Origin: Candidatus Collierbacteria bacterium GW2011_GWB2_45_17
GTDB taxonomy: Bacteria; Patescibacteriota; Microgenomatia; UBA1400; MFAQ01
DNA length: 64,000 nt
Reading direction: 5' to 3'
NCBI GenBank assembly: GCA_001001485.1
Contig: LCKO01000002.1
Span: 47,567-111,566, forward strand
Every line of letters begins with the position of its first letter. Position 1 is the first letter of the stretch. Of this stretch, positions 1 to 64,000 are shown piece by piece. The notes beneath the pieces are model-generated. The model made no database searches, had not been told where the DNA came from, and worked only from the letters and a program-made list of their open reading frames with translations. The translations under genes were made by a program, and so were the position numbers.

Positions 1-2
1 TA

Positions 3-182
3 GCTACAAAAGGTCACATGGATACGAGTAATTTTATGCACAATGTGAATGTACCTCCGGCGGGTGTGTTGGCAGGTGGTCCTGAACAGTCAGATAAGGT
101 TATACAAGATGGTGATGAAATTGTAATTGAATCAAAATCAGACACGTCTTATCTGATGGGATACAGAATTGCGTACAAATAA
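3..182 (+). CDS. 3' end of an upstream gene (partial), product unknown
   Basis: Open frame from window edge to TAA at 180-182 (..GYRIAYK*); no recognisable motif. Confidence 0.3.
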   Translation, partial: ATKGHMDTSNFMHNVNVPPAGVLAGGPEQSDKVIQDGDEIVIESKSDTSYLMGYRIAYK

Positions 183-194
183 TAGTCGTTTAGT

Positions 195-500
195 CTACTC
201 CTTGGGTTCGATTAAACTTTCCGCTAAAGGCTCAATAATTTTTTCTAATATTTCCTGATCTGAGAATGTTGATGCTAACGATTGAAGAATAGAAGTTCTT
301 TGTTCTTCATCTGTTTCTTCCCATGGATTAAATTTTAAATGTTTCTCAAGTTCTGTTATGGGGTCTATCTCTTTATGTTTTAAGTCTACATTTATGCATT
401 TCACATCGATAGCTCTTTCTTTTCCGATGAATGGTATGTCATCTTTGTTGACCACAAGGACTTCGTCTCCTAATTTTGCTACTGGATAAAGTTCGTTCAT
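195..500 (-). CDS. hypothetical small acidic protein (101 aa)
   Basis: ORF track; immediately downstream of the 387-aa ORF on same strand (3-bp gap); AT-rich by eye. Confidence 0.4.
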   Translation of the reverse strand: MNELYPVAKLGDEVLVVNKDDIPFIGKERAIDVKCINVDLKHKEIDPITELEKHLKFNPWEETDEEQRTSILQSLASTFSDQEILEKIIEPLAESLIEPKE

Positions 501-502
501 TT

Positions 503-1666
503 TTAATATTCAATTAATTTAATATCTGAGTCCGGATGTGCCTCTTTAAACTTATTATATATCCTTCGCACATCTTCGACCCCATCACGATCCAATCCGT
601 TTTTAGTAGATATGTATATAGCTTCGATGTCATCAATTCTCAGTTGCCCATGAAACTGGGCTTCAGTATAACTTGATCCCCAATTTGTTTTGCTTGTTCT
701 TTCAATTTTTTCTAAAACTCCATCCACAGAATAATCTTTGATTCGCATACTTACAAAGTGAGGTTTGGAAGCTGGTGTTGGAGGCCAGTTCATTTGTCCA
801 AGGCTATCTTGGAAGGTGAGTGTTGTTTTTTGCATGGCTCGTTCCCTCTTAACTTTAACAGTCACTTCACCATATTGAGTAACATCGTTACTTGGAGGAA
901 TAGTTCCTTCATCGTTTATAGCTCCGAATTCGTTATCGGAAAAATAGCCATAAATTGGTCTAAATTCATTACTGTTTTTAACAGCTTCCTCTGGAATATC
1001 TTCTTCACGATAAATTGAAGAATGATCAAAGCCATCTGGTTCGTTAAATCCAAACATTTGCATCTCTGCTTGTGCTCTATATCTTTGGTTAAGACATCCA
1101 TTGCTTCTATTTGTTTCAAACTGGCTTTTATATCTGCCGCTATCGTTTAGCACCTTATCAAGCACATCAACATGGGTTGCTCTAAAAAAATTAGACTCTC
1201 TTACAACTTGTTCTACTTTCTCTTGTAACTTTTGTTTAAAGAGTTCTACTGTAAGTCCTGCTGATTCCGCAGCTTGTTCATATATTTCTTGATGCTCTTT
1301 TTCTGAGTCAAGAATGTTTTTTCTCATTTTGGCTTTGATTTCTGGATTAGCCTCGATATTCAGTGCTTCCCATTCACGAAAATATTTTTCTGTTGCAGCC
1401 GAAGGGAACTCATTTTTGTCGTATGAGACTTCTGCGAAGGCTGTGGGTTCTTGTATTGTGGCTTCAGTTGTTTCAAATGCTTCGGCTTCTCCTGGTTCGG
1501 AAAGTGGTTTAGTTGTTGGTAGTTCTAAATCAACAGCACTTGAACTAGCCCCCCCCAATCTTGTTCGGAATCTGGAGAGAATATCAGCACCTACTTCTTT
1601 TATAGTTTTCTTTTTTGCTTCGAACCCTGGTGACATATCCATAAATGTTTCTGCCATACACCCCAT
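503..1666 (-). CDS. hypothetical protein (387 aa), no recognisable domain
   Basis: Long ORF with even codon usage; AT-rich by eye relative to neighbours. Confidence 0.45.
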   Translation of the reverse strand: MGCMAETFMDMSPGFEAKKKTIKEVGADILSRFRTRLGGASSSAVDLELPTTKPLSEPGEAEAFETTEATIQEPTAFAEVSYDKNEFPSAATEKYFREWEALNIEANPEIKAKMRKNILDSEKEHQEIYEQAAESAGLTVELFKQKLQEKVEQVVRESNFFRATHVDVLDKVLNDSGRYKSQFETNRSNGCLNQRYRAQAEMQMFGFNEPDGFDHSSIYREEDIPEEAVKNSNEFRPIYGYFSDNEFGAINDEGTIPPSNDVTQYGEVTVKVKRERAMQKTTLTFQDSLGQMNWPPTPASKPHFVSMRIKDYSVDGVLEKIERTSKTNWGSSYTEAQFHGQLRIDDIEAIYISTKNGLDRDGVEDVRRIYNKFKEAHPDSDIKLIEY

Positions 1667-1704
1667 TATTGCGGTGATTTAGACAAGAGTCAATAACCGT
1701 AACC

Positions 1705-2790
1705 TTATACTACTCCCAGGCTCGGTTCCGGCCTCAAATCCAATTCTGAGCCTTCCGGCCGCAATATTGCCGCCGCACCTACCATGGCGGCATTATCTCC
1801 ACAATACTTTAATTCCGGAACGTAGAACTTTAAACCAGCATTTTCAACAGCAACTTTCAACAGCTCTCTCAGCATTTTATTCGCCGCCACTCCTCCAGCC
1901 AAAATTACATCTTTTGGCTTAAACTTCTCGACCGCGGCCATTGTTTTTTTGACCAATACTTCCGTCACCGCCTCGCTAAATTCCCTCGCCACCAAATTTG
2001 TATAACTAACAACTGTCATCTGAGAACTGTTATCTAAAATCTGAGATCTATTTTCCACCATTCTAGCCACCGCCGCCTTGATACCCGAGAAACTCATCTC
2101 CAATCCTGGATCATGAAGCAACGGTCTGGGTAACTTAAATTTGTTTTTATTTAGATTCCACTCTTCCTCGGTCACCTTACTCGCTGCTTTATCTACTTCT
2201 GGTCCACCAGGGTAGGGAAGACCAAGTAGTCGAGCTGTCTTGTCAAATGCTTCACCGGCCGCATCATCTCTCGTCCCTCCAATCCATGTCCATTTCAAAA
2301 GACTTTCCAAAAGAATCAAATCGGTGTGTCCACCACTTACCACCAGTCCCACCGCCGGCAGATGGGGAATATCGTAGAAATTTTCAATATCTTGAGTTCT
2401 TGAGTTCTTGAGTTCTTGAGTTTTTTCTCCAACTATCCAATTCGCCATCACATGTGCCGCCATGTGATTTACCTTAAGTAGTGGTTTTTTCCACGCCCAA
2501 GCCAGTACCTTGGCCGTCTCCACGCCTATCAGCAAACTTCCCATCAACCCCGGTCCGTAACTTACTGCCACCGCGTCTATTTCCTCGCCCTTGATAGCTT
2601 CGGTAATCACCGGAATGATACTTTTTATCTGCTCCCTCGCCGCCACCTCCGGAACGATACCACCATATTTCTTTTGCATCTCCACCGAACTGGCTACAAC
2701 ATTGCTGATCACTCTCACTCCGCCACCAAAACTCTCTACCACCGCCGCGGCCGTCTCGTCACATGTCGATTCAATAGCCAGTACCTTCAT
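1705..2790 (-). CDS. tsaD: tRNA N6-adenosine threonylcarbamoyltransferase TsaD (Kae1/Gcp family)
   Basis: N-term MKVLAIESTCDETAAAVV, His pair HMAAHV, VSGGHTDL motif; 361 aa; carries in-frame CTTGAGTT x4 insert. Confidence 0.9.
   Translation of the reverse strand: MKVLAIESTCDETAAAVVESFGGGVRVISNVVASSVEMQKKYGGIVPEVAAREQIKSIIPVITEAIKGEEIDAVAVSYGPGLMGSLLIGVETAKVLAWAWKKPLLKVNHMAAHVMANWIVGEKTQELKNSRTQDIENFYDIPHLPAVGLVVSGGHTDLILLESLLKWTWIGGTRDDAAGEAFDKTARLLGLPYPGGPEVDKAASKVTEEEWNLNKNKFKLPRPLLHDPGLEMSFSGIKAAVARMVENRSQILDNSSQMTVVSYTNLVAREFSEAVTEVLVKKTMAAVEKFKPKDVILAGGVAANKMLRELLKVAVENAGLKFYVPELKYCGDNAAMVGAAAILRPEGSELDLRPEPSLGVV
2391..2422 (+). repeat. Family B repeat copy B1: perfect 4x tandem octamer CTTGAGTT, in-frame inside tsaD (encodes KTQELKNSRTQD)
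   Basis: Read directly: cttgagtt x4 followed by ttttt; related copies at 20741 and 45925. Confidence 0.9.
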
Positions 2791-4506
2791 CTAGTTTCCG
2801 GTACCCTTCAAATAAACCGCCTGCCAGGGTTGGTAGTTACTCACAAAAGTTTTTTCGTAAATACTTTCCCCATTTCTCTCTACTTTATAATCGAAAGCGA
2901 CCTTTGCCCCAAAGGCTGACCAATCTATCTGTTTGGTAGTTCCCGTCGGTAGCGTTGGGTCATCCACATATAGCATTGCCGGCGGGGAACTTTGATTTGA
3001 AATTCTCGATTTGGATATCGTTGAACTTCTTCCATCACTTGTTCCATAAATATTTACCTTCATTGACATCTTCTTCGTATCAACTTCTTCTTGAATCAGA
3101 ATATAGTTTCCTGTATCGTTCAAAAATTTCAGATCCGCAGTTGGATAAAAAACTGTGGCATCAATTCCTGGAGGACTATCTTGCTCGTAATAGCCCACTC
3201 TATACGAATGGGCTTTTCTCTCGGTGATTGGCAGTCCGGCATCCAGAGCAGCTCGGAAAGTAGTCGTCGATACCTGACAAACTCCTCCACCGTCACCCAA
3301 AACTGTCCGCCCTTGACTAATGACGTAGGCCGTCTGATAACCCGTTGTCCTCGTAATATCTCCCACAGACTTGACAAAGGAAAACTCTTCTCCCGGGGCA
3401 ACCAAAGTTCCGTTCACTCGCGAAGCCGCTAAATTAACATTAAAAACTCTACCGGGGATAGAGTGGAGGAAGGTCGATTTACCACTTCCGATCAACTCCT
3501 TAATTCCCAAATTATTAATATCTTCTGTTTTGATCTTGGGGTAAGTTAGAATCACCGGCACCTCTAGGTCTTTTTTTTCACCGGCCAACAAATACTCGGC
3601 CAGCTTCCGGTTAAACGCAGGAATGTCAATTCTGGCCCCTATCACCTCCGGTCTAAATTCATTCACCTTATTATTTTCAAAAACAAAGATCGCGTCTTTA
3701 GGCTCCGTTTCGATAAAAGGCTTAATCTCCTCAATCAGACTTTCTAAACTATTTTTTTCTAATACGTCACTAGCTAGACCAAAAAGACTCAGCATCTCCT
3801 CTTGTTTCAGAGTCCTGACGAACTCTCCAAAACGGAGAGTCAAATTATTCTGTCCCCATTTTTCCAAAGCCAACTTTGCCATAGTCAACCTGTCGCTATT
3901 TACGCTGACATCAATCGTGCTGATCGGGACAGTAATTTCATGTTTCCCGGGGAGGGACAAACCGGTCAATATCTCTCTGATCAAGTCATCTTTCTTGATC
4001 TCAACCCCATTTACTCCCTCAGATACAACTATTTTATTATCTGCCCTTGTAAGTCTAGGCCAGACCGGTTTCTGCTCTATTTTTTCTGAGATTTGCCCAA
4101 CGAGGTCGTTTAACTCACCGACATCCAGCTTTACGGGGATCTTAATTTCCGCGCCCTTAATCAAAGTTCTGATCTGCTCCGCCATCTGTGTCAGAATGTT
4201 TCCATTTCTACCCACACTCAACGCCTGATCCACGGCCCATACCGGATCTTGCTCAACCTTCAAACCCTCCAGCTTAGACACCTCTGTTCCCTCAGTCACC
4301 AATATAACCAAACTTGGGTTAGTCTCAAAATAAGTCTTCACCAATCTGAGGGCAGACTCTTTGTTCATACCGGTCACTTCGATGTTGGCAATTTTCACTC
4401 TTGGATAAACCAGTTTCCGAAAGGCCAATCTATAACTAGTGACGACCGCTAAAGCGAACAGAAACAGAAAAACGGAAAAACCCAGGATGTATTTAAATTT
4501 TGTCAT
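2791..4506 (-). CDS. VanW family protein (N-terminal membrane anchor)
   Basis: C-terminal VanW-like block (PGEEFSF..GYQTAYVI..GGGVCQVSTT..YPTADLKF); 571 aa. Confidence 0.7.
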   Translation of the reverse strand: MTKFKYILGFSVFLFLFALAVVTSYRLAFRKLVYPRVKIANIEVTGMNKESALRLVKTYFETNPSLVILVTEGTEVSKLEGLKVEQDPVWAVDQALSVGRNGNILTQMAEQIRTLIKGAEIKIPVKLDVGELNDLVGQISEKIEQKPVWPRLTRADNKIVVSEGVNGVEIKKDDLIREILTGLSLPGKHEITVPISTIDVSVNSDRLTMAKLALEKWGQNNLTLRFGEFVRTLKQEEMLSLFGLASDVLEKNSLESLIEEIKPFIETEPKDAIFVFENNKVNEFRPEVIGARIDIPAFNRKLAEYLLAGEKKDLEVPVILTYPKIKTEDINNLGIKELIGSGKSTFLHSIPGRVFNVNLAASRVNGTLVAPGEEFSFVKSVGDITRTTGYQTAYVISQGRTVLGDGGGVCQVSTTTFRAALDAGLPITERKAHSYRVGYYEQDSPPGIDATVFYPTADLKFLNDTGNYILIQEEVDTKKMSMKVNIYGTSDGRSSTISKSRISNQSSPPAMLYVDDPTLPTGTTKQIDWSAFGAKVAFDYKVERNGESIYEKTFVSNYQPWQAVYLKGTGN

Positions 4507-6026
4507 TCTTGATATACTTTATCTGTAAACCTATGGATAATCAATTTTCTTTGCCTGGCCCAATACCTAACGTTCCGGAACCGGCTCTGATGCCCAAACC
4601 AGCTCCTCTGTCAAGTCCGGAAGAAGCCGCTCCTCCTCCGCCAGGATACCAACCTCCGGCCTCCGCCCCCCCGATAATCAAAAGCTCACTCAGAAAACTG
4701 CTCCTTCCGATTGGCATTGGCCTACTCGTAGTCGGCTTGGTCTCTTATCTTCTGTTTCGTTTGTTTGTCGGCAACAAAGCCGCTCCTCCTCAATCGGCTG
4801 TGCCTTCCAAACCGGTTACTCTGATTTACTATGGTTTATGGGAGCCTAGTTCGGTTATGAAACCGGTCATTGACGCCTTTGAGGCTAAAAATCCCAAAAT
4901 TAAAATTGATTATCAACTCCAGGCACCTCAAGATTACCAAGATCGTGTTAAAACAGCTTTAGAAAGCCCAGGTTCCCCGGACGTAATTCGTTTACACACT
5001 ACCTGGTTGCCTCTTTTTGCCGCCAACCTTCTTCCGGCTCCACCCAACACTCTTTCCGTCACCGAGCTAACCACTAATTTTTATCCCATCGTTAGCAAGT
5101 TGCTGGTCGCCAACAACCAAGTTTACGGCGCCCCCATGACGGCCGAAAGTCTTGGTTTATATATCAACTCAGCCATGCTTCAACAAAAACAACTCCAACC
5201 ACCCAAAACCTGGGAGGACCTGTTGACTGTTGCTAAAGCCATCAAAGAAGCAGATCCATTGACGGGTAAATTAACTCGCGCCGGAGTGGCTCTTGGAAAC
5301 ACCACCAATGTCGAGTACTGGCCGGACATTGTCTCGATGATGCTACTCCAATCCGGTGTTTCCTTGACCGATATTCAAGGTAAGGAAGTGGCTATTACTC
5401 TTACTTACTACACCGACTTTATCACCAAACATGCTGTTTGGGATCAAACCATGCCTCCATCAGTTGTTGCCTTTGCCAATGAAAAAGTGGCCATGATCAT
5501 CGCTCCAAGCTGGATTGCCAAAGACATCAAAGCCATCAACCCCTCACTTTCTTGGCAAGTTGTTGCTGTTCCTCAGTTACCCGACATTGATCCGGTAAAC
5601 TGGGCCTCTATTTGGTTCGAGGGTGTATCCAAAACCAGTAAATATCCCTTAGAATCATGGAAATTTGTCAGCTTCCTTGCTTCTGCAGAGGCTCAGCAAA
5701 TACTTTTCGATGCCGCCTCCATAGACCGAGGTTTTCCTCAACCCCCGGCCAACAAAGCGGTTGCCCAGACCGCAAGCAAAAATGCCGTTCTGGCTCCTTT
5801 TATTGCTGGACTCTCCACTGCCAAGAGTTTTTATACCGCCTCCATGACCCAAGACTCCAAAACGGCTCTGAACTACCGTCTCATAAAATACTTGGAAGAT
5901 GCTATCAACGGGATTATTTCCCGACAAGAAACTCCCAAAGTGGTTGAAGCTCTTCGTAATGGTTTCACTCAAGTTCTTTCTCAGTACGGACTGGTGGCGG
6001 CACCCACCCCCACACCCACTCCTTAA
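4500..6026 (+). CDS. Extracellular solute-binding protein (ABC transporter SBP family 1-like) with Pro-rich N-terminus and TM anchor
   Basis: MalE-like SBP region (LIYYGLWEPS..FEAKNPKIKIDYQ..); Pro-rich leader, TM, TPTPTP tail; true start may be the internal Met at 4533. Confidence 0.5.
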   Translation: MSFLIYFICKPMDNQFSLPGPIPNVPEPALMPKPAPLSSPEEAAPPPPGYQPPASAPPIIKSSLRKLLLPIGIGLLVVGLVSYLLFRLFVGNKAAPPQSAVPSKPVTLIYYGLWEPSSVMKPVIDAFEAKNPKIKIDYQLQAPQDYQDRVKTALESPGSPDVIRLHTTWLPLFAANLLPAPPNTLSVTELTTNFYPIVSKLLVANNQVYGAPMTAESLGLYINSAMLQQKQLQPPKTWEDLLTVAKAIKEADPLTGKLTRAGVALGNTTNVEYWPDIVSMMLLQSGVSLTDIQGKEVAITLTYYTDFITKHAVWDQTMPPSVVAFANEKVAMIIAPSWIAKDIKAINPSLSWQVVAVPQLPDIDPVNWASIWFEGVSKTSKYPLESWKFVSFLASAEAQQILFDAASIDRGFPQPPANKAVAQTASKNAVLAPFIAGLSTAKSFYTASMTQDSKTALNYRLIKYLEDAINGIISRQETPKVVEALRNGFTQVLSQYGLVAAPTPTPTP

Positions 6027-6028
6027 AT

Positions 6029-6868
6029 ATGGATCTGGCTCGAGCGGTGTCTGCTACCATTTCCTACGCCAACTACTTTAACTTTCCTCTCTTCCCTAAA
6101 GAAATACATCACTGGTTAATTCACTCTCGTCCCGTGTCTAAGAATGTACTCAAACCATATCTGACAGAAAAAATGTCAGTCGTTAATCGTCGTTACCGTT
6201 TACAAACCAACAAGTTCGCCAAACAAAAAATTCTTCACGCCCAAAAATTAATCGGCTTATTAAAACATTTTCCAGGACTGAGACTCATAGCTCTCACCGG
6301 CTCGGTTGCGGCCAGAAACGCTAAAAAAGATGATGACATCGACCTATTTTTCATTACCACCCCCCACGCACTTTGGCTGGTTCGACCTTTGGTGATCTGT
6401 ATCCTCACCATTTTTTTTCGCCGGCGTCATCCCTTGGAAGATCCTGCTCACGCTCCCAATGCCTTCTGCCCCAATTTCTGGCTCGATACTCTATCTCTTA
6501 CTATCGATGACTCGAAACAATCTCTTTTTACCGCTCACGAAGTTCTGCAAATAATACCTTTACTGGATAGGGGAGATACCTATCAATCTTTTTTGAAAGC
6601 CAACGCCTGGACCAAAAAATACCTCGCCAACGCTTACCTCGCATCTATATCAATCTCTTCTGTAGGGGCGAATCATGATTCGCCCGCAACTATCCCCGTT
6701 TCCCTCCTCCTCGCCCCCCTTAACTTGATTTTTTTCCTTTTTCAGTTTTTGTATATGCTCCCCAAAAAAACCACCGAAACTGTCAATCTTCATGTCGCTC
6801 ATCTCCACACCACCGACTATTCGAGTCAACTAGACGCTTATCTGATCCGGGATCCATCCGGAAACTAG
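6029..6868 (+). CDS. Nucleotidyltransferase-fold protein (Pol-beta-like NTase motif)
   Basis: GSVAARNAKKDDDIDLFF matches the GS-x(9-13)-DxD NTase signature. Confidence 0.4.
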   Translation: MDLARAVSATISYANYFNFPLFPKEIHHWLIHSRPVSKNVLKPYLTEKMSVVNRRYRLQTNKFAKQKILHAQKLIGLLKHFPGLRLIALTGSVAARNAKKDDDIDLFFITTPHALWLVRPLVICILTIFFRRRHPLEDPAHAPNAFCPNFWLDTLSLTIDDSKQSLFTAHEVLQIIPLLDRGDTYQSFLKANAWTKKYLANAYLASISISSVGANHDSPATIPVSLLLAPLNLIFFLFQFLYMLPKKTTETVNLHVAHLHTTDYSSQLDAYLIRDPSGN

Positions 6869-6886
6869 CTATATAATCAATTATCC

Positions 6887-7600
6887 ATGGATTTTTTTAC
6901 TCTCTACATTTACCAACCCTTTTTTAATATCTTAGTTGGACTTTACTGGTTGGTCGGACAAGTACTCGCTCGTCCCGACATGGGCATTGCTGTCATCCTC
7001 TTCGCCGTTGCCATTCGGATTATTCTTCTCCCGTTTGACCTCATTGGTGAACAGTCTGACGAAGACAAATTCCAGGTTTCTCAAAAAGTCAAACAAATCA
7101 AAAAAGAGTTTTCGGCCGACCCTGTCCGCCAAAAAGAAGCCATTCGCAGTCTCATGCGCCAAAGTCCCAAGGCTATCTTTTCCGAGGTCTTCACTATTAC
7201 CATTCAAGTTTTAATTATTTTGATCCTTTATCGCATTTTTACCACCGGCCTGGAAGGCGCCGACATGCATCTACTTTATCCGTTTATGCCATCGGTTCGT
7301 CAGCCGATCAGTCTCATTTTCATGGGGAAGTACGATCTCTCACACACCAACAGCACTCTTAACCTAATTCAATCTCTGATGATCGCCTTAGGCGAGATTG
7401 TTCATCTTTATTTTGCTCCGGTTAAGCCCACCAAAAAAGATTTGGTTTCCTTGGTAATTTTTCTACCTGTATTCAGCTTTCTAATCTTCATGTTCCTACC
7501 GGCCGGAAAAAAGGTTTTTATTATCACCTCCATCGCTTTCGGTATCGTTCTTAAGATCATTAAGCAAATTCATTATCTAACCTACGAAAAGAGGATATAA
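6887..7600 (+). CDS. yidC: Membrane protein insertase YidC/Oxa1 family (short form)
   Basis: YidC-like core: hydrophobic segments, charged KQIKKEF..RQKEAIRSLMRQS loop, 237 aa. Confidence 0.55.
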   Translation: MDFFTLYIYQPFFNILVGLYWLVGQVLARPDMGIAVILFAVAIRIILLPFDLIGEQSDEDKFQVSQKVKQIKKEFSADPVRQKEAIRSLMRQSPKAIFSEVFTITIQVLIILILYRIFTTGLEGADMHLLYPFMPSVRQPISLIFMGKYDLSHTNSTLNLIQSLMIALGEIVHLYFAPVKPTKKDLVSLVIFLPVFSFLIFMFLPAGKKVFIITSIAFGIVLKIIKQIHYLTYEKRI

Positions 7601-7611
7601 TAACCCAAGCT

Positions 7612-8169
7612 ATGGCTGATTTTGATAAATTGGTAGTTTCCTTTCTCGTCGATGAAGTCGTTGGAGGCTTCTTTATCTCCGTCCCACCCGGACACGTTGC
7701 CTGTGTCTATGATCGTGGAGCAGGCGTCCTTAAACGCGTTTGGGGTCCAGGTCTCCATCTCAAAATTCCTTTTTGGCAGATAGCCAAGTTGTTCAACGCT
7801 CAAGTTCTGGAATACACCATCAGGCACGGATTTGATCTTTCTATCAAAGAAGTTCTTGGAGACGAACCGGTTATTGCCACCACCAAAGACAACCAGACCG
7901 TTTCTATCGAAGGTTCCATCCTTTTCCGACTTGACAAAGCCAACGCCCCTCTTCTTTGGGAGAACATCGGTGACAACTTCATCTCCAAAGTTATCCGTCC
8001 TTACTCCAGAAGTCGGATCGCCTCGGCTTTTAGCCAGTTTGACTCCAAAGAAATCGGCGTCGAGCGTTCTAAAATTGAAACTTTCCTCAAGAACGAACTC
8101 AACGAACTTTTCCGGGACAAAGCTCTGATTATCGAGAATGTGCTTTTTTCGGAAGTAAAAAAGGTTTAG
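7612..8169 (+). CDS. SPFH/Band-7 (prohibitin/HflK-like) domain protein
   Basis: N-terminal anchor then SPFH-like core (VPPGHVACVYDRGAGVLKRVWGPGLHLKIPF..ATTKDNQTVSIEGSILFR). Confidence 0.55.
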   Translation: MADFDKLVVSFLVDEVVGGFFISVPPGHVACVYDRGAGVLKRVWGPGLHLKIPFWQIAKLFNAQVLEYTIRHGFDLSIKEVLGDEPVIATTKDNQTVSIEGSILFRLDKANAPLLWENIGDNFISKVIRPYSRSRIASAFSQFDSKEIGVERSKIETFLKNELNELFRDKALIIENVLFSEVKKV

Positions 8170-8189
8170 TTTTTTTATATACTTAATCT

Positions 8190-11100
8190 ATGGCTGCCCC
8201 CAAATACTCTGTTTTACAGATTCGTCCCGCCAAAGACTCTCTTACCGGTCAGGCCGCCTTTATTGAATTTCTATCTTCCCTCAGAACTGCCCTAAAAGCC
8301 GGTTTTGTGGATCGACTTCTGGGGACTTTCGACACTATCTGTCTGGAAATAGTTAACCTAAACCAAACCACCTACTACATTCTTTCCTGTCCTGAACGTT
8401 TGGAACATCTGGTCCGTGCCCAAATCGCGGCTCAGTACCCAACGGCTTTGATCACGCCCATGACCGATTATCTATCCGACTGGCTGAGTCACGGACAGAC
8501 TTCTTTGGGTCAACTGGTTCTTACCGGACCATCTCATCTTTCCTTGAACAACACTTTGGACGACAAGGTCGACCAGATGGCTTCGATTCTAGGCAGTCTC
8601 GCTCGAATTCCGGCTGGACAAGCCGGAATTATCCAAATCTGTCTTTTTGCCGGACCCAAGAACTGGCAAAAAGCTGTCCGTTCTAGCCTTGAAATTGTTA
8701 CTCCGGCTACGGCTACCGATCCGGCCAAAAGTAAACCCAGTCCCTATAAAGCCATTATCGAAAAGAAACTAGCCTACCCTGCCTACGCTTGTGATATCCG
8801 CTTGGCCGCTATCACTCCAAATTTACACACCTCCATCCAGCTTTTGACACAGCTTGCCGCCGCTTTTGGCACCTATGCTCTTTCGGAAGGGAACAGTCTT
8901 GCTTTAAAAATTCCCAAATCTGCCGGATCTCTCGAAAAACTTCGTCGCATGATGATCGATCGTTCAGCCAAATACTCAAACCAATATCAGTACTTAAACT
9001 ATGGCGAGATAACCGCCATGTTTCACTTACCCGGTGTTTTATTGGCTCCCATCAAGGGAATTGCTTGGGGTAAGACCCTCAAGGGCGAAGCCCCGACCAA
9101 CTTGCCGGTCAACGAGGGTATCACGGCGAGCGAACAAAAACTTTATAATTTTTTCGCCGTCACCGAATACAAAAATCACTTAGCCGTCTTTGGTATGAAG
9201 AAGGGGATTGATCGTTTGCGACATACCTACATTCTAGGAAAGTCAGGTACCGGTAAATCTACCTTAATTGGCCATATGGCTATTAATGACATCCAACATG
9301 GAGAAGGGGTGGCTTTTGTAGATCCACACGGCGATGCCGCCGAAATTCTCTTAGACTATATTCCTGAAAGTCGTATTAATGATGTTGCTTATCTCGACCC
9401 GTCAGTTCCAGGAAAATCATTCTGGATGAATCCGCTTTTTGTCAAAACTCCGGCCCATGGGGAGATGGTCGCCTCGAGCATTGTTTCTATTTTTAGCAAA
9501 CTTTATGGTAATTCCTGGGGACCCCGTCTGGAATACATTCTCAGAAATACTTTATTGACCTTAGTTTACAAACCGGAAACCACCCTCGCCGATGTTCCCC
9601 GCATTCTTACCAATAAAGATTTTCGGGAGAAAGAATGCCTCATTCACGTCACCGATCCTGTCCTCATTAATTTCTGGCGGGATGAATACGACAAATACTC
9701 GGAAAAATTCCAGACCGAAGCTATCGCTCCTATTCTAAACAAAGTTGGTCAGTTTATTACCTCTCCGACTATCCGAGACATTATTAATCATCCCAAGAGT
9801 ACTGTCGATTTTGAGGCAATGATGAACGCCGGGAAAATTATTATTCTCAACCTTCCTCAAGGTAAAATCGGCGAAGACAACGCCGCCTTGCTTGGTGCTA
9901 TGTTCATTTCTCAAATTCAAATCGCGGCCATGAACCGAGCCAACATCAAAGAAGAAGATCGTCGTGAGTTTTTTCTCTATGTTGATGAATTTCAAAACTT
10001 TGCCACCAGCTCCTTTGTCAAAATTCTGTCCGAGGCTCGTAAATACAAACTTGGCTTAATTCTCGCCAATCAATATATTGCCCAACTGCCGGAAGACATC
10101 CAAAACGCGATTTTTGGTAACGTTGGTACCGTCATGAGTTACGTTATCGGGGCCTCCGACGCCGACCGCATCGTGAAGGAATTAAACAATCTCTATACCG
10201 CCGACGACCTTGTTGGACTGGCTAAGTACCAATTGGCTATGAAAATGTCTGTCGATTCCCAAGTCACCCAACCTTTCTCTGCCAACGCACTACCTCTGCC
10301 GGATACCTACATGCACACCAAGGAAAGGGTCTTAGAGGCGACTTACGCCAAATATTATCGCGAAACCAAACCGATGGACATGTCTCAAATCACTGCCCTA
10401 ATGACACCCCCTGCCAAGCGCTTCACCGAGCCGGCCTACGCCCCCAAAGCACTGAGGGAACCTTCAGCGATTGTTTCTCTTGAGGGCCAGGCCTTAGAGA
10501 ATCCTCAATCTGCAAGGCCTGGCCCTGCAGGTAAATCATCATTTCCGTCAAAGGCACCTTACGTGCCTCAGCTTCCCCCAATCATCCCCCGCACCCAACC
10601 CAACCCCTTCAAAATTCCTCCCTCCGGTAAATCTGTCATTCCGAGCAGAGTCGAGAGCGAAGCGCGGCAATCTATTCCCCAGGGCCAGGCCTTAGAGAAT
10701 CCTCAATCTGCAAGGCCTGGCCCTGCAGGTCTCTCTGACCCCTCCCTCGCCGACCTCGATGCTCTTCGCAAAGAAGGTCTCCGCCCCAGTATTGTCGGCT
10801 GTTTTCTAAACGATAAAAAAATTCTTCTGGCCTATCAAAAGTCTTTCAATCAATGGCTTTTGCCTCAGGGGGGAGTGGAAAACAAACAGAATATTAAAGA
10901 TGCCTTTTTTAAGGAACTTGCCGAAGAAGTCACCGACGACTTTCTCAAAACCTGCGACACCGACATTCAATTGGTCGCAGTTGATAAAATCGAATTTCCT
11001 CCCAGCAAGCAAGGTCTTCGCGACATGTCCACCGATTCGGGTGAACCCGTGGTGATGAAAGGCAAGTACTATTATTTTTTTGTGGCCAACTCCAAAAAAA

Positions 11101-11435
11101 CTGAAATTACTCTTGGTGCCACCGAATTTGATGACCTAAAGTGGCTAAACTTCGACGAAGCGTATAAACTAATAAAAGAGACCAATACCGGAGGAAGATT
11201 GAGGATGATCGCCAACCTCCTCCACGTTCTTAAGGACAAAAATCTCTTATCTACCAATCAACCAGAAATTCATGGACCCAAACCCACAACCCAACCTGAA
11301 AGATCAAGAGGAAGTCAGCTACACCCCTCCTCAGTCGTGGGGAACCAATCAGACGACCACGCCCCCTCCATCCTCCTCGACGACCCTCTTGCCAACCTCC
11401 TTGGCAACCCTCGAACCAGCAAACCCGCAAATTAA
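8190..11435 (+). CDS. Multidomain protein: unknown N-domain + TraD/TraG/VirD4-like coupling ATPase (AAA_10 + TraG-D_C-like) + repeat-built linker + C-terminal Nudix hydrolase-like domain
   Basis: Walker A GKSGTGKST, VDPHGD, Walker B/TraG-D_C-like FFLYVDEFQNF..LGLILANQYIAQL; Nudix box-like GGVENKQNIKDAFFKELAEEV; three repeats in-frame in linker. Confidence 0.6.
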   Translation: MAAPKYSVLQIRPAKDSLTGQAAFIEFLSSLRTALKAGFVDRLLGTFDTICLEIVNLNQTTYYILSCPERLEHLVRAQIAAQYPTALITPMTDYLSDWLSHGQTSLGQLVLTGPSHLSLNNTLDDKVDQMASILGSLARIPAGQAGIIQICLFAGPKNWQKAVRSSLEIVTPATATDPAKSKPSPYKAIIEKKLAYPAYACDIRLAAITPNLHTSIQLLTQLAAAFGTYALSEGNSLALKIPKSAGSLEKLRRMMIDRSAKYSNQYQYLNYGEITAMFHLPGVLLAPIKGIAWGKTLKGEAPTNLPVNEGITASEQKLYNFFAVTEYKNHLAVFGMKKGIDRLRHTYILGKSGTGKSTLIGHMAINDIQHGEGVAFVDPHGDAAEILLDYIPESRINDVAYLDPSVPGKSFWMNPLFVKTPAHGEMVASSIVSIFSKLYGNSWGPRLEYILRNTLLTLVYKPETTLADVPRILTNKDFREKECLIHVTDPVLINFWRDEYDKYSEKFQTEAIAPILNKVGQFITSPTIRDIINHPKSTVDFEAMMNAGKIIILNLPQGKIGEDNAALLGAMFISQIQIAAMNRANIKEEDRREFFLYVDEFQNFATSSFVKILSEARKYKLGLILANQYIAQLPEDIQNAIFGNVGTVMSYVIGASDADRIVKELNNLYTADDLVGLAKYQLAMKMSVDSQVTQPFSANALPLPDTYMHTKERVLEATYAKYYRETKPMDMSQITALMTPPAKRFTEPAYAPKALREPSAIVSLEGQALENPQSARPGPAGKSSFPSKAPYVPQLPPIIPRTQPNPFKIPPSGKSVIPSRVESEARQSIPQGQALENPQSARPGPAGLSDPSLADLDALRKEGLRPSIVGCFLNDKKILLAYQKSFNQWLLPQGGVENKQNIKDAFFKELAEEVTDDFLKTCDTDIQLVAVDKIEFPPSKQGLRDMSTDSGEPVVMKGKYYYFFVANSKKTEITLGATEFDDLKWLNFDEAYKLIKETNTGGRLRMIANLLHVLKDKNLLSTNQPEIHGPKPTTQPERSRGSQLHPSSVVGNQSDDHAPSILLDDPLANLLGNPRTSKPAN
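10484..10531 (+). repeat. Family C palindromic repeat copy C1 (GGGCCAGGCCTT-agagaatcctcaatctgc-AAGGCCTGGCCC-tgcagg), in-frame (GQALENPQSARPGPAG)
   Basis: 11-bp perfect inverted repeat arms read directly; identical copy at 10682. Confidence 0.9.
10635..10678 (+). repeat. Family A GTCAT mini-element copy A10 (gtcattccgagcagagtcgagagcgaagcgcggcaatc), in-frame (VIPSRVESEARQSIP)
   Basis: Shares GTCATTCC..GGCAATC termini with copies at 25134 and 51705. Confidence 0.8.
10682..10729 (+). repeat. Family C palindromic repeat copy C2, identical to C1, in-frame
   Basis: Exact 48-nt duplicate of 10484-10531. Confidence 0.9.
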
Positions 11436-12324
11436 ACCAGCCACATCTTTCGGAAGACCCTTGTTGGTCTCGTTAGCTCTAATTCTTTTTGGTATCTTAT
11501 TGGGTGTCCTGGCCGCCCGTTTTCTACCCACACCTAAAACCACAACTACATCTACTCTTCCTGAATCAACTCCCACATCCGAACCAACTGCCACTTGGAA
11601 AACATACACCAATCAAAAGTTGGGGCTCGAATTCATGTATCCGAATAGCTGGCTCGATCCCAAAGAATCGTCATCGTCTGCTATCACAACCTTAAATTTT
11701 GACGATAAATTAATAATCCTAAAAGGAACTTTCAGTGATATATCATCTCTTAGACCCTTCACTTTTGATGAATATGTAATTCGAAGCTACGGCGATGAAA
11801 CGCCCAGATACGACTACAATGAAATCGTCGGTTTCGTTGGAAAAAGAGGACTAGAAAAATCGGTTACGGGTTACAGTGATCTTGTTATTCTTGCCAAGGA
11901 CAACAACTCCACAGAAATTACCTCCATACTTTACCGGTTCAACCTCCAAGACGAAGACGGCAAATTATTCGACCAGATCCTTTCAACCTTAAAATTTACA
12001 GTTGAAGGATCGTCACAAGAAATACTTGGAATACAATTAACACGGTGTTGTTCTTGCCCGACAATAATTGATTCTTCACAAATCGGGGAAAATGGATGGA
12101 TTCTTTATGAACAGGGAAAAGATTATTCCGCTCTGCGGCCAAAAATATGTTCATCTCCAAATATCGGAGTGTGTGCTCCCTGTCCACCGCTCGAGACAAA
12201 ATCATTAGACTGTCAATATAATGGCAAAACCTATAAAAATGGAGAAACGGTTTCCGTCGATAAGTGCAATTCCTGCTCCTGCGACAATGGACAAGTTGCC
12301 TGCACTCTCATGGCCTGTGAATAG
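11272..12324 (+). CDS. Secreted/membrane-anchored protein with Pro/Thr-rich linker and C-terminal VWC-like (von Willebrand type C / chordin-like) cysteine-rich domain
   Basis: TM segment LLVSLALILFGILLGVLAA; C-terminus CQYNGKTYKNGETVSVDKCNSCSCDNGQVACTLMAC fits VWC spacing Cx2CxCx6Cx4C; 5' 164 nt overlap previous ORF so true start may be downstream non-ATG. Confidence 0.5.
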   Translation: MDPNPQPNLKDQEEVSYTPPQSWGTNQTTTPPPSSSTTLLPTSLATLEPANPQIKPATSFGRPLLVSLALILFGILLGVLAARFLPTPKTTTTSTLPESTPTSEPTATWKTYTNQKLGLEFMYPNSWLDPKESSSSAITTLNFDDKLIILKGTFSDISSLRPFTFDEYVIRSYGDETPRYDYNEIVGFVGKRGLEKSVTGYSDLVILAKDNNSTEITSILYRFNLQDEDGKLFDQILSTLKFTVEGSSQEILGIQLTRCCSCPTIIDSSQIGENGWILYEQGKDYSALRPKICSSPNIGVCAPCPPLETKSLDCQYNGKTYKNGETVSVDKCNSCSCDNGQVACTLMACE

Positions 12325-12339
12325 CCAGCAAAAAACTAC

Positions 12340-12368
12340 TTGACAGAACTTCCCATCTTCGCTATAAA
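12340..12368 (+). promoter_or_regulatory. Sigma70-like promoter upstream of groES (TTGACA-17 nt-TATAAA)
   Basis: ttgaca 12340-12345, 17-nt spacer, tataaa 12363-12368, about 75 nt upstream of groES ATG; no CIRCE seen. Confidence 0.4.
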
Positions 12369-12441
12369 ATAGCAATCGAGATGGTAGACTGCTACCTTTC
12401 TGCTATACTCAAACAGCTAGATTATCAATTTATATCTAACT

Positions 12442-12750
12442 ATGGTCAACACCTTAACCGTCAAAAAATTACAACCCGCCCCCGGCTTTCTTCTAGTCGA
12501 ACCGGCCAAACAAGAAAAGAAAACCGCTTCCGGTCTTTATCTTCCCGATAGTCATTCCGAAAAACCTCAGTACGGTACTGCTCTCGCCGTTGGTGGCAAA
12601 TTAATTAACGATCGTGGTGTCGAAATCGGCTCTCCCGCCAAAGTAGGGGACACCGTTCTCTATAAAAAATGGGGTGGCAACGAAGTCATGATCGGTGACA
12701 TCGAATACCAGTTCCTCAAGTTCGACGACATCCTCGCCGTAGTCAAGTAA
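12442..12750 (+). CDS. groES: Co-chaperonin GroES
   Basis: 102 aa; LQPAPGFLLVEP, mobile loop, directly precedes groEL. Confidence 0.95.
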   Translation: MVNTLTVKKLQPAPGFLLVEPAKQEKKTASGLYLPDSHSEKPQYGTALAVGGKLINDRGVEIGSPAKVGDTVLYKKWGGNEVMIGDIEYQFLKFDDILAVVK

Positions 12751-12764
12751 CCAATAACTAATAA

Positions 12765-14399
<1,635 letters not shown>

Positions 14400-14406
14400 C
14401 GTACTC

Positions 14407-14451
14407 GTCATCCTGAGCGAGCCTTCGCGAGCCGAAGGATCACACTCCACC
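14407..14451 (+). repeat. Family A mini-element copy A1 (gtcatcctgagcga..ccgaaggatcacactccacc), 7 nt after groEL stop
   Basis: GTCATCCTGAGCGA start and CACTCCACC end shared with copies at 52375 and 26854/27349/62870. Confidence 0.8.
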
Positions 14452-14464
14452 AAAACATCGTACA

Positions 14465-14496
14465 AAAAAGACCCCGCAGACGCAGGGTCTTTTTTG
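14465..14496 (+). terminator. Rho-independent terminator after groEL (hairpin gaccccgcagacgcagggtc + T6)
   Basis: Interrupted-palindrome stem gaccc-tgcg/cgca-gggtc (4-nt centre cgca-gacg non-complementary) flanked by A6 and T6, so potentially bidirectional. Confidence 0.65.
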
Positions 14497-14542
14497 TCCC
14501 GTGTTATACTATCACTCAGCTCGCACCTTAAAGGAGGAACCC

Positions 14543-14824
14543 ATGAAAAATCGTTTTTACGGAGCTTTGTATGTACTTCTTGGTCGTGACAAAGAAACAC
14601 TGGAGGATCGTGCCTTCCGCCACGAACGCGAACGAGGACTGCTTTCCTTAGCTCTCTATGCCTTCGCAGGTATTTGTGTTGCCCTCGCTCTCTCGATAAT
14701 CGTTACCGGGACAATTGTCTGGCTACCGCAAATTCTGCTTTATAGCATCATCGCCGAGATCCTCATTCTCTTTTTGTACAATGCCTTTTTCAAGTGGCAC
14801 CAAAATAAATACGGCGGAGACTAA
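14543..14824 (+). CDS. Small membrane protein (about 94 aa)
   Basis: aaaggagg RBS 7 nt upstream of ATG 14543; two hydrophobic segments; longer 14501 start lacks RBS. Confidence 0.35.
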   Translation: MKNRFYGALYVLLGRDKETLEDRAFRHERERGLLSLALYAFAGICVALALSIIVTGTIVWLPQILLYSIIAEILILFLYNAFFKWHQNKYGGD

Positions 14825-14846
14825 ACAAATGGCAATGGTAACAAAT

Positions 14847-14872
14847 AAGCCCCCTCTGGTAGGGGGCTTTTA
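14847..14872 (+). terminator. Hairpin terminator between convergent genes (aagccccct-ctggt-agggggctt + TTTT)
   Basis: Perfect 9-bp stem read directly followed by ttttatt. Confidence 0.5.
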
Positions 14873-14968
14873 TTACTCCAAACTATTATCCCCAAAAAAA
14901 TCTAGTTATACACACGAGACGAAGGATTGATAAATCAATCTAAAATACATACAAATCTGTTGAAATCT

Positions 14969-15607
14969 TTATTTAGCCTTGGCTATTCGACCGTTGGACA
15001 AATCCAAATAAGGTCTAGGGTTTACCGTGCGATTCTTTTTTATTACTTCCAAGTGAAGATGTGGCCCGGTTGTCTTTCCGGTAATGCCCACTTCTCCCAC
15101 CGGCATGGCGGGAGTAACCCTTTCTCCTTCTTCGACAAAAATCTTTCCCATGTGGGCATAGCGGGTTTGCAAGCCGTTTCCGTGATCAAGTACCACGCTA
15201 CGACCGTATCCGGTTTTGGTAACACTCATCAAAACGACCACTCCCTCTTTTAGAGGATATATTTTTGATCCTAGCGAGGCAGTGATATCAGTCCCTGAGT
15301 GGCCAAGGTGAAACTCTTGAGATACACCGGTATTATCCGGTAAGACACTTATCAGGCTCCTCTTTGTTTCTATTACCACTTCTTGGTCAAAAGGTTGGAG
15401 GTTGGCTAACGCCACAGTAGACTGATCTCCAGGTAACATAAACATTCCCGAAGCTAAGGTGGTCATAGAAATGAATCCACCAAAGACGGCTTTAATATTT
15501 TTCTTTTCGAACACCGGTCTGAAGAGCTTGGAGAGGGGATGCGATGTTCTGGTTTTAGGTAGTATTCGTCTCATAGTTGCGGGCGAAAGCCCGCGTAATG
15601 GGTACAA
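14969..15607 (-). CDS. Peptidase M23 family (murein endopeptidase-like)
   Basis: HxxxD and HxH context: GHSGTDI..YGRSVVLDHGNGLQTRYAHM..GITGKTTGPHLHLEV. Confidence 0.8.
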   Translation of the reverse strand: MYPLRGLSPATMRRILPKTRTSHPLSKLFRPVFEKKNIKAVFGGFISMTTLASGMFMLPGDQSTVALANLQPFDQEVVIETKRSLISVLPDNTGVSQEFHLGHSGTDITASLGSKIYPLKEGVVVLMSVTKTGYGRSVVLDHGNGLQTRYAHMGKIFVEEGERVTPAMPVGEVGITGKTTGPHLHLEVIKKNRTVNPRPYLDLSNGRIAKAK

Positions 15608-15685
15608 AAAATGCTTGAATCTCTCAAGCGAACGGTATCATACCATATCAACCCCTCCAAAGTCAAGCCGTGATACACTAAAATT

Positions 15686-16657
15686 ATGCTTACAGCCACC
15701 GATATTCAGGGCAAAAACGTCCTTCTCCGGGCCGATCTGGACGTGCCTGTCAAAGACAGTAGGGTGGAGAACCGTTTCCGCCTCCAAGCCCTTCTTCCCA
15801 CCCTAAAACTCTGTCTCGAAAATGCCCGCCGTACTTGCCTGATAGGGCATCTCGGTCGACCGGAGAGTAACAATCCTGCTTTTAGCCTCGCTCCGGTACT
15901 AGAAGAGCTAAAAAGACTGCTAAATCAAGACATATTCTTTGTTACTTCGGGTTTTTCTCCAGGGGAGTGCTGGACAGGAGAATCTCCTCTCGCCTTGATA
16001 GAAAACTTACGTTTTGATCCTCGTGAAGAAAGACTAGACAGGGGATTCGCCGAAGTTTTGTCCCAAGATGCCGAGATTTATGTTTACGAGGCTTTTGCCA
16101 ACTACCGTCCTTCCACCAGTCTCCAAACTATTCCCGAACTCCTACCCACCCGTACTGGTATTCAGTTTGACAAGGAAATAGCCACCCTCAACCAAGTTCT
16201 CCAAAACCCTGCCCACCCCACTCTTCTTATAGCCTCAGGAGCCAAGATGGACAAGCTTGAAATCCTTAAAGGCGTTATGCCCAAGTTCGACCGCACTCTA
16301 CTGGGTGGTAAATTTGCTTCTCCCGACCATCTTACTTCCGATGGGCTGGATCTTAATCAAGAGACTACTTCCCTATTCCTCCAGGTTATTTCCCAGGCAC
16401 AAACCATCGTCCTTAATGGTCCACTCGGCTATTACGAGGACGGCATCCATGCCACAGCCACTAAGGCTATTTTTCAGGCACTCAAGGACAGCTCGGCTCT
16501 GACCATCCTGGGCGGAGGCGACACTATCGCCGCCATTCCTACTCTAGGCTTCAAATACTCGGACTTTGGCTTCGTCAGCACCGGCGGCGGCGCCATGCTC
16601 GACTTTCTGGCCATAGGCACCCACCCCCTCCTAGAAATTCTCGCTCGCAAAGCCTAG
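15686..16657 (+). CDS. pgk: Phosphoglycerate kinase (compact, 323 aa)
   Basis: VLLRADLDVP, GHLGRPE, LIENLRFDPREE, GGGDTIAA, STGGGAMLDFLA. Confidence 0.85.
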   Translation: MLTATDIQGKNVLLRADLDVPVKDSRVENRFRLQALLPTLKLCLENARRTCLIGHLGRPESNNPAFSLAPVLEELKRLLNQDIFFVTSGFSPGECWTGESPLALIENLRFDPREERLDRGFAEVLSQDAEIYVYEAFANYRPSTSLQTIPELLPTRTGIQFDKEIATLNQVLQNPAHPTLLIASGAKMDKLEILKGVMPKFDRTLLGGKFASPDHLTSDGLDLNQETTSLFLQVISQAQTIVLNGPLGYYEDGIHATATKAIFQALKDSSALTILGGGDTIAAIPTLGFKYSDFGFVSTGGGAMLDFLAIGTHPLLEILARKA

Positions 16658-16731
16658 TCACTCCTTTTGTGCTATCATTTCCCAAACTGATCCTTAAAAC
16701 CCCGGTAGTTTATTTAACAAAGAGGTGAAAA

Positions 16732-16914
16732 ATGTTATTCTCTGTAGCCTTGATACTGATTGCTTTCATCGCTTGTCTCCGGATATTGATATTCCCCATT
16801 TTCTTACCGTGGATTATCGGTATCATCGCAGCAGTCCCCGTGGCAAATTCCGCCTCAATTACGATTTTTTTAACAGTCATAGTCGCCACTGTACTATTCT
16901 TCCGTCGACCCTAA
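16732..16914 (+). CDS. Small hydrophobic protein (60 aa)
   Basis: Two predicted TM segments; weak hairpin downstream; low support. Confidence 0.25.
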   Translation: MLFSVALILIAFIACLRILIFPIFLPWIIGIIAAVPVANSASITIFLTVIVATVLFFRRP

Positions 16915-17220
16915 TCGTTGCCAGCCTCACCCTTCCGGTAGGGCTTTTTCCTAGTCGGCACCAGCAATTTCTAGATAGTGTCTGCCGGATTCTTTTCTTT
17001 GACTCTAAATATCATTACTGAATCTGTGAAGGGTCGTAATTTGCTTGGTTTTTTTCTATCTCCAATTCTGGCAACTCCTGGAACAAAATCAATTTTTCCC
17101 CATTGCCACTCAACGGATTCTATAAATTCTAGACCCAAGCTTTCTCCAATTTTTTTCCATTCAGATAATGTATGGTTGCTGTGAGGATTTGTATCGTCAC
17201 TTTGTGAGTTCCATGTGTTA

Positions 17221-17733
17221 TCAAAGCTGTGTAATTTTTCCTTTTTTTTGATCTGTCCAGCTGTCACCGAGCAAATTTTCCAATAAAACTATGTATCCAT
17301 TTTGCTTGGTAGTTCTTATCCCTTCTAGCAATAATTCTTCTGGCATTTTAGTATGGTGAAGCATGTCTATAAACAAAGTCGTGTCAAAAGTAGATGCCTC
17401 AAAAGGTAATTTCTCTCCTTCTGCAAGCGAATAACCATTCTTTAAACTATCTTCCATTAGAACGTCGCCCAAATCAATAGAAAAAATATTTTTCTGATTC
17501 AAGTGGAGCTTTTCAGAAAAAGTTTTTGTTGTTTGTCCCAACCCTACTCCCACATCTAGTATTTTTTGATCAGGTCGAATGTATTTATTAAGAACTTCTC
17601 TGGTGTTTCTCCACATATCTTCTGCTCGCAATTCACCAAATATCTTTATAATTTTGTGAACAGGTTGTAATTTATTCAACTTATCTGTAACTCTACTGAT
17701 TTCATATCCTTGTTGTTCTGTCACTTCAGTCAT
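17221..17733 (-). CDS. Class I SAM-dependent methyltransferase (probably frameshifted; downstream ORF 16971..17267 likely its C-terminal continuation)
   Basis: Motif I ILDVGVGLGQTT; ORF ends in A8/T8 homopolymer (17241-17250) where a second frame continues. Confidence 0.65.
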   Translation of the reverse strand: MTEVTEQQGYEISRVTDKLNKLQPVHKIIKIFGELRAEDMWRNTREVLNKYIRPDQKILDVGVGLGQTTKTFSEKLHLNQKNIFSIDLGDVLMEDSLKNGYSLAEGEKLPFEASTFDTTLFIDMLHHTKMPEELLLEGIRTTKQNGYIVLLENLLGDSWTDQKKGKITQL

Positions 17734-17793
17734 ATTTGAGATGATTTTACACCTTCTGTGCTAAAGTTTAAGTAGTTACATATTTCTGCCCAC

Positions 17794-18885
17794 ATGACAA
17801 ACTTCAGCATCAATGGTTTCGGCCGCATTGGACGTTCTGCCACCAGAGTCTGGCTAGCCAGCCACCTCGATGACTTCAATCTTTGCGCTATCAACACTTC
17901 CGGCTCTCAAGACGTCTCCGGCTGGGCCTACCTGCTCAAGTACGATACCGCCTACGGCCCCCTGCCTTACCCCATTACCTCCGAAGAACTTCAAAAGCCC
18001 GATCAAGTCACCGATGAAAATCCTCTTTTGGGCTACATTACGGTTGAACATCCAAAAAGAGCCGTAAAAATCCCCATTCTGGCTCAAAGAGACCCGGCCA
18101 AGATCCCGTGGAGCCAATTTGGAGCCGAAGTCGTTATCGAGTGTACGGGAGCCTTCACTTCTCTCGAGAAAGCCACTCTCCATCTCCAAGGCGGAGCCAA
18201 AATGGTGGTTCTTTCCGCTCCTCCGAATGGCGAAGGTGTTCCGACAGCTCTACTTGGTGTCAACGAGCAGGAAGTTATCGGCAAAGACAAAGTAAATACC
18301 ATTTCCGTCATTAGTAATGCCTCTTGTACCACCAATAGTATCGCCCCCGTAGCCGACCTGCTTCATGAAAAGCTTGGAATTCTCAAAGCCATGTTGACCA
18401 CGGTCCACGGCTACACCGACGATCAAAATCTTCAGGACAACTCTCACCGTGATCTCCGCCGGGGCCGAGCCGCCGCCGCCAACATCATTCCCACCAGTAC
18501 CGGCGCCGCCATCGCCGCTACCCAAGCCATTCCCGAGCTCAAAGGTCTCTTTGATGGTATCGCCCTCCGTGTTCCTGTCATTACTGGTTCCATTACCGAC
18601 TTCACCTTTATTACCCAAAGAGCCACTTCGGTGGAAGAAGTTAATCAAATCTTTATCGATGCGGCTAATACCCCCAGATACAAAAACATTCTGGCTGTTA
18701 CCGATGAGCCCATGGTCTCTTCCGACGTCATTGGTCGTTCAGAGTCCAGCGTGGTGGATTTGAAGATGACCAGGGTCGTCGACGGTACCATGGTCAAAGT
18801 TCTGGCTTGGTACGACAACGAATGGGGCTATGCCAACCGTCTTATCGAAGAAACCATCAAAGTCAGCCAGTCTCTAGAACCCTAA
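17794..18885 (+). CDS. gap: Glyceraldehyde-3-phosphate dehydrogenase, type I
   Basis: INGFGRIGR, SNASCTTN active-site Cys, WYDNEWGY. Confidence 0.95.
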   Translation: MTNFSINGFGRIGRSATRVWLASHLDDFNLCAINTSGSQDVSGWAYLLKYDTAYGPLPYPITSEELQKPDQVTDENPLLGYITVEHPKRAVKIPILAQRDPAKIPWSQFGAEVVIECTGAFTSLEKATLHLQGGAKMVVLSAPPNGEGVPTALLGVNEQEVIGKDKVNTISVISNASCTTNSIAPVADLLHEKLGILKAMLTTVHGYTDDQNLQDNSHRDLRRGRAAAANIIPTSTGAAIAATQAIPELKGLFDGIALRVPVITGSITDFTFITQRATSVEEVNQIFIDAANTPRYKNILAVTDEPMVSSDVIGRSESSVVDLKMTRVVDGTMVKVLAWYDNEWGYANRLIEETIKVSQSLEP

Positions 18886-18937
18886 CAGCTGGAACCGAAG
18901 CAAATTGCATGATGAATCTCAAGTAAAATAAGTATTA

Positions 18938-19654
18938 ATGATTATTTCGTCTCCAACACTAGAACAGATTTTGGTCTTGGCTAAAAAGCACAGAATCATC
19001 GCCATGGGTGAAATGCATGGAGTTAGAGAGAACCCAGAAATAGTACAGAAAGTTATCGACTACCTAAAGAAACAATACTCAATCATAGTTGGTTTTGAGT
19101 ATCCACAATTACTTCTAGACTGGCTAGACAAGCCATTTGAAGAACTGAAAAACACTTCGCCGGCAAACTTCCTTATCCAAGATGGAAGATTTTCCATTTA
19201 TCACTATGACCTTCTTAAGAACCTGGTTAATACAGATGTACCAGTGTTTGGGTTCGACCTCAACACCAATGAACAAAACAAACAAATGGCAAACACCTTG
19301 GACTGGAGAGACTCTATTATGGCGAGGAATATCAACCAAATATTATCAAATATACCGGAAAATCAAAAAGTCTTGCTTGTGACAGGTGATATGCATTTTC
19401 AGACCAAAACTCAAAATGTAATGTATCCAGATAATACGGGAACCCTTCGGCCAGTGAAATACATACCCACAGGAGAGCAAATCAATGTAGATTCAATTCT
19501 GGCCCTGCATTTAAGATATCTCTCTGGAGAGTTTTACAATAAAAAGCTTAAACCAATGCCAAAAATAACCATGGTTAAAGAAAGCTCGTTTCGTGATAAA
19601 GACGATTTACTGGAAATAGATATTGAATCTGCCCATACCACAATAACCAATTAG
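18938..19654 (+). CDS. ChaN/Tiki/TraB-superfamily-like protein (GExHxxxxN motif)
   Basis: IIAMGEMHGVRENPEIVQ..IIVGFEYP and later VTGDMHF resemble ChaN-family core; AT-rich by eye. Confidence 0.4.
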   Translation: MIISSPTLEQILVLAKKHRIIAMGEMHGVRENPEIVQKVIDYLKKQYSIIVGFEYPQLLLDWLDKPFEELKNTSPANFLIQDGRFSIYHYDLLKNLVNTDVPVFGFDLNTNEQNKQMANTLDWRDSIMARNINQILSNIPENQKVLLVTGDMHFQTKTQNVMYPDNTGTLRPVKYIPTGEQINVDSILALHLRYLSGEFYNKKLKPMPKITMVKESSFRDKDDLLEIDIESAHTTITN

Positions 19655-19671
19655 GAGAAAAATCCAAATCT

Positions 19672-19744
19672 GAGGCCGGAGCGGGAATTGAACCCGCGCA
19701 TAGAGGTTTTGCAGACCACCGCGTTACCACTTCGCCATCCGGCC
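19672..19744 (-). tRNA. tRNA-Cys (anticodon GCA)
   Basis: Reverse complement folds as cloverleaf: acceptor GGCCGGA/TCCGGCC, T-arm GCGGG-TTCAATT-CCCGC, anticodon loop CTGCAAA; short D-arm; one T.T mismatch in anticodon stem. Confidence 0.8.
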
Positions 19745-19791
19745 GTAACTAACACGCACTATTTTAACATTTTCTGATACACTAGGATATT

Positions 19792-20682
19792 ATGAGGACT
19801 AGACTTCTACGTACACTGCCCATTCTATTATTTTCTATCTTCCTTGCTGGCTGTCAGCTCAACCCTTTTGCCAAAAAAGCCGGCATCCAAATTACCTCTC
19901 AGCCCGACGCTAACGTAGTCATCAACGGTAAATCTGTGGGTAAAACCCCCTACTACGTCGAGAATGCCGACGCCGGTAATGCCAGCATTCAGATGACTGC
20001 CATCGGCTCCGGCCAATCCTGGGAAGGCAAGGTTAACTTGGTTAGCGGTACACTCACCACTGTTCATCGTGATTTTGGCGTTACTCCGGACAAATCTCAA
20101 AGCTACACTCTCTCTTTCGAAAAGCTCGCCAACAACAAAGATTCATCGATAAGTATTATCAGTCTTCCGGCCAGCGCCACCGTCAGTATTGATGGTAAAC
20201 CTGCCGGATTTACTCCCATTACCAATGACATTTCTGCCGGCCCTCACGTCTTTTCTTTCACCGCCCCGGGCTATCAAGACAAGATCGTCAACGCTGCTGT
20301 TCAAGAGGGTTATCGTCTAGTTCTGAATCTCACTATGGCAACAATGGATGTTGTTCCCACCCCCACCCCAACTCCGGTAGCTACTTCTTCAGCCACCATT
20401 ACTCCCAAGCCTACCGCCACGGTCGCCATCACCCCACTTCCCAAACAGGCCTCATCTTCTGCCGCCATGGCCAAGCCCTATGTCGAAATTCTCGCTACTC
20501 CTACCAATTTTCTAAGAGTCCGTGAAACTGCCTCGGTCAACGGTACCGAACTGGCTAAGGTTAACCCGGGTGACAAATTCGCCTACAAAGAGTTGGAATC
20601 TACCACTACCTGGTACTCCATCGAATACATCAAGGGCTCCTGGGGATTCGTCTCCTCTCAATACGCCAAACTAGTTAAATAA
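19792..20682 (+). CDS. Lipoprotein with two PEGA domains and C-terminal SH3b-like domain
   Basis: Lipobox LAGC; PEGA-like ANVVINGKSVGKTPY and ATVSIDGKPAGFTP; TPTPTP linker; C-terminal bacterial SH3-like block. Confidence 0.5.
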   Translation: MRTRLLRTLPILLFSIFLAGCQLNPFAKKAGIQITSQPDANVVINGKSVGKTPYYVENADAGNASIQMTAIGSGQSWEGKVNLVSGTLTTVHRDFGVTPDKSQSYTLSFEKLANNKDSSISIISLPASATVSIDGKPAGFTPITNDISAGPHVFSFTAPGYQDKIVNAAVQEGYRLVLNLTMATMDVVPTPTPTPVATSSATITPKPTATVAITPLPKQASSSAAMAKPYVEILATPTNFLRVRETASVNGTELAKVNPGDKFAYKELESTTTWYSIEYIKGSWGFVSSQYAKLVK

Positions 20683-20687
20683 GTCAC

Positions 20688-20722
20688 GTCATTGCGAAGT
20701 CGCTTAAGCGACCGCGGCAATC
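20688..20722 (+). repeat. Family A mini-element copy A2 (gtcattgcgaag-TCGCTTAAGCGA-ccgcggcaatc), 6 nt after stop of upstream gene
   Basis: Internal 12-nt perfect palindrome; same architecture as 25169 copy. Confidence 0.8.
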
Positions 20723-20740
20723 TATACAGATTTTCCTAAA

Positions 20741-20776
20741 CTTGAGTTCTTGATTCCTAGAGTTCTAGAGTTCTTT
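20741..20776 (+). repeat. Family B repeat copy B2 (cttgagtt cttgattc ctagagtt ctagagtt cttttt), intergenic, adjacent to A2
   Basis: Four degenerate 8-mers read directly. Confidence 0.8.
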
Positions 20777-20777
20777 T

Positions 20778-21707
20778 TTACCCCACGTAATACAACACCC
20801 CGATCACCATTACCCCCCACGAAATTACCGTGGCCATCAGCGGTTTGTCGGACAGCAGAATTCTCTCCGGACTTTCACCCTCATTTCTTTCGTAAATCAG
20901 TTGTAGATATCTCATAATGCCGTAAACCACAAAGGGAATGGTGACCATCAGCCATTTTTCCGAGATCAGTGTTCTCGGTAGTATGGAAATAATATCCAGA
21001 GCTCTACCGTCCGGAATAATTCTCGGGTGATTGAAAGTAAACAAAGCGTAGGTAATCCAAGTTCCGGTCGCGAACATGGCGGTATAAATATCTAAAAGAT
21101 GTTCGGTGTATCTTTTAAGTGTCGCTCTTGTCTCTGCCTCTTTGTAGTTAAGGAGCAGGGTCATCTCGCTTCTTCTTTTTCCTACGGCCAGAAAGAGCGA
21201 GGCCGCGATCACCGTCATTAGAAACCACACATCCATATGCGCCGATATCGTAAAAGCGCCGGCGTAAACTCGGATCAAGTATCCGGAAGCGATCACAATC
21301 ACGTCCACAATCGGGACATTCTTCAAATAAGAGGTGTAAAAAATCTGCAGTATCAAGTAAGCCAGTCCGCTTATAAACAAGTAGTAGTTTATCTGCATGG
21401 CCCATGAAAGTCCCACCACTACCCCTACCACCAAAGAAAAAATGGCCATCGGTATCGGTAATCCCCCCGAAGCAATTGGTCTTGATTTTTTATACGGATG
21501 TTTCCGGTCTGCCTCGACGTCGACTAGATCGTTAAAGATATAAGTGATACTGCTAAAAATCGTAAAAACCAAAAACGCCTGAAAGACTAAGCTAAACGCC
21601 CCTTCTTGAAAAAGAAGACCCGAAAAAACCAAAGCCGCAAAAAGAGCGAAGTTTTTTACCCATTGTCTGGGGCGGACCGTTTTGAATAGCGCCAGGAGTA
21701 TTGCCAT
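20778..21707 (-). CDS. UbiA-family prenyltransferase (decaprenyl-phosphate phosphoribosyltransferase-like)
   Basis: NDLVDVEADRKHPYKKSRPIASG Asp-rich motif; 8-9 TM helices. Confidence 0.7.
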   Translation of the reverse strand: MAILLALFKTVRPRQWVKNFALFAALVFSGLLFQEGAFSLVFQAFLVFTIFSSITYIFNDLVDVEADRKHPYKKSRPIASGGLPIPMAIFSLVVGVVVGLSWAMQINYYLFISGLAYLILQIFYTSYLKNVPIVDVIVIASGYLIRVYAGAFTISAHMDVWFLMTVIAASLFLAVGKRRSEMTLLLNYKEAETRATLKRYTEHLLDIYTAMFATGTWITYALFTFNHPRIIPDGRALDIISILPRTLISEKWLMVTIPFVVYGIMRYLQLIYERNEGESPERILLSDKPLMATVISWGVMVIGVLYYVG

Positions 21708-22741
21708 AGTACGAAAACCAACATTAGTATAACCAATCCTATCATGATGAAGAGCTTACTTCTAGCCTCAAACTTCACTGCCGCTACTCCCAAGATAGCC
21801 GTCACCAGCCAATAAAATAAAGCCACTCTCCTCTTTCCCCAGCCCATCTCCAGTAATTTATGATGCAGGTGCCCCTTGTCTCCCCAGACCGGAGACTTTC
21901 CGGAAGCCACTCTCTTGATCGTTAGATAAATAAAGTCGATCAAAGGTACTCCCAATACTACCAGCACAGTGCCCACTTTTGCCGTGGCTAAAATTGAGAT
22001 CACTCCCAAAAGCAAACCGGCCAATGACGTCGCCGAGTACCCGGGCATAATTTTCTGCGGATAGAAGTGAAATACGGTTAGTCCTGCAAAAGCTCCGGCT
22101 AGAGCGAAAGCCAGCGTCGCCACCGGCCATTGGGTAATATCGGCGCTGTAAGTCAGAGATATTATTCCCACGATCAAAGCGGCGATCATTACCACCCCGC
22201 TAATTTGGCCATCGACTCCGGAGGACCAGTTTATCGCGTTCATCAAAATTGGGATCCACAACAGCGCAAACAGGTCGGCCAAAATCCAGATCTCATGATG
22301 TCTACCCAGCAGGTCGAAACCAATTCTTGGTTGAGATAGATCAATAATTCCGCCAAAGGGATTGGAAATAAAAGCGATACCAATCCCCGAAGCCACGATA
22401 ATTCCCACCGCCAAAAAATTAACGGCTAACCTTAGATATGGATTCATTCCTCGGACATCATCGATGAGGCCGGCCACTACGGTGATACCGGCCGCCAAAG
22501 CAATCGCAATTAAATGTTTATCCAGCTTCAAAAGAAGAGCCATGGTCACAAATACTGCCAAGAAAATTGCCAAACCACCGCCCTTAGGCACCGGCACATT
22601 ATGAATATGAGCCGGATGGGGGCTTTTCTTAGGGTCGATGACAAAACCCATTTTTGTAAAAAACCAAATAGTTAAAGGTGTAACCATCAGACTAAGTAGT
22701 AAGGAAATAAAGAAGGGCAAAAAAGTAATTAATGGATTCAT
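21656..22741 (-). CDS. Glycosyltransferase family 4, MraY/WecA-like polyprenyl-phosphate sugar-1-phosphate transferase
   Basis: MraY/WecA-like multi-TM topology with cytoplasmic DD..R (LIDDVRG) motif. Confidence 0.7.
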   Translation of the reverse strand: MNPLITFLPFFISLLLSLMVTPLTIWFFTKMGFVIDPKKSPHPAHIHNVPVPKGGGLAIFLAVFVTMALLLKLDKHLIAIALAAGITVVAGLIDDVRGMNPYLRLAVNFLAVGIIVASGIGIAFISNPFGGIIDLSQPRIGFDLLGRHHEIWILADLFALLWIPILMNAINWSSGVDGQISGVVMIAALIVGIISLTYSADITQWPVATLAFALAGAFAGLTVFHFYPQKIMPGYSATSLAGLLLGVISILATAKVGTVLVVLGVPLIDFIYLTIKRVASGKSPVWGDKGHLHHKLLEMGWGKRRVALFYWLVTAILGVAAVKFEARSKLFIMIGLVILMLVFVLWQYSWRYSKRSAPDNG

Positions 22742-23073
22742 AGACCAATAATTATCTGTATAACTCTGAAAAAACTAGCCGCCGCCAAGATTACGGCCAC
22801 CAGCCCTCCCGTCATGATGGCAATCTCCACCGGAACATCCTCTTTGCTGGCCCATCGGGCAATCGCTCGAGTCATATAAAGCGAAGCAACCAAGCCTATT
22901 ATCACTCCAATCAGAGTTAATTTACCCACCAACTGTTGTTCACCTGAAGGCAAAGAGTAAAACCAGGGAACTTGTGGGGGGAGAGCTTTCCAAAACCAGG
23001 CCAAGGTCAGTCCCATGAGAACAATGACTATCTCACCAGTCAAAAAAATTTTCTTCACGGTCTTATTTTTCAT
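22738..23073 (-). CDS. Small membrane protein (DUF2304-like, often paired with GT2)
   Basis: 111 aa, 3 TM segments, 4-nt overlaps with flanking GT genes suggest operon. Confidence 0.35.
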   Translation of the reverse strand: MKNKTVKKIFLTGEIVIVLMGLTLAWFWKALPPQVPWFYSLPSGEQQLVGKLTLIGVIIGLVASLYMTRAIARWASKEDVPVEIAIMTGGLVAVILAAASFFRVIQIIIGL

Positions 23074-24578
23074 TAAACTTTTTTAGTTGTTACTCTGTAC
23101 TCCATATATCTTCCCATCATCAGACGGGTATGGGCATCGAGACCCGGCAGAGCCGAAAAGAAAAAGCCCACCACCGGTAGCAGAATAAATTCAAAGGGTG
23201 CTAATATTTTTCTCCATACAGGTAAGTTCGTTACTTTTGGTCTGGTTTTTAAATCTATCAATATCATTGCCATCAAGCTGATTAAAGACATGGTCAGGAT
23301 AGCCGAAGATACCTGAGGCAGGGTTTTCCCGATCACGGTTCTGGAAAAAGTCGGATTCAAAAGTGGCGGCATATTCGCTCCTACTGTAATGATGAACCAG
23401 TGAACCGGCCACATAAAATGGTCCTCCATTACCTTAAAAACTCTGATTGTCTTGTCCCAAAAAGGCGCTTCATCATCCAAGATATATCTCTTGATAATGT
23501 AAGCATCATCGCTCGCCCCCCACGCCCATCTTTTTACTTGTTCATAGGTATTGGTGTAAGTGCTCCAGAATCCATTGGCTTCCGCCGCATCGGCCGAAAC
23601 CGAAATAAAGAGCGGCTCTACCTCTACCTCCCCCTTGGTCGCAAAATAGGTTTTAAAGAAAATCCGGTAATCTTCGGGGATGACATCGGTATCCCAGTAG
23701 TCAATCTCATTCATCAATCTCAAACTCAAGGTATAAGTGGAAAAATTTATCAATCTATCGGGTCTCGATAGCTGAGCCATATAAATGACACTACTCATCC
23801 TATTAAATACTCTCATCGGCCAAGGAATTCTTTCAATATTGTTATAAAAAACAATCGCTCCCTGCCAAATCTTCTTGTATCTGTTTGGATCATCGAGGAA
23901 AGAATAGGTCAGCGCCGCCAAATGATTAGGATGCAGAGCCACATCGCAGTCCACCGAAGAGATGGTTAGCTTGTCTATATTCCAATCTCTGTGTTTGTTC
24001 AGTTCTTTCCGGAACTCTTTGCCTACCCATGAGGCATTGCTGGACTTACCCACCACTTCCCCCTCCAGATTGGCTGGATGATAGGTAAAAAATAAACTGG
24101 CAAATGTATCCTTAAATTTTTCTTTGAGCAACTTTTCTCTTTCCGAGTTTATCTCTGCCCCGGCTCTCTCTTCAAAACCTATTATTGGAATAATTTGTTT
24201 GGGACCAATCGTTTGTTTCTTTAACGCCTCCAAGGTTCTTTGTAGAATCTCCCCCGGTTCTTTGAAGGTCGGTAAGACAATCACGTGTTTTACCTCTTTC
24301 CAGTCCGCAAAGCCAAAGACATCTCCCATCCAGTCATACTTTTCCCAAGCCTTTATCCGGTAATAAGACATTACCCCCGCCCAGGCCAAAGACGCCGATC
24401 GGTAAAGCCAGTAGACGTTGAAGGCGATAATGAAGTAGGCGACGCCAATCGGCCAGAAAATCGACCCCCAGATGGGGAACAAAATAAATGTCCAGCTGGT
24501 TAGTCCGGGCAGAATCTCCAAAGCTCTTTGGCTCCCGTTTGGATATCTTTTGATTAAATATCTAAGGAATATAAACAT
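23073..24578 (-). CDS. Membrane-bound glycosyltransferase family 2-like protein
   Basis: N-terminal TMs, GT-A-like core (VLPTFKEP..DCDVALHPNHL), C-terminal TMs. Confidence 0.55.
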   Translation of the reverse strand: MFIFLRYLIKRYPNGSQRALEILPGLTSWTFILFPIWGSIFWPIGVAYFIIAFNVYWLYRSASLAWAGVMSYYRIKAWEKYDWMGDVFGFADWKEVKHVIVLPTFKEPGEILQRTLEALKKQTIGPKQIIPIIGFEERAGAEINSEREKLLKEKFKDTFASLFFTYHPANLEGEVVGKSSNASWVGKEFRKELNKHRDWNIDKLTISSVDCDVALHPNHLAALTYSFLDDPNRYKKIWQGAIVFYNNIERIPWPMRVFNRMSSVIYMAQLSRPDRLINFSTYTLSLRLMNEIDYWDTDVIPEDYRIFFKTYFATKGEVEVEPLFISVSADAAEANGFWSTYTNTYEQVKRWAWGASDDAYIIKRYILDDEAPFWDKTIRVFKVMEDHFMWPVHWFIITVGANMPPLLNPTFSRTVIGKTLPQVSSAILTMSLISLMAMILIDLKTRPKVTNLPVWRKILAPFEFILLPVVGFFFSALPGLDAHTRLMMGRYMEYRVTTKKV

Positions 24579-25411
24579 TTTGTATTTTGGCTAGTGATTT
24601 CTGCCAATTTAGGCAGGTCTAAGTTGAGTTCGGTAGCGACAAACTCAGCTATTATTTTAACATTCGCGGGTATGTTCACCGTCCCACGAAGCGGTTCTGG
24701 CGCTAAATATGGGCTATCCGTCTCCAGCAGTAACCTGTCCAAAGGCACCCTCCTCAGTAGTTCTCTCAGGTTCCCGGCCGTTTTGTAGGTAATGTTTCCA
24801 CAAAAACTGACGTAAAAACCTCGCTCCAGTATCATTTCCAAAAATTCCTCACTCCCGGCAAAACAATGAAATTGCCCCCGTAGGGGCGCATCGCGATGCG
24901 CCCGCCTAAAATTATCCAATTCATCCCTCATCTCCTCCTCCGCCTCCCGCATATGGATCGCCACCGGCAGATTATTCTCCACCGCGAGCTCCATTTGCCT
25001 CCTAAAAAGCTCTATCTGTTTTTCTTTCGTCTTTTTCTCTTTATCGTAGAAAAAATCCAGCCCTATCTCTCCAATTCCCACTACCCTCTTCGAACTTTTT
25101 ATTATTTCCTCTAATTCACCAATTACAACATCTGTCATTCCGGCCAGCGAGCCGGAATCCATCCCATCGTCATTGCGAGGTCGCCTAGGCGACCGTGACA
25201 ATCCATATAAATCTTCAACATTTTCCGGGTGAATCCCCACCAGGCAATACTGCTGATATTTCTCAGCAATCTCCACCGCCAGTTTGGCATCTTCTACACT
25301 GGTCGAGGGAAAGATCACTCTCTCCACTCCGGCTTCTTGGGCCCGCTTCAGCACCTCCCCAATGTCCGAGAATCTCCTGTCCGTCAGATGACAATGCGTA
25401 TCGATTAACAT
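24554..25411 (-). CDS. tatD: TatD-family metal-dependent DNase/hydrolase with in-frame tandem mini-element insertion
   Basis: MLIDTHCHL start, GIHPEN, GEIGLDFFY, ETDSPYL; 25-aa insert LSRSPRRPRNDDGMDSGSLAGMTD encoded by two family-A elements. Confidence 0.85.
   Translation of the reverse strand: MLIDTHCHLTDRRFSDIGEVLKRAQEAGVERVIFPSTSVEDAKLAVEIAEKYQQYCLVGIHPENVEDLYGLSRSPRRPRNDDGMDSGSLAGMTDVVIGELEEIIKSSKRVVGIGEIGLDFFYDKEKKTKEKQIELFRRQMELAVENNLPVAIHMREAEEEMRDELDNFRRAHRDAPLRGQFHCFAGSEEFLEMILERGFYVSFCGNITYKTAGNLRELLRRVPLDRLLLETDSPYLAPEPLRGTVNIPANVKIIAEFVATELNLDLPKLAEITSQNTKCLYSLDI
25134..25159 (+). repeat. Family A mini-element copy A3a (gtcATTCCGGccagcgagCCGGAATc), in-frame in tatD
   Basis: 8-bp inverted arms read directly. 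Confidence 0.8.
25169..25203 (+). repeat. Family A mini-element copy A3b (gtcattgcgagg-TCGCCTAGGCGA-ccgtgacaatc), in-frame in tatD, tandem with A3a
   Basis: Internal 12-nt perfect palindrome; near-twin of 20688 copy. Confidence 0.8.
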
Positions 25412-26827
25412 TTATTTCTCAATTCTCTGGAAAAGGTTTTCCCCTCGTTTAATTTCTTCTTTACCAAATTGCGCCATCAGCTTCTCGGCCGTCTCCGGCA
25501 TAAAAGGCACCATATCTGCCGCAATTTGCCGAATAATTCTCACGAGGTCCGTCAAGACAAACTCTTGATCTTCCCCCGTCAGTTTCCAAACTTCTCTCTG
25601 ATTAATTAAAGAGTCCGCCTTCTTCACGTCTTCCCAGATAAATTTCAAGGCTTCGTCAAATCTAAAGATCTTTAATTTATCCACCACTTCCTGGCTGATC
25701 TCCATTTTTTGTTCGGGCACCTTCAAACTGATCTTCTCGGCCATAGTCGCCACTCTCGCCGCCAAATTTCCGATACCATTGGCGAGATTCGTTTGGTACG
25801 CCTCTTCAAATCTATCAACAGTCACATCCGAATCTTCAAAAACACTCACTTCGGACAAGAGAAAATATCTCAAGGCATCCGCCCCATACTTCTCCGCCCA
25901 CTCCAGCGGATTAATCGTATTTCCAAGGCTCTTGCTAATTTTTTGCCCACCGGAAGTCAAAAACCCTCCTACCAAAACTTGCTTTGAAGTGGGCAGATCG
26001 GCCGACATCAGCATCGCTTGCCACATGGCTGTTTGTTGCCGGAGATTATCTTTGCCGCACACTTGCACCCCCGGCCAAAATTCCTTAAACCTTTTCGTAT
26101 TTTCTGGCCAGCCAAGGCATGAGATATAGTTCACCAGAGCATCAAACCACACGTAGATTATTTGTGTTGGGTCTCCGTGCACTTCTATTCCCCAGGGCAT
26201 TTTAGATTTGAGTCTCGATATCGAAAAATCCTGCAGACCTCCCTCTATAAAGATTCTCATCTCATTCTGTCGGAAATCGGGCATGACGAAATCGGGCTGT
26301 GCTTGGTAAAGACCCAGCAGTTTCTGTTGATAATTCGAAAATCTAAAGAAATAATTTTCCTCCTCGATATTTTGGAGTTTCTGAGTCGGATGTAGAGGAC
26401 ACTTCCCCTCCTCCAGCTCGGAATCGGTTTTTTCCAGCTCGCACCCCACGCAGTATTTTACTTTGTAAGTTTTTTTATAAATATCTCCCTTAGCTTCACA
26501 CAGTTTCCAAAACTCCTGCGCCGCTTGAATATGGTGCTCATCGGTTGTTCTGACAAAGTTGTCATATGACAAATTTAGCCCGGTTTTTAGTTGGCCAAAC
26601 TTGGCCGCATTCTCATCACAGTAGGCCTTTGGCTCTTGCCCCGCCTCCACTGCCATTTGATAAATCTTCTGCCCATGCTCATCCGTGCCGGTATTAAAGA
26701 AAACTTCGTCCCCCAAAGCTCGATGCATTCTGGCCAGAACGTCGGCTCTGATTATCTCCATCGCAAAACCAATATGCGGTTCGGCATTTACGTAGGGTAA
26801 GGTGGTGGTGATATAAAACTTTCCCAT
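25412..26827 (-). CDS. metG: Methionyl-tRNA synthetase (short form)
   Basis: PYVNAEPHIGF (HIGH region), KISKSLGN (KMSKS), 471 aa. Confidence 0.9.
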   Translation of the reverse strand: MGKFYITTTLPYVNAEPHIGFAMEIIRADVLARMHRALGDEVFFNTGTDEHGQKIYQMAVEAGQEPKAYCDENAAKFGQLKTGLNLSYDNFVRTTDEHHIQAAQEFWKLCEAKGDIYKKTYKVKYCVGCELEKTDSELEEGKCPLHPTQKLQNIEEENYFFRFSNYQQKLLGLYQAQPDFVMPDFRQNEMRIFIEGGLQDFSISRLKSKMPWGIEVHGDPTQIIYVWFDALVNYISCLGWPENTKRFKEFWPGVQVCGKDNLRQQTAMWQAMLMSADLPTSKQVLVGGFLTSGGQKISKSLGNTINPLEWAEKYGADALRYFLLSEVSVFEDSDVTVDRFEEAYQTNLANGIGNLAARVATMAEKISLKVPEQKMEISQEVVDKLKIFRFDEALKFIWEDVKKADSLINQREVWKLTGEDQEFVLTDLVRIIRQIAADMVPFMPETAEKLMAQFGKEEIKRGENLFQRIEK

Positions 26828-26853
26828 TTCCCCATTTTACCCCAATAAACCCC

Positions 26854-26898
26854 GTCATTGCGAATCTCGTACTCGAGCTGTGGCAATCTCACTCCACC
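26854..26898 (+). repeat. Family A mini-element copy A4 (gtcattgcgaatctcgtactcgagctgtggcaatctcactccacc), fills metG / trpR-like intergenic gap and abuts stop codon at 26898-26900
   Basis: Shares both termini with 27349 and 62870 copies. Confidence 0.85.
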
Positions 26899-27260
26899 TA
26901 TCTGAATATCTTCTTTATCCCCCCTGTTATCTTCTCCGTCCAGTCACTGGCCCACTCTTCAGCCTTTATTCTCCTGATCATCTCTTGCCAGCCTGAGTTC
27001 CCCAAATTTTCCGCTACCGTGGCGATGGTGGCTGAGCTAACCTTAATATTATTTTTGATGTCTTCGTAGTTTCGGCCTTTATCAAGATAAAGTGCTATTC
27101 CCAGCCTTTTTATTACCGCCGTTCTCTCCCCCTCAGTTAGGACGTCACAGAGAACAGTCTTCAAGTCCTCCGGCGAGTCAATCTCTGCCAGTACCTGGTA
27201 AAACATCTGGTCTAACTGCTTCTCCAACGTCTTGTTAATTGGATTTTGTGAAACTTGCAT
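26898..27260 (-). CDS. TrpR-like (YerC/YecD family) small HTH protein
   Basis: 120 aa; HTH-like segment resembling Trp-repressor-like family; moderate. Confidence 0.4.
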   Translation of the reverse strand: MQVSQNPINKTLEKQLDQMFYQVLAEIDSPEDLKTVLCDVLTEGERTAVIKRLGIALYLDKGRNYEDIKNNIKVSSATIATVAENLGNSGWQEMIRRIKAEEWASDWTEKITGGIKKIFR

Positions 27261-27269
27261 ATTTCTGTC

Positions 27270-27319
27270 CTAAATAATAACCCTGCCTGCCGGTTTACCC
27301 GCCGTGGTGGGCAGGCAGG
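27270..27319 (-). terminator. Hairpin (cctgcctgcc-N18-ggcaggcagg) downstream of minus-strand membrane-protein gene, possible terminator
   Basis: 10-bp perfect stem read directly; U-rich-ish tract follows on minus strand. Confidence 0.35.
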
Positions 27320-27348
27320 TCTTTAATTAATTAAACCACACCTACATC

Positions 27349-27391
27349 GTCATTGCGAGGAGGTATTCCGACGTGGCAATCTCACTCCACC
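27349..27391 (+). repeat. Family A mini-element copy A5 (gtcattgcgaggaggtattccgacgtggcaatctcactccacc); 3' end supplies last codons and stop of gene 27382..27744
   Basis: 41/43 nt identical to lepA-internal copy at 62870. Confidence 0.85.
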
Positions 27392-27744
27392 TCTTTTTTC
27401 GGCCTTGTCTTCATCAAATATATTTCCAAAGAAATCAAGAGCCCCAGTATCAGCACCCCATTCATCACCGACCCTAGTCCCAAAACTCTCATTTGTAGAA
27501 ATGCCGTTATCCCAAGAGTCCATCGCAATGCTGCTTGAGCCGACATCAGCAAGATAGACAACAGCCAAAAAATGCCTCCCATCACGAGCATCATCATCGG
27601 AAAATAACTTCCGGGAATAATCATATTTTTCATTGTCTCCGGATCCACTTTCCAAACGACGAAGCCAATCACCAACCAATTCAACACCGCAAAAAACACC
27701 AACCATCCATATCTCTTCTTCTGTCGGTGTTTGTTTACTTCCAT
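27382..27744 (-). CDS. Small multi-TM membrane protein (120 aa)
   Basis: 3 hydrophobic helices; preferred over overlapping alternative frame 27350..27706. Confidence 0.4.
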   Translation of the reverse strand: MEVNKHRQKKRYGWLVFFAVLNWLVIGFVVWKVDPETMKNMIIPGSYFPMMMLVMGGIFWLLSILLMSAQAALRWTLGITAFLQMRVLGLGSVMNGVLILGLLISLEIYLMKTRPKKEVE

Positions 27745-27776
27745 CTACTCAATTTAACCACACTATATAATGAACT

Positions 27777-28760
27777 ATGTCTTCCGATACCCTGATCATT
27801 GTTTCCTTCCTCGCCATCGGCCTGCTTTTAGTTTACCTTCTTCTCAAACAGAAGCTCGAAGCTCAGAAAACCGATCCGACTCTCAACGCTTGGCTCAAGT
27901 CCCTCCAGCAGTCTTTCGACACGACGAACCGTACCACCAACGCCTCTCTTCAGCAAAACTACCGCGAGCTCTTCGCCCGTCTCGATCAGGCTACCGCCGT
28001 CATTAGTGACCTCAAGAAAGAAGCCGGCGCCTTCGGCGAGGTCAGCCGCTCCATGAAAGATCTCCAAGATTACTTGAAGTCTCCCAAACTGAGGGGCAAC
28101 ATCGGTGAACAAGTCCTCAAAGACCTCATCGGCCAGATGTTCCCCAAAAATAGTTTTCATCTTCAATATCATTTTAAGGATGGCTCCATCGTCGATGCCG
28201 CCATCAAAACTCAAGCCGGCATCCTTCCGATCGACTCCAAGTTTCCCATGGAAAACTTCCAAAAAATCTACTCGGCAACTTCGGCTACCGACAAAGCCGC
28301 CGCTCGCAATGCCTTCATTCGCGATGTCAAAAAACACATCAAAGATATCTCCGGCAAGTACATTCTGCCGGAAGAAGGCACTCTCGACTTTGCACTTATG
28401 TACATTCCCTCAGAAACCATTTTTTACGAGATAGTCAACGAACAAGAGCTTATGGATCTGGCCCGCGACTCCCGTGTCTATCCTGTCTCGCCCACCACTC
28501 TCTATGCCCACCTTCAGACCATTCTTCTGTCTCTCGAAGGCCAGAAAATCGCCGGCAAAACCTCCGAAGTTTTTACTCTCCTAAGAGCCGTTCAAAAAGA
28601 CTACGAAAAGCTCAACGAAAACTTTGTTCTCATGGGTAAACACCTAACCAACGCCTACAACTCTTTAGGTAGTACCTCCCAAACCATGAACCAGATCGGC
28701 ACCAAGCTCGACTCCGCTCGCCAGCTCAAAACCGGCCTCCTAGAGGATACAGAGATATAA
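27777..28760 (+). CDS. rmuC: DNA recombination protein RmuC
   Basis: N-terminal TM, long coiled-coil, C-terminal RmuC block (ILPIDSKFP..LMYIPSETIFYEI). Confidence 0.8.
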   Translation: MSSDTLIIVSFLAIGLLLVYLLLKQKLEAQKTDPTLNAWLKSLQQSFDTTNRTTNASLQQNYRELFARLDQATAVISDLKKEAGAFGEVSRSMKDLQDYLKSPKLRGNIGEQVLKDLIGQMFPKNSFHLQYHFKDGSIVDAAIKTQAGILPIDSKFPMENFQKIYSATSATDKAAARNAFIRDVKKHIKDISGKYILPEEGTLDFALMYIPSETIFYEIVNEQELMDLARDSRVYPVSPTTLYAHLQTILLSLEGQKIAGKTSEVFTLLRAVQKDYEKLNENFVLMGKHLTNAYNSLGSTSQTMNQIGTKLDSARQLKTGLLEDTEI

Positions 28761-28769
28761 TATATAGAA

Positions 28770-29609
28770 ATGGTCAAAATACTATCAAAGGTTGAAGCAA
28801 TCAAATTATTGGGATTAGACGACAAAACATTTGAAAATTACTTCAAGAACGCAAGAGAATTTTTCTGTCTTCCTAGAAAAGGGAAAGAAAGATTTCGATT
28901 CGACGAGGACGAGTTAAAGCACTGGAAGAAGGACTTAATATGGCGTACTATAAATCTCAACTTTGAAGACTACGCCACTTGCCTAGATTTTGCTTTAGCT
29001 CAACATTTTCGAAAATATGTTGGTTCTGACTGGGGAACATCTAGACAAAGAGAATTTGGCCAAAAAATCACAAATTGGGTTAAGGGTCAATTGGGCGAAA
29101 TTGCCGTACAAAAATTTTTCAATAGGGAATTTGGAAAAGAAATTGAACTTGATTTCGATATTCACCCAAAGATAGTTCCCCAAGATATTATTGGAGTTTT
29201 AGAAAATCGTAAAATGAGAAAACCAAAAATAGGTGTTGGTATTAAATCTTCAAAACCAAAAAGTGCCTTTCTTGTTCTTGGAGACAAAGAGATTAAACTT
29301 AAGGAGAGGAGGTCGGATATCTATATTTATTGCCGACCAGATATCCCAGATGACCACCTTCTAAGATTGACAAAGGATTTGATCGTCAAAGCGGTAAAAG
29401 ACAAGCCACTATTCTCGAAATATAAGGACCTGCTTCCTGATTTTAATGATATTCCTTGTGAAGTAGTTGGTTGGTGTAGATACAAGGAGCTAGAAGAAGT
29501 ATCTTCCATTCCTGGGCAGGCTTTTGATAATGGAACAAGGTTTGTAAAAAAATCTGGTGAACTACACAAGAGTAAATCAGATTGGAAAAAACTTATCCAG
29601 CAACTATAG
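28770..29609 (+). CDS. Hypothetical protein; candidate restriction endonuclease partner of adjacent C5-MTase (by position only)
   Basis: Convergent with and 17-nt overlapping the 3' end of the m5C MTase gene; AT-rich by eye; no motif confidently recognised. Confidence 0.3.
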   Translation: MVKILSKVEAIKLLGLDDKTFENYFKNAREFFCLPRKGKERFRFDEDELKHWKKDLIWRTINLNFEDYATCLDFALAQHFRKYVGSDWGTSRQREFGQKITNWVKGQLGEIAVQKFFNREFGKEIELDFDIHPKIVPQDIIGVLENRKMRKPKIGVGIKSSKPKSAFLVLGDKEIKLKERRSDIYIYCRPDIPDDHLLRLTKDLIVKAVKDKPLFSKYKDLLPDFNDIPCEVVGWCRYKELEEVSSIPGQAFDNGTRFVKKSGELHKSKSDWKKLIQQL

Positions 29610-30876
29610 CTGGCTGAAAAACAAACATCTCTTCTTGATTCGATGAAACCTTTTCATTTTTACGTTTGTCTGTGATGTTCGCATAAACCCAATCATAATT
29701 TACCCCGGCAAATGTTTTTAATACTGCCTCCGAAATAATTTTAGCGGCTTTTGGCGGTACAGCCATTCCAATTTGTTTTCTTACGCTTTCTTTTGAACCT
29801 TCAAACACGAAATTGTCGGGAAAGGTTTGAATCCTTGCTCTTTCTCTGTTTGTTAAGGCTCTGTTTTCACTCCAATGATATCCGTGCGTTCCCCCACCTC
29901 CACTTCCAGTAATTGTATATGACGGTTTATCTTGGTGGAGCCTTTTATAGATTTGGCTTAATTTTGCCCCTTTTACATTCAGCTGTAGATATTTAGGAAT
30001 TGCTGAGTACCAAGCATTTTCACCTGGAGGTATATACTTTAATCTTTCTTCGACAATTTTTGATTGTGCGGTCATTTCGTTATTGGGAGCGTCTCTTTCA
30101 ATCGGAGGATTTTCTATGGCGTACTTAGCTGAAATATATTTGTTTGCGGATATGGGCGCTGGAACTCTAAATTCCAACCCCAAATCTTTTCTAATTCCTA
30201 TTATTACCACTCTGTGACGAGTTTGTGGTACCCCGTACTCTTCGAATTTATATTGATGTGCCGTAATTCTGTATCCTTCTCCAGCGTCTTCTAGATCCTC
30301 CAATATTTTTTCAAAGGCCCTACCACCATTGGCACTCTGCAGGCCACTAACATTTTCAGCCATAAACCACTTTGGATTATGTATATTTATGGCTTTGACA
30401 CCAAAGTTATACAAGGGGCCAAATTTTCCATTGAAGCCTTTTTGCTCGCCTACAACACTAAAATCATTGCATGGAAACCCAAAAGCCAAAACATCAAACG
30501 ACGGAACTTTTCTGAAATCAATTGTTTCGACCGGAGCACAAACTACTTTTGACATGTCACCGTGATGGATATTTTTTGCGTATGTTTTACACGTATTCTC
30601 ATCTATGTCATTCGCCCAAACAGGCTCAATTTCGTATATACTACCCGTTGAGTCAACAATCCTCGATGATTTTGCTCCAAAGGATAATCCTCCGGGGCCA
30701 CAAAATAGTTCAGCAAGTCTAAACTTTGTCGAATTGTTTTTTTGAATTCTATCAGCTTTCACAAGATTAAACATTCGTATAATATTTGGATATATATTAA
30801 GTAAAGCAGAATAGAAATCACGTGTCAAGCGGCACGCCGTTTGGCCAGCAGTGATTTTTGAATTCGCAAGTGGCAC
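29593..30876 (-). CDS. DNA (cytosine-5)-methyltransferase
   Basis: Motif I FCGPGG, motif IV GFPCNDFS, ENV motif FMAENVSGL; real start possibly internal Met (MFNLVK) removing overlap with upstream helicase. Confidence 0.85.
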   Translation of the reverse strand: MPLANSKITAGQTACRLTRDFYSALLNIYPNIIRMFNLVKADRIQKNNSTKFRLAELFCGPGGLSFGAKSSRIVDSTGSIYEIEPVWANDIDENTCKTYAKNIHHGDMSKVVCAPVETIDFRKVPSFDVLAFGFPCNDFSVVGEQKGFNGKFGPLYNFGVKAINIHNPKWFMAENVSGLQSANGGRAFEKILEDLEDAGEGYRITAHQYKFEEYGVPQTRHRVVIIGIRKDLGLEFRVPAPISANKYISAKYAIENPPIERDAPNNEMTAQSKIVEERLKYIPPGENAWYSAIPKYLQLNVKGAKLSQIYKRLHQDKPSYTITGSGGGGTHGYHWSENRALTNRERARIQTFPDNFVFEGSKESVRKQIGMAVPPKAAKIISEAVLKTFAGVNYDWVYANITDKRKNEKVSSNQEEMFVFQPAIVAG

Positions 30877-33800
30877 AGGTGGTGTAGACTGTAGTCCGGT
30901 CGAACTTTAGCTTCCGAATATCGGCCACCGAAGCTTTGATCACTTCTTTCAGCTCGCCCACTTCCTCCTCCGTGATATTAAAGTGTTCCCTTTTGAAAAC
31001 TCCTCCCTTATCCGGCTCGATAAAGTCGATCACTGACTGGACCACTTTGTATTTGAAGGATTTGTCCAAGTCAGCCAGTATGGTATAGAAAACCAGCTGA
31101 CGCTTGTAATCCCCATCGGAATTTTTGGTATTCCCCTCTATCTCATTCCTACTTTTGGGAGCCCCTGTCTTGTAGTCCGTAAATCGAACGTGTTTATCCT
31201 CCTTACTCGTCAGATCTATCCTATCCGCCTTTCCCGACAGGGGAATATCACCGAGCATTACTGAAGAAGATAGCGAGTCTCCAAATTTCTTCTCGGTAAA
31301 TAGACTCGGCTCAAACTCTTTCTCGTATCGATCATAGTATGCCGATAATATTTCTCTCCCGTGTTCCAATCGTGTCTTGTACTCTGCTTCCGTCAGCACT
31401 TCTCTCGCGAGAGCCACTTCAAAGTCCCGCAGGAAATCTTTTTTGGATTCCAGCTTCTCACCGTTATTCAGCCCCAAATATAGTCGTTCCAGAGCAAAGT
31501 GAACCGCTGTTCCAAAACACATGGGCGGTGCCTTCGCTCGCGGAATCTTGTAGAGGTTATCCAGCTTAAATTTATACGGACACTTGAGAAACGTATTTAA
31601 AGCCGTCGGGCTAAGCTTAAAGTCTTTGATGATTTGCAGTAGATACTCTTTCTCACCCTCGTGAATGGTCGGAGCTATTGGTACTTGCATTAGAGAGGCC
31701 AGAATCTTGGCCGCTTTTTTCTCCAGTCCTAACGTTTTAATTTTCTTTATTGTTTCTTTTGGCAGGTCTGAGAGAAACAGGGATGGATACACCATCTTTA
31801 CCGAAGAGCTGTACTTGGTAGAGCCTACTATATATAGCTCCTGCTTCGCCCGCGTCATGGCGACATAAAAAAGTCTTCGCTCCTCCGCATTCTTATCCTC
31901 CTTACTCACATCCTGCTCGTTGATGATTCCCGGTGGCAATTTGATCATCTGGCGCCTGCTGGTATTTCCCCAGTGAGTATCGGCGAAGCGATAAATGTAA
32001 ACCAGTTTCCACTCCAAGCCCTTGGCCTTGTGCGCCGTTGTCAGGGTTACGGCTTTGGTATCCGACACTAGTGTTTGCTCCGGCAGTTTCAGCCCGTTCT
32101 CTTCCATAATTCCAAGGTTAAAAACATAGCCAAAAATATCTAGACCAGAAGTTGCCGCCGCTTGTGCCTTAACATCTTCATAGAGAGTGCCAAAACGATT
32201 TAACTCGATGATCGGCTGGGGGAGAGCCAGAACATAATCAAGGAGCCCCGATTCTTGAAAAATAATCTGAAACATCTCCGGCAGAGTGTGAGAGGCCGAG
32301 CGCGAGTTCCACGACACCAGCAGATTAAACTTCTCTATCAATTCTCTATCAATCTCCGGATGAGCGTCTTGCAGGCTGTCCACCAACGTCTTTCTATTCT
32401 CGTGTGCATATCTGGCTGCTCTTAAAATAGGTAGTGGCTTGAGACCTAAATACGGATAATTCAAAATAGTAAAGAGGTCAATATCATCTACCGGACCCTG
32501 TAAACCGGTCACTACTTTGAGAATCTTCAGAAACTGGCCGACCAAAGGTGTTCTCAGCACATCCGTGCCCCCTTCCAAACGATACGGAATATTTTTTTGT
32601 TTGAAGATATTTATCAGATTATCGATATCTCTGTTTTCTTTGACGATGACCGCCATCTCTTCCGGCGGGATACCTTTCTTTATCTTTTGTTTTATCGACC
32701 GGCAAACAAATTCATCTTCCAGTACGGACGAGCTAAATTTGGCCGTCTTCACCAGCACGTCCCGATATTTCACTTTGGGGTTTAAGGGTGTTTCTCCCAT
32801 AAGGGCGGCGGAAGACTGCAGTAGACTCGGCGTCGAGCGGTAGTTATCTACCAGCTTGACCGAGGTGTGTCCCGGAAATCTTTTTTCAAAGGCCAACAAG
32901 TTTTCTTTACTGGCTCCCTGAAAACGGAAGATGGAATTATGAACGACAATGCCATTGGCTATAAAATTGTGAGAGGGGGTGACTTCGAGGTCAAAAACGG
33001 TTTTCACCTTGATTTCTTCAGTTCTGGAAATTATTTTTTCATATTTAATTTCAAACCCATTTAATACTGGTAAATAATTTCCTATGAGCAGGTTGCCCAT
33101 TTGCATGACTCTTGCAGATCTATGTTGAATTGAATTAGTTCCAATGCTTGACTTTATATCGATAAAGCCAGGCAACTCTCTTTCAAGGTTTTCTGCGATA
33201 CTGAACAATTGTTTTATATCTGTTGAGGTAATCCTAAAACCCTTGCCAATATTTTTGTTTTTCAATTTGAATCCTAATTTAGATAGCTTATCTAACACTT
33301 TTTTATTTGATGTTTGGATATTAATTTCGTGAAGAACCTCTGGGTGTTCAAGAAGACCGACCTTGGCATATTTAGTCCTGTAGCTTCTAGAGCACATCAT
33401 AAAGTTAATCTTCACCCTCCCTTTTCCAAGTGTGGTGGCCTCTCTTGAGTAGTGAGGCTCCATGAGATTTATTCCCAAATCATCGGCCAGTCTTTTTGCA
33501 TTCGAAAGTGTATCAAATTCTGCAAAAATTACCTTTATGTATTCCTGAGAAACTTTACCTCCTCGCGGTTGAAACACTATGGTAGGAATCTGATATTTTA
33601 GAGAATAGATTGTTTCTGCACAGCGAGCTTCCCATTCAGTATTATGTGAGGCGATTCCAACGATTTTATCTGCACCAGATTCCGTTTTAAGTCTAATCGA
33701 CAGACCCCTGGTAATTCCCAAACGCCAACCAACTCCTTCCTTGAACATCAGATAGTTGTACCAATAGCTGGTTTCTTCTCTCGGTGGAATGTAACAGAAC

Positions 33801-34906
33801 ATCTTGTGGTTATCGGTAGCGGTAACAGTTTTACCAGATTCTGTTGTTAGGGTGATTAGTCTTACCTTTTTGGTTTGGGAAAAAACGTTTGTAACCTTAA
33901 TGTATGAGGTATATCCTTTTCCGACGGCAGACAATACAGATTCCCCAATTTGTATATCCTTAATATTTTTTTCTCCTCCTGCTGTATTTATCTTCGTGTC
34001 GCCAGGAAGGCATTGATTGTTGTCTCCCACACAAAAAATATTTGACCTTTCTCCCCAGAAAGACGACAGAGCAAACACCAATCTATTTTGTGCCGAGTTC
34101 GTATCCTGATACTCGTCTACCAGAATGTACTGAAAATTTTCTTCGTATTGTTGTAAAAAATCCGCATCATTTTCAAACGCCTCTACCACCCAATTGATCA
34201 TGTCCTCGAAATCCAGTCTCCCCAATGCTTTTAATTTCTCCTGATATTTTTCGTAGATAAAAAGGAGATCAATATTCTTATTTACCAGCGTTTCCCTTTC
34301 GGTTCTCGCCGTCTTGCTCATTCCCCCTTTCTCTATCTCAAACTCGTCTTTGAGTATCGACACCAGCTCGGAAAACTTCTTCAAAGTAATTCCTTCTCTC
34401 TTGAGGATTGAGATACTGCCGATAATATCCTTGACATACATCAGGGGTGCATTGACGGGCTTCAAGAGTTTAAAAGAATTTTTTTCCAGAACTTCGGAAA
34501 TGAGATTGACTCTTTCCAGCTCTGTCACGTTCTGCATTCCCGCCGGCCTAGCAAACCTGTCCGGATTGTCGGCAATGATCTCATTACACAGTGCATGAAA
34601 GGTGCCGATCTTCACATAGTACCCGTCCTGACCGATAAGGCTGATGAGACGTTCCTTCATTTCTCTTGCCGCCGCATCGGTGTAGGTTAGGGCAAGAATT
34701 GAGGATGGTTCGGTATCGGTTTCTTTGAGAATATTGGCAATTCGTACCGTCAGTACTTGCGTTTTCCCGGTACCCGGACCGGCCAGCACCAGTACCGGCC
34801 CTTCGATACTATCGACGGCTTTTTTCTGAGTCGGATTTAATTTTCGATAAGCGGATTCAAAGGCAACCGTTACAGGCATGCCTAATTGTATATCGAAAAA
34901 AGTCAT
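30818..34906 (-). CDS. UvrD-family helicase fused to C-terminal PD-(D/E)XK / Cas4-like Fe-S nuclease, interrupted by an intein (1362 aa precursor)
   Basis: Walker A AGPGTGKT, motif II LVDEYQDTN, motif III split VGDNNQ|intein|SIFRFQGA; C-terminal Cys4 (C..CATCEFKNHC). Confidence 0.85.
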   Translation of the reverse strand: MTFFDIQLGMPVTVAFESAYRKLNPTQKKAVDSIEGPVLVLAGPGTGKTQVLTVRIANILKETDTEPSSILALTYTDAAAREMKERLISLIGQDGYYVKIGTFHALCNEIIADNPDRFARPAGMQNVTELERVNLISEVLEKNSFKLLKPVNAPLMYVKDIIGSISILKREGITLKKFSELVSILKDEFEIEKGGMSKTARTERETLVNKNIDLLFIYEKYQEKLKALGRLDFEDMINWVVEAFENDADFLQQYEENFQYILVDEYQDTNSAQNRLVFALSSFWGERSNIFCVGDNNQCLPGDTKINTAGGEKNIKDIQIGESVLSAVGKGYTSYIKVTNVFSQTKKVRLITLTTESGKTVTATDNHKMFCYIPPREETSYWYNYLMFKEGVGWRLGITRGLSIRLKTESGADKIVGIASHNTEWEARCAETIYSLKYQIPTIVFQPRGGKVSQEYIKVIFAEFDTLSNAKRLADDLGINLMEPHYSREATTLGKGRVKINFMMCSRSYRTKYAKVGLLEHPEVLHEINIQTSNKKVLDKLSKLGFKLKNKNIGKGFRITSTDIKQLFSIAENLERELPGFIDIKSSIGTNSIQHRSARVMQMGNLLIGNYLPVLNGFEIKYEKIISRTEEIKVKTVFDLEVTPSHNFIANGIVVHNSIFRFQGASKENLLAFEKRFPGHTSVKLVDNYRSTPSLLQSSAALMGETPLNPKVKYRDVLVKTAKFSSSVLEDEFVCRSIKQKIKKGIPPEEMAVIVKENRDIDNLINIFKQKNIPYRLEGGTDVLRTPLVGQFLKILKVVTGLQGPVDDIDLFTILNYPYLGLKPLPILRAARYAHENRKTLVDSLQDAHPEIDRELIEKFNLLVSWNSRSASHTLPEMFQIIFQESGLLDYVLALPQPIIELNRFGTLYEDVKAQAAATSGLDIFGYVFNLGIMEENGLKLPEQTLVSDTKAVTLTTAHKAKGLEWKLVYIYRFADTHWGNTSRRQMIKLPPGIINEQDVSKEDKNAEERRLFYVAMTRAKQELYIVGSTKYSSSVKMVYPSLFLSDLPKETIKKIKTLGLEKKAAKILASLMQVPIAPTIHEGEKEYLLQIIKDFKLSPTALNTFLKCPYKFKLDNLYKIPRAKAPPMCFGTAVHFALERLYLGLNNGEKLESKKDFLRDFEVALAREVLTEAEYKTRLEHGREILSAYYDRYEKEFEPSLFTEKKFGDSLSSSVMLGDIPLSGKADRIDLTSKEDKHVRFTDYKTGAPKSRNEIEGNTKNSDGDYKRQLVFYTILADLDKSFKYKVVQSVIDFIEPDKGGVFKREHFNITEEEVGELKEVIKASVADIRKLKFDRTTVYTTCATCEFKNHCWPNGVPLDT
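32936..34012 (-). mobile_element. Intein (359 aa) inserted in helicase motif III
   Basis: Starts CLPGDTKI right after VGDNNQ, block B TATDNH, ends NGIVVHN followed by S; excision restores VGDNNQSIFRFQGA. Confidence 0.8.
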
Positions 34907-34980
34907 TCCTTATTATTTATTTACCGTACCCCCCCCCCACAGTGCTTGTCAAGCTATTATTGATATAAAATATCTACACA

Positions 34981-36441
34981 GTGAAACAACAAGAACTAGG
35001 CGAATTACTGGAATATTTACTCTCACAACCAGGGGAATCTGAATGGATCGAATTCAAACATAATAATTATTCCCCAGATGATCTCGGAGAATATATCTCA
35101 GCCTTATCCAATTCAGCCTGTTTACTCGATAAACCGCGGAGCTATCTGATTTTCGGAATTGAAGACAAAACGAAAAAAGTTGTGGGAACAAATTTCAATC
35201 CAAATAAAGAAAAAGTAAGGAATCAAGAGTTATTGAATTGGCTGGATACTCAACTCCGTCCAAGCATACAGTTTACATTTAGCGTATTCTCAGAGCAAAA
35301 AACAGGATACCAAATTGTAATAATTGAAATTCACCCTGCCCCTGGTAGCCCAATTAAGTTCAAAACCGAAAGTTACATTAGAGTTGGAACATATAAAAAG
35401 AAATTAAGAGACCACGCGGGGTTAGAGAGAAGATTGTGGGAAAAATTGAACCGAAAAGATTTTGAATCACAATTAGCAACAGAGAACATTTCTTCAAGCG
35501 ACGTGCTCCGTATAATTGATTATCCAAGTTTCTTTGACATGTTAAATATACCCTTACCAGCAGACAGGGAGAGCATTCTATCTAAATTAGAAGAGGAGAG
35601 AATGATAGCTCGGAGAGGGAAATCATGCGATATTACAAATTTAGGAGCAATTCTATACGCCAAGAAACTAAGTTATTTCGAACATTTGGATAGAAAATCA
35701 ATTAGAGTAATAATATACAAAGGAGGAAACAGAAATGAATCAGCAAAGGAGCAAATTGGATTAAAGGGATATGCTACAGGCTTTGAGGGTCTTATAAGTT
35801 ATATTAACGATCAGATTCCTGCAAACGAACTAATTGGTCAGGCCATAAGAGTCAACACAAAAATGTATCCCGAGATTGCCATCAGGGAATTGGTTGCAAA
35901 CACATTGATTCACCAAGACCTTTCAATTAAAGGATCGTCCCCATTAATTGAAATATTCAACGATAGGATAGAATTCTCAAACCCAGGGAAACCCTTAATT
36001 GACACACTTCGTTTTCTAGATCATGCACCTCAAAGCAGAAATGAAAAAATCGCAAAAATGATGAGACGGGTTGGTATATGTGAAGAAAGAGGAAGTGGAA
36101 TTGACAAGGTTATTATCCAAACAGAACTCTATCAACTTCCTGCTCCAGAATTTGAAGTTGGAGATAGTTTCACAAGAGTAATTTTATTCGCTCATAAAAC
36201 ATTTTCGGAGATGGGGAAAAAGGATAGAATTCGTGCCGCATACCAACATTCATGTTTGAGATATGTTTCGAATCAACAAATGACAAACGAAAGTTTACGT
36301 AAGAGGTTCAATATTAGTGACAAGAATTATCCAATAGCCTCAAGAATTATTAACGAAGCTGTAGACGCTAAACTCGTAAAACCATTTGACCTTGAGTCAA
36401 AATCTAGGAAATACGCACGATATATACCTTTTTGGGCTTGA
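34981..36441 (+). CDS. AlbA_2 (divergent AAA / Schlafen-like DNA-binding) + HATPase_c_4 domain protein, RecG-C-terminal-like putative regulator
   Basis: N-term SEWIEFKHNNYSP..ISALSNSACLL..YLIFGIEDKTKKVVGT typical of AlbA_2; C-terminal HATPase_c_4-like region; AT-rich by eye. Confidence 0.6.
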   Translation: MKQQELGELLEYLLSQPGESEWIEFKHNNYSPDDLGEYISALSNSACLLDKPRSYLIFGIEDKTKKVVGTNFNPNKEKVRNQELLNWLDTQLRPSIQFTFSVFSEQKTGYQIVIIEIHPAPGSPIKFKTESYIRVGTYKKKLRDHAGLERRLWEKLNRKDFESQLATENISSSDVLRIIDYPSFFDMLNIPLPADRESILSKLEEERMIARRGKSCDITNLGAILYAKKLSYFEHLDRKSIRVIIYKGGNRNESAKEQIGLKGYATGFEGLISYINDQIPANELIGQAIRVNTKMYPEIAIRELVANTLIHQDLSIKGSSPLIEIFNDRIEFSNPGKPLIDTLRFLDHAPQSRNEKIAKMMRRVGICEERGSGIDKVIIQTELYQLPAPEFEVGDSFTRVILFAHKTFSEMGKKDRIRAAYQHSCLRYVSNQQMTNESLRKRFNISDKNYPIASRIINEAVDAKLVKPFDLESKSRKYARYIPFWA

Positions 36442-36445
36442 GAAC

Positions 36446-36539
36446 TCTTATGTAATCAGATATGTGAAGAATGCAAGCCATTATAATTTTAGATTGACTT
36501 ATCAATCAAATCTTATGTAACAGATATGTAACCAGATAT
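36446..36539 (+). repeat. Imperfect direct repeats (tcttatgtaa[t]cagatatgt[g/a]a) 65 bp apart plus third partial cagatat copy, intergenic
   Basis: Read directly at 36446-36470 and 36511-36533; third cagatat at 36533. Confidence 0.5.
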
Positions 36540-36570
36540 ATCTCTCCTCGACCAACCATCGCAGTCAACC

Positions 36571-36960
36571 CTATTTCTCTTTCTTGAAAACCTTCATCAT
36601 TCCCTTGCTTTGAACAAAACCAAAGGCAACCGCCAGAAGTAGGCCTACCCACCAGCCGGAAATACCCAGTCCAAACTGTTCCGAGAATCTGGTAATCACC
36701 CACACTCCCACAAAATTTATTGCCAAGTAGCCGATCATCCATTCCTTGGTCGTGAGTGCTCTACCCAGCATTTTTTGTTTCCACTCAAACAGGGGTACAG
36801 CCAAGGTCCCGATCAAAGTCAACATCACCATACTGTGGAAGACAGCCCACCACAAATTTGAGTTGGCGTTCCCCAACACTACTTGGGCCGGAAAGAGGGC
36901 ATTGGCAATCAGAATTACTAAACTATTAAGGACCAATGAGACAAAAAAAGTAGGTGTCAT
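36571..36960 (-). CDS. Small 4-TM membrane protein (129 aa)
   Basis: ORF track; hydrophobic helices; no family assigned. Confidence 0.3.
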   Translation of the reverse strand: MTPTFFVSLVLNSLVILIANALFPAQVVLGNANSNLWWAVFHSMVMLTLIGTLAVPLFEWKQKMLGRALTTKEWMIGYLAINFVGVWVITRFSEQFGLGISGWWVGLLLAVAFGFVQSKGMMKVFKKEK

Positions 36961-37028
36961 TTGTCGTAAAAATTACTAATAATTCAGTCTAGCACAACCA
37001 AACCAAAGTCTTTTGCTATATTTAATCA

Positions 37029-37943
37029 ATGCTGGAATTTGAAAGAAAGAAATTAATTGAAACCGAAATTTATGAAAAACCCCTACCTTTCTTTAACCCA
37101 GAGGTTTACGAAACTCACCTTGGTCTCTCTTATCTCCGGGAGCCAGGTGTCGCCATTATTTCCATTCCTTATGTCGATCTCAGAGGTGCGCAGGGTTTCT
37201 TAGATGGTTTTCCCCGAGAATTGGAATTTTTTAAGTATCTTGAAGACCCCACTCCCATCCCGTCTTCCGAAGCCCTCTGTAAGTTTGCCGGCCAACTTTG
37301 CTTTTTGAGTCATGGCCCTCAGCGGACTATGAACAAAGATGCTCAGAAATATTTTCAAAACATCAAAGAATCTGGTCATGGATCCGTCCTGGAACACGCC
37401 AACATTTCCATTCTGCTTTGGGGAGTTTCGCGGAGCCTCACTCACGAACTGGTCCGCCATCGGGCCGGTTTTGGTTTTTCTCAAGTTTCTCAGCGGTACG
37501 TCGGAGGTCGCACTCTTCGCTTCATCGAGCGACCGGAATATGTCGACGACGCTTTTCTCCATGAACTTTTTGAAGATCGAATTGAAAGGACTCAGCGAGA
37601 ATACGAAGGTATTACCGATTATTTACTGGAAAAACAAAAAGCCGGTTCTGAAATCCTCAGTGCCGACCGTAAAACCGATCTCCGTAAAAAAGTCCGCCAG
37701 GCGGCAAGGTCTCTCTTGCCCAATGAAACCGAAGCCCCGATCGTCGTCACCGGGAATGCCCGAGCCTGGAGACATTTTCTGAACATGCGGGGTAGTGAAC
37801 ATGCCGAAATCGAGATTCGTCGTGCCGCTTTCGAAACCTACCGCTGTCTCTCTCAAGTGGCTCCGCTTCTCTTCGAGGACTTCGGCGTGGCTCACTTGCC
37901 GGACGGCACCCACGGGCTCACCACCCACTTCCCCAAAGTTTAG
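37029..37943 (+). CDS. thyX: FAD-dependent thymidylate synthase ThyX
   Basis: ThyX signature HELVRHRAGFGFSQVSQRY (RHRx7-8S..SQRY). Confidence 0.85.
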   Translation: MLEFERKKLIETEIYEKPLPFFNPEVYETHLGLSYLREPGVAIISIPYVDLRGAQGFLDGFPRELEFFKYLEDPTPIPSSEALCKFAGQLCFLSHGPQRTMNKDAQKYFQNIKESGHGSVLEHANISILLWGVSRSLTHELVRHRAGFGFSQVSQRYVGGRTLRFIERPEYVDDAFLHELFEDRIERTQREYEGITDYLLEKQKAGSEILSADRKTDLRKKVRQAARSLLPNETEAPIVVTGNARAWRHFLNMRGSEHAEIEIRRAAFETYRCLSQVAPLLFEDFGVAHLPDGTHGLTTHFPKV

Positions 37944-39013
37944 CTCTTATTTCCAAACGCCGGGGAAACTGCAAAAGGAATTTCTTCCCAGTCCTTTGAT
38001 TTTCTTACCTTTAGGTTTTTCGCCCAAACCGCGTCCAGAATTTTGGTATCTACTCCCTTGCCCCTTGCCATAGCCCTCAGAGCCAGCAGATCTTTCGGGA
38101 AACACTTCCCTCCAAATCCCTTCAGGGTGGTAATGTCCAAGTGACCGTCAAGAATTCTTTTATCCGCCACCACCATTTTCTTCACCTCTTCGTACTTTAT
38201 CCCCAGCTTTTCACAAATCTCCGCCATCTCATTGGCAAAAATAACTTTAGTCGCCAGAAAACAGTTGGCCATGTACTTCACCATCTCGGCCGAAGTCGGA
38301 TCTGTTTGGTATATCGGGGCCAGCGGTAGCACCGCCTGGTACATCGCCGACACTCTTCGGGATACCTGATCGTTGCTCGCTCCTATTACAATCCTGTCCG
38401 CATTGACAAAGTCTTGTAGAAATGAAGCTTCCCTCAGAAACTCGGGGTTAAAACAAAACAAACTCTCCGGATACTTCCTGATGTAGCCCGCCGTCGTTCC
38501 AGGAACTACTGTCGACTTGATAATGATGATTTTATCGGTACCCTTAGTCAGTTTAGCCAGGATCTTCATATTTTCATCCATAATCGATAGATCTATTCCC
38601 GACTCGTCTTCCCTAATGGGGGTTGGTAAGCAAACGAAAATATAATCGGACTTATCTACCACCTCTGCTAAAGACTCAAAATCTTTATATTTATCGTAAA
38701 CATGGATCTCGTGATTGGAAAAGCCATACTCCACCGCCTGCCCCACAAAGCCGTAGCCAATAATCCCAATTCGGAACTTTCTCTTAGTACTAAAATTTCC
38801 GCTTTGAATCACCGGCATCACCCCTCTGGCACCACCACTGTTTTGCTGTAATCTTCCCTTATCAATCAAAGTTTTTACATACTGGTGAATGGTGGGGACG
38901 CTTCTTTTAAACTTCTTGGCAATTTCCTCCAAGGTTGGCGAAAACTGATTTGCTTGATAATATTCTTCGATGAAATCAAGAATCTGCTTTTGTTTGGGGG
39001 TTATACCTAACAT
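37940..39013 (-). CDS. Fusion of LexA-type winged-HTH DNA-binding domain with UDP-glucose/GDP-mannose dehydrogenase-family NAD-binding and central domains (no obvious C-terminal UDP-binding domain)
   Basis: N-term LGITPKQKQILDFIEEYYQANQFSPTLEEIAKKF..TIHQYVKTLIDKG resembles LexA N-domain; then Rossmann IGIIGYGFVGQA and UDPG-DH central-domain-like region. Confidence 0.55.
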   Translation of the reverse strand: MLGITPKQKQILDFIEEYYQANQFSPTLEEIAKKFKRSVPTIHQYVKTLIDKGRLQQNSGGARGVMPVIQSGNFSTKRKFRIGIIGYGFVGQAVEYGFSNHEIHVYDKYKDFESLAEVVDKSDYIFVCLPTPIREDESGIDLSIMDENMKILAKLTKGTDKIIIIKSTVVPGTTAGYIRKYPESLFCFNPEFLREASFLQDFVNADRIVIGASNDQVSRRVSAMYQAVLPLAPIYQTDPTSAEMVKYMANCFLATKVIFANEMAEICEKLGIKYEEVKKMVVADKRILDGHLDITTLKGFGGKCFPKDLLALRAMARGKGVDTKILDAVWAKNLKVRKSKDWEEIPFAVSPAFGNKS

Positions 39014-39077
39014 ATTACTTATAATTTACTAATATTATTCATATTAATCCTATATTTTCACTCTGTCAAACAATTTT

Positions 39078-39926
39078 TTACCGAAATGGACCACGCAGAT
39101 TTTCCGGTAAATACTTCGCTATCTCAAACATCGCTTCCGTGGACGCCAAACTTGCCTTCTCGGTCGTAATAAAAAAGGGTTTCCCTACTACCATTTCAAC
39201 TTCCTTTGGTATTTCGGCCCAAACCGCCACCGGCACCGTCGGAATTCCCATTTTGCTCGCCAGAATGGCGAGTTTCCCCGATCCTTCATGATAAGTTTCT
39301 GTCGGCGAGATCTCTCCACCCTTTTCGATGTGTCCTTCCGGAGACATAAGGACTATATTTTTTTCTTTTAATGCTCGCATCATTTTCCTAACCGCGCTTG
39401 TCCTGCCGCCTAGAAAATCTTTCCTGTCTTCTGCTGTCGGCACGGAAATAATATTCTCCGAATACATGCGGTGGAATCTTTCCAGTAGCTGTACCGAGCC
39501 TGGTAGGGTAGTTTTTCCATTAAAATTGCTGGTTGTCAAGGATATTTCCGAAGCCATAGCTAGTTTTACTTGTTGGCCATTTACGTCATAAATCTGGACA
39601 AATAATTTCAACATGGCCGGCAAAAGCACATCCATGTTTGGATGGTTAAAAACAATCAGACAGCCGGTGTCTTTCGGAATATTTTCCAAGCCACTAAAAT
39701 TCACTTTGGTTTTTGTTTCCAATTCCCAAAGCAATTTTCTCGCATCTTCTACCAAACTTCTTCCCGTCTCCTCTTTAATCATTCCTGTCACCAGTTCATT
39801 CAAGAGCCCCGCTCTATAAAACGAAGCGGCAATTCCAGGCAGTCTTCTGAGTTCTGGCGACAGAGGCATGGCATATAAGATAACATAAACTTTATAGATA
39901 TGGATATCACTGCCGCCCACCGACAC
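39078..39926 (-). CDS. Lysophospholipid acyltransferase (PlsC-like)
   Basis: HxxxxD motif FNHPNMD plus EGHIEKGG-type block. Confidence 0.5.
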   Translation of the reverse strand: MSVGGSDIHIYKVYVILYAMPLSPELRRLPGIAASFYRAGLLNELVTGMIKEETGRSLVEDARKLLWELETKTKVNFSGLENIPKDTGCLIVFNHPNMDVLLPAMLKLFVQIYDVNGQQVKLAMASEISLTTSNFNGKTTLPGSVQLLERFHRMYSENIISVPTAEDRKDFLGGRTSAVRKMMRALKEKNIVLMSPEGHIEKGGEISPTETYHEGSGKLAILASKMGIPTVPVAVWAEIPKEVEMVVGKPFFITTEKASLASTEAMFEIAKYLPENLRGPFR

Positions 39927-40499
39927 TTAAAAAAAGACTCACGGCTTGCCCCGCTACTGTCCAAGTACTCCCTATCTCTGTCAAAGATTTCCACCGATCT
40001 CTTCCGTGACCTTCTCGAGTCGATCATTGGTCAGCAACTCTCGGTCAAAGCCGCATCGACTATCATTAAACGCTTTGTTGCTCTTTTCCCCGATCCTAAA
40101 AACATCAAGCCGAAAGATATCCTGGCCCAAAACGCGGACACTCTCCGGTCCGTCGGTCTTTCCCGTCAAAAAATCTCTTACCTCCAGTCTCTTTCCGAAT
40201 TCATACTTTCCGAAAAATTAGTTCTGGCTTCCCTTAAGGACTTGTCAGATGAAGCGGTCATCGAGAACTTGATTCAGGTCAAAGGTATCGGTCGCTGGAC
40301 CGCCGAAATGATATTAATTTTTTCTCTAGGTCGAGAAGATGTTTTTTCTGTTGGAGATCTTGGTTTGCGGACTGCCGTTTCCAAAATTTATGGCGTCGAT
40401 CGTGAAGATAAAATAAAAATCGAAAATATTGCTAAGAAATGGAGCCCTTACCGCTCTTTAGCCAGCCTCTATCTCTGGCAGAGTTTGGACAATAAATAG
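39900..40499 (+). CDS. HhH-GPD family DNA glycosylase (AlkA / 3-methyladenine glycosylase II-like)
   Basis: GQQLSVKAASTI, helix-hairpin-helix VKGIGRWTAEM, catalytic Asp region VGDLGLR. Confidence 0.75.
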   Translation: MDITAAHRHLKKDSRLAPLLSKYSLSLSKISTDLFRDLLESIIGQQLSVKAASTIIKRFVALFPDPKNIKPKDILAQNADTLRSVGLSRQKISYLQSLSEFILSEKLVLASLKDLSDEAVIENLIQVKGIGRWTAEMILIFSLGREDVFSVGDLGLRTAVSKIYGVDREDKIKIENIAKKWSPYRSLASLYLWQSLDNK

Positions 40500-40541
40500 T
40501 TGCTATAAAAAACCGGGTGCTCATGACACCCGGTATCCAAA

Positions 40542-41186
40542 TTATGGGAAAACGACTTCTTTCTTCGCTATTTCCAAAGTTTCAGCGGCTCTTTCCACCC
40601 CTGCCCGATATTTTTCAGGGATCCCGTTCCGGTAAAACAAACTTACCGCGTTTGGCCGGAACCAAATCAAATGATAGGTATCCAACCATTCTCCACCCCG
40701 ATAGTCGTCTACCGGTTCTTCACCCCAGACGGTATAACCTACCCTCTCCAGAGCCTTACGAGAAGCTTCGTTTACCACCCGCACCGTGCTCCGGATCGTA
40801 AAACGGTTAAGAAAATTGGCTGCGAACATAGTTCTACCTAAATGAGCTGCGGATGCCACTCCTTTTCCCCACCATGCCGGATCCCAAATAATGATTCCCG
40901 AATAGCAGGAATTTTCTCTGTTACTTAGTTCATGAATCCCCGATACCCCAATAGGCACGTCAGACCCCTTGGGTTGTATCGCCCACAGGCAGCAGCTAGG
41001 ATCAACTCTTCTCTTTTCATACCACTCGGTTTCGTTTTCCAGGGTCTGAGCAAACATCCCCTTGGTATGCATGTGAACCTTCATTGACGAAAAATTCTTC
41101 ACCAATATCGGAAGGTCATCCTTAGAAAACGCTCTCAAGACCACTTCTTGTTCCTTGTGTGAAACTACCATAGTTACTCCAAACAT
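40542..41186 (-). CDS. GNAT family N-acetyltransferase (RimL/Acetyltransf_3-like)
   Basis: 214 aa; GNAT motif A-like VRVVNEASRKALERVGY. Confidence 0.6.
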   Translation of the reverse strand: MFGVTMVVSHKEQEVVLRAFSKDDLPILVKNFSSMKVHMHTKGMFAQTLENETEWYEKRRVDPSCCLWAIQPKGSDVPIGVSGIHELSNRENSCYSGIIIWDPAWWGKGVASAAHLGRTMFAANFLNRFTIRSTVRVVNEASRKALERVGYTVWGEEPVDDYRGGEWLDTYHLIWFRPNAVSLFYRNGIPEKYRAGVERAAETLEIAKKEVVFP

Positions 41187-41280
41187 TTATGCCTCCTTTT
41201 TTAGTGTGCCAGCCACGTAAGCTACTCATGAGATAGCTTTGTTTGGCCGGTTAAAACTCCAAAAAGAGGAAAAAACGAAA

Positions 41281-41305
41281 AAAGCCTCCATTTGGAGGCT
41301 TAAAC
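41281..41305. promoter_or_regulatory. Perfect hairpin (agcctcca-ttt-ggaggct) in 284-bp intergenic region; on minus strand followed by U-run (terminator/attenuator-like) upstream of GNAT gene
   Basis: Read directly; GGAGGC also recurs at the GNAT RBS and once more upstream, allowing alternative pairings. Confidence 0.3.
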
Positions 41306-41470
41306 AGTAAACTAAGTTTGCTCTTATGCCTCCATATAGGTATCACAAAGGACACCCATAGAATGGGTTTCTTTATAGGCATTAGGATGCATGCTTCTTA
41401 TCATGCGCATATTATAACACATTATAAGACAGATTCGTTCTCCGCTTTAACTTTGGGATATATTTAAAGT

Positions 41471-41875
41471 ATGAACCAATCCTCTACCTACCTCTGGTAC
41501 CAAACCCTGATAAAACCCTCTTGGGCGCCTCCATCCTGGCTCTTTGGACCCGTCTGGACAGTTCTCTACGTTCTCATCGCCTTTTCATTCGGAACCGTTT
41601 TTTACCGCATCTACCGGAAAAAGCTCAAGCCACGACTCGCTCTGCCCTTTGTTCTTAATCTGATTTTTAATTTTATTTTTACTCCCATTCAGTTCCGTTT
41701 ACAAAATAACCTTCTGGCGGCTCTGGATATTCTTCTCGTTCTTACCACCTTGATCTGGGCTATCAGAATAATTTATAAGAAAATCCGTTGGGTAGCCCTT
41801 ATTAATCTTCCATATCTGGCTTGGGTTTCCTTTGCCACCATCCTTCAGTTCACCGTCACTTATCTAAATCGATAA
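41471..41875 (+). CDS. tspO: TspO/MBR family tryptophan-rich sensory protein
   Basis: KPSWAPPSWLFGPVWTVLYVLIA, 5 TM helices, 134 aa. Confidence 0.8.
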   Translation: MNQSSTYLWYQTLIKPSWAPPSWLFGPVWTVLYVLIAFSFGTVFYRIYRKKLKPRLALPFVLNLIFNFIFTPIQFRLQNNLLAALDILLVLTTLIWAIRIIYKKIRWVALINLPYLAWVSFATILQFTVTYLNR

Positions 41876-41889
41876 ACTAAAATAACTGC

Positions 41890-42552
41890 ATGGAAGTCCG
41901 CTTGGAACAATCATGGAAGAGCCTCCTCAAAGATGAGCTCGAAAAGCTTTATTTTAAGGAGTTAACTGACTTTGTCAGAAAAGAATACCAAACCACCACC
42001 GTCTACCCCCCTCCCAAGTTTATTTTTAACGCCCTTGATAGCCTCTCCGTGGATAAAGTCAAAGTCGTCATTCTCGGCCAGGATCCTTATCACGGTCCCG
42101 GCCAGGCCCACGGTCTCTCCTTTTCGGTACCGGAAGGAATCGCCATACCTCCATCTCTGCAAAATATCTATAAAGAAATTGAAACTGATTTGGGGAACCC
42201 TCGCCACGCTTCCGGCAATCTGGAGCGTTGGGTCAAACAGGGAGTCCTGCTTCTAAATGCCACTCTCACCGTCCGGGCAAATCAAGCCGGTTCACACCAA
42301 AATAAAGGCTGGGAAACTTTTACCTCTGCCATCATCCACCATCTAGCCGAAAAAAAAGACCACCTCGTCTTCATCCTCTGGGGAAACTATGCCCAAAGAA
42401 AAGGCTCTTTTATCGATGAAAAGAATCATCTGGTTCTCCGCTCGCCCCACCCCTCTCCGCTTTCGGCTTACAGCGGCTTCTTTGGCAGCCGCCCCTTTAG
42501 CCAAACCAACAAATACTTGGTCAAAAACGGCCAAATACCTATTGACTGGTAA
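41890..42552 (+). CDS. ung: Uracil-DNA glycosylase (family 1)
   Basis: GQDPYHGPGQAHGLSFSV, HPSPLS motifs. Confidence 0.9.
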   Translation: MEVRLEQSWKSLLKDELEKLYFKELTDFVRKEYQTTTVYPPPKFIFNALDSLSVDKVKVVILGQDPYHGPGQAHGLSFSVPEGIAIPPSLQNIYKEIETDLGNPRHASGNLERWVKQGVLLLNATLTVRANQAGSHQNKGWETFTSAIIHHLAEKKDHLVFILWGNYAQRKGSFIDEKNHLVLRSPHPSPLSAYSGFFGSRPFSQTNKYLVKNGQIPIDW

Positions 42553-42554
42553 CC

Positions 42555-43133
42555 TTATCTTGCGTTCAAACCCGGTTGTAACTTTGGTGTCGGGGTTTTT
42601 ATCGTTCTGGTCACGATTGGTTTGGTCGTAGGTGTTGGGCAGACAAGAATCTTTTCACAAGGAGCCTGGATACACTGTACTTCTTGATAATAACAGCCCT
42701 TTCCTAACTTTGGTGTGGGTGTCGAAATAGGTAATATTTTATATAATTTCTTCAAGCGATCGTAAAGTGTCGTAATTTGAGCGCACCTTACTTTAATAAC
42801 TTTCTCAATCGATGCCAGTTCTCTGGTGCCGGTCTTATCTTCACTCCATTTCCCATCCTTGAAATTGTCGCCCGCCACAATGTCATCATCAGTCGTTTTT
42901 TCTATTTGTATTTGAGGTCCGGAAAATCGATCACAAGCAGATTTCATTGTACTAAGTATGCTGGCGATAGCCTCATACCGATTTCCTGGAGCAATATCCG
43001 TCGTTACTGCCTTTACCTGACCCTTACTAAACAGAGCGTCAAATGGCCAGAAAGACGAAGCCGAAGAAGCAAACACCACCGAGCCGGCTATCATCGCCGA
43101 CAAAAAGCCGATTATTATAGTTTTTTTATTCAT
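42555..43133 (-). CDS. Secreted Cys-containing hypothetical protein
   Basis: Signal/anchor segment, TPTPK linkers, several Cys; no family. Confidence 0.35.
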   Translation of the reverse strand: MNKKTIIIGFLSAMIAGSVVFASSASSFWPFDALFSKGQVKAVTTDIAPGNRYEAIASILSTMKSACDRFSGPQIQIEKTTDDDIVAGDNFKDGKWSEDKTGTRELASIEKVIKVRCAQITTLYDRLKKLYKILPISTPTPKLGKGCYYQEVQCIQAPCEKILVCPTPTTKPIVTRTIKTPTPKLQPGLNAR

Positions 43134-43197
43134 ACGACAGCTAGACTTATTAATACTTCATTATATACACAAATAAAAACCAGATACAATACAACCC

Positions 43198-43488
43198 ATG
43201 GAAATTCAAAAAAGGTTCAATCGTGAACGTTTTTCCTTTTCCGGTCAGGGAGAGGTCTATTCCTTTACCATCATTTACGACGCTCCCAGAGGCTTTACCC
43301 AATTTGCTCCTTACCCAATCGCCTTGGTTAAGCTCAAAGAAGGCAACCTGATCACCGCTCAGCTAACCGACGTTGACCTAGACGATATCTATATCGGTAT
43401 GCCGGTCGAAATGGTCACCAGAAAACAATCGGAAGATGGCGAGCGTGGCTTGATCACTTACGGCTACAAATTCCGTCCAAGAATGTAG
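43198..43488 (+). CDS. Small OB-fold protein (DUF35-like)
   Basis: 96 aa; weak resemblance to DUF35 OB-fold family. Confidence 0.3.
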   Translation: MEIQKRFNRERFSFSGQGEVYSFTIIYDAPRGFTQFAPYPIALVKLKEGNLITAQLTDVDLDDIYIGMPVEMVTRKQSEDGERGLITYGYKFRPRM

Positions 43489-43492
43489 AAAT

Positions 43493-44314
43493 CTAGAGCC
43501 AGCGGAAAAAACTACCCGGGAAAGCCACTTCGTCACCCCCGAAACGTCGTTTGAACTCCGTAAAACCAAGCCATCTTTTTTGGGGCCAGCGTTCGTCATA
43601 AATTCCCTCCAGGTCAAAAAACTTGAGTCCTTCTTTTTTTGCCCTCAGAATCTCTTCCCAAACCAATTTGTAATGGGCTCCGGAAGCTCGTCCTTCACCA
43701 CTCGTCCACGTCTGATAGTAATTCGCTGTGTCACTTGAGTACATCACCAGCAATCCGGAGTGATAAACCTCACCGGATCTGCTAACGATCAGCTTGGCTT
43801 TTCCTCGGAAATGTTTTTTAATACTTTTTAATTCTTTAATACTCATAGTCCAAACCTTACTACTTTTCTTCCATAGTTGGTGAAACTTCTCCACCTCGAC
43901 CTCCTCGATCATTACTTTTTTGTTTTTTACTATCTGCCGTCTGGCGTTCTCCGACAAGTTTTTCCATAACCGTTCTTCCGTCTGGGTGAGGTCCGTGATG
44001 TAAGTTTTGGTGGCGAGATAGGGGAAGCGGGTAAGGTGGTACCCCGCCATTTGATAACCCAGACGATCCTGCACTCTAATTGGTTCAATCACGGAACTAA
44101 CCACCCTATACTTTCTTTTTACTTTTTTAAGTTCGTTCCAGTTTGGGTCATACGAGGATCTCTGTAACTTCATCATCTTCAAACCAAAAATTCCCAGGGG
44201 AATGATAAAGGCTCTCATGCTGTGCTGTTTGTCTTCCGACCCAATGCTCACCACTTTCCATCTCTTGTCGGTCAAGTAACCTTTCCAGCCCAAAGTCTGC
44301 CTTAGATCCTCCAT
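43493..44314 (-). CDS. FemAB-family peptidoglycan bridge-forming aminoacyltransferase-like protein (paralog 2)
   Basis: Paralogous to upstream ORF; FemAB-like C-terminal region (LKFFDLEGI..FKRRFGG). Confidence 0.5.
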   Translation of the reverse strand: MEDLRQTLGWKGYLTDKRWKVVSIGSEDKQHSMRAFIIPLGIFGLKMMKLQRSSYDPNWNELKKVKRKYRVVSSVIEPIRVQDRLGYQMAGYHLTRFPYLATKTYITDLTQTEERLWKNLSENARRQIVKNKKVMIEEVEVEKFHQLWKKSSKVWTMSIKELKSIKKHFRGKAKLIVSRSGEVYHSGLLVMYSSDTANYYQTWTSGEGRASGAHYKLVWEEILRAKKEGLKFFDLEGIYDERWPQKRWLGFTEFKRRFGGDEVAFPGSFFRWL

Positions 44315-45334
44315 TTATTTTCTTATTTTAGCTACCAGTTTGAGGACTACCCATCTCAGCTTTTCCGCCCAGTTGTAAATTAAATACTCAAAGTTGTTAA
44401 TTACCAGATCATATGTTCCTACAAACTCAATCAGTTCCGCCCCATAGCCTTGTTTAAATCGGTGAAAGCCGTACCATGGGTCCGTGGTGTCCGGTTCCGG
44501 CCCCAGGCTCCCCCAAAGGTCAAACAATTTACATCCTTGTTTTTTTCCAAACTTGATTGCCTCCCACATCATTAGATTATTAGCCATCACTTCTCGATGA
44601 GTATTACTCGATGCTCCGTATGGATAATACAAAACCCCATTCAACTCAAACAATACCCAAGTAGTCAGAGTCTCTCCCCGATAAACGGCCTTAAACAGGT
44701 GCCCGCTTCCCGATTCAACCATTGTTTTCCACATCTGTTGGTGGTAATTCTTTGAGTGGGCAAAAAACCCTTGCCGTTTGGTAGTCTCCTCCATCAGTTT
44801 CCAGTACTCTTCAAAACCTTGTTCCGAGTTATCTTCTACAATCTTCACTCCTTTTTTCTCCGCCAAGCGAAAGTTATATTTGGTCTTCGGGTGCATTTTC
44901 TTCAACAGCTCCTCCTCGCTCACCGAGATATCCAGCTGGAACGAGTACTTAGTAAACAACGGTTTCCCCTTTACCAATTTAAAGTCCAGGCTGAGATTTT
45001 TTATTCTTTCCAGCTCGGCAACTCCGGCTTTTTCATTTGGTTCAAACTTCACCACCAAGGCTCTCATTTTTTTGGCTATCTCCGCTATTGCCTCCAGCGC
45101 TTCCCGATCCGGAATCGCCGATTTGGGGCAATACCCAATATATCTATTTATCTTGGGAATTTTGTGCCAGGTAATCTGATAGACCTCCTTCTTCGCCTCG
45201 CCGAAGTCTTGACGAAGGCGGGTTACCCTTACCCCAGTTTGCTTCCGAAACTCTCCCCACTGCCACGATTGCAACGGATGCCTCGCCGCTTCGTTAAAAT
45301 TTTTCTTATCAGAATCTGTTACCTCTCTTATCAC
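44315..45334 (-). CDS. FemAB-family peptidoglycan bridge-forming aminoacyltransferase-like protein (paralog 1)
   Basis: N-term HPLQSWQWGEFRK..; C-term FDLWGSLGPEP..FKQGYGAE pattern of FemX/FemAB. Confidence 0.55.
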   Translation of the reverse strand: MIREVTDSDKKNFNEAARHPLQSWQWGEFRKQTGVRVTRLRQDFGEAKKEVYQITWHKIPKINRYIGYCPKSAIPDREALEAIAEIAKKMRALVVKFEPNEKAGVAELERIKNLSLDFKLVKGKPLFTKYSFQLDISVSEEELLKKMHPKTKYNFRLAEKKGVKIVEDNSEQGFEEYWKLMEETTKRQGFFAHSKNYHQQMWKTMVESGSGHLFKAVYRGETLTTWVLFELNGVLYYPYGASSNTHREVMANNLMMWEAIKFGKKQGCKLFDLWGSLGPEPDTTDPWYGFHRFKQGYGAELIEFVGTYDLVINNFEYLIYNWAEKLRWVVLKLVAKIRK

Positions 45335-45362
45335 AATCTATTCTAAACTACAGTTCCCGATA

Positions 45363-45722
45363 TTATATCCCCTCCACTGGTTCTGGAAGAGCTTCATCCA
45401 GTATAATTTGATCTTCTGTCGGTTCAAATAGAGTCTCGTCAACCACACTTTGATCCTCCACCGGTACTTCTTGATCAACCTCTTCGGTCGTAAAGATTTC
45501 TTCGGTTATTGGTTCAAATGCCTTGGGAGAACTTTCTGGGGCTGTCGGTGCTACCGGAGTTTTACTGGCAACTTTTGCCGAAATAATTAAAGTGGCGAAC
45601 ACTGCTGTAACTACTAGAAGTAAAGTCACCAGTCCCCAAACAATCATTCCGCCTTTTTTCTTCGGAAGAATAACCTCACCGTTTAAATTGTTTGAGTTCA
45701 GGGGAATATTTATGTCATCCAT
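45363..45722 (-). CDS. Membrane-anchored acidic protein with PVAPTAPESSP motif
   Basis: TM anchor then motif shared with ORFs at 53056 and 54615; acidic C-terminus. Confidence 0.35.
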   Translation of the reverse strand: MDDINIPLNSNNLNGEVILPKKKGGMIVWGLVTLLLVVTAVFATLIISAKVASKTPVAPTAPESSPKAFEPITEEIFTTEEVDQEVPVEDQSVVDETLFEPTEDQIILDEALPEPVEGI

Positions 45723-45766
45723 AGCAATTCGTTATTTAATGTTAATTCCAATATAACATAATCAGG

Positions 45767-47740
45767 TCACCAGCTGTCAATATCTTCAAAATCGTCTTTA
45801 ACCGCCTCCTCAATCTCCCAATCCTGCACAATAATCCTCTTTTTTTCCCCAAATTCATCAAAACCGTCATTGCGAGACGTAGGGGTTTGATTTATCAAAC
45901 CCGTTCGGCGTGGCAATCCAGTGTCTTGAGTTCTTGGGTTCTTGATTTCTTGAGTTCTTTGGATGTTCTCATCCGATATCTCGGATAAAAACCTTGACGG
46001 TATCGATTGATGCCTCCCCCCAAAACTAAGTCTTGATCTGGCCCACGAAAGGGTCAGATTCTCTTTTGCCCTGGTCATGGCCACGTACATGAGTCTCCTT
46101 TCTTCCTCGATCTCTTCTTTACCGCCCTCAAACATCGAGCGGGAGTGGGGGAAAAGCCCCTCTTCCAAGCCCACTACAAAAATCTCGGGAAACTCCAGCC
46201 CCTTAGCCGCGTGCACTGTCATCAAAGTCAGCTTTGCGTTTGATCGGTGTTGTTTAATCTCCGACTCCGAAAGAGCCGCGCTTTCCAAAAATAGCGCTAC
46301 ACTTTCGTACTCTCCGGCCACTGCCAACAGCTCGTTTATATTTTCGATTCTTGCCACATCTTCCTCATCCCTCTCATCAAATCTTTCCATGTAATTAATC
46401 AAATTAATTATTTCCTCCAATAGAGGTCCCGGTCGCCCTTCACTCCTTCTCTTATCAGAAAGTCTCCCGAACCATTCATCAAAAATGGCGGCTTTTCTTT
46501 TTCCGATTTTTTCAATTCTCTGCCGGCTGATTTCCTCACCCGGGTTGTGAATTAGTCGTAAATAGGCGATCAAGTCTTTTACCTCCGCTCGATTATAAAA
46601 CCGCAGTCCGCCAATCAACTTGTAGGGAATATCCCGTCTTAACAGTTCATCTTCAAACGCACGGGACTGGGCATTTGTTCGATAAAGAACTGCTACTTCC
46701 TCCCCCCGGTCACCGATTTTTTTAGATTGATCCACCACATATCTTGCTTCGTCTCTTTCATCCAGGGCTTCAAATAAATTAACTTTTTGACCCATCTCTC
46801 TGGTTGCCGAAAGTTTTAAAGTCGGATGATTAGTATTATTGCTCACCACCCCATAAGCCGCGTCCAAGATATACTGGGTGCTCCGATAATTCTTAGGCAG
46901 TCCGACCGTGGTTAGTTCGGGGTAAGTTTCTTCCAGCAGTCTCAAATTTCTATAATCTGCCCCTCTAAAAGAGTAGATGGCTTGGGCGGCGTCTCCCACC
47001 GCCGTAATATTTCGTTTTTCTCCGGCCAGCAACTTTGTCAGTTCAAACTGAGCTTTGTTGGTGTCTTGATACTCATCCACCAGTATCCACTCAAGTCGGT
47101 CGTTTACCTCTTTTCTAATCCTGTCGATTTCTAACACTTTCACCGCCTTAACCAGCAAATCATCAAAGTCCACCGCGTTGTTCCGAACCAGTCTACTCTG
47201 GTACTCACTCCAAACTTTATTAATCTGCCGGTGAAAATAATCTCTCGACACGTTTTCGGCCTCTTTTAAAGTTACCAAATCGTTTTTCATCTTACTGATC
47301 ATGGCCAAAAACATCCCCGGTTTGTTTTGCTTCGGGTCAATAGAGAGATCTTTAAGCACCTTTTTCATCACGGACTCGGAGTCTTGACTATCAAAAATTA
47401 CAAAATGGGGGCTCACTCCGACCTCCACTCCGTAGTTTCTCAGCAGTTTGGCGCAAAAAGTATGAAAAGTACCGGAAAATCCCAGATCAATCTTTTTGCC
47501 CGCCGAATTGGATGGTTTTGTGCCGATCTTTTTGATTCTTTCTTTCATCTCACCGGCCGCTTTATTGGTGAAAGTTAACAAGGCTATTTTCGTTGGGTCG
47601 ACATTTTTTTCTTTGATCAACCATGCCACTCGGTGGATCAGCACTCTTGTTTTTCCCGAACCTGCTCCGGCCAGAACCAAAAGAGGACCTTCTCCATGAG
47701 TTACCGCCACCAGCTGTTCTTTATTGAGAATATCTACCAC
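45767..47740 (-). CDS. ATP-dependent DNA helicase PcrA/UvrD/Rep family (C-terminal tail carries in-frame A+B repeats)
   Basis: AGAGSGKT Walker A, LVDEYQDTN, VGDAAQAIYSFRGA motif III intact, 657 aa. Confidence 0.9.
   Translation of the reverse strand: MVDILNKEQLVAVTHGEGPLLVLAGAGSGKTRVLIHRVAWLIKEKNVDPTKIALLTFTNKAAGEMKERIKKIGTKPSNSAGKKIDLGFSGTFHTFCAKLLRNYGVEVGVSPHFVIFDSQDSESVMKKVLKDLSIDPKQNKPGMFLAMISKMKNDLVTLKEAENVSRDYFHRQINKVWSEYQSRLVRNNAVDFDDLLVKAVKVLEIDRIRKEVNDRLEWILVDEYQDTNKAQFELTKLLAGEKRNITAVGDAAQAIYSFRGADYRNLRLLEETYPELTTVGLPKNYRSTQYILDAAYGVVSNNTNHPTLKLSATREMGQKVNLFEALDERDEARYVVDQSKKIGDRGEEVAVLYRTNAQSRAFEDELLRRDIPYKLIGGLRFYNRAEVKDLIAYLRLIHNPGEEISRQRIEKIGKRKAAIFDEWFGRLSDKRRSEGRPGPLLEEIINLINYMERFDERDEEDVARIENINELLAVAGEYESVALFLESAALSESEIKQHRSNAKLTLMTVHAAKGLEFPEIFVVGLEEGLFPHSRSMFEGGKEEIEEERRLMYVAMTRAKENLTLSWARSRLSFGGRHQSIPSRFLSEISDENIQRTQEIKNPRTQDTGLPRRTGLINQTPTSRNDGFDEFGEKKRIIVQDWEIEEAVKDDFEDIDSW
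45866..45919 (+). repeat. Family A mini-element copy A6 (gtcattgcgagacgtaggggtttgatttatcaaacccgttcggcgtggcaatcc), in-frame in helicase tail
   Basis: GTCATTGCGAG..TGGCAATC termini with internal hairpin gggtttgat-ttatcaaaccc. Confidence 0.75.
45925..45960 (+). repeat. Family B repeat copy B3 (cttgagtt cttgggtt cttgattt cttgagtt cttt), in-frame (RTQEIKNPRTQD), adjacent to A6
   Basis: Read directly; same frame usage as tsaD copy. Confidence 0.85.
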
Positions 47741-47904
47741 TCAAACATTGTAAGTCATTTGCGATGGTCTAAGTGGTGCAGAAGTATAGCCAAACAACCG
47801 CACGGACCATGTACATGCGAGCCGAAGGGTACTGCTGCGAGACAGTAACGCGGGAGTACGGTTTTTGGCGGACTTCGAACCACAGCCGCTGTATAATTAA
47901 AAAA

Positions 47905-48597
47905 GTGAAATACGTTATTGGCAACTGGAAAAGCAATCAAAATATCAGCCAATCTCTTATTTGGCTGGATGGTTTGTCCGCTCTCCACCCCAAGTTCTCT
48001 CCCGAAGTTACCGTTATTCTCTGCCTGCCTTTTACGGACATCGCCTCCTTCAATCACAAAATTTCCGACCTGAACTTACCCATTATCTCCGGCTCTCAGA
48101 ACGTCTCTCATCTGGCCCCCGGTAAACATACCGGCGAAATCACCGCCAACATGCTTTCCGAACTGGTGAACTACTGTATCGTCGGTCACTCAGAACGCCG
48201 TCAGGAATTTTCTGAAACCTCTGAAATAGTCGCCCAAAAAGCCCGCCTCTTACTCGAAAGCTCCATCACCCCCATTATTTGTTTGGACACTCCCTATCTC
48301 GATGAACAGATAAAAGCTCTTTTTACTTGCGATGTGGACGTCTCTCGTTGTTTCTTTGTTTATGAACCTATCTCAGCCATCGGTATCGGGAAACCTATCG
48401 ATTCTGTCTCAGCCAATCACATCGCTAACCAAATCGCCTTTTTAACAGACAACGCCGCCCCGATTCTTTACGGTGGCTCGGTTAGCTCGGACAACGCCGC
48501 CTCTTTCGTTCGGGAAAACTGTATCGATGGCGTCCTGGTGGGTACCGACAGTCTCGAACCCACTTTATTTGCCGGTATTATTACTAGTCTTTCTTGA
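47905..48597 (+). CDS. tpiA: Triosephosphate isomerase (start placed at in-frame GTG; longer ORF from 47773 overlaps divergent helicase start)
   Basis: VIGNWKSNQ, CIVGHSERR, YEPISAIGIGKP; tataat at 47892-47897 just upstream. Confidence 0.8.
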   Translation: MKYVIGNWKSNQNISQSLIWLDGLSALHPKFSPEVTVILCLPFTDIASFNHKISDLNLPIISGSQNVSHLAPGKHTGEITANMLSELVNYCIVGHSERRQEFSETSEIVAQKARLLLESSITPIICLDTPYLDEQIKALFTCDVDVSRCFFVYEPISAIGIGKPIDSVSANHIANQIAFLTDNAAPILYGGSVSSDNAASFVRENCIDGVLVGTDSLEPTLFAGIITSLS

Positions 48598-49667
48598 GTC
48601 TCATGAAACTTAGCCATGTCAGACCCATGCGCCTTCTCGTCAAATTCCTGTCCGGAATTAAAAATCATCTTTGGTTAATATTTATTGTTTTTGCCGCTTC
48701 CATCCTTGTCGCCCTGGGTGTCGTTGGCTATGGTTATTTATTAAAATTAAATGTCCGCCCCCAAAATCTGCTTAATTTTTTTGGCACTCCAAAAGATAAT
48801 CTGGAAAGCACCGGTGGTATCACCAATTTTTTAGTTTTGGGTATTCGTGGTGAGGGGTCGGAGTCTCCCGATCTTTCGGACACCCTCATTCTGGCGTCGT
48901 ATAACCACGAAAACAATACTACTTCTCTGATCAGTATTCCTCGGGATCTCTGGGTTCCTTCTCTAAAAGCCAAAATTAATACCGCTTATTACTACGGTGA
49001 GCAAGCCAGCCCCGGAGCCGGTATCAATTTTGCCCAAGCCTCCGTTCTGGAAGATCTGGGTCAACCCATCCACTATACCGCCATCGTCAACTTTACTCTC
49101 TTTACTCAGGCTATTGATCTGGTTGGTGGTGTCGACATTGAAGTTAATCCCGGTTTTTCGGACACCCAGTTTCCCATCCCGGGTAAAGAAAAGGCCTTGC
49201 CAATTTCTTCCCGTTACGAAAAAATTTCTTTTTCAGGAGGCATAAATCACCTAGACGGCCAAACAGCTCTCAAATTTGTCCGGTCACGTCACTCGGTCGG
49301 TGATGAAGGCACCGACTTTGCTCGAACGAATCGCCAACAACAGGTAATTTATGCCCTTCGTCAAAAAATTATCAACCCAGGTTTCCTCCTCGATCAAAAA
49401 AAGGTGGACGCTCTGCTTAACATTATCGGAAAAAATCTCAAATCAAACATTGATGGGGATCTCTATCCAACACTGGCCAAACTCGCCTTGGATACTAGAG
49501 ATAAACCTATCCGCACCATCTCCCTCACCGACACCCCCGACAAAAATGGCGTCACTATTCTCGAAAATCCTCCTATATCAAAATATAACGGTGAATGGGT
49601 CCTTATTCCCAAAGATAACAACTGGAACGCTCTCAAGCAATATCTCAAAAACGCCCTCTCCCAATAG
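48594..49667 (+). CDS. LytR-CpsA-Psr (LCP) family cell-wall polymer transferase
   Basis: N-terminal TM; LGIRGEG..DTLILASYN..LISIPRDLWV..DLVGGVDIEV. Confidence 0.8.
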   Translation: MSLMKLSHVRPMRLLVKFLSGIKNHLWLIFIVFAASILVALGVVGYGYLLKLNVRPQNLLNFFGTPKDNLESTGGITNFLVLGIRGEGSESPDLSDTLILASYNHENNTTSLISIPRDLWVPSLKAKINTAYYYGEQASPGAGINFAQASVLEDLGQPIHYTAIVNFTLFTQAIDLVGGVDIEVNPGFSDTQFPIPGKEKALPISSRYEKISFSGGINHLDGQTALKFVRSRHSVGDEGTDFARTNRQQQVIYALRQKIINPGFLLDQKKVDALLNIIGKNLKSNIDGDLYPTLAKLALDTRDKPIRTISLTDTPDKNGVTILENPPISKYNGEWVLIPKDNNWNALKQYLKNALSQ

Positions 49668-49713
49668 GGCCAGGCCTTAAAGGGCACCAATCTGCAAGGC
49701 CTGGCCCTGCAGG
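49667..49713 (+). repeat. Family C palindromic repeat copy C3 (same GGGCCAGGCCTT / AAGGCCTGGCCC arms, variant loop), overlapping stop codon of LCP gene
   Basis: Arms identical to 10484/10682 copies; loop aaagggcaccaatctgc. Confidence 0.85.
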
Positions 49714-49727
49714 ATCGCGATGACAAA

Positions 49728-51680
49728 TTACTTTACCTTCACCAAGTAAGTCTCCCCATTTTCATAAACCATCTCACCTAATTCTTTTATCTGTTCCTCA
49801 TTCACCTCATACATTCCTCTTTCATCGGCTCCCACCAATATCCAACCGATATTATATTTTTTTAAGAGCAAGCTTCTTGCACCTTGGTCTTTCGTTTCAT
49901 AAATCGTTCTTACCTCGACCTCTCGTGCGGCCACTACCTCAAAACCACCTCGCCACAGCCACTCATGCACTCTCCAGCCCTCTATCGTCGGCACTCCCGA
50001 AAAAACCGACACCGCATTAAAATCTGTATAACTGTCTCCCACTGCCTCCACCATATTTTTTTCACCCTTATTTTTTTGTAGATACTTAATCGCCTCGTAT
50101 TTTTCCGGCATCTCTGTTTTTATCCAAGTTTCCCCGTTCAGTCCTTGGTAATTTTTAAAATTATTGTAGAAGTTTGGAAAGGACACTGTCGGGAATATCA
50201 TCGTTCCTAAAAAAATCACTCCGGCCACCGATATCCCCAGCCATCTCAATGGCCAAAGAATTTTTCTATCCGAATCAAACAGTTTTCCCCAAAGAGCTCC
50301 GGCCAGTAGCCCAATCATTATCGAAGCCTGATAAGTTAGTTTAAACATGGTATTGGCTCTCGGGTGATCCGGATAAATATCCTTGGCATAAACCAGTTCA
50401 GGAATGATTATCAAAAGAATCAGTGTCAGGGTAAGTGTCCGTATCATCACCTTCTTTTCGCTTCTTCCCTCGATCAAAACCGCCAGAAGTGAAACCGCCG
50501 CCCCTCCCGCCCAAAGGACGGCCAACTGCCACAAGGGTGACCGTTCCGTCACCATTTTGATGCCGTTTGAGATCGGCTCAAAGGTCGCGAGCCACGGCAA
50601 GGCCGCCAGTATCATGAACAGCCCCATCACTCCTGCCGATCTCATCAAACGTAAAAAGCTTTTTGGTTCCCCGATGACTATCTGTAACCCGGCCACCACC
50701 ATTAGTAATCCGTAAACCGCCACATCCCAAGTATTCGTCATCATCATCACCCCAAAGAGAATGCCCATCAAGACTTCAAACATTATTTTTCGATTCTCCA
50801 GCCAAAGTAAAAAAACCAGTATCAAAAGCAACACCGCGGGTAATCCCAAAACATGGCCATGGAGATCGGCCACCACAAAACTGTATCCGGGAAACTCGTG
50901 AATGGTGTTGTGAATAAATCTAGTGGCGTCAGCATACCAGTAATTGGCTAGACCGCGATTGGAAATAAAGTACCAAATAATCTGACTATTACCGGCGATC
51001 ACCGTAGTCATTGCCCCAATGAGTCCGGCTATCATCCCGGCCAATGGTTTCTTCGCTCCGGCCAAAAAATGCGCAATTCCAAAAGCTATTGACATCGACA
51101 GCCCGGCAATAAATCCCAGCACCAAGTTGTATCCCACCGCCGCCTCCACCATAAACAATCTGATTAAGCCACTAGCCCAGAAGTGGCCAAAAGAATAATA
51201 GTTTATCGATTTTCCGGCTTGCCACATGTCCATGGCCGGCAAAGTGGAGGAGACCAGGTATCTATTGATAAAGCCAAAGTCCATAAACTTCTCCAAGCTG
51301 TCGATGTTTGGTAAAAAACCTCTGATTAAAGTAATTCCCAGTAGTCCCACGAAGAACAAGTACTCTTCCATCACCATAATTTTTATACTTTCTTTCGTTA
51401 GTCTGTTTTCCGGTTTTTTTGTCATCCACCACCAAACATTAAACAAGGCCAGTCCGGACAAGACGGCCACCAAGCCAACATTGGTATTGACCGGCAAACC
51501 CAGGTGAGACAGTTCCCAAATAATTAGACTCGCCGCCAGTGTTGTGATCAGTCGCGAAACCGGCCAGCCTTTGTCGGTGAGTTTGCTAAAAAACGATCTG
51601 GTTACCGGCCAGCAGACTAGCTGTAGAACTAAACTTATCAGATAAACTTTCCCGATGGTGATTAAATCTGTGTATATCAT
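49728..51680 (-). CDS. Large polytopic membrane protein, possibly GT-C-type glycosyltransferase (PMT/ArnT/DUF2298-like) with C-terminal soluble domain
   Basis: About 12-14 TM helices over 500 aa then soluble tail; family assignment tentative. Confidence 0.35.
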   Translation of the reverse strand: MIYTDLITIGKVYLISLVLQLVCWPVTRSFFSKLTDKGWPVSRLITTLAASLIIWELSHLGLPVNTNVGLVAVLSGLALFNVWWWMTKKPENRLTKESIKIMVMEEYLFFVGLLGITLIRGFLPNIDSLEKFMDFGFINRYLVSSTLPAMDMWQAGKSINYYSFGHFWASGLIRLFMVEAAVGYNLVLGFIAGLSMSIAFGIAHFLAGAKKPLAGMIAGLIGAMTTVIAGNSQIIWYFISNRGLANYWYADATRFIHNTIHEFPGYSFVVADLHGHVLGLPAVLLLILVFLLWLENRKIMFEVLMGILFGVMMMTNTWDVAVYGLLMVVAGLQIVIGEPKSFLRLMRSAGVMGLFMILAALPWLATFEPISNGIKMVTERSPLWQLAVLWAGGAAVSLLAVLIEGRSEKKVMIRTLTLTLILLIIIPELVYAKDIYPDHPRANTMFKLTYQASIMIGLLAGALWGKLFDSDRKILWPLRWLGISVAGVIFLGTMIFPTVSFPNFYNNFKNYQGLNGETWIKTEMPEKYEAIKYLQKNKGEKNMVEAVGDSYTDFNAVSVFSGVPTIEGWRVHEWLWRGGFEVVAAREVEVRTIYETKDQGARSLLLKKYNIGWILVGADERGMYEVNEEQIKELGEMVYENGETYLVKVK

Positions 51681-51704
51681 AAAGAAGTGTATAATCCCTT
51701 CCTT

Positions 51705-51729
51705 GTCATTCCCGACCTGATCGGGAATC
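51705..51729 (+). repeat. Family A mini-element copy A9a (gtcATTCCCGAcctgaTCGGGAATc), intergenic
   Basis: Perfect 8-bp arms. Confidence 0.8.
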
Positions 51730-51754
51730 TATATAAATAATCCATATTTGGGAT

Positions 51755-51779
51755 GGATCCCCGCATTCGCGAGGATGAC
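51755..51779 (-). repeat. Family A mini-element copy A9b in opposite orientation (rc: gtcatcctcgcgaatgcggggatcc), intergenic
   Basis: Read as reverse complement; forms inverted pair with A9a 25 bp away. Confidence 0.7.
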
Positions 51780-51792
51780 AAATCGTGTATTG

Positions 51793-53052
51793 TCATCTAT
51801 TTTTCATATCTTCTATAACTGCTTTTGCCACCTCATTCCCCATTTTGACCGCGTAGTTGGTTCCCCTGTCAAACGGATAAACCATACTCATATTAGCGAG
51901 GTATACTCCCGCAATCGACGTCCTCATGTCTGGAAGCCTTGAAGAGTAGTTTATCGGAAAGACCGGCTGGGCAAAAGGCTCTCGAAAGAGGTAACTGCCT
52001 TTAACTTGATTTTTCTTGAAACCATGATTTATTTTTTTTAAAAAAGGAGAATAAATTTTTAACAGCTCTTCCTTAGTCATCTCTAGCTGTTCGTCACCTT
52101 CCGGCAGATAGTTCCCGAGATACACCAGGACGTTTCCTCCATAATATTTTTTGTCAATCATGTTGGTATGTTCCACCACCACCAGAAAGGGCCATTTATC
52201 CTCCAGTATGTTTAGCCAATAACCCCGAATAAGTTTTTTAGAAAGTTCCAAAATTAACGTTTGTCCCCACAGATAATCTAATTTCGGAAAATCGATTCTC
52301 GGAACCATCTTCTTAATGATCGGCGCCGGTACAGTCATCACCACCACCTCAAACCTCTCCCCATTCACCAACATGTCATCCTGAGCGAAGTCGAAGGATC
52401 TCACTTCACTATTCACTCTCACCTTTCCCCCTTTCCTTTCTATACTCTCCACCATTTTCTCCACCAAACCACCAAACCCTCCCTCAAAATATCCCAATCT
52501 TTGTGTTCTTTTGGCCACTCGGCTCCAAAACCACGCCATGTTAACCTGCTTTACAAACGGTCCAAACTTAGCGGTTAACAATTTTTTCCAAATCGTTTCG
52601 TAACCGCCTCTGCCCAAAAGTTTCGGAAGAAAATCCACCACTTGATACTTTTCTAGAAATAAGCCATCGGGAATTATTTTTAGCACTGTCAAACCCAAAC
52701 CCATCCGAACTCTCTCCCCCAAACTTATTCCCGAAAATCTCAACAAAGACAGTGGAGAGTCTAGCTGGATTTCTTGGTTGTCAATATAACTACTGGTTAC
52801 CGGACTATTTATCTGCACTGGACAGTTCACCTTCTCGGCTAACTGGATAATCTCCTTATCGTTTGTAAAAACATGATGATAAAAGCTCTCCAAACTCCAC
52901 TTCCATTTAAAGTTTCCCAAAAACCCCGCCGCCAGCCCTCCACACTTATCACTAGCTTCGAAAATCGTCACTTGAAATCCTTGATCCACCAAACTTAGTG
53001 CACAAGCGAGACCGGTAAAACCTCCACCAATAATAGCGATCTTTTTCCTCAC
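51793..53052 (-). CDS. FAD/NAD(P)-binding amine-oxidase-like oxidoreductase (protoporphyrinogen/phytoene-desaturase-like fold)
   Basis: N-terminal Rossmann KIAIIGGGFTGLACAL..EASDKCGG; carries in-frame A8 insert (RSFDFAQDDM). Confidence 0.65.
   Translation of the reverse strand: MRKKIAIIGGGFTGLACALSLVDQGFQVTIFEASDKCGGLAAGFLGNFKWKWSLESFYHHVFTNDKEIIQLAEKVNCPVQINSPVTSSYIDNQEIQLDSPLSLLRFSGISLGERVRMGLGLTVLKIIPDGLFLEKYQVVDFLPKLLGRGGYETIWKKLLTAKFGPFVKQVNMAWFWSRVAKRTQRLGYFEGGFGGLVEKMVESIERKGGKVRVNSEVRSFDFAQDDMLVNGERFEVVVMTVPAPIIKKMVPRIDFPKLDYLWGQTLILELSKKLIRGYWLNILEDKWPFLVVVEHTNMIDKKYYGGNVLVYLGNYLPEGDEQLEMTKEELLKIYSPFLKKINHGFKKNQVKGSYLFREPFAQPVFPINYSSRLPDMRTSIAGVYLANMSMVYPFDRGTNYAVKMGNEVAKAVIEDMKNR
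52375..52404 (+). repeat. Family A mini-element copy A8 (gtcatcctgagcgaagtcgaaggatctcac), in-frame in oxidoreductase
   Basis: Same head as 14407 copy. Confidence 0.8.
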
Positions 53053-53055
53053 CTC

Positions 53056-54609
53056 TTACAAGGCTAACAGTATTCCAATGATAGCGAGCATCAGACCACC
53101 TCCAAAAGCGGCCACTCCCGGGAAGTCCAGAATGCCGGCTTCGGGAAGCGCTGTGGGTTCAACTGCGGCCACCGGTCTCTCGGTGGGTAGAGGAGCTTCG
53201 GTCACCACCACCTCACCGACCACTCTGGTTGGTGCCGGTGTTCTGATCGAAGTCGGTCTTGCTGCCATCGGTGCGGAACAAGTATCAGATCCCAAATTTG
53301 TAGCCAGTCTACACTTACTTGATCCGGTGTCACAAACCAATCCAGTATTGCACTCCGAATCTCCGGTGCAGGTATGGTCGCATCCTACCACCGTACTAAT
53401 AGTTAGTTCGTTTGCGGCATTGATGTCCGTTCCAACCGCATTTACTATCGCCACATTTTTTATAATGTCACCGTTGACCGCGCCACCAGCCACCTTCACC
53501 TTGAAAGCGTATACCCCCTTCTCGCCGGCTTTTACCGTCAGTCCGTCGCACTTCACTCTCCGGTCGGAAGCTGAATAAGTACAGCCACTCTTGGCGTCTA
53601 CAAAGGTTAGTTGGTCTTGCTTTTCCCCGTTAAGAGTATCGGTGATGTTTACATCGGTAACATCGACCTCTCCAAAGTTTTCTATGGTTATAGCGTAGAT
53701 AAAGGTTTGGTTTTTGGCCACAGTGTCAATTTCCGTCGTGTAGGCGTAGGTTCCACCGACATATTTATAAGCCTTTTTAGTCACCTCAAGATCATCGGTA
53801 CAAGCCGTTGTGGCAGCGCAAATGTCAGTCGCCACTCTTCCACACGCATTACTACATAAAACCAAGTCTTTTGTTGCCTCTTTAAACTTGTCTAGGTTGT
53901 ACCAGACTTGCGCCTTGTTTTCTATTTTTTTACCGACTACTGCATCATCACTTGCCTTCACCCTAAAAGCAAAGACTTTCTCTTGTCCCGGGTTCAGCTT
54001 GATATCGTCACAAATTACAGTTCCCATGGTATCGGTATTCTGAACATATCTACAAGCTGAGGTGGTGTCTAAGAATGTCAAGAAATTAACATCCTTCTCG
54101 ACGGAGTCTTTGATATAAACACCTTTGGTAACTGCCACCGAGGTAGTATTCTTCAAATATATGGCGTACACGATTGTTTGCCCCGGAGTTGCGGAGCTAA
54201 TTTCAGTTTTTAGATCATATGATCCTGCTTTGTTTGTGCTCTCATTTTTAAAAGCTTTCTTTACAATGGTGATGTCTGCACAAGCCGAAGTTGCCGGACA
54301 GGCTTTGGTCGTCGCTATTCCGCAGGAGTTTTTACATGTCGAAATCGTCGAAGCCGCAGTTCCGCACGCCGTCGGACAGTCCGGATTGCAAGTAATTACG
54401 TCGGAAGCGACACACAAACTGGTGGCGGTCACAGTACACGCCGCCGACCCAACCCATTTGACCTCAGCCGCCTGCGGCTCGCTTTCCGGTGCTGTAGGGG
54501 CTATCGCCTGTTCTTGACTTACCTTGGATGAGATAAATATCGTCGCCACCCCAATCAGTAATATGACTAGAATTAAGAAAATCGATAGTATGGCTTTGTT
54601 TTTTTTCAT
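53056..54609 (-). CDS. Cell-surface protein with DUF11-type repeat domains, N-terminal anchor + APTAPESEP motif, C-terminal LPEAG + hydrophobic tail (sortase-like signal?)
   Basis: Repeated ..TKKA[FY]K..YAI[YT][IL][KE]N.. DUF11-like units, Cys pairs, C-term ALPEAGILDFPGVAAFGGGLMLAIIGILLAL. Confidence 0.45.
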   Translation of the reverse strand: MKKNKAILSIFLILVILLIGVATIFISSKVSQEQAIAPTAPESEPQAAEVKWVGSAACTVTATSLCVASDVITCNPDCPTACGTAASTISTCKNSCGIATTKACPATSACADITIVKKAFKNESTNKAGSYDLKTEISSATPGQTIVYAIYLKNTTSVAVTKGVYIKDSVEKDVNFLTFLDTTSACRYVQNTDTMGTVICDDIKLNPGQEKVFAFRVKASDDAVVGKKIENKAQVWYNLDKFKEATKDLVLCSNACGRVATDICAATTACTDDLEVTKKAYKYVGGTYAYTTEIDTVAKNQTFIYAITIENFGEVDVTDVNITDTLNGEKQDQLTFVDAKSGCTYSASDRRVKCDGLTVKAGEKGVYAFKVKVAGGAVNGDIIKNVAIVNAVGTDINAANELTISTVVGCDHTCTGDSECNTGLVCDTGSSKCRLATNLGSDTCSAPMAARPTSIRTPAPTRVVGEVVVTEAPLPTERPVAAVEPTALPEAGILDFPGVAAFGGGLMLAIIGILLAL

Positions 54610-54614
54610 TTTGT

Positions 54615-56207
54615 CTATGGTTCGGTTGTAACCTGTCCCTCAAACTTATAACTACCCGATTTCTTAATTTCGTAGTCGCTATACCACATTGTTTTCTTAT
54701 CGGCTCCTGAATATCCTTGGCCCAGTTTCCACACGGGAGTTTCCACTACACCGTCTATAAAAACTCTAAATCTAGCTTTCAAGTTTGCTTTGTTACCGGT
54801 GATGGCAATTCGAATCTTGTCACCAACGTGTAATTTGGCTCTCTGAGCCGCGGTCATTGGGGTCGTTTGATATCCCTCCGCCAGACAAGTCACTCCACCC
54901 GGAGTACCCGGTTGACAAATTTTGGCATACAAGGCCACTTCCATACACGCTCCAACTCCCGGTGTCGGAGTAAGTGTCGGTGTTATTGCTGTTGTTGTAA
55001 AAGACACTGTTGGTGCTTCCTGATCACACCCAGATTGTTTCCACATTATCAGTCTCCAATAGTATTTTGTGTTTGGCTTCATCCCCGTTACCTTATAAGT
55101 ACTCGGAACCGCCTTAAGGTAATAATCGGTGTTTTCATTTGCCACACACACAGCATCAGTCTTTCGAGACGGAAGTCTGCCACAATCGTCAGTTGGGTTT
55201 CCTTTTGGATTGGAACTTACCCATAATTTTATATAATTACCACCGGTTCCCGGTGTCCACGAAAGAGTCGCACTCGTTCCGGTAATATTGGTAATTTTTA
55301 GACCTTTTGGTGGGGTTATTTTACAAGCTCCTCCACCACACTTCTTCATATCGGTCGTCCAGGCTCCTCCGGCCGAGGGACAGCAGTATGGCTTATTTCC
55401 ACAGCTCTCCACTCTCCCGGCCGTATCACAATTACTATCTCTGCTAGATCCATCATCTTCAGGTGGAGTACAGCTTCTCAGCACCCCATCACTACCCGGA
55501 CACTGCTCCTTACAAGATCCTCCACCAGGCTTCTTCGTCGGCTTTGTCGTCGGCACGACGGTGGGGCAGGATTGTTTAGGACATATCATGGTACCATCGG
55601 CACAAACTTTCGTCTTCTCGCAGGCAGCCGTCGTCGGCGTAGTACCACATTCCGAATCTGAAGAACACTCTCCCACTGATAATCTATCACCGGTACAACG
55701 AACACATTTATTACTAGAACAATATTCACACTTACCTCCTTCAGTCGGCGTCTTCGTCGGTGTTATCGGCGGCTTCGTCGGTATTGTGGGCGAAACGCAA
55801 GCATCGCCTTCGTCCACCCATGATCCATTTTCACAAGTTTGCCGCCGATTATTACTACACCTAGTCGCGCCATCAAAACATTTCCATGCCAGGGGTTCGC
55901 TTTCCGGCGCGGTCGGGGCCACTGCCTGCCTGCCCGAAATCCTATTTGACACAAAATAAGCCGCCGTGGCCACTCCGACGACTAGAATAATCGCGGCGAT
56001 ACCACCCAGTATCTGAGGCATTTTACTTTTTGGTTTTGACCCTGGCCATTCGGGTTCCGGGGGAGCACTCGGGGCTGGTGGAGCTGTTACGGGCAAAGGT
56101 TGAATCGGGGCGATGGGTGGAACAACAGGGTTTAGTCCCTCTGGCATTGGAGGAGTCAATGGAAGAACCACCGGAGTTACGGGCGCTAAATTATTTTGAT
56201 CGTCCAT
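54615..56207 (-). CDS. Cys-rich secreted/surface protein with Pro-rich N-terminus, APTAPESEP motif and FN3 domain
   Basis: Signal anchor; more than 30 Cys; FN3-like PKGLKITNITGTSATLSWTPG..YYLKAV. Confidence 0.45.
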   Translation of the reverse strand: MDDQNNLAPVTPVVLPLTPPMPEGLNPVVPPIAPIQPLPVTAPPAPSAPPEPEWPGSKPKSKMPQILGGIAAIILVVGVATAAYFVSNRISGRQAVAPTAPESEPLAWKCFDGATRCSNNRRQTCENGSWVDEGDACVSPTIPTKPPITPTKTPTEGGKCEYCSSNKCVRCTGDRLSVGECSSDSECGTTPTTAACEKTKVCADGTMICPKQSCPTVVPTTKPTKKPGGGSCKEQCPGSDGVLRSCTPPEDDGSSRDSNCDTAGRVESCGNKPYCCPSAGGAWTTDMKKCGGGACKITPPKGLKITNITGTSATLSWTPGTGGNYIKLWVSSNPKGNPTDDCGRLPSRKTDAVCVANENTDYYLKAVPSTYKVTGMKPNTKYYWRLIMWKQSGCDQEAPTVSFTTTAITPTLTPTPGVGACMEVALYAKICQPGTPGGVTCLAEGYQTTPMTAAQRAKLHVGDKIRIAITGNKANLKARFRVFIDGVVETPVWKLGQGYSGADKKTMWYSDYEIKKSGSYKFEGQVTTEP

Positions 56208-56266
56208 CTGTATTTAACTATACTATTTGTTTAATCACTGTCAACAAGCAGTCCTTTTTGTAGTTG

Positions 56267-57445
56267 TCAGGTGATAGATCCTCCCCAAAAATAATCTTCA
56301 AACCGTGGTGATGGATGACGAGACACCAGTCTGAAATCTTTAATACCCGCAGTGGCTGACAGTCGAGATAAAGTTGCCAAATCACCATCTGTAGGAGTCT
56401 CTTTAGCTTCTATGGCTATTTTTCCATCTAAGACGAAGTCTATTTCATTTCCACTCTTCAAAGCATAGTACTGTATAGATCCATGTTTTGACAGTTGATT
56501 GTAGAGCGTGTTTTCAAACTGCGATCCACTGGAAATATCAGTCAGTGTATTGGCAAGTCCTGTATCACAGAAATATAATTTTCTCGACTTGACGATTTCT
56601 CTACTTGAATTTTTAGTAAAAACAGGCACTGTATGGATGAGATAAGTTTTTTCGAAAAAAGTGATGTAATTGGTTACGGTCGGTCTGGATATCCCCGTTA
56701 GCTTAGAGATGGTGTTGTACTCTGTTCGGCTTCCCACTCTGTTGGCTAATAATTTGGCCAGTGAAAAGAGGTTCCTTTCGTCGGAAAAATCTGCCAACGA
56801 GCGAATGTCTATATTTATATACGAAGACATGATGTCGAGTAGGATATCTTTCTTGGTTTCTTCCGACTCTGCTAGAACAACCTGGGGAAAGCCTCCAAAA
56901 CGGATGAATTCTTCGTAATAAGATGTCAGCCGATTGTATTCATTTTTATCAAACGTTTTCTCTCTCCAGGCGGTATTAGCGTGGTTTATGCCTTTGAATG
57001 TCAAAAACTCTCCGAAGTCCAAAGGAAACAGTTCGAATACTTTTTTCCTTCCGGCCAGAGATTCTGTAAATAGATTTTTTAGATAATAAGAACTAGACCC
57101 TGTGACTATGAACTTAATTTTTTTGTGGTCAGAAAGATATTTAATGACACCAGGACTATCTGGTGCCAGCTGGATCTCATCTAGGGCAACCACCATGTCT
57201 TGATCCTTGGATAGTCCTCTTTTGACAAAAGCCTCGTAAATTCCATCGTAATTTTTTTGATGGAAGAGCTCTCTATTATCTGGACGTTGAAGGTCAAGGT
57301 ATAAAGAATTTCTATTTGGGATATCCTCCAAGAGTTGAATGACCAGGGTGGTTTTTCCGGTTCGCCTCATCCCTGTAAGGACCGTTACCAAAGGGGATCG
57401 GGTATGAGATAAAAGGTCTTGATATATTTTACGTTTGTATACCAT
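56267..57445 (-). CDS. AAA ATPase (AAA_14 + DUF4143 family)
   Basis: Walker A GMRRTGKTT, Walker B VALDEIQ, C-terminal DUF4143-like region. Confidence 0.7.
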   Translation of the reverse strand: MVYKRKIYQDLLSHTRSPLVTVLTGMRRTGKTTLVIQLLEDIPNRNSLYLDLQRPDNRELFHQKNYDGIYEAFVKRGLSKDQDMVVALDEIQLAPDSPGVIKYLSDHKKIKFIVTGSSSYYLKNLFTESLAGRKKVFELFPLDFGEFLTFKGINHANTAWREKTFDKNEYNRLTSYYEEFIRFGGFPQVVLAESEETKKDILLDIMSSYINIDIRSLADFSDERNLFSLAKLLANRVGSRTEYNTISKLTGISRPTVTNYITFFEKTYLIHTVPVFTKNSSREIVKSRKLYFCDTGLANTLTDISSGSQFENTLYNQLSKHGSIQYYALKSGNEIDFVLDGKIAIEAKETPTDGDLATLSRLSATAGIKDFRLVSRHPSPRFEDYFWGGSIT

Positions 57446-57492
57446 ATGTTAACCATACTTTACAAAAAGTATCACTATTTGTCAAGTTCTGT

Positions 57493-58836
57493 CTAGTCTC
57501 GGTTTTCACCCAGCCTCTTTTTAGTCACCTTTCCGAAAACCAGCAGACCAATACCTAGCATTGCCAGTATCAAAGAAGTCATCAAACCACCGGCATCCTC
57601 CAATTCTTCGGAAGTCGTTGGTGGCATGGTGGTTGCTGACGTGGGTGTGGGGGTTAGGGATATGGTTGCCGATGGAGTAGCCGTGAAGGCGGGCAGTCCA
57701 CTGCCGGCCAGGACGGTAAATGTTCTGGTAATTGTTTGCAGTTTGTTGGCCCCATCGGTAAACTCGGCCGTTAACACATGACCGCCCTGACCGAGTTTTT
57801 GTGGCGGTGTCCAAGTCCAGTTGCCATCGATATTCGCCGTTACCACTTGAGTCAATTGATTCGGAGTATCCACGGTTAGTTTCACCGTCGATCCGGTCGG
57901 AGCCTTACCTCTAAACTCCGGCAAGTCCGTCGCAATGATTTCTCCGTTTACGGCCGGATTTAAGATTTTTACCGCACTGGTTGCTTCCAACTGTTCCGAT
58001 AAAGACAGTTGAGCCTCTACCAGCTGAAAACCGGCCCCTGTAACCGATCCGGAATCGGAGACGACGAGACCGGAAACGAGGGAACCGGCCTCGATAAAGC
58101 TCTGATTTTTCCCTAAAATGATGTCCGGCACCGGCGAGCGCTTGCTGGTATCCGTGATGGCTGTAGCCGTACCGGCGCTACCAGCCTGGACAAAGATAGA
58201 GAGCAAGGTGGTTTGGGGATCATAGGTCAAGACCTTACCGCTTTTGTCGCGCGCGTTGGCCAGGTTAAGTCTCCAAGTTCCATCTGTTTTCGTCATCGTC
58301 GCCAAAGATTCACCTCCTTCGGCTTCCACGAATACGATTGCCCCGTTCACCGCCTCACCACTGGCACCGACCACTTTACCAAAAATCACCTCTTCCGGAG
58401 GAGAAATTACCTGAGCCGGTGTTCTTACTTGAAATGGTTTGCTGTTGTCGTTATAACTTGCCGATCCGGACACGATTAAAAAGTAATAAGTTTTATTCGC
58501 TCCCAAACCGGTCACGTTTACCAAATGGTTGGTGTAACCCTGTGATGTTCCGGAAATTTGGTCTCGTACATCTCCCGCCGGAGTATTAATTTTCGCCGGA
58601 TCTTCGGAATACTTTATTAGTCCGGTCAGTGGCACATCGGTCGTCCAACTGGCGCTAAAGGTTGTCGAACCCAAGTTGGAAACCTTCACATTTTTCGGAC
58701 TTTCGGTTGGACCGGCCTTGGTTCCCAAACCCTGTCTCATATTTACCAAAATTACGCCGGCCACCAAGCCTCCGATAAGTATCAAGATACCCAATAAAGT
58801 CGGAATTCGTTTGTTCATTAATCCTGATTTTGCCAT
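57493..58836 (-). CDS. Surface protein with N-terminal anchor, FN3-like domain and C-terminal TM + basic tail
   Basis: PKNVKVSNLGSTTFSASWTT..YYFLIV FN3-like; C-term ..EELEDAGGLMTSLILAMLGIGLLVFGKVTKKRLGENRD. Confidence 0.4.
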   Translation of the reverse strand: MAKSGLMNKRIPTLLGILILIGGLVAGVILVNMRQGLGTKAGPTESPKNVKVSNLGSTTFSASWTTDVPLTGLIKYSEDPAKINTPAGDVRDQISGTSQGYTNHLVNVTGLGANKTYYFLIVSGSASYNDNSKPFQVRTPAQVISPPEEVIFGKVVGASGEAVNGAIVFVEAEGGESLATMTKTDGTWRLNLANARDKSGKVLTYDPQTTLLSIFVQAGSAGTATAITDTSKRSPVPDIILGKNQSFIEAGSLVSGLVVSDSGSVTGAGFQLVEAQLSLSEQLEATSAVKILNPAVNGEIIATDLPEFRGKAPTGSTVKLTVDTPNQLTQVVTANIDGNWTWTPPQKLGQGGHVLTAEFTDGANKLQTITRTFTVLAGSGLPAFTATPSATISLTPTPTSATTMPPTTSEELEDAGGLMTSLILAMLGIGLLVFGKVTKKRLGENRD

Positions 58837-58837
58837 A

Positions 58838-59146
58838 TTATTGTATTGGTGCGTCTGATGGTACCGCCGACGGCGTGGCCTGCCCGCCTAACTGTTCCAC
58901 TGTTGGCGTGGGGATCAAAACCGATCCAAGTTCCGCCTCGGTAATAACATCTCTTTTTACTAAATTATCCACCACCGTTTGAACAATAGTTCCATCTATC
59001 GGCTTTACCGCTTCTTTCTGAGCTGCTGTCAGTTGACTTTTGACAGAGGCAGAAAAAATCTGGAACGCCAAAACTCCTCCCACAATAGATAGTCCCATCA
59101 CTCCTATTAATAATACATAAATCGACAGTGTCTTTCTAGGTTTCAT
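58838..59146 (-). CDS. Small membrane-anchored protein (possible pilus assembly accessory)
   Basis: N-terminal TM; co-oriented with 1-nt spacing to PilO/PilN-like genes. Confidence 0.3.
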   Translation of the reverse strand: MKPRKTLSIYVLLIGVMGLSIVGGVLAFQIFSASVKSQLTAAQKEAVKPIDGTIVQTVVDNLVKRDVITEAELGSVLIPTPTVEQLGGQATPSAVPSDAPIQ

Positions 59147-59798
59147 TTTCTAAGTAGAAATAAAAGGATACTTGTCCGGTCGCTTTGATACTCGATGTCT
59201 TACCTGCCTGACCCGTTTCTGTCGTCATCACAATACTTTCCAGCAAGGTTGCTCTGTCCAGGTTTTCTAAATTCCCCAGAAACTCTCTTACCTTTTTTGG
59301 ATCTCCTGACACCGCAAATGACACGCTGGATCTAACAATGTTCGAAGCGCTCTTGGTCAGGAGCTTTGAAGCCCACCCCCCATTACCCTTTCCGGTTCCA
59401 AACAGCCTTATACCGGGCATACTAATGGTTTGTATAGTTAGTCCACTTTTTCTGGCCAACACTTCGATTCTCCCGGCCATTCCTTGATATGAAAATTTAT
59501 CCGGCACCGCTTCGTCAAAAAGTTTCAGTTTGTCTTGAAAGACACTGAGCTGGTTTTGTGAGTCAAAAACTTGGGCAATCTTCAAGTCCGCCTTTTTATT
59601 AAATGAGTTGAGATCCTCAATTCTTTTTTGCAGCGCGGCTATATTGGTTACTGTCGGTCTGATAGCGAAAAATATCAATCCGGTCACCATAAATACTGAA
59701 AGAACTATCTCCAGCGAAGCTTTTACCTCTGGTCTTTGGTAAATTAAACTAATTTGTTGATAGTAGAGCGAGTACTTTTCGTTGTTAATTAAGGCCAT
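59136..59798 (-). CDS. Type IV pilus assembly protein PilO-like
   Basis: TM + coiled coil + C-terminal domain arrangement; 1-nt overlap with upstream PilN-like gene. Confidence 0.4.
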   Translation of the reverse strand: MALINNEKYSLYYQQISLIYQRPEVKASLEIVLSVFMVTGLIFFAIRPTVTNIAALQKRIEDLNSFNKKADLKIAQVFDSQNQLSVFQDKLKLFDEAVPDKFSYQGMAGRIEVLARKSGLTIQTISMPGIRLFGTGKGNGGWASKLLTKSASNIVRSSVSFAVSGDPKKVREFLGNLENLDRATLLESIVMTTETGQAGKTSSIKATGQVSFYFYLENET

Positions 59799-60343
59799 TA
59801 TTTAAAAGTTGCCTGAATATTAAATTTTACCGCCCCCGAAGTTTGGTCGAAATTGGTGTCTTTCATTGAAAGATTGGCAATCCCCTCCATTTTCTTCAAA
59901 CTTCTCAGTAGCTGGGCAAATCCCAGCTCCGACACCGATTCACCGGCCATTCCGACACCGCTATCGTCGATAGTCAGCTTCTCTAGGTGAACTCCGGAAG
60001 GAATCAGCTTGGAAAGGCTATCGTATCGTCCACCAAAAGAAATGTTCTCCGCCAAGTAGTTGCTTATGGGGGCTTGCTTGGCCAAAATCTTCCTCATTTG
60101 TTTTTCCGTTTCGGCAAATGACTCAATCTGAACCTGTTTCTGGTCCACCTCTTCTGACAAGTCATTGATTTTTTTATCAAAGTAAAATCTTGATCCGAAA
60201 GCGAGTAACACCACAAACTCGGTCAGAACCACCAAAACTCTTCCGGTCGTCGTCGCCCACGACAAAAACTTTCCCAAACCGGAAAACTCAAAACTATCTT
60301 TCGGTATTAAATTGATCTGAAAAACACCTTGCTGAGTAGCCAC
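59798..60343 (-). CDS. Type IV pilus assembly protein PilN-like
   Basis: N-terminal QINLIPKD (PilN INLLP motif), TM, coiled coil. Confidence 0.45.
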   Translation of the reverse strand: MATQQGVFQINLIPKDSFEFSGLGKFLSWATTTGRVLVVLTEFVVLLAFGSRFYFDKKINDLSEEVDQKQVQIESFAETEKQMRKILAKQAPISNYLAENISFGGRYDSLSKLIPSGVHLEKLTIDDSGVGMAGESVSELGFAQLLRSLKKMEGIANLSMKDTNFDQTSGAVKFNIQATFK

Positions 60344-60386
60344 ACTTTCAGTTTATCAAATGGATCTCTCAAACACAAAGAAACCT

Positions 60387-60620
60387 TTACTTAACCTTCT
60401 TCGACAACCGCGCCTTGATCCTATCTGCCTTGCCCTTTTTGATAACACCTTTTTTTGCCGCTCGGTCTACCGCGGAAAAAGCCTTACCGAGAGACTCCAG
60501 TGTCAGCAAACCTTTAAAGGTCTCGATCGCCGACTTCGCTTTGGTTCTGGTGGCTTTATTAAAAATAGCCTTCTTCTTGTCGGCTCTGAATTTTTTGATG
60601 GCTGATTTAGTTATAGGCAT
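60387..60620 (-). CDS. rpsT: 30S ribosomal protein S20
   Basis: 77 aa, Lys-rich, MPITKSAIKKFRADKKK.. Confidence 0.85.
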   Translation of the reverse strand: MPITKSAIKKFRADKKKAIFNKATRTKAKSAIETFKGLLTLESLGKAFSAVDRAAKKGVIKKGKADRIKARLSKKVK

Positions 60621-60684
60621 GGCCTTATTTTAACACGCCCATTCGCCTCTGGCACAAGTGTGTCTCTTGAATTAAAATTGATAG

Positions 60685-62334
60685 GTGGTAAACAGGATTA
60701 TTTCCAGCTCTCAAGAGTTTTTCAATCGTAAAAGCAGTAGCATTCTTTCTGCCGCGGCTATCATCGGTATTTCTTATCTCGGTTCAGCTATTTTGGGGCT
60801 CATCCGCAATCACCTTTTGGCCGCCCGTTTTTTTGGCGGCCTGGAAGCCGACCTTGACGTTTATTTTGCCGCCTTTGTCATCCCCGACACGGTTTTCCAG
60901 CTTCTTGTCGTCGGCGCCGTTTCCGCCGCTTTTATTCCCGTTTATCAAGAATATTTTGAAAAATCCGCCGAAGAAGCTCATGACTTGGCCAACGCCGCCC
61001 TGACTTCAGTTGGTTTCTTCTTAGTTATCCTTTCCATCGTCATTGCTATTTTTGCTCGGCCATTAGCCGGCCTTTTGGCTCATTTTCCTCCCGAAAAACT
61101 CGACTTAATGGCAAATCTCATCAGATTTATGTCGGTAGCTCAGATTCTTTTTGCCGTCTCCGCTTTCCTTACCGGAGTGCTCCAGTCCCAGCGACGTTTT
61201 TTAATCCCCGCCCTGGCTCCTCTTTTCTACAATCTGGGCACCATTTCCGGTATTTTCTTCCTTTCGTCTCGTTTTGGAATTTACTCGGCCGCCATAGGCG
61301 TTGTTCTGGGGGCTCTGCTTCATATGGCCATCCAGTTACCTACTGCCCGCTCCGTCGGTTTTTGGCCAAAAATTAATTGGCAACCAAAACACCCCGGAGT
61401 TCTGTCCATGATTCATCTGATGCCTCCCAGAGCTTTGGCCCTTGGCTTAGACCAAATAGAGCGTTGGGTGGCGGTCAATCTTAGTTCTCTCATGGCCGCC
61501 GGATCTCTTTCGATCTTCAATTTTGCCCGCCAACTTTACGTCCTCCCAATTTTGCTTTTTGGAGTTTCTCTAAGCCAAGCCTCTTTTCCTTCTCTAGCGA
61601 AAGAAGCCCTGATCGAAGACAAAACTCGGTTCAAGTCCACTTTATCAAAGTCTATTTTACAAATTTTCTTTTTTGCTCTCCCTGCCAGTGTCATCATTCT
61701 AGTTCTTCGCATACCCCTCGTCCGTCTGGCTTTTGGAGCCAAAAACTTTCCCTGGGAAGCCACTCTACTCACCGGTAAAGCTCTGGCCTTCTTTAGTTTG
61801 TCTATTGCTCCACAAGCAGTCACCAACACTCTTACCCGCGCCCTTCACGCCTTGAAAGATACCAAGACACCTTTGATCATAGGCTTTATTACCATGGTTG
61901 TTTTTGTTAGCTTGGCTTATTTTCTTGGTCTGATCACCGAAAAAAATGTGGCCGGTATTACCCTGGCTTTGACCCTAGGTAATTTACTCGACTTTGTTCT
62001 CTCTTACTGGGCCGTCCGCCGGAAAGTCGGCTCTCTGGGCATCTCCGTCAGAATGATAAAAATGTTTATTGTCAGCCTTCTTACCGGCGTTTCTCTCTGG
62101 CTCCCTCTACGCCTTCTTGATCAACTAATCTTCGACACCACCAGAACCGTTCCACTTATCATCCTTACCTTAATAGTCGGCTCTGTAGGTTTCAGTGTTT
62201 ATCTCTTTTTCTGTTGGCTGTTTGAAATTGAAGAACTACAGGATGTCGTTAATATCGTGAAAAAGGTTGGTAACTGGCGTAAAATACTGGCGAGTAGTGA
62301 CGAAGTCCTTGAGACCACTCCCACTAGTAACTAA
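60685..62334 (+). CDS. murJ: Lipid II flippase MurJ (MviN)
   Basis: 14-TM profile; IRNHLLAARFFGGLEADLDVYFAAFVIPD N-terminus typical of MurJ. Confidence 0.85.
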   Translation: MVNRIISSSQEFFNRKSSSILSAAAIIGISYLGSAILGLIRNHLLAARFFGGLEADLDVYFAAFVIPDTVFQLLVVGAVSAAFIPVYQEYFEKSAEEAHDLANAALTSVGFFLVILSIVIAIFARPLAGLLAHFPPEKLDLMANLIRFMSVAQILFAVSAFLTGVLQSQRRFLIPALAPLFYNLGTISGIFFLSSRFGIYSAAIGVVLGALLHMAIQLPTARSVGFWPKINWQPKHPGVLSMIHLMPPRALALGLDQIERWVAVNLSSLMAAGSLSIFNFARQLYVLPILLFGVSLSQASFPSLAKEALIEDKTRFKSTLSKSILQIFFFALPASVIILVLRIPLVRLAFGAKNFPWEATLLTGKALAFFSLSIAPQAVTNTLTRALHALKDTKTPLIIGFITMVVFVSLAYFLGLITEKNVAGITLALTLGNLLDFVLSYWAVRRKVGSLGISVRMIKMFIVSLLTGVSLWLPLRLLDQLIFDTTRTVPLIILTLIVGSVGFSVYLFFCWLFEIEELQDVVNIVKKVGNWRKILASSDEVLETTPTSN

Positions 62335-62336
62335 GT

Positions 62337-64000
62337 ATGTCCAACTCAACTCGAAACTTCTCTATTATTGCTCATATTGATGCCGGCAAATCTACTTTGG
62401 CAGATCGTATGTTGGAAATCACCGGTACTGTTCAGGCGGACAAAATAACCCCCCAACTTCTGGATAGCAACCCTATCGAGCGCGAACGGGGAATCACCAT
62501 CAAACTAGCCCCAGTAGCCATGAGCCACAAGGGTTATACTCTCAATCTCATTGATACTCCAGGCCATGTAGATTTTAATTATGAAGTTGAGCGTGCTCTC
62601 CAGGCCTGCGAAGGCGCCCTACTACTAGTAGATGCCACCAAAGGGGTTCAGGCTCAAACTGTCGCCAATCTCCGTCTAGCCAAGAATCTTGGCCTTACCA
62701 TTATTCCGGTCGTCAACAAAATCGACGCCCCCCTAGCCAACACCTCTGCCGCTATTCGTCAGTTAAAACAACTTTTAAATATCGATATCGAACCATTTCT
62801 GGTTTCCGCCAAAACCGGAGAGGGAGTCAAAAATCTATTAGACCACATCATCTCCGACCTCCCTAGTCCGTCATTGCGAGGAGGTACACCGACGTGGCAA
62901 TCTCACTCCACCCACCCCTTCCAGGCCCTCGTCTTCAACTCCACCTTCGATATCCATCTGGGAGTCATTGCCTTTGTCAAAATCGTTTCCGGAGACCTTC
63001 ATCATGGCGATAAACTGGAGTTTCTAAACTCCGGCCAGTCGCTGACTGCTTCCGAAATTGGCATTTTTTCGCCCGGAAGAACCGAAAAAAAGATCATTGC
63101 CTCCGGTAATGTCGGCTATATCATCACCGGCTTGAAAGATATTCGCCGAGTTTTGGTCGGGGACACCCTCTGTCTTTCCACCCAGATAAAACAGGTCAGC
63201 CCCATACCCGGCTTCCGAAAAATTCACCCCAACGTTTTTTTGGATCTCTACCCGGCCGAGGGTTCACAGTACCGGGATCTGGTCGATGCTTTGGAAAAAT
63301 TAAAACTTAATGATTCTTCCCTCACCACTCAAGGCATCAACTCTCCCATTCTCGGCCAAGGTGTCAAGGTGGGTTTCCTGGGGATGCTTCACGCCGAGGT
63401 GGTGGGTGAGCGACTGGAAAGAGAGTTTGGTCTGCCGGTCATCTCCGTTTCTCCTTCGGTAGAGTACAAAGTTCAGCTCCGTTCCGGTGAAGAAAAATGT
63501 TTTAGTTCTCCGACCGACTTTCCAGATCCGGCTGTAATTACCAAGAGTTACGAACCCATGGCCGCGGTCAACATCGTGGTGACCTCACCCTACGTCGGTG
63601 CCGTCATGGAACTCTGTCAGGATCTGCGAGGCAGTCTGGTCAACGTTTCCTACCTTGATGAGTTAGTCGAGATCGATTATTTCCTACCCCTAATCGAAGT
63701 TATCACCACTCTTCATGACAGCCTCAAAAGTGTTTCTCAAGGCTTTGCTTCCATGGACTACGAACTTTCCGGTTGGCAGGAGGCCGAATTAGTTAAACTT
63801 GATGTCCTCCTCAATCACGAACTCTTCACCCCCATGAGTGTTATAACGGTGAAAGAAAAAGCTTACTACAAAGGCAAAAGAATTTCCGAAAAACTTAAAG
63901 AAGCTATTCCTCGTCAGCAGTTTGAGATCCCTATTCAGGTGGCTATTGGTGGCCAGATCATCGCTCGAGAAACTATCAAGGCTTACCGTAAAGATGTCGA
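62337..64000 (+). CDS. lepA: Elongation factor 4 (LepA), runs off the window end; contains in-frame family-A insertion
   Basis: NFSIIAHIDAGKSTLADR G1 motif, DTPGHVDF, NKID; insert SLRGGTPTWQSHST at 62870-62912. Confidence 0.9.
   Translation, partial: MSNSTRNFSIIAHIDAGKSTLADRMLEITGTVQADKITPQLLDSNPIERERGITIKLAPVAMSHKGYTLNLIDTPGHVDFNYEVERALQACEGALLLVDATKGVQAQTVANLRLAKNLGLTIIPVVNKIDAPLANTSAAIRQLKQLLNIDIEPFLVSAKTGEGVKNLLDHIISDLPSPSLRGGTPTWQSHSTHPFQALVFNSTFDIHLGVIAFVKIVSGDLHHGDKLEFLNSGQSLTASEIGIFSPGRTEKKIIASGNVGYIITGLKDIRRVLVGDTLCLSTQIKQVSPIPGFRKIHPNVFLDLYPAEGSQYRDLVDALEKLKLNDSSLTTQGINSPILGQGVKVGFLGMLHAEVVGERLEREFGLPVISVSPSVEYKVQLRSGEEKCFSSPTDFPDPAVITKSYEPMAAVNIVVTSPYVGAVMELCQDLRGSLVNVSYLDELVEIDYFLPLIEVITTLHDSLKSVSQGFASMDYELSGWQEAELVKLDVLLNHELFTPMSVITVKEKAYYKGKRISEKLKEAIPRQQFEIPIQVAIGGQIIARETIKAYRKDV
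62870..62912 (+). repeat. Family A mini-element copy A7 (gtcattgcgaggaggtacaccgacgtggcaatctcactccacc), in-frame in lepA
   Basis: 41/43 identical to intergenic copy at 27349. Confidence 0.9.

Follow-up and report, generated by a model that had tools for sequence, protein, structure and literature searches.

The window, a stretch of 64,000 nucleotides from Candidatus Collierbacteria bacterium GW2011_GWB2_45_17, ends within lepA (EF4; 62337..64000, + strand), of which 554 codons are present before the gene runs off the window end. Positions 62870..62912 (+) of this gene are occupied, in frame, by a stretch that we take to be a hairpin repeat of the SRM (Ssn-related motif) type. It consists of a core hairpin with the arrangement GTC-ATTGC...GCAAT-C (62870-62902, +), which is followed by the tail TCACTCCACC (62903-62912). 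The stretch encodes SLRGGTPTWQSHST, residues 179-192 of LepA. As the earlier note had stated, lepA remains in frame: its reading frame is open across the element and up to the window end. Judging by this open frame, the insert is presumably translated as part of LepA. The tryptic LepA peptide GGTPTWQSHSTHPFQALVFNSTFDIHLGVIAFVK, predicted from the sequence, would report on the insert. At least 24 contigs, assembled independently, encode an identical LepA protein, and the allele is therefore not an assembly artefact. The locus L206 (GWA2_44_99) was considered as an independent lineage with the same insert and rejected; its DNA is 100% identical with two gaps, and it thus belongs to the same population as the window genome.

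Comparison of the element with the rest of the window confirmed that 41 of the 43 bases agree with an intergenic copy at 27349..27391 (+). This is the sole other match when up to three mismatches are allowed, and 100 dinucleotide shuffles gave none. Both differences (CA versus TT at 62887-62888) are confined to the apical loop (GG-TACA-CC versus GG-TATT-CC), which is the unconstrained part of the hairpin. A second intergenic copy at 26854..26898 (+) has the same termini and tail as the lepA element and another distal stem (CTCG..CGAG). That both termini are shared, as had been claimed, follows from exact occurrences of the 3' 19-mer GTGGCAATCTCACTCCACC, present three times in the window (26880, 27373 and 62894), and of the 5' 10-mer GTCATTGCGA, present six times and always on the + strand. 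The earlier note had read the near identity as a sign of recent mobility, which is only partly supported. The stretch is a repeated element of a mobile type, in frame in lepA, and not a case of convergent codon usage; the recency, however, is overstated by the value of 41/43, since both differences fall into the loop and 23 of the 43 bases recur across the family.

The description as a 43-nt insert holds for the stretch of identity, but not for the net insertion. In insert-free orthologues the linker between the G domain and domain II comprises 6 residues (e.g. KTEDKP) compared to 16 residues here, so that 30 nt were gained on balance; about 13-15 nt of the original linker sequence were thus displaced by the element. 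The insert is located between the last helix of the G domain and the first strand of domain II. Mapping on structures, which had been proposed as a check, places it in a disordered inter-domain linker: the AlphaFold model has pLDDT values below 50 and no secondary structure at residues 182-191, and the stretch aligns to a gap in EF4 of T. thermophilus (PDB 5imq). As DNA the lepA copy folds weakly (-3.1 kcal/mol, z = +1.1), with pairing limited to a 5-bp base stem and a 2-bp distal stem.

The published SRM pattern HGTCWYN(0-2)YYVSBRHN(0-5)WNVSBRGN(0-2)RNCYNB was derived from 29 genomes of 4 phyla and allows short loops only (Chenal et al., Nat Commun 2025, PMC11893778). It matches one copy in the window (51753-51780, -) and misses the lepA copy and all copies of the ATTGCGAG type. 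For this reason it was replaced by a new structure-based scan, which revealed 12 copies in the 64-kb window at a chance rate of about 2 hits per shuffled 64 kb, and 17 copies when 15 kb of extensions were added to the window (79 kb in total). By these sequence comparisons many copies besides that in lepA are present in this compact genome, in frame within genes or extending gene ends. At least 7 of the 17 copies are genic and in frame, among them copies in the genes for TatD, UvrD and amine oxidase, in the GrpE tail and in a TraG-NUDIX ORF. Two adjacent copies at 25134..25203 (+; ATTCCGG..CCGGAAT at 25134-25159 and ATTGCGAGG..GACAAT at 25169-25203) are antisense and in frame and correspond to 24 extra TatD residues. 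The gene of a UvrD-type helicase contains, in the part for the C-terminal tail, a 53-nt copy (45866..45918, +) whose distal stem is long and which is read antisense and in frame, and a copy with the stem ATCCT..AGGAT (52375..52400, +) lies antisense and in frame (FDFAQDD) in the gene of an amine oxidase. An imperfect copy (GTCATTCCGAG...GGCAATC; 10635..10672, +) is in frame in a 1081-aa ORF (8190-11435) and has two identical 50-nt palindromes on its flanks.

Other copies in the window are located between genes. One with the stem ATCCT..AGGAT (14407..14441, +) directly follows the groEL stop codon. Another, between convergent genes (20688..20722, +), has the distal stem GTCGC/GCGAC and is followed by a (GAGTTCTT)n array. 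An inverted pair at 51705..51779 combines a + strand copy (51705-51729, ATTCCCGA..TCGGGAAT) with the sole minus-strand copy (51756-51779). The copies at 26854 and 27349 bracket a TrpR-like gene (26898-27260, -); it was considered as a gene for a partner protein and rejected, its position being the only argument.

All copies follow one plan. The repeat opens with an invariant GTC next to a stem that starts with AT; then come a distal stem-loop, which varies, the complementary part of the stem, which ends with AT, and an invariant C. The arrangement AT-stem, complementary stem-AT-C was found in every copy. The curated copies all start with GTCAT, preceded by C in 7 of 10 cases, and the 3' tail TCACTCCACC after the invariant C is common to Collierbacteria copies in general. 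The base stem covaries (ATTGC/GCAAT, ATCCC/GGGAT, ATTCCGG/CCGGAAT, ATCGC/GCGAT) while GTC and C stay fixed. Among 97 unique cores the best distal stem has a mean length of 4.45 bp compared to 2.72 bp in shuffles, and changes on both sides of the distal stem occurred in 13 cells, with 2.5 expected and none of 500 shuffles reaching 13. The orthologous copies at the grpE end contain a compensatory change from T-A to C-G between strains. GNA triloops closed by C-G, which form stable DNA mini-hairpins, are common among the copies. The 23 recurring bases of the lepA element (GTCATTGCGAGG and GTGGCAATCTC) were found exactly in more than 120 metagenome contigs with 29-69% GC; without the final TC, exact matches were also present in more than 120 viral contigs. 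The Collierbacteria-specific tail had no match in the viral scan.

To what extent the 14 residues belong to LepA can be judged from related genes. A scan of genome contigs with LepA matched conserved GTPase peptides of Firmicutes LepA only (45-49% identity), and the Collierbacteria loci were gathered by exact-protein look-ups. Longer linkers between the G domain and domain II, that is inserts, are present in 36 of 94 Collierbacteria LepA clusters; 19 contain peptides diagnostic for SRM in two reading frames, and the insert-bearing proteins are scattered across a neighbour-joining tree. The LepA alignment suggested earlier revealed that close relatives lack the same 14 residues and carry other hairpins or no insert. 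The two nearest strains (95.7% and 92.5% DNA identity) have other hairpins at this site, so that L081, L083 and the window show three different lepA hairpins at 92-96% DNA identity, while no insert is present in the more distant L210 or in L085/P0004, the closest of the insert-free relatives seen. Turnover of hairpins was also observed outside lepA: L083 carries a different hairpin pair in the spacer orthologous to 51705-51779, and amine oxidase orthologues have other hairpins or none at the loop of the copy at 52375. On the evidence of these alignments, insertions into the LepA linker have recurred repeatedly in Collierbacteria, with a rapid turnover of the occupying hairpin.

The opposite reading, that the residues are an old, selected feature of LepA and the intergenic copies are derived from lepA or similar by convergence, would predict the same residues with divergent DNA. 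Close relatives do not show this. In the distant lineage L207 (82% LepA identity), however, a similar peptide, SLRGSTLTWQSI, is encoded by divergent DNA at the identical nucleotide junction, by a decayed copy of the GTAC-core subtype. Its broken stem and mutated GTC look like decay and not like selection; given the shared junction, the site has therefore carried a hairpin either on several occasions or over a long period. Since the insert is also absent from most LepAs, including L085/P0004, since neighbouring strains have unrelated hairpins in other frames and since the same repeat is found in hundreds of unrelated contigs, the selected-feature reading is already largely refuted and extremely improbable. 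The 14 residues are better described as a passenger in the protein, in part directly from these comparisons and in part as a probable extension of them.

The distribution over the two DNA strands is strongly biased. In the 79 kb, 16 of the 17 copies are on the + strand, which is the C-rich strand with a GC skew of -0.04 to -0.26 throughout, and their host genes lie on both strands. In L164, with a skew of +0.18, all three copies are on the minus strand. Copies thus follow the C-rich strand whatever the gene direction, which points to a strand-specific process at the DNA level; the pattern is not accounted for by a function in RNA or protein. It may be that the cleavable strand avoids the template of lagging-strand synthesis, which becomes exposed in single-stranded form, or that a strand-specific insertion route gives the bias. 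The leading strand is usually G-rich, and this reasoning assumes that rule. An RNA-level element (a terminator, a stabilising hairpin or a regulatory structure) that is tolerated in coding sequence would fit the copies just past stop codons or between convergent genes (14407, 20688 and one after dnaJ in L213) and the conservation of structure by covariation. However, with one chromosomal strand kept and host genes running both ways, half of the copies would be antisense in RNA. Furthermore, the hairpins are not followed by a T-run, the C-GNA-G loops point to DNA hairpins, and Rfam gave no match for the repeat at the gathering threshold or even at E <= 1. We consider an RNA element very unlikely.

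A hairpin system acting on DNA has been described in Neisseria and Wolbachia, where SsnA, a small single-domain GIY-YIG nuclease, binds and cuts NTS/SRM repeats as single-stranded DNA only (PMC11893778). The NTS has the form CGTCATTCCCGCG..GCGGGAATCYRG; binding depends critically on the C that follows the palindrome and cutting on the 3 nt that precede it, the loop is free to vary and a single strand is cut (PMC11893778). The small GIY-YIG gene (cd10448) of such systems is found near the repeats, often with repeats on either side. The repeats described here share the oriented hairpin with a conserved (C)GTCAT running into the stem, the AT at the start and end of the stem, the invariant C after the palindrome, the free loop and the many copies per genome. 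In addition, on the metagenome contigs L142, L202, L087, L158 and L197, hairpins of the same family, either ATTGCGAG..GCAAT or ATTCCGG..CCGGAAT, directly flank small GIY-YIG genes (PF01541, about 96 aa) at distances of 4-110 nt. NCBIfam assigned no specific family to these GIY-YIG proteins. From this resemblance the family probably belongs to the NTS/SRM type. It differs in the ATTGCGAG..GCAAT stem, a two-tier hairpin with internal G/G mismatches and a variable distal stem outside the published pattern, and in the strong single-strand bias. The host is a CPR bacterium, from a group without mention in the report on SsnA, and at least about 40% of the copies are within coding sequence compared to 2% of the NTS in N. 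meningitidis (PMC11893778). A further difference is that no ssn gene was seen in the available DNA of this genome. Using a motif regular expression, a local HMM built from four metagenome proteins and Pfam scans of window ORFs, no GIY-YIG/Ssn gene was detected in the window, the 15 kb extensions or about 150 kb of related Collierbacteria loci. Among the matches listed in a profile search of 5.8 billion proteins, all were GIY-YIG proteins of about 96 aa from other phyla, none labelled Collierbacteria. The partner enzyme in this organism is therefore only putative.

This lack of a local Ssn gene would also be expected if the element were REP- or MITE-like, spread by a RAYT/IS200-IS605 Y1 or a DDE transposase, and merely resembled NTS/SRM. 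REP/REPIN sequences and IS200/IS605 ends are recognised as single-stranded hairpins. They share with our family the short imperfect palindrome, the conserved 5' tetranucleotide, the occasional inverted pairs, which resemble REPINs, and a strand-aware distribution; hairpin-dependent single-strand transposition also typically gives an orientation bias. However, the 5' motif is GTCA(T) and not the GTAG/GTGG of REP, and the gene associated with the same sequence family elsewhere encodes a GIY-YIG nuclease. No RAYT/Y1_Tnp or other transposase domain was found in Pfam scans of the window ORFs or in the gene tables of the related loci. Target-site duplications were absent at the 10 junctions examined, no terminal inverted repeats were visible, and the GTCAT and ATC termini are not inverted repeats of an IS end as in a MITE. 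Spread by a transposase is thus unlikely.

Two other repeat systems are similar in part. The Neisseria dRS3/NIMEs have the palindromic core ATTCCC-N8-GGGAAT, which is built like the copies at 25134 and 51705, and these repeats also cluster around genes. The definition of dRS3, however, contains no oriented flanks, and dRS3 is a phage integration target, with no sign of integration here. The RPE, palindromic selfish repeats inserted in frame in housekeeping genes (Ogata et al. 2000, as summarised in PMC10969869), likewise occur at fold-compatible sites in a small-genome bacterium. According to that summary they measure about 100-150 bp and form Rickettsia-specific families with a conserved peptide module. 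Judged by this description of RPE, our elements do not have these properties; they are 25-53 nt long and turn over at a single site, and genes read through them in two sense frames as well as in antisense frames.

Taken together, the insert in lepA most likely belongs to a family of SRM-type DNA repeats that are short and oriented and form hairpins, and this copy landed in a permissive linker. It would have inserted into the flexible stretch that joins the G domain of EF4 to domain II, or taken the place of part of that stretch, and would survive there because the frame is kept, no stop codon is introduced and the added loop is unstructured. A more far-reaching and speculative reading, which we regard as possible but doubtful, treats the Collierbacteria hairpins as exchangeable cassettes at fixed landing sites, whose placement on the C-rich strand avoids self-cleavage and which provide a replication-oriented mark to tell self from incoming DNA. 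Repair from another copy would then act on a nick beside a hairpin already in place, or on a transforming single strand, so that hairpins are swapped and not mutated, including those within the essential genes lepA, grpE and tatD. The placement on the C-rich strand would reflect avoided self-cleavage on the exposed lagging-strand template. If so, certain protein linkers and tails would be hypervariable between strains of 92-96% identity, and the repeats would serve as a genome-wide self mark in a naturally competent, ultra-small bacterium.

With the assignment to the SRM type, a repeat class defined in cultured Proteobacteria and relatives would now extend to the candidate phyla radiation, including a stem family not recovered by the published search pattern. 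DNA-level elements would be routinely written into the proteins of a tightly packed genome (LepA, GrpE, TatD, the helicase and the oxidase), much as with the Rickettsia palindromic elements, which are three times larger. Stretches such as SLRG.., VIAR.., ..PRND and ..AGMT in CPR proteins are derived from repeats and are not lineage-specific protein innovations, and the linker should be masked in phylogenies and alignments based on LepA. Finally, the replichore strand bias and the fast turnover in place may be clues to how these repeats spread and to the role of the nuclease outside Neisseria.

The 43-nt element at 62870-62912 (+) is a genuine insertion of a repeat element into an essential gene, lepA. 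The earlier note had described it as nearly identical to an intergenic copy, and a search of the window confirmed this: the sole near match lies at 27349-27391 and has two mismatches, and dinucleotide-preserving shuffles gave no match (0/100). The copy at 26854-26898 has the same 5' decamer and 3' 19-mer as the lepA copy, in agreement with the claim of shared termini. Starting from the ATG at 62337 the element is read through in frame, as had been proposed, and encodes residues 179-192 of LepA (SLRGGTPTWQSHST). The protein sequence matches elongation factor 4 (EF4) of Candidatus Collierbacteria bacterium GW2011_GWB2_45_17 at 100% identity; this bacterium belongs to the candidate phyla radiation (CPR). 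Because 24 or more contigs from independent assemblies encode the same protein, the allele with the insert is real. The deposited LepA (P0001, 575 aa) begins with MLEITGTV, 24 codons 3' of this ATG (62337-62408), and therefore lacks the P-loop AHIDAGKS, so that the public gene start looks wrong. The sibling assembly GWA2_44_99 (L206) lacks 108 nt inside lepA (63246-63353), a gap bounded by CGGCCRAGG microhomology, and is otherwise 100% identical; a second gap of about 120 nt is located near 60122-60244. Either deletion variants or errors of assembly underlie these gaps. L206 was rejected as a separate lineage sharing the insert, since the 100% identity indicates the same population.

The window was scanned for the pattern GTCAT, stem, complement and ATC, which matched 12 compact elements compared with about two in shuffled sequence. 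This structure scan placed copies at 10635, 14407, 20688, 25134, 25169, 26854, 27349, 45866, 51705, 52375 and 62870 on the plus strand and at 51756 on the minus strand, the latter being the inverted partner of 51705. The stems covary while GTC and the final C are constant (ATTGC/GCAAT, ATCCC/GGGAT, ATCCT/AGGAT, ATTCCGG/CCGGAAT and ATTCCCGA/TCGGGAAT). In a gap-free alignment of 18 copies, two-sided changes occurred in 13 cells versus 2.5 expected, a value reached by 0 of 500 shuffles, and the signal collapsed in slid registers. In this scheme the lepA copy reads GGA-GG-TACA-CC-GAC, and both differences to the 27349 copy (GG-TATT-CC) are located in the apical loop; its predicted fold (-3.1 kcal/mol, z = +1.1) is not better than that of shuffles. 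One metagenome scan, constrained only by GTCATTGCGAGG and GTGGCAATCTC with the middle left free, hit at least 120 contigs, with a GC content of 29% to 69% among the matches listed. The free middle of these listed copies also forms a hairpin, with a mean best stem of 4.45 bp in 97 distinct cores versus 2.72 bp after shuffling. Many cores have C-GNA-G loops, the classic stable DNA mini-hairpin. On some high-GC metagenome contigs (L131 10733-11110; L107; L187) the hairpin lies inside a longer unit with a period of 172 nt (...ccccgattt-hairpin-gggaaggcagttgcga / gcagtacccgg...), which looks like a larger composite repeat.

Insert-free LepA proteins of Collierbacteria (589 aa) read DLPSP-KTEDKP-[FL]QALVFNS, with a linker of six residues. 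A longer linker is present at exactly the same position in 36 of 94 LepA clusters, and 19 of these 36 contain hairpin-diagnostic peptides: SLRG.., VIAR.. (the same DNA in another frame) or VIPS.. (ATCCC type). Some linkers carry two elements, others unrelated short palindromic inserts. In a crude neighbour-joining tree with the linker masked, insert-bearing proteins were scattered among insert-free ones in a dozen or more places. The junctions were read from the DNA of syntenic contigs. In the window and in the Collierbacteria loci L081, L208 and L207, the first two bases of the same proline codon precede the element. Its start is shifted 3' by one codon and one base (4 nt) in L211, and by one codon (L083) or three codons (L209) in the ATCCC-type copies. 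In L081 (95.7% DNA identity) the core is the common GCGAAGC, which is one base shorter; a four-base change further downstream compensates for this. L083 (92.5% DNA identity) has an ATCCC..GGGAT hairpin with the same 3' tail and flank as the window, the lepA of L085 has no insert, and L207 (82% protein identity) contains a copy of the GTAC-core subtype of the window in a decayed state, with mutated GTC and broken stem. Near strains differ in the hairpin or have none, and the L207 copy is decayed; the linker is thus repeatedly occupied by elements that turn over fast. The lepA allele of the window is younger than the split from L081, at a site with a long history. A strong GC-rich inverted repeat at 27283-27320 (cctgcctgccgg...ggcaggcagg) lies shortly before the 27349 hairpin, and its sequence is related to inserts of other LepA linkers (PVQQAG).

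The suggestion that the insert forms a surface loop was borne out: it is a disordered loop in the inter-domain linker, because it aligns to a gap of T. thermophilus EF4 (PDB 5imq) between IPPPK and PLKALIFDS, and residues 182-191 form a low-confidence coil in an AlphaFold model (61 sequences, mean pLDDT 82.7). This coil connects the last helix of the G-domain (164-174) with the first strand of domain II (196-205); the only other low-confidence stretch is switch I (residues 44-55).

At least 7 of the 17 copies known in this genome lie in coding sequence. TatD contains two copies in antisense reading (+24 residues), a UvrD-type helicase has one in the C-terminal tail, and an amine oxidase has one in a loop (FDFAQDD) whose L083 orthologue holds different hairpins and whose L211 orthologue has none. 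The ORF at 8190-11435 (1081 aa) has one copy between its TraG-like and NUDIX parts. At the end of grpE, about 4 kb past the window in the same genome (L213, 15569-15600), a hairpin provides the final 13 codons together with the stop, a C-terminal extension ending in GSGESVIARSETTRQSI. Relatives lack this extension (L210) or have a replacement, with different or double hairpin-derived tails (L081 16544; L083 16683). Both replacement and in-place evolution occur, because an inverted pair in the DUF2298-oxidase spacer differs between the window and L083 within aligned flanks, while the mini-hairpins of the orthologous grpE copies in L213 and L083 differ by a compensatory T-A to C-G exchange. L210 and L085 have no hairpins nearby and an insert-free lepA, which fits lineage-specific expansions.

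Other repeats were also observed. A second palindromic family of 50 nt (GGGCCAGGCCTT...AAGGCCTGGCCC) is present at 10483-10532, 10681-10730 and 49665-49714. The first two copies, 100% identical, lie either side of the 10635 hairpin and are translated (QALENPQSARPGPAG) within ORF 8190-11435, in which a NUDIX domain is combined with a TraG/VirD4-like ATPase part; this ORF is possibly a fusion formed through repeats. The third copy adjoins GTCATCGCGATC on the minus strand (49713-49726). Tandem arrays of the 8-nt unit GAGTTCTT are located at 2390-2426, 20740-20776 and 45925-45968, two of the three directly 3' of hairpins (20688, 45866), and the UvrD tail includes an antisense translation of the array at 45925. 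On the minus strand, 30818-34906 encodes a UvrD/AddA-type helicase-nuclease of 1362 aa that has a PD-(D/E)XK domain and an intein (Hint/Intein_splicing) at about residues 296-657; nearby are a C-5 cytosine methylase (29593-30876), RmuC (27777-28760) and a Schlafen/AlbA_2 protein (34981-36441).

Chenal et al. 2025 (PMC11893778) was identified by a full-text search on sequence motifs. The Neisseria NTS repeat described there, CGTCATTCCCGCGMAVGCGGGAATCYRG, is an oriented extension of dRS3, and the wider class was named Ssn-related motifs (SRM). SsnA is a small GIY-YIG nuclease with a single domain; its binding and cutting of NTS/SRM require single-stranded DNA and are confined to this strand. Binding depends critically on the C that follows the palindrome and cutting on the three bases that precede it, the loop is dispensable, and repeats typically flank ssn genes (PMC11893778). 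The window elements share this anatomy, but of the window copies just one conforms to the published degenerate pattern, and this is not the lepA copy. Among the 120 metagenome loci listed, a local HMM detected six GIY-YIG ORFs of about 96 aa, and PF01541 was found in all five that were scanned with Pfam. In five loci the GIY-YIG gene is flanked at 4-110 nt by ATTGCGAG..GCAAT or ATTCCGG..CCGGAAT hairpins. Because the same hairpins flank these genes and share the anatomy, we infer by association and shape that the sequence family of the lepA insert is Ssn-type. No GIY-YIG gene was found in the window, 15 kb of same-genome extensions or about 150 kb of related Collierbacteria loci, and no such ORF in 1.05 Mb of listed viral hairpin loci; the matches listed from a profile search of a large protein set were GIY-YIG proteins of about 96 aa from other phyla. 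Between two same-orientation hairpins with identical tails (26854-27391) lies a Trp-repressor-like gene (120 aa, PF01371, 26898-27260, -), a layout resembling the NTS-gene-NTS order known from Neisseria.

Of the 17 hairpin copies in 79 kb of this genome, 16 are on the plus strand (two-sided p ~3e-4, our own binomial calculation), and the GC skew of this strand is negative in all 4-kb bins (-0.04 to -0.26). Among curated copies of the Collierbacteria loci, which are syntenic so that the counts are not fully independent, 39 are on the C-rich and 5 on the G-rich strand, and all five of the latter are partners in inverted pairs. L164 has a skew of +0.18, and its three copies all lie on the minus strand. 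The GTCATTGCGAGG...GTGGCAATC hairpin is also abundant in IMG/VR viral contigs (L215-L334, among the matches listed), and one of them (L227) has at least eight copies in 13 kb on the same strand. Among the multi-copy viral loci listed, 22 of 29 have all copies on one strand. The host genes of the hairpins run in both directions; the bias is thus independent of gene direction, which argues against an RNA or protein function and for a strand-specific DNA process. The leading strand is usually G-rich. By this rule the GTCAT strand, the only one cut by the published enzyme, would not be the lagging-strand template here. That template would be the strand exposed as single strand, and selection against self-cutting at the fork could yield the observed bias; a strand-specific insertion route may be an alternative source of the same bias.

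Patescibacteria or other candidate phyla and a replication-strand bias are absent from Chenal et al. 2025, and on coding insertions this paper gives nothing past the figure of 2% of NTS copies in genes of N. meningitidis (PMC11893778). Our literature search on in-frame palindromic repeats in Patescibacteria found no report. In-frame palindromic inserts have been known in Rickettsia since 2000, as summarised in PMC10969869. Taken together, the element class, described in 2025, and the Rickettsia in-frame inserts were known already; new are the CPR host, a stem family beyond the published search pattern, a recurrent landing site in EF4 with rapid cassette turnover, the high fraction of copies in coding sequence, and the strand bias of the hairpins by replichore.
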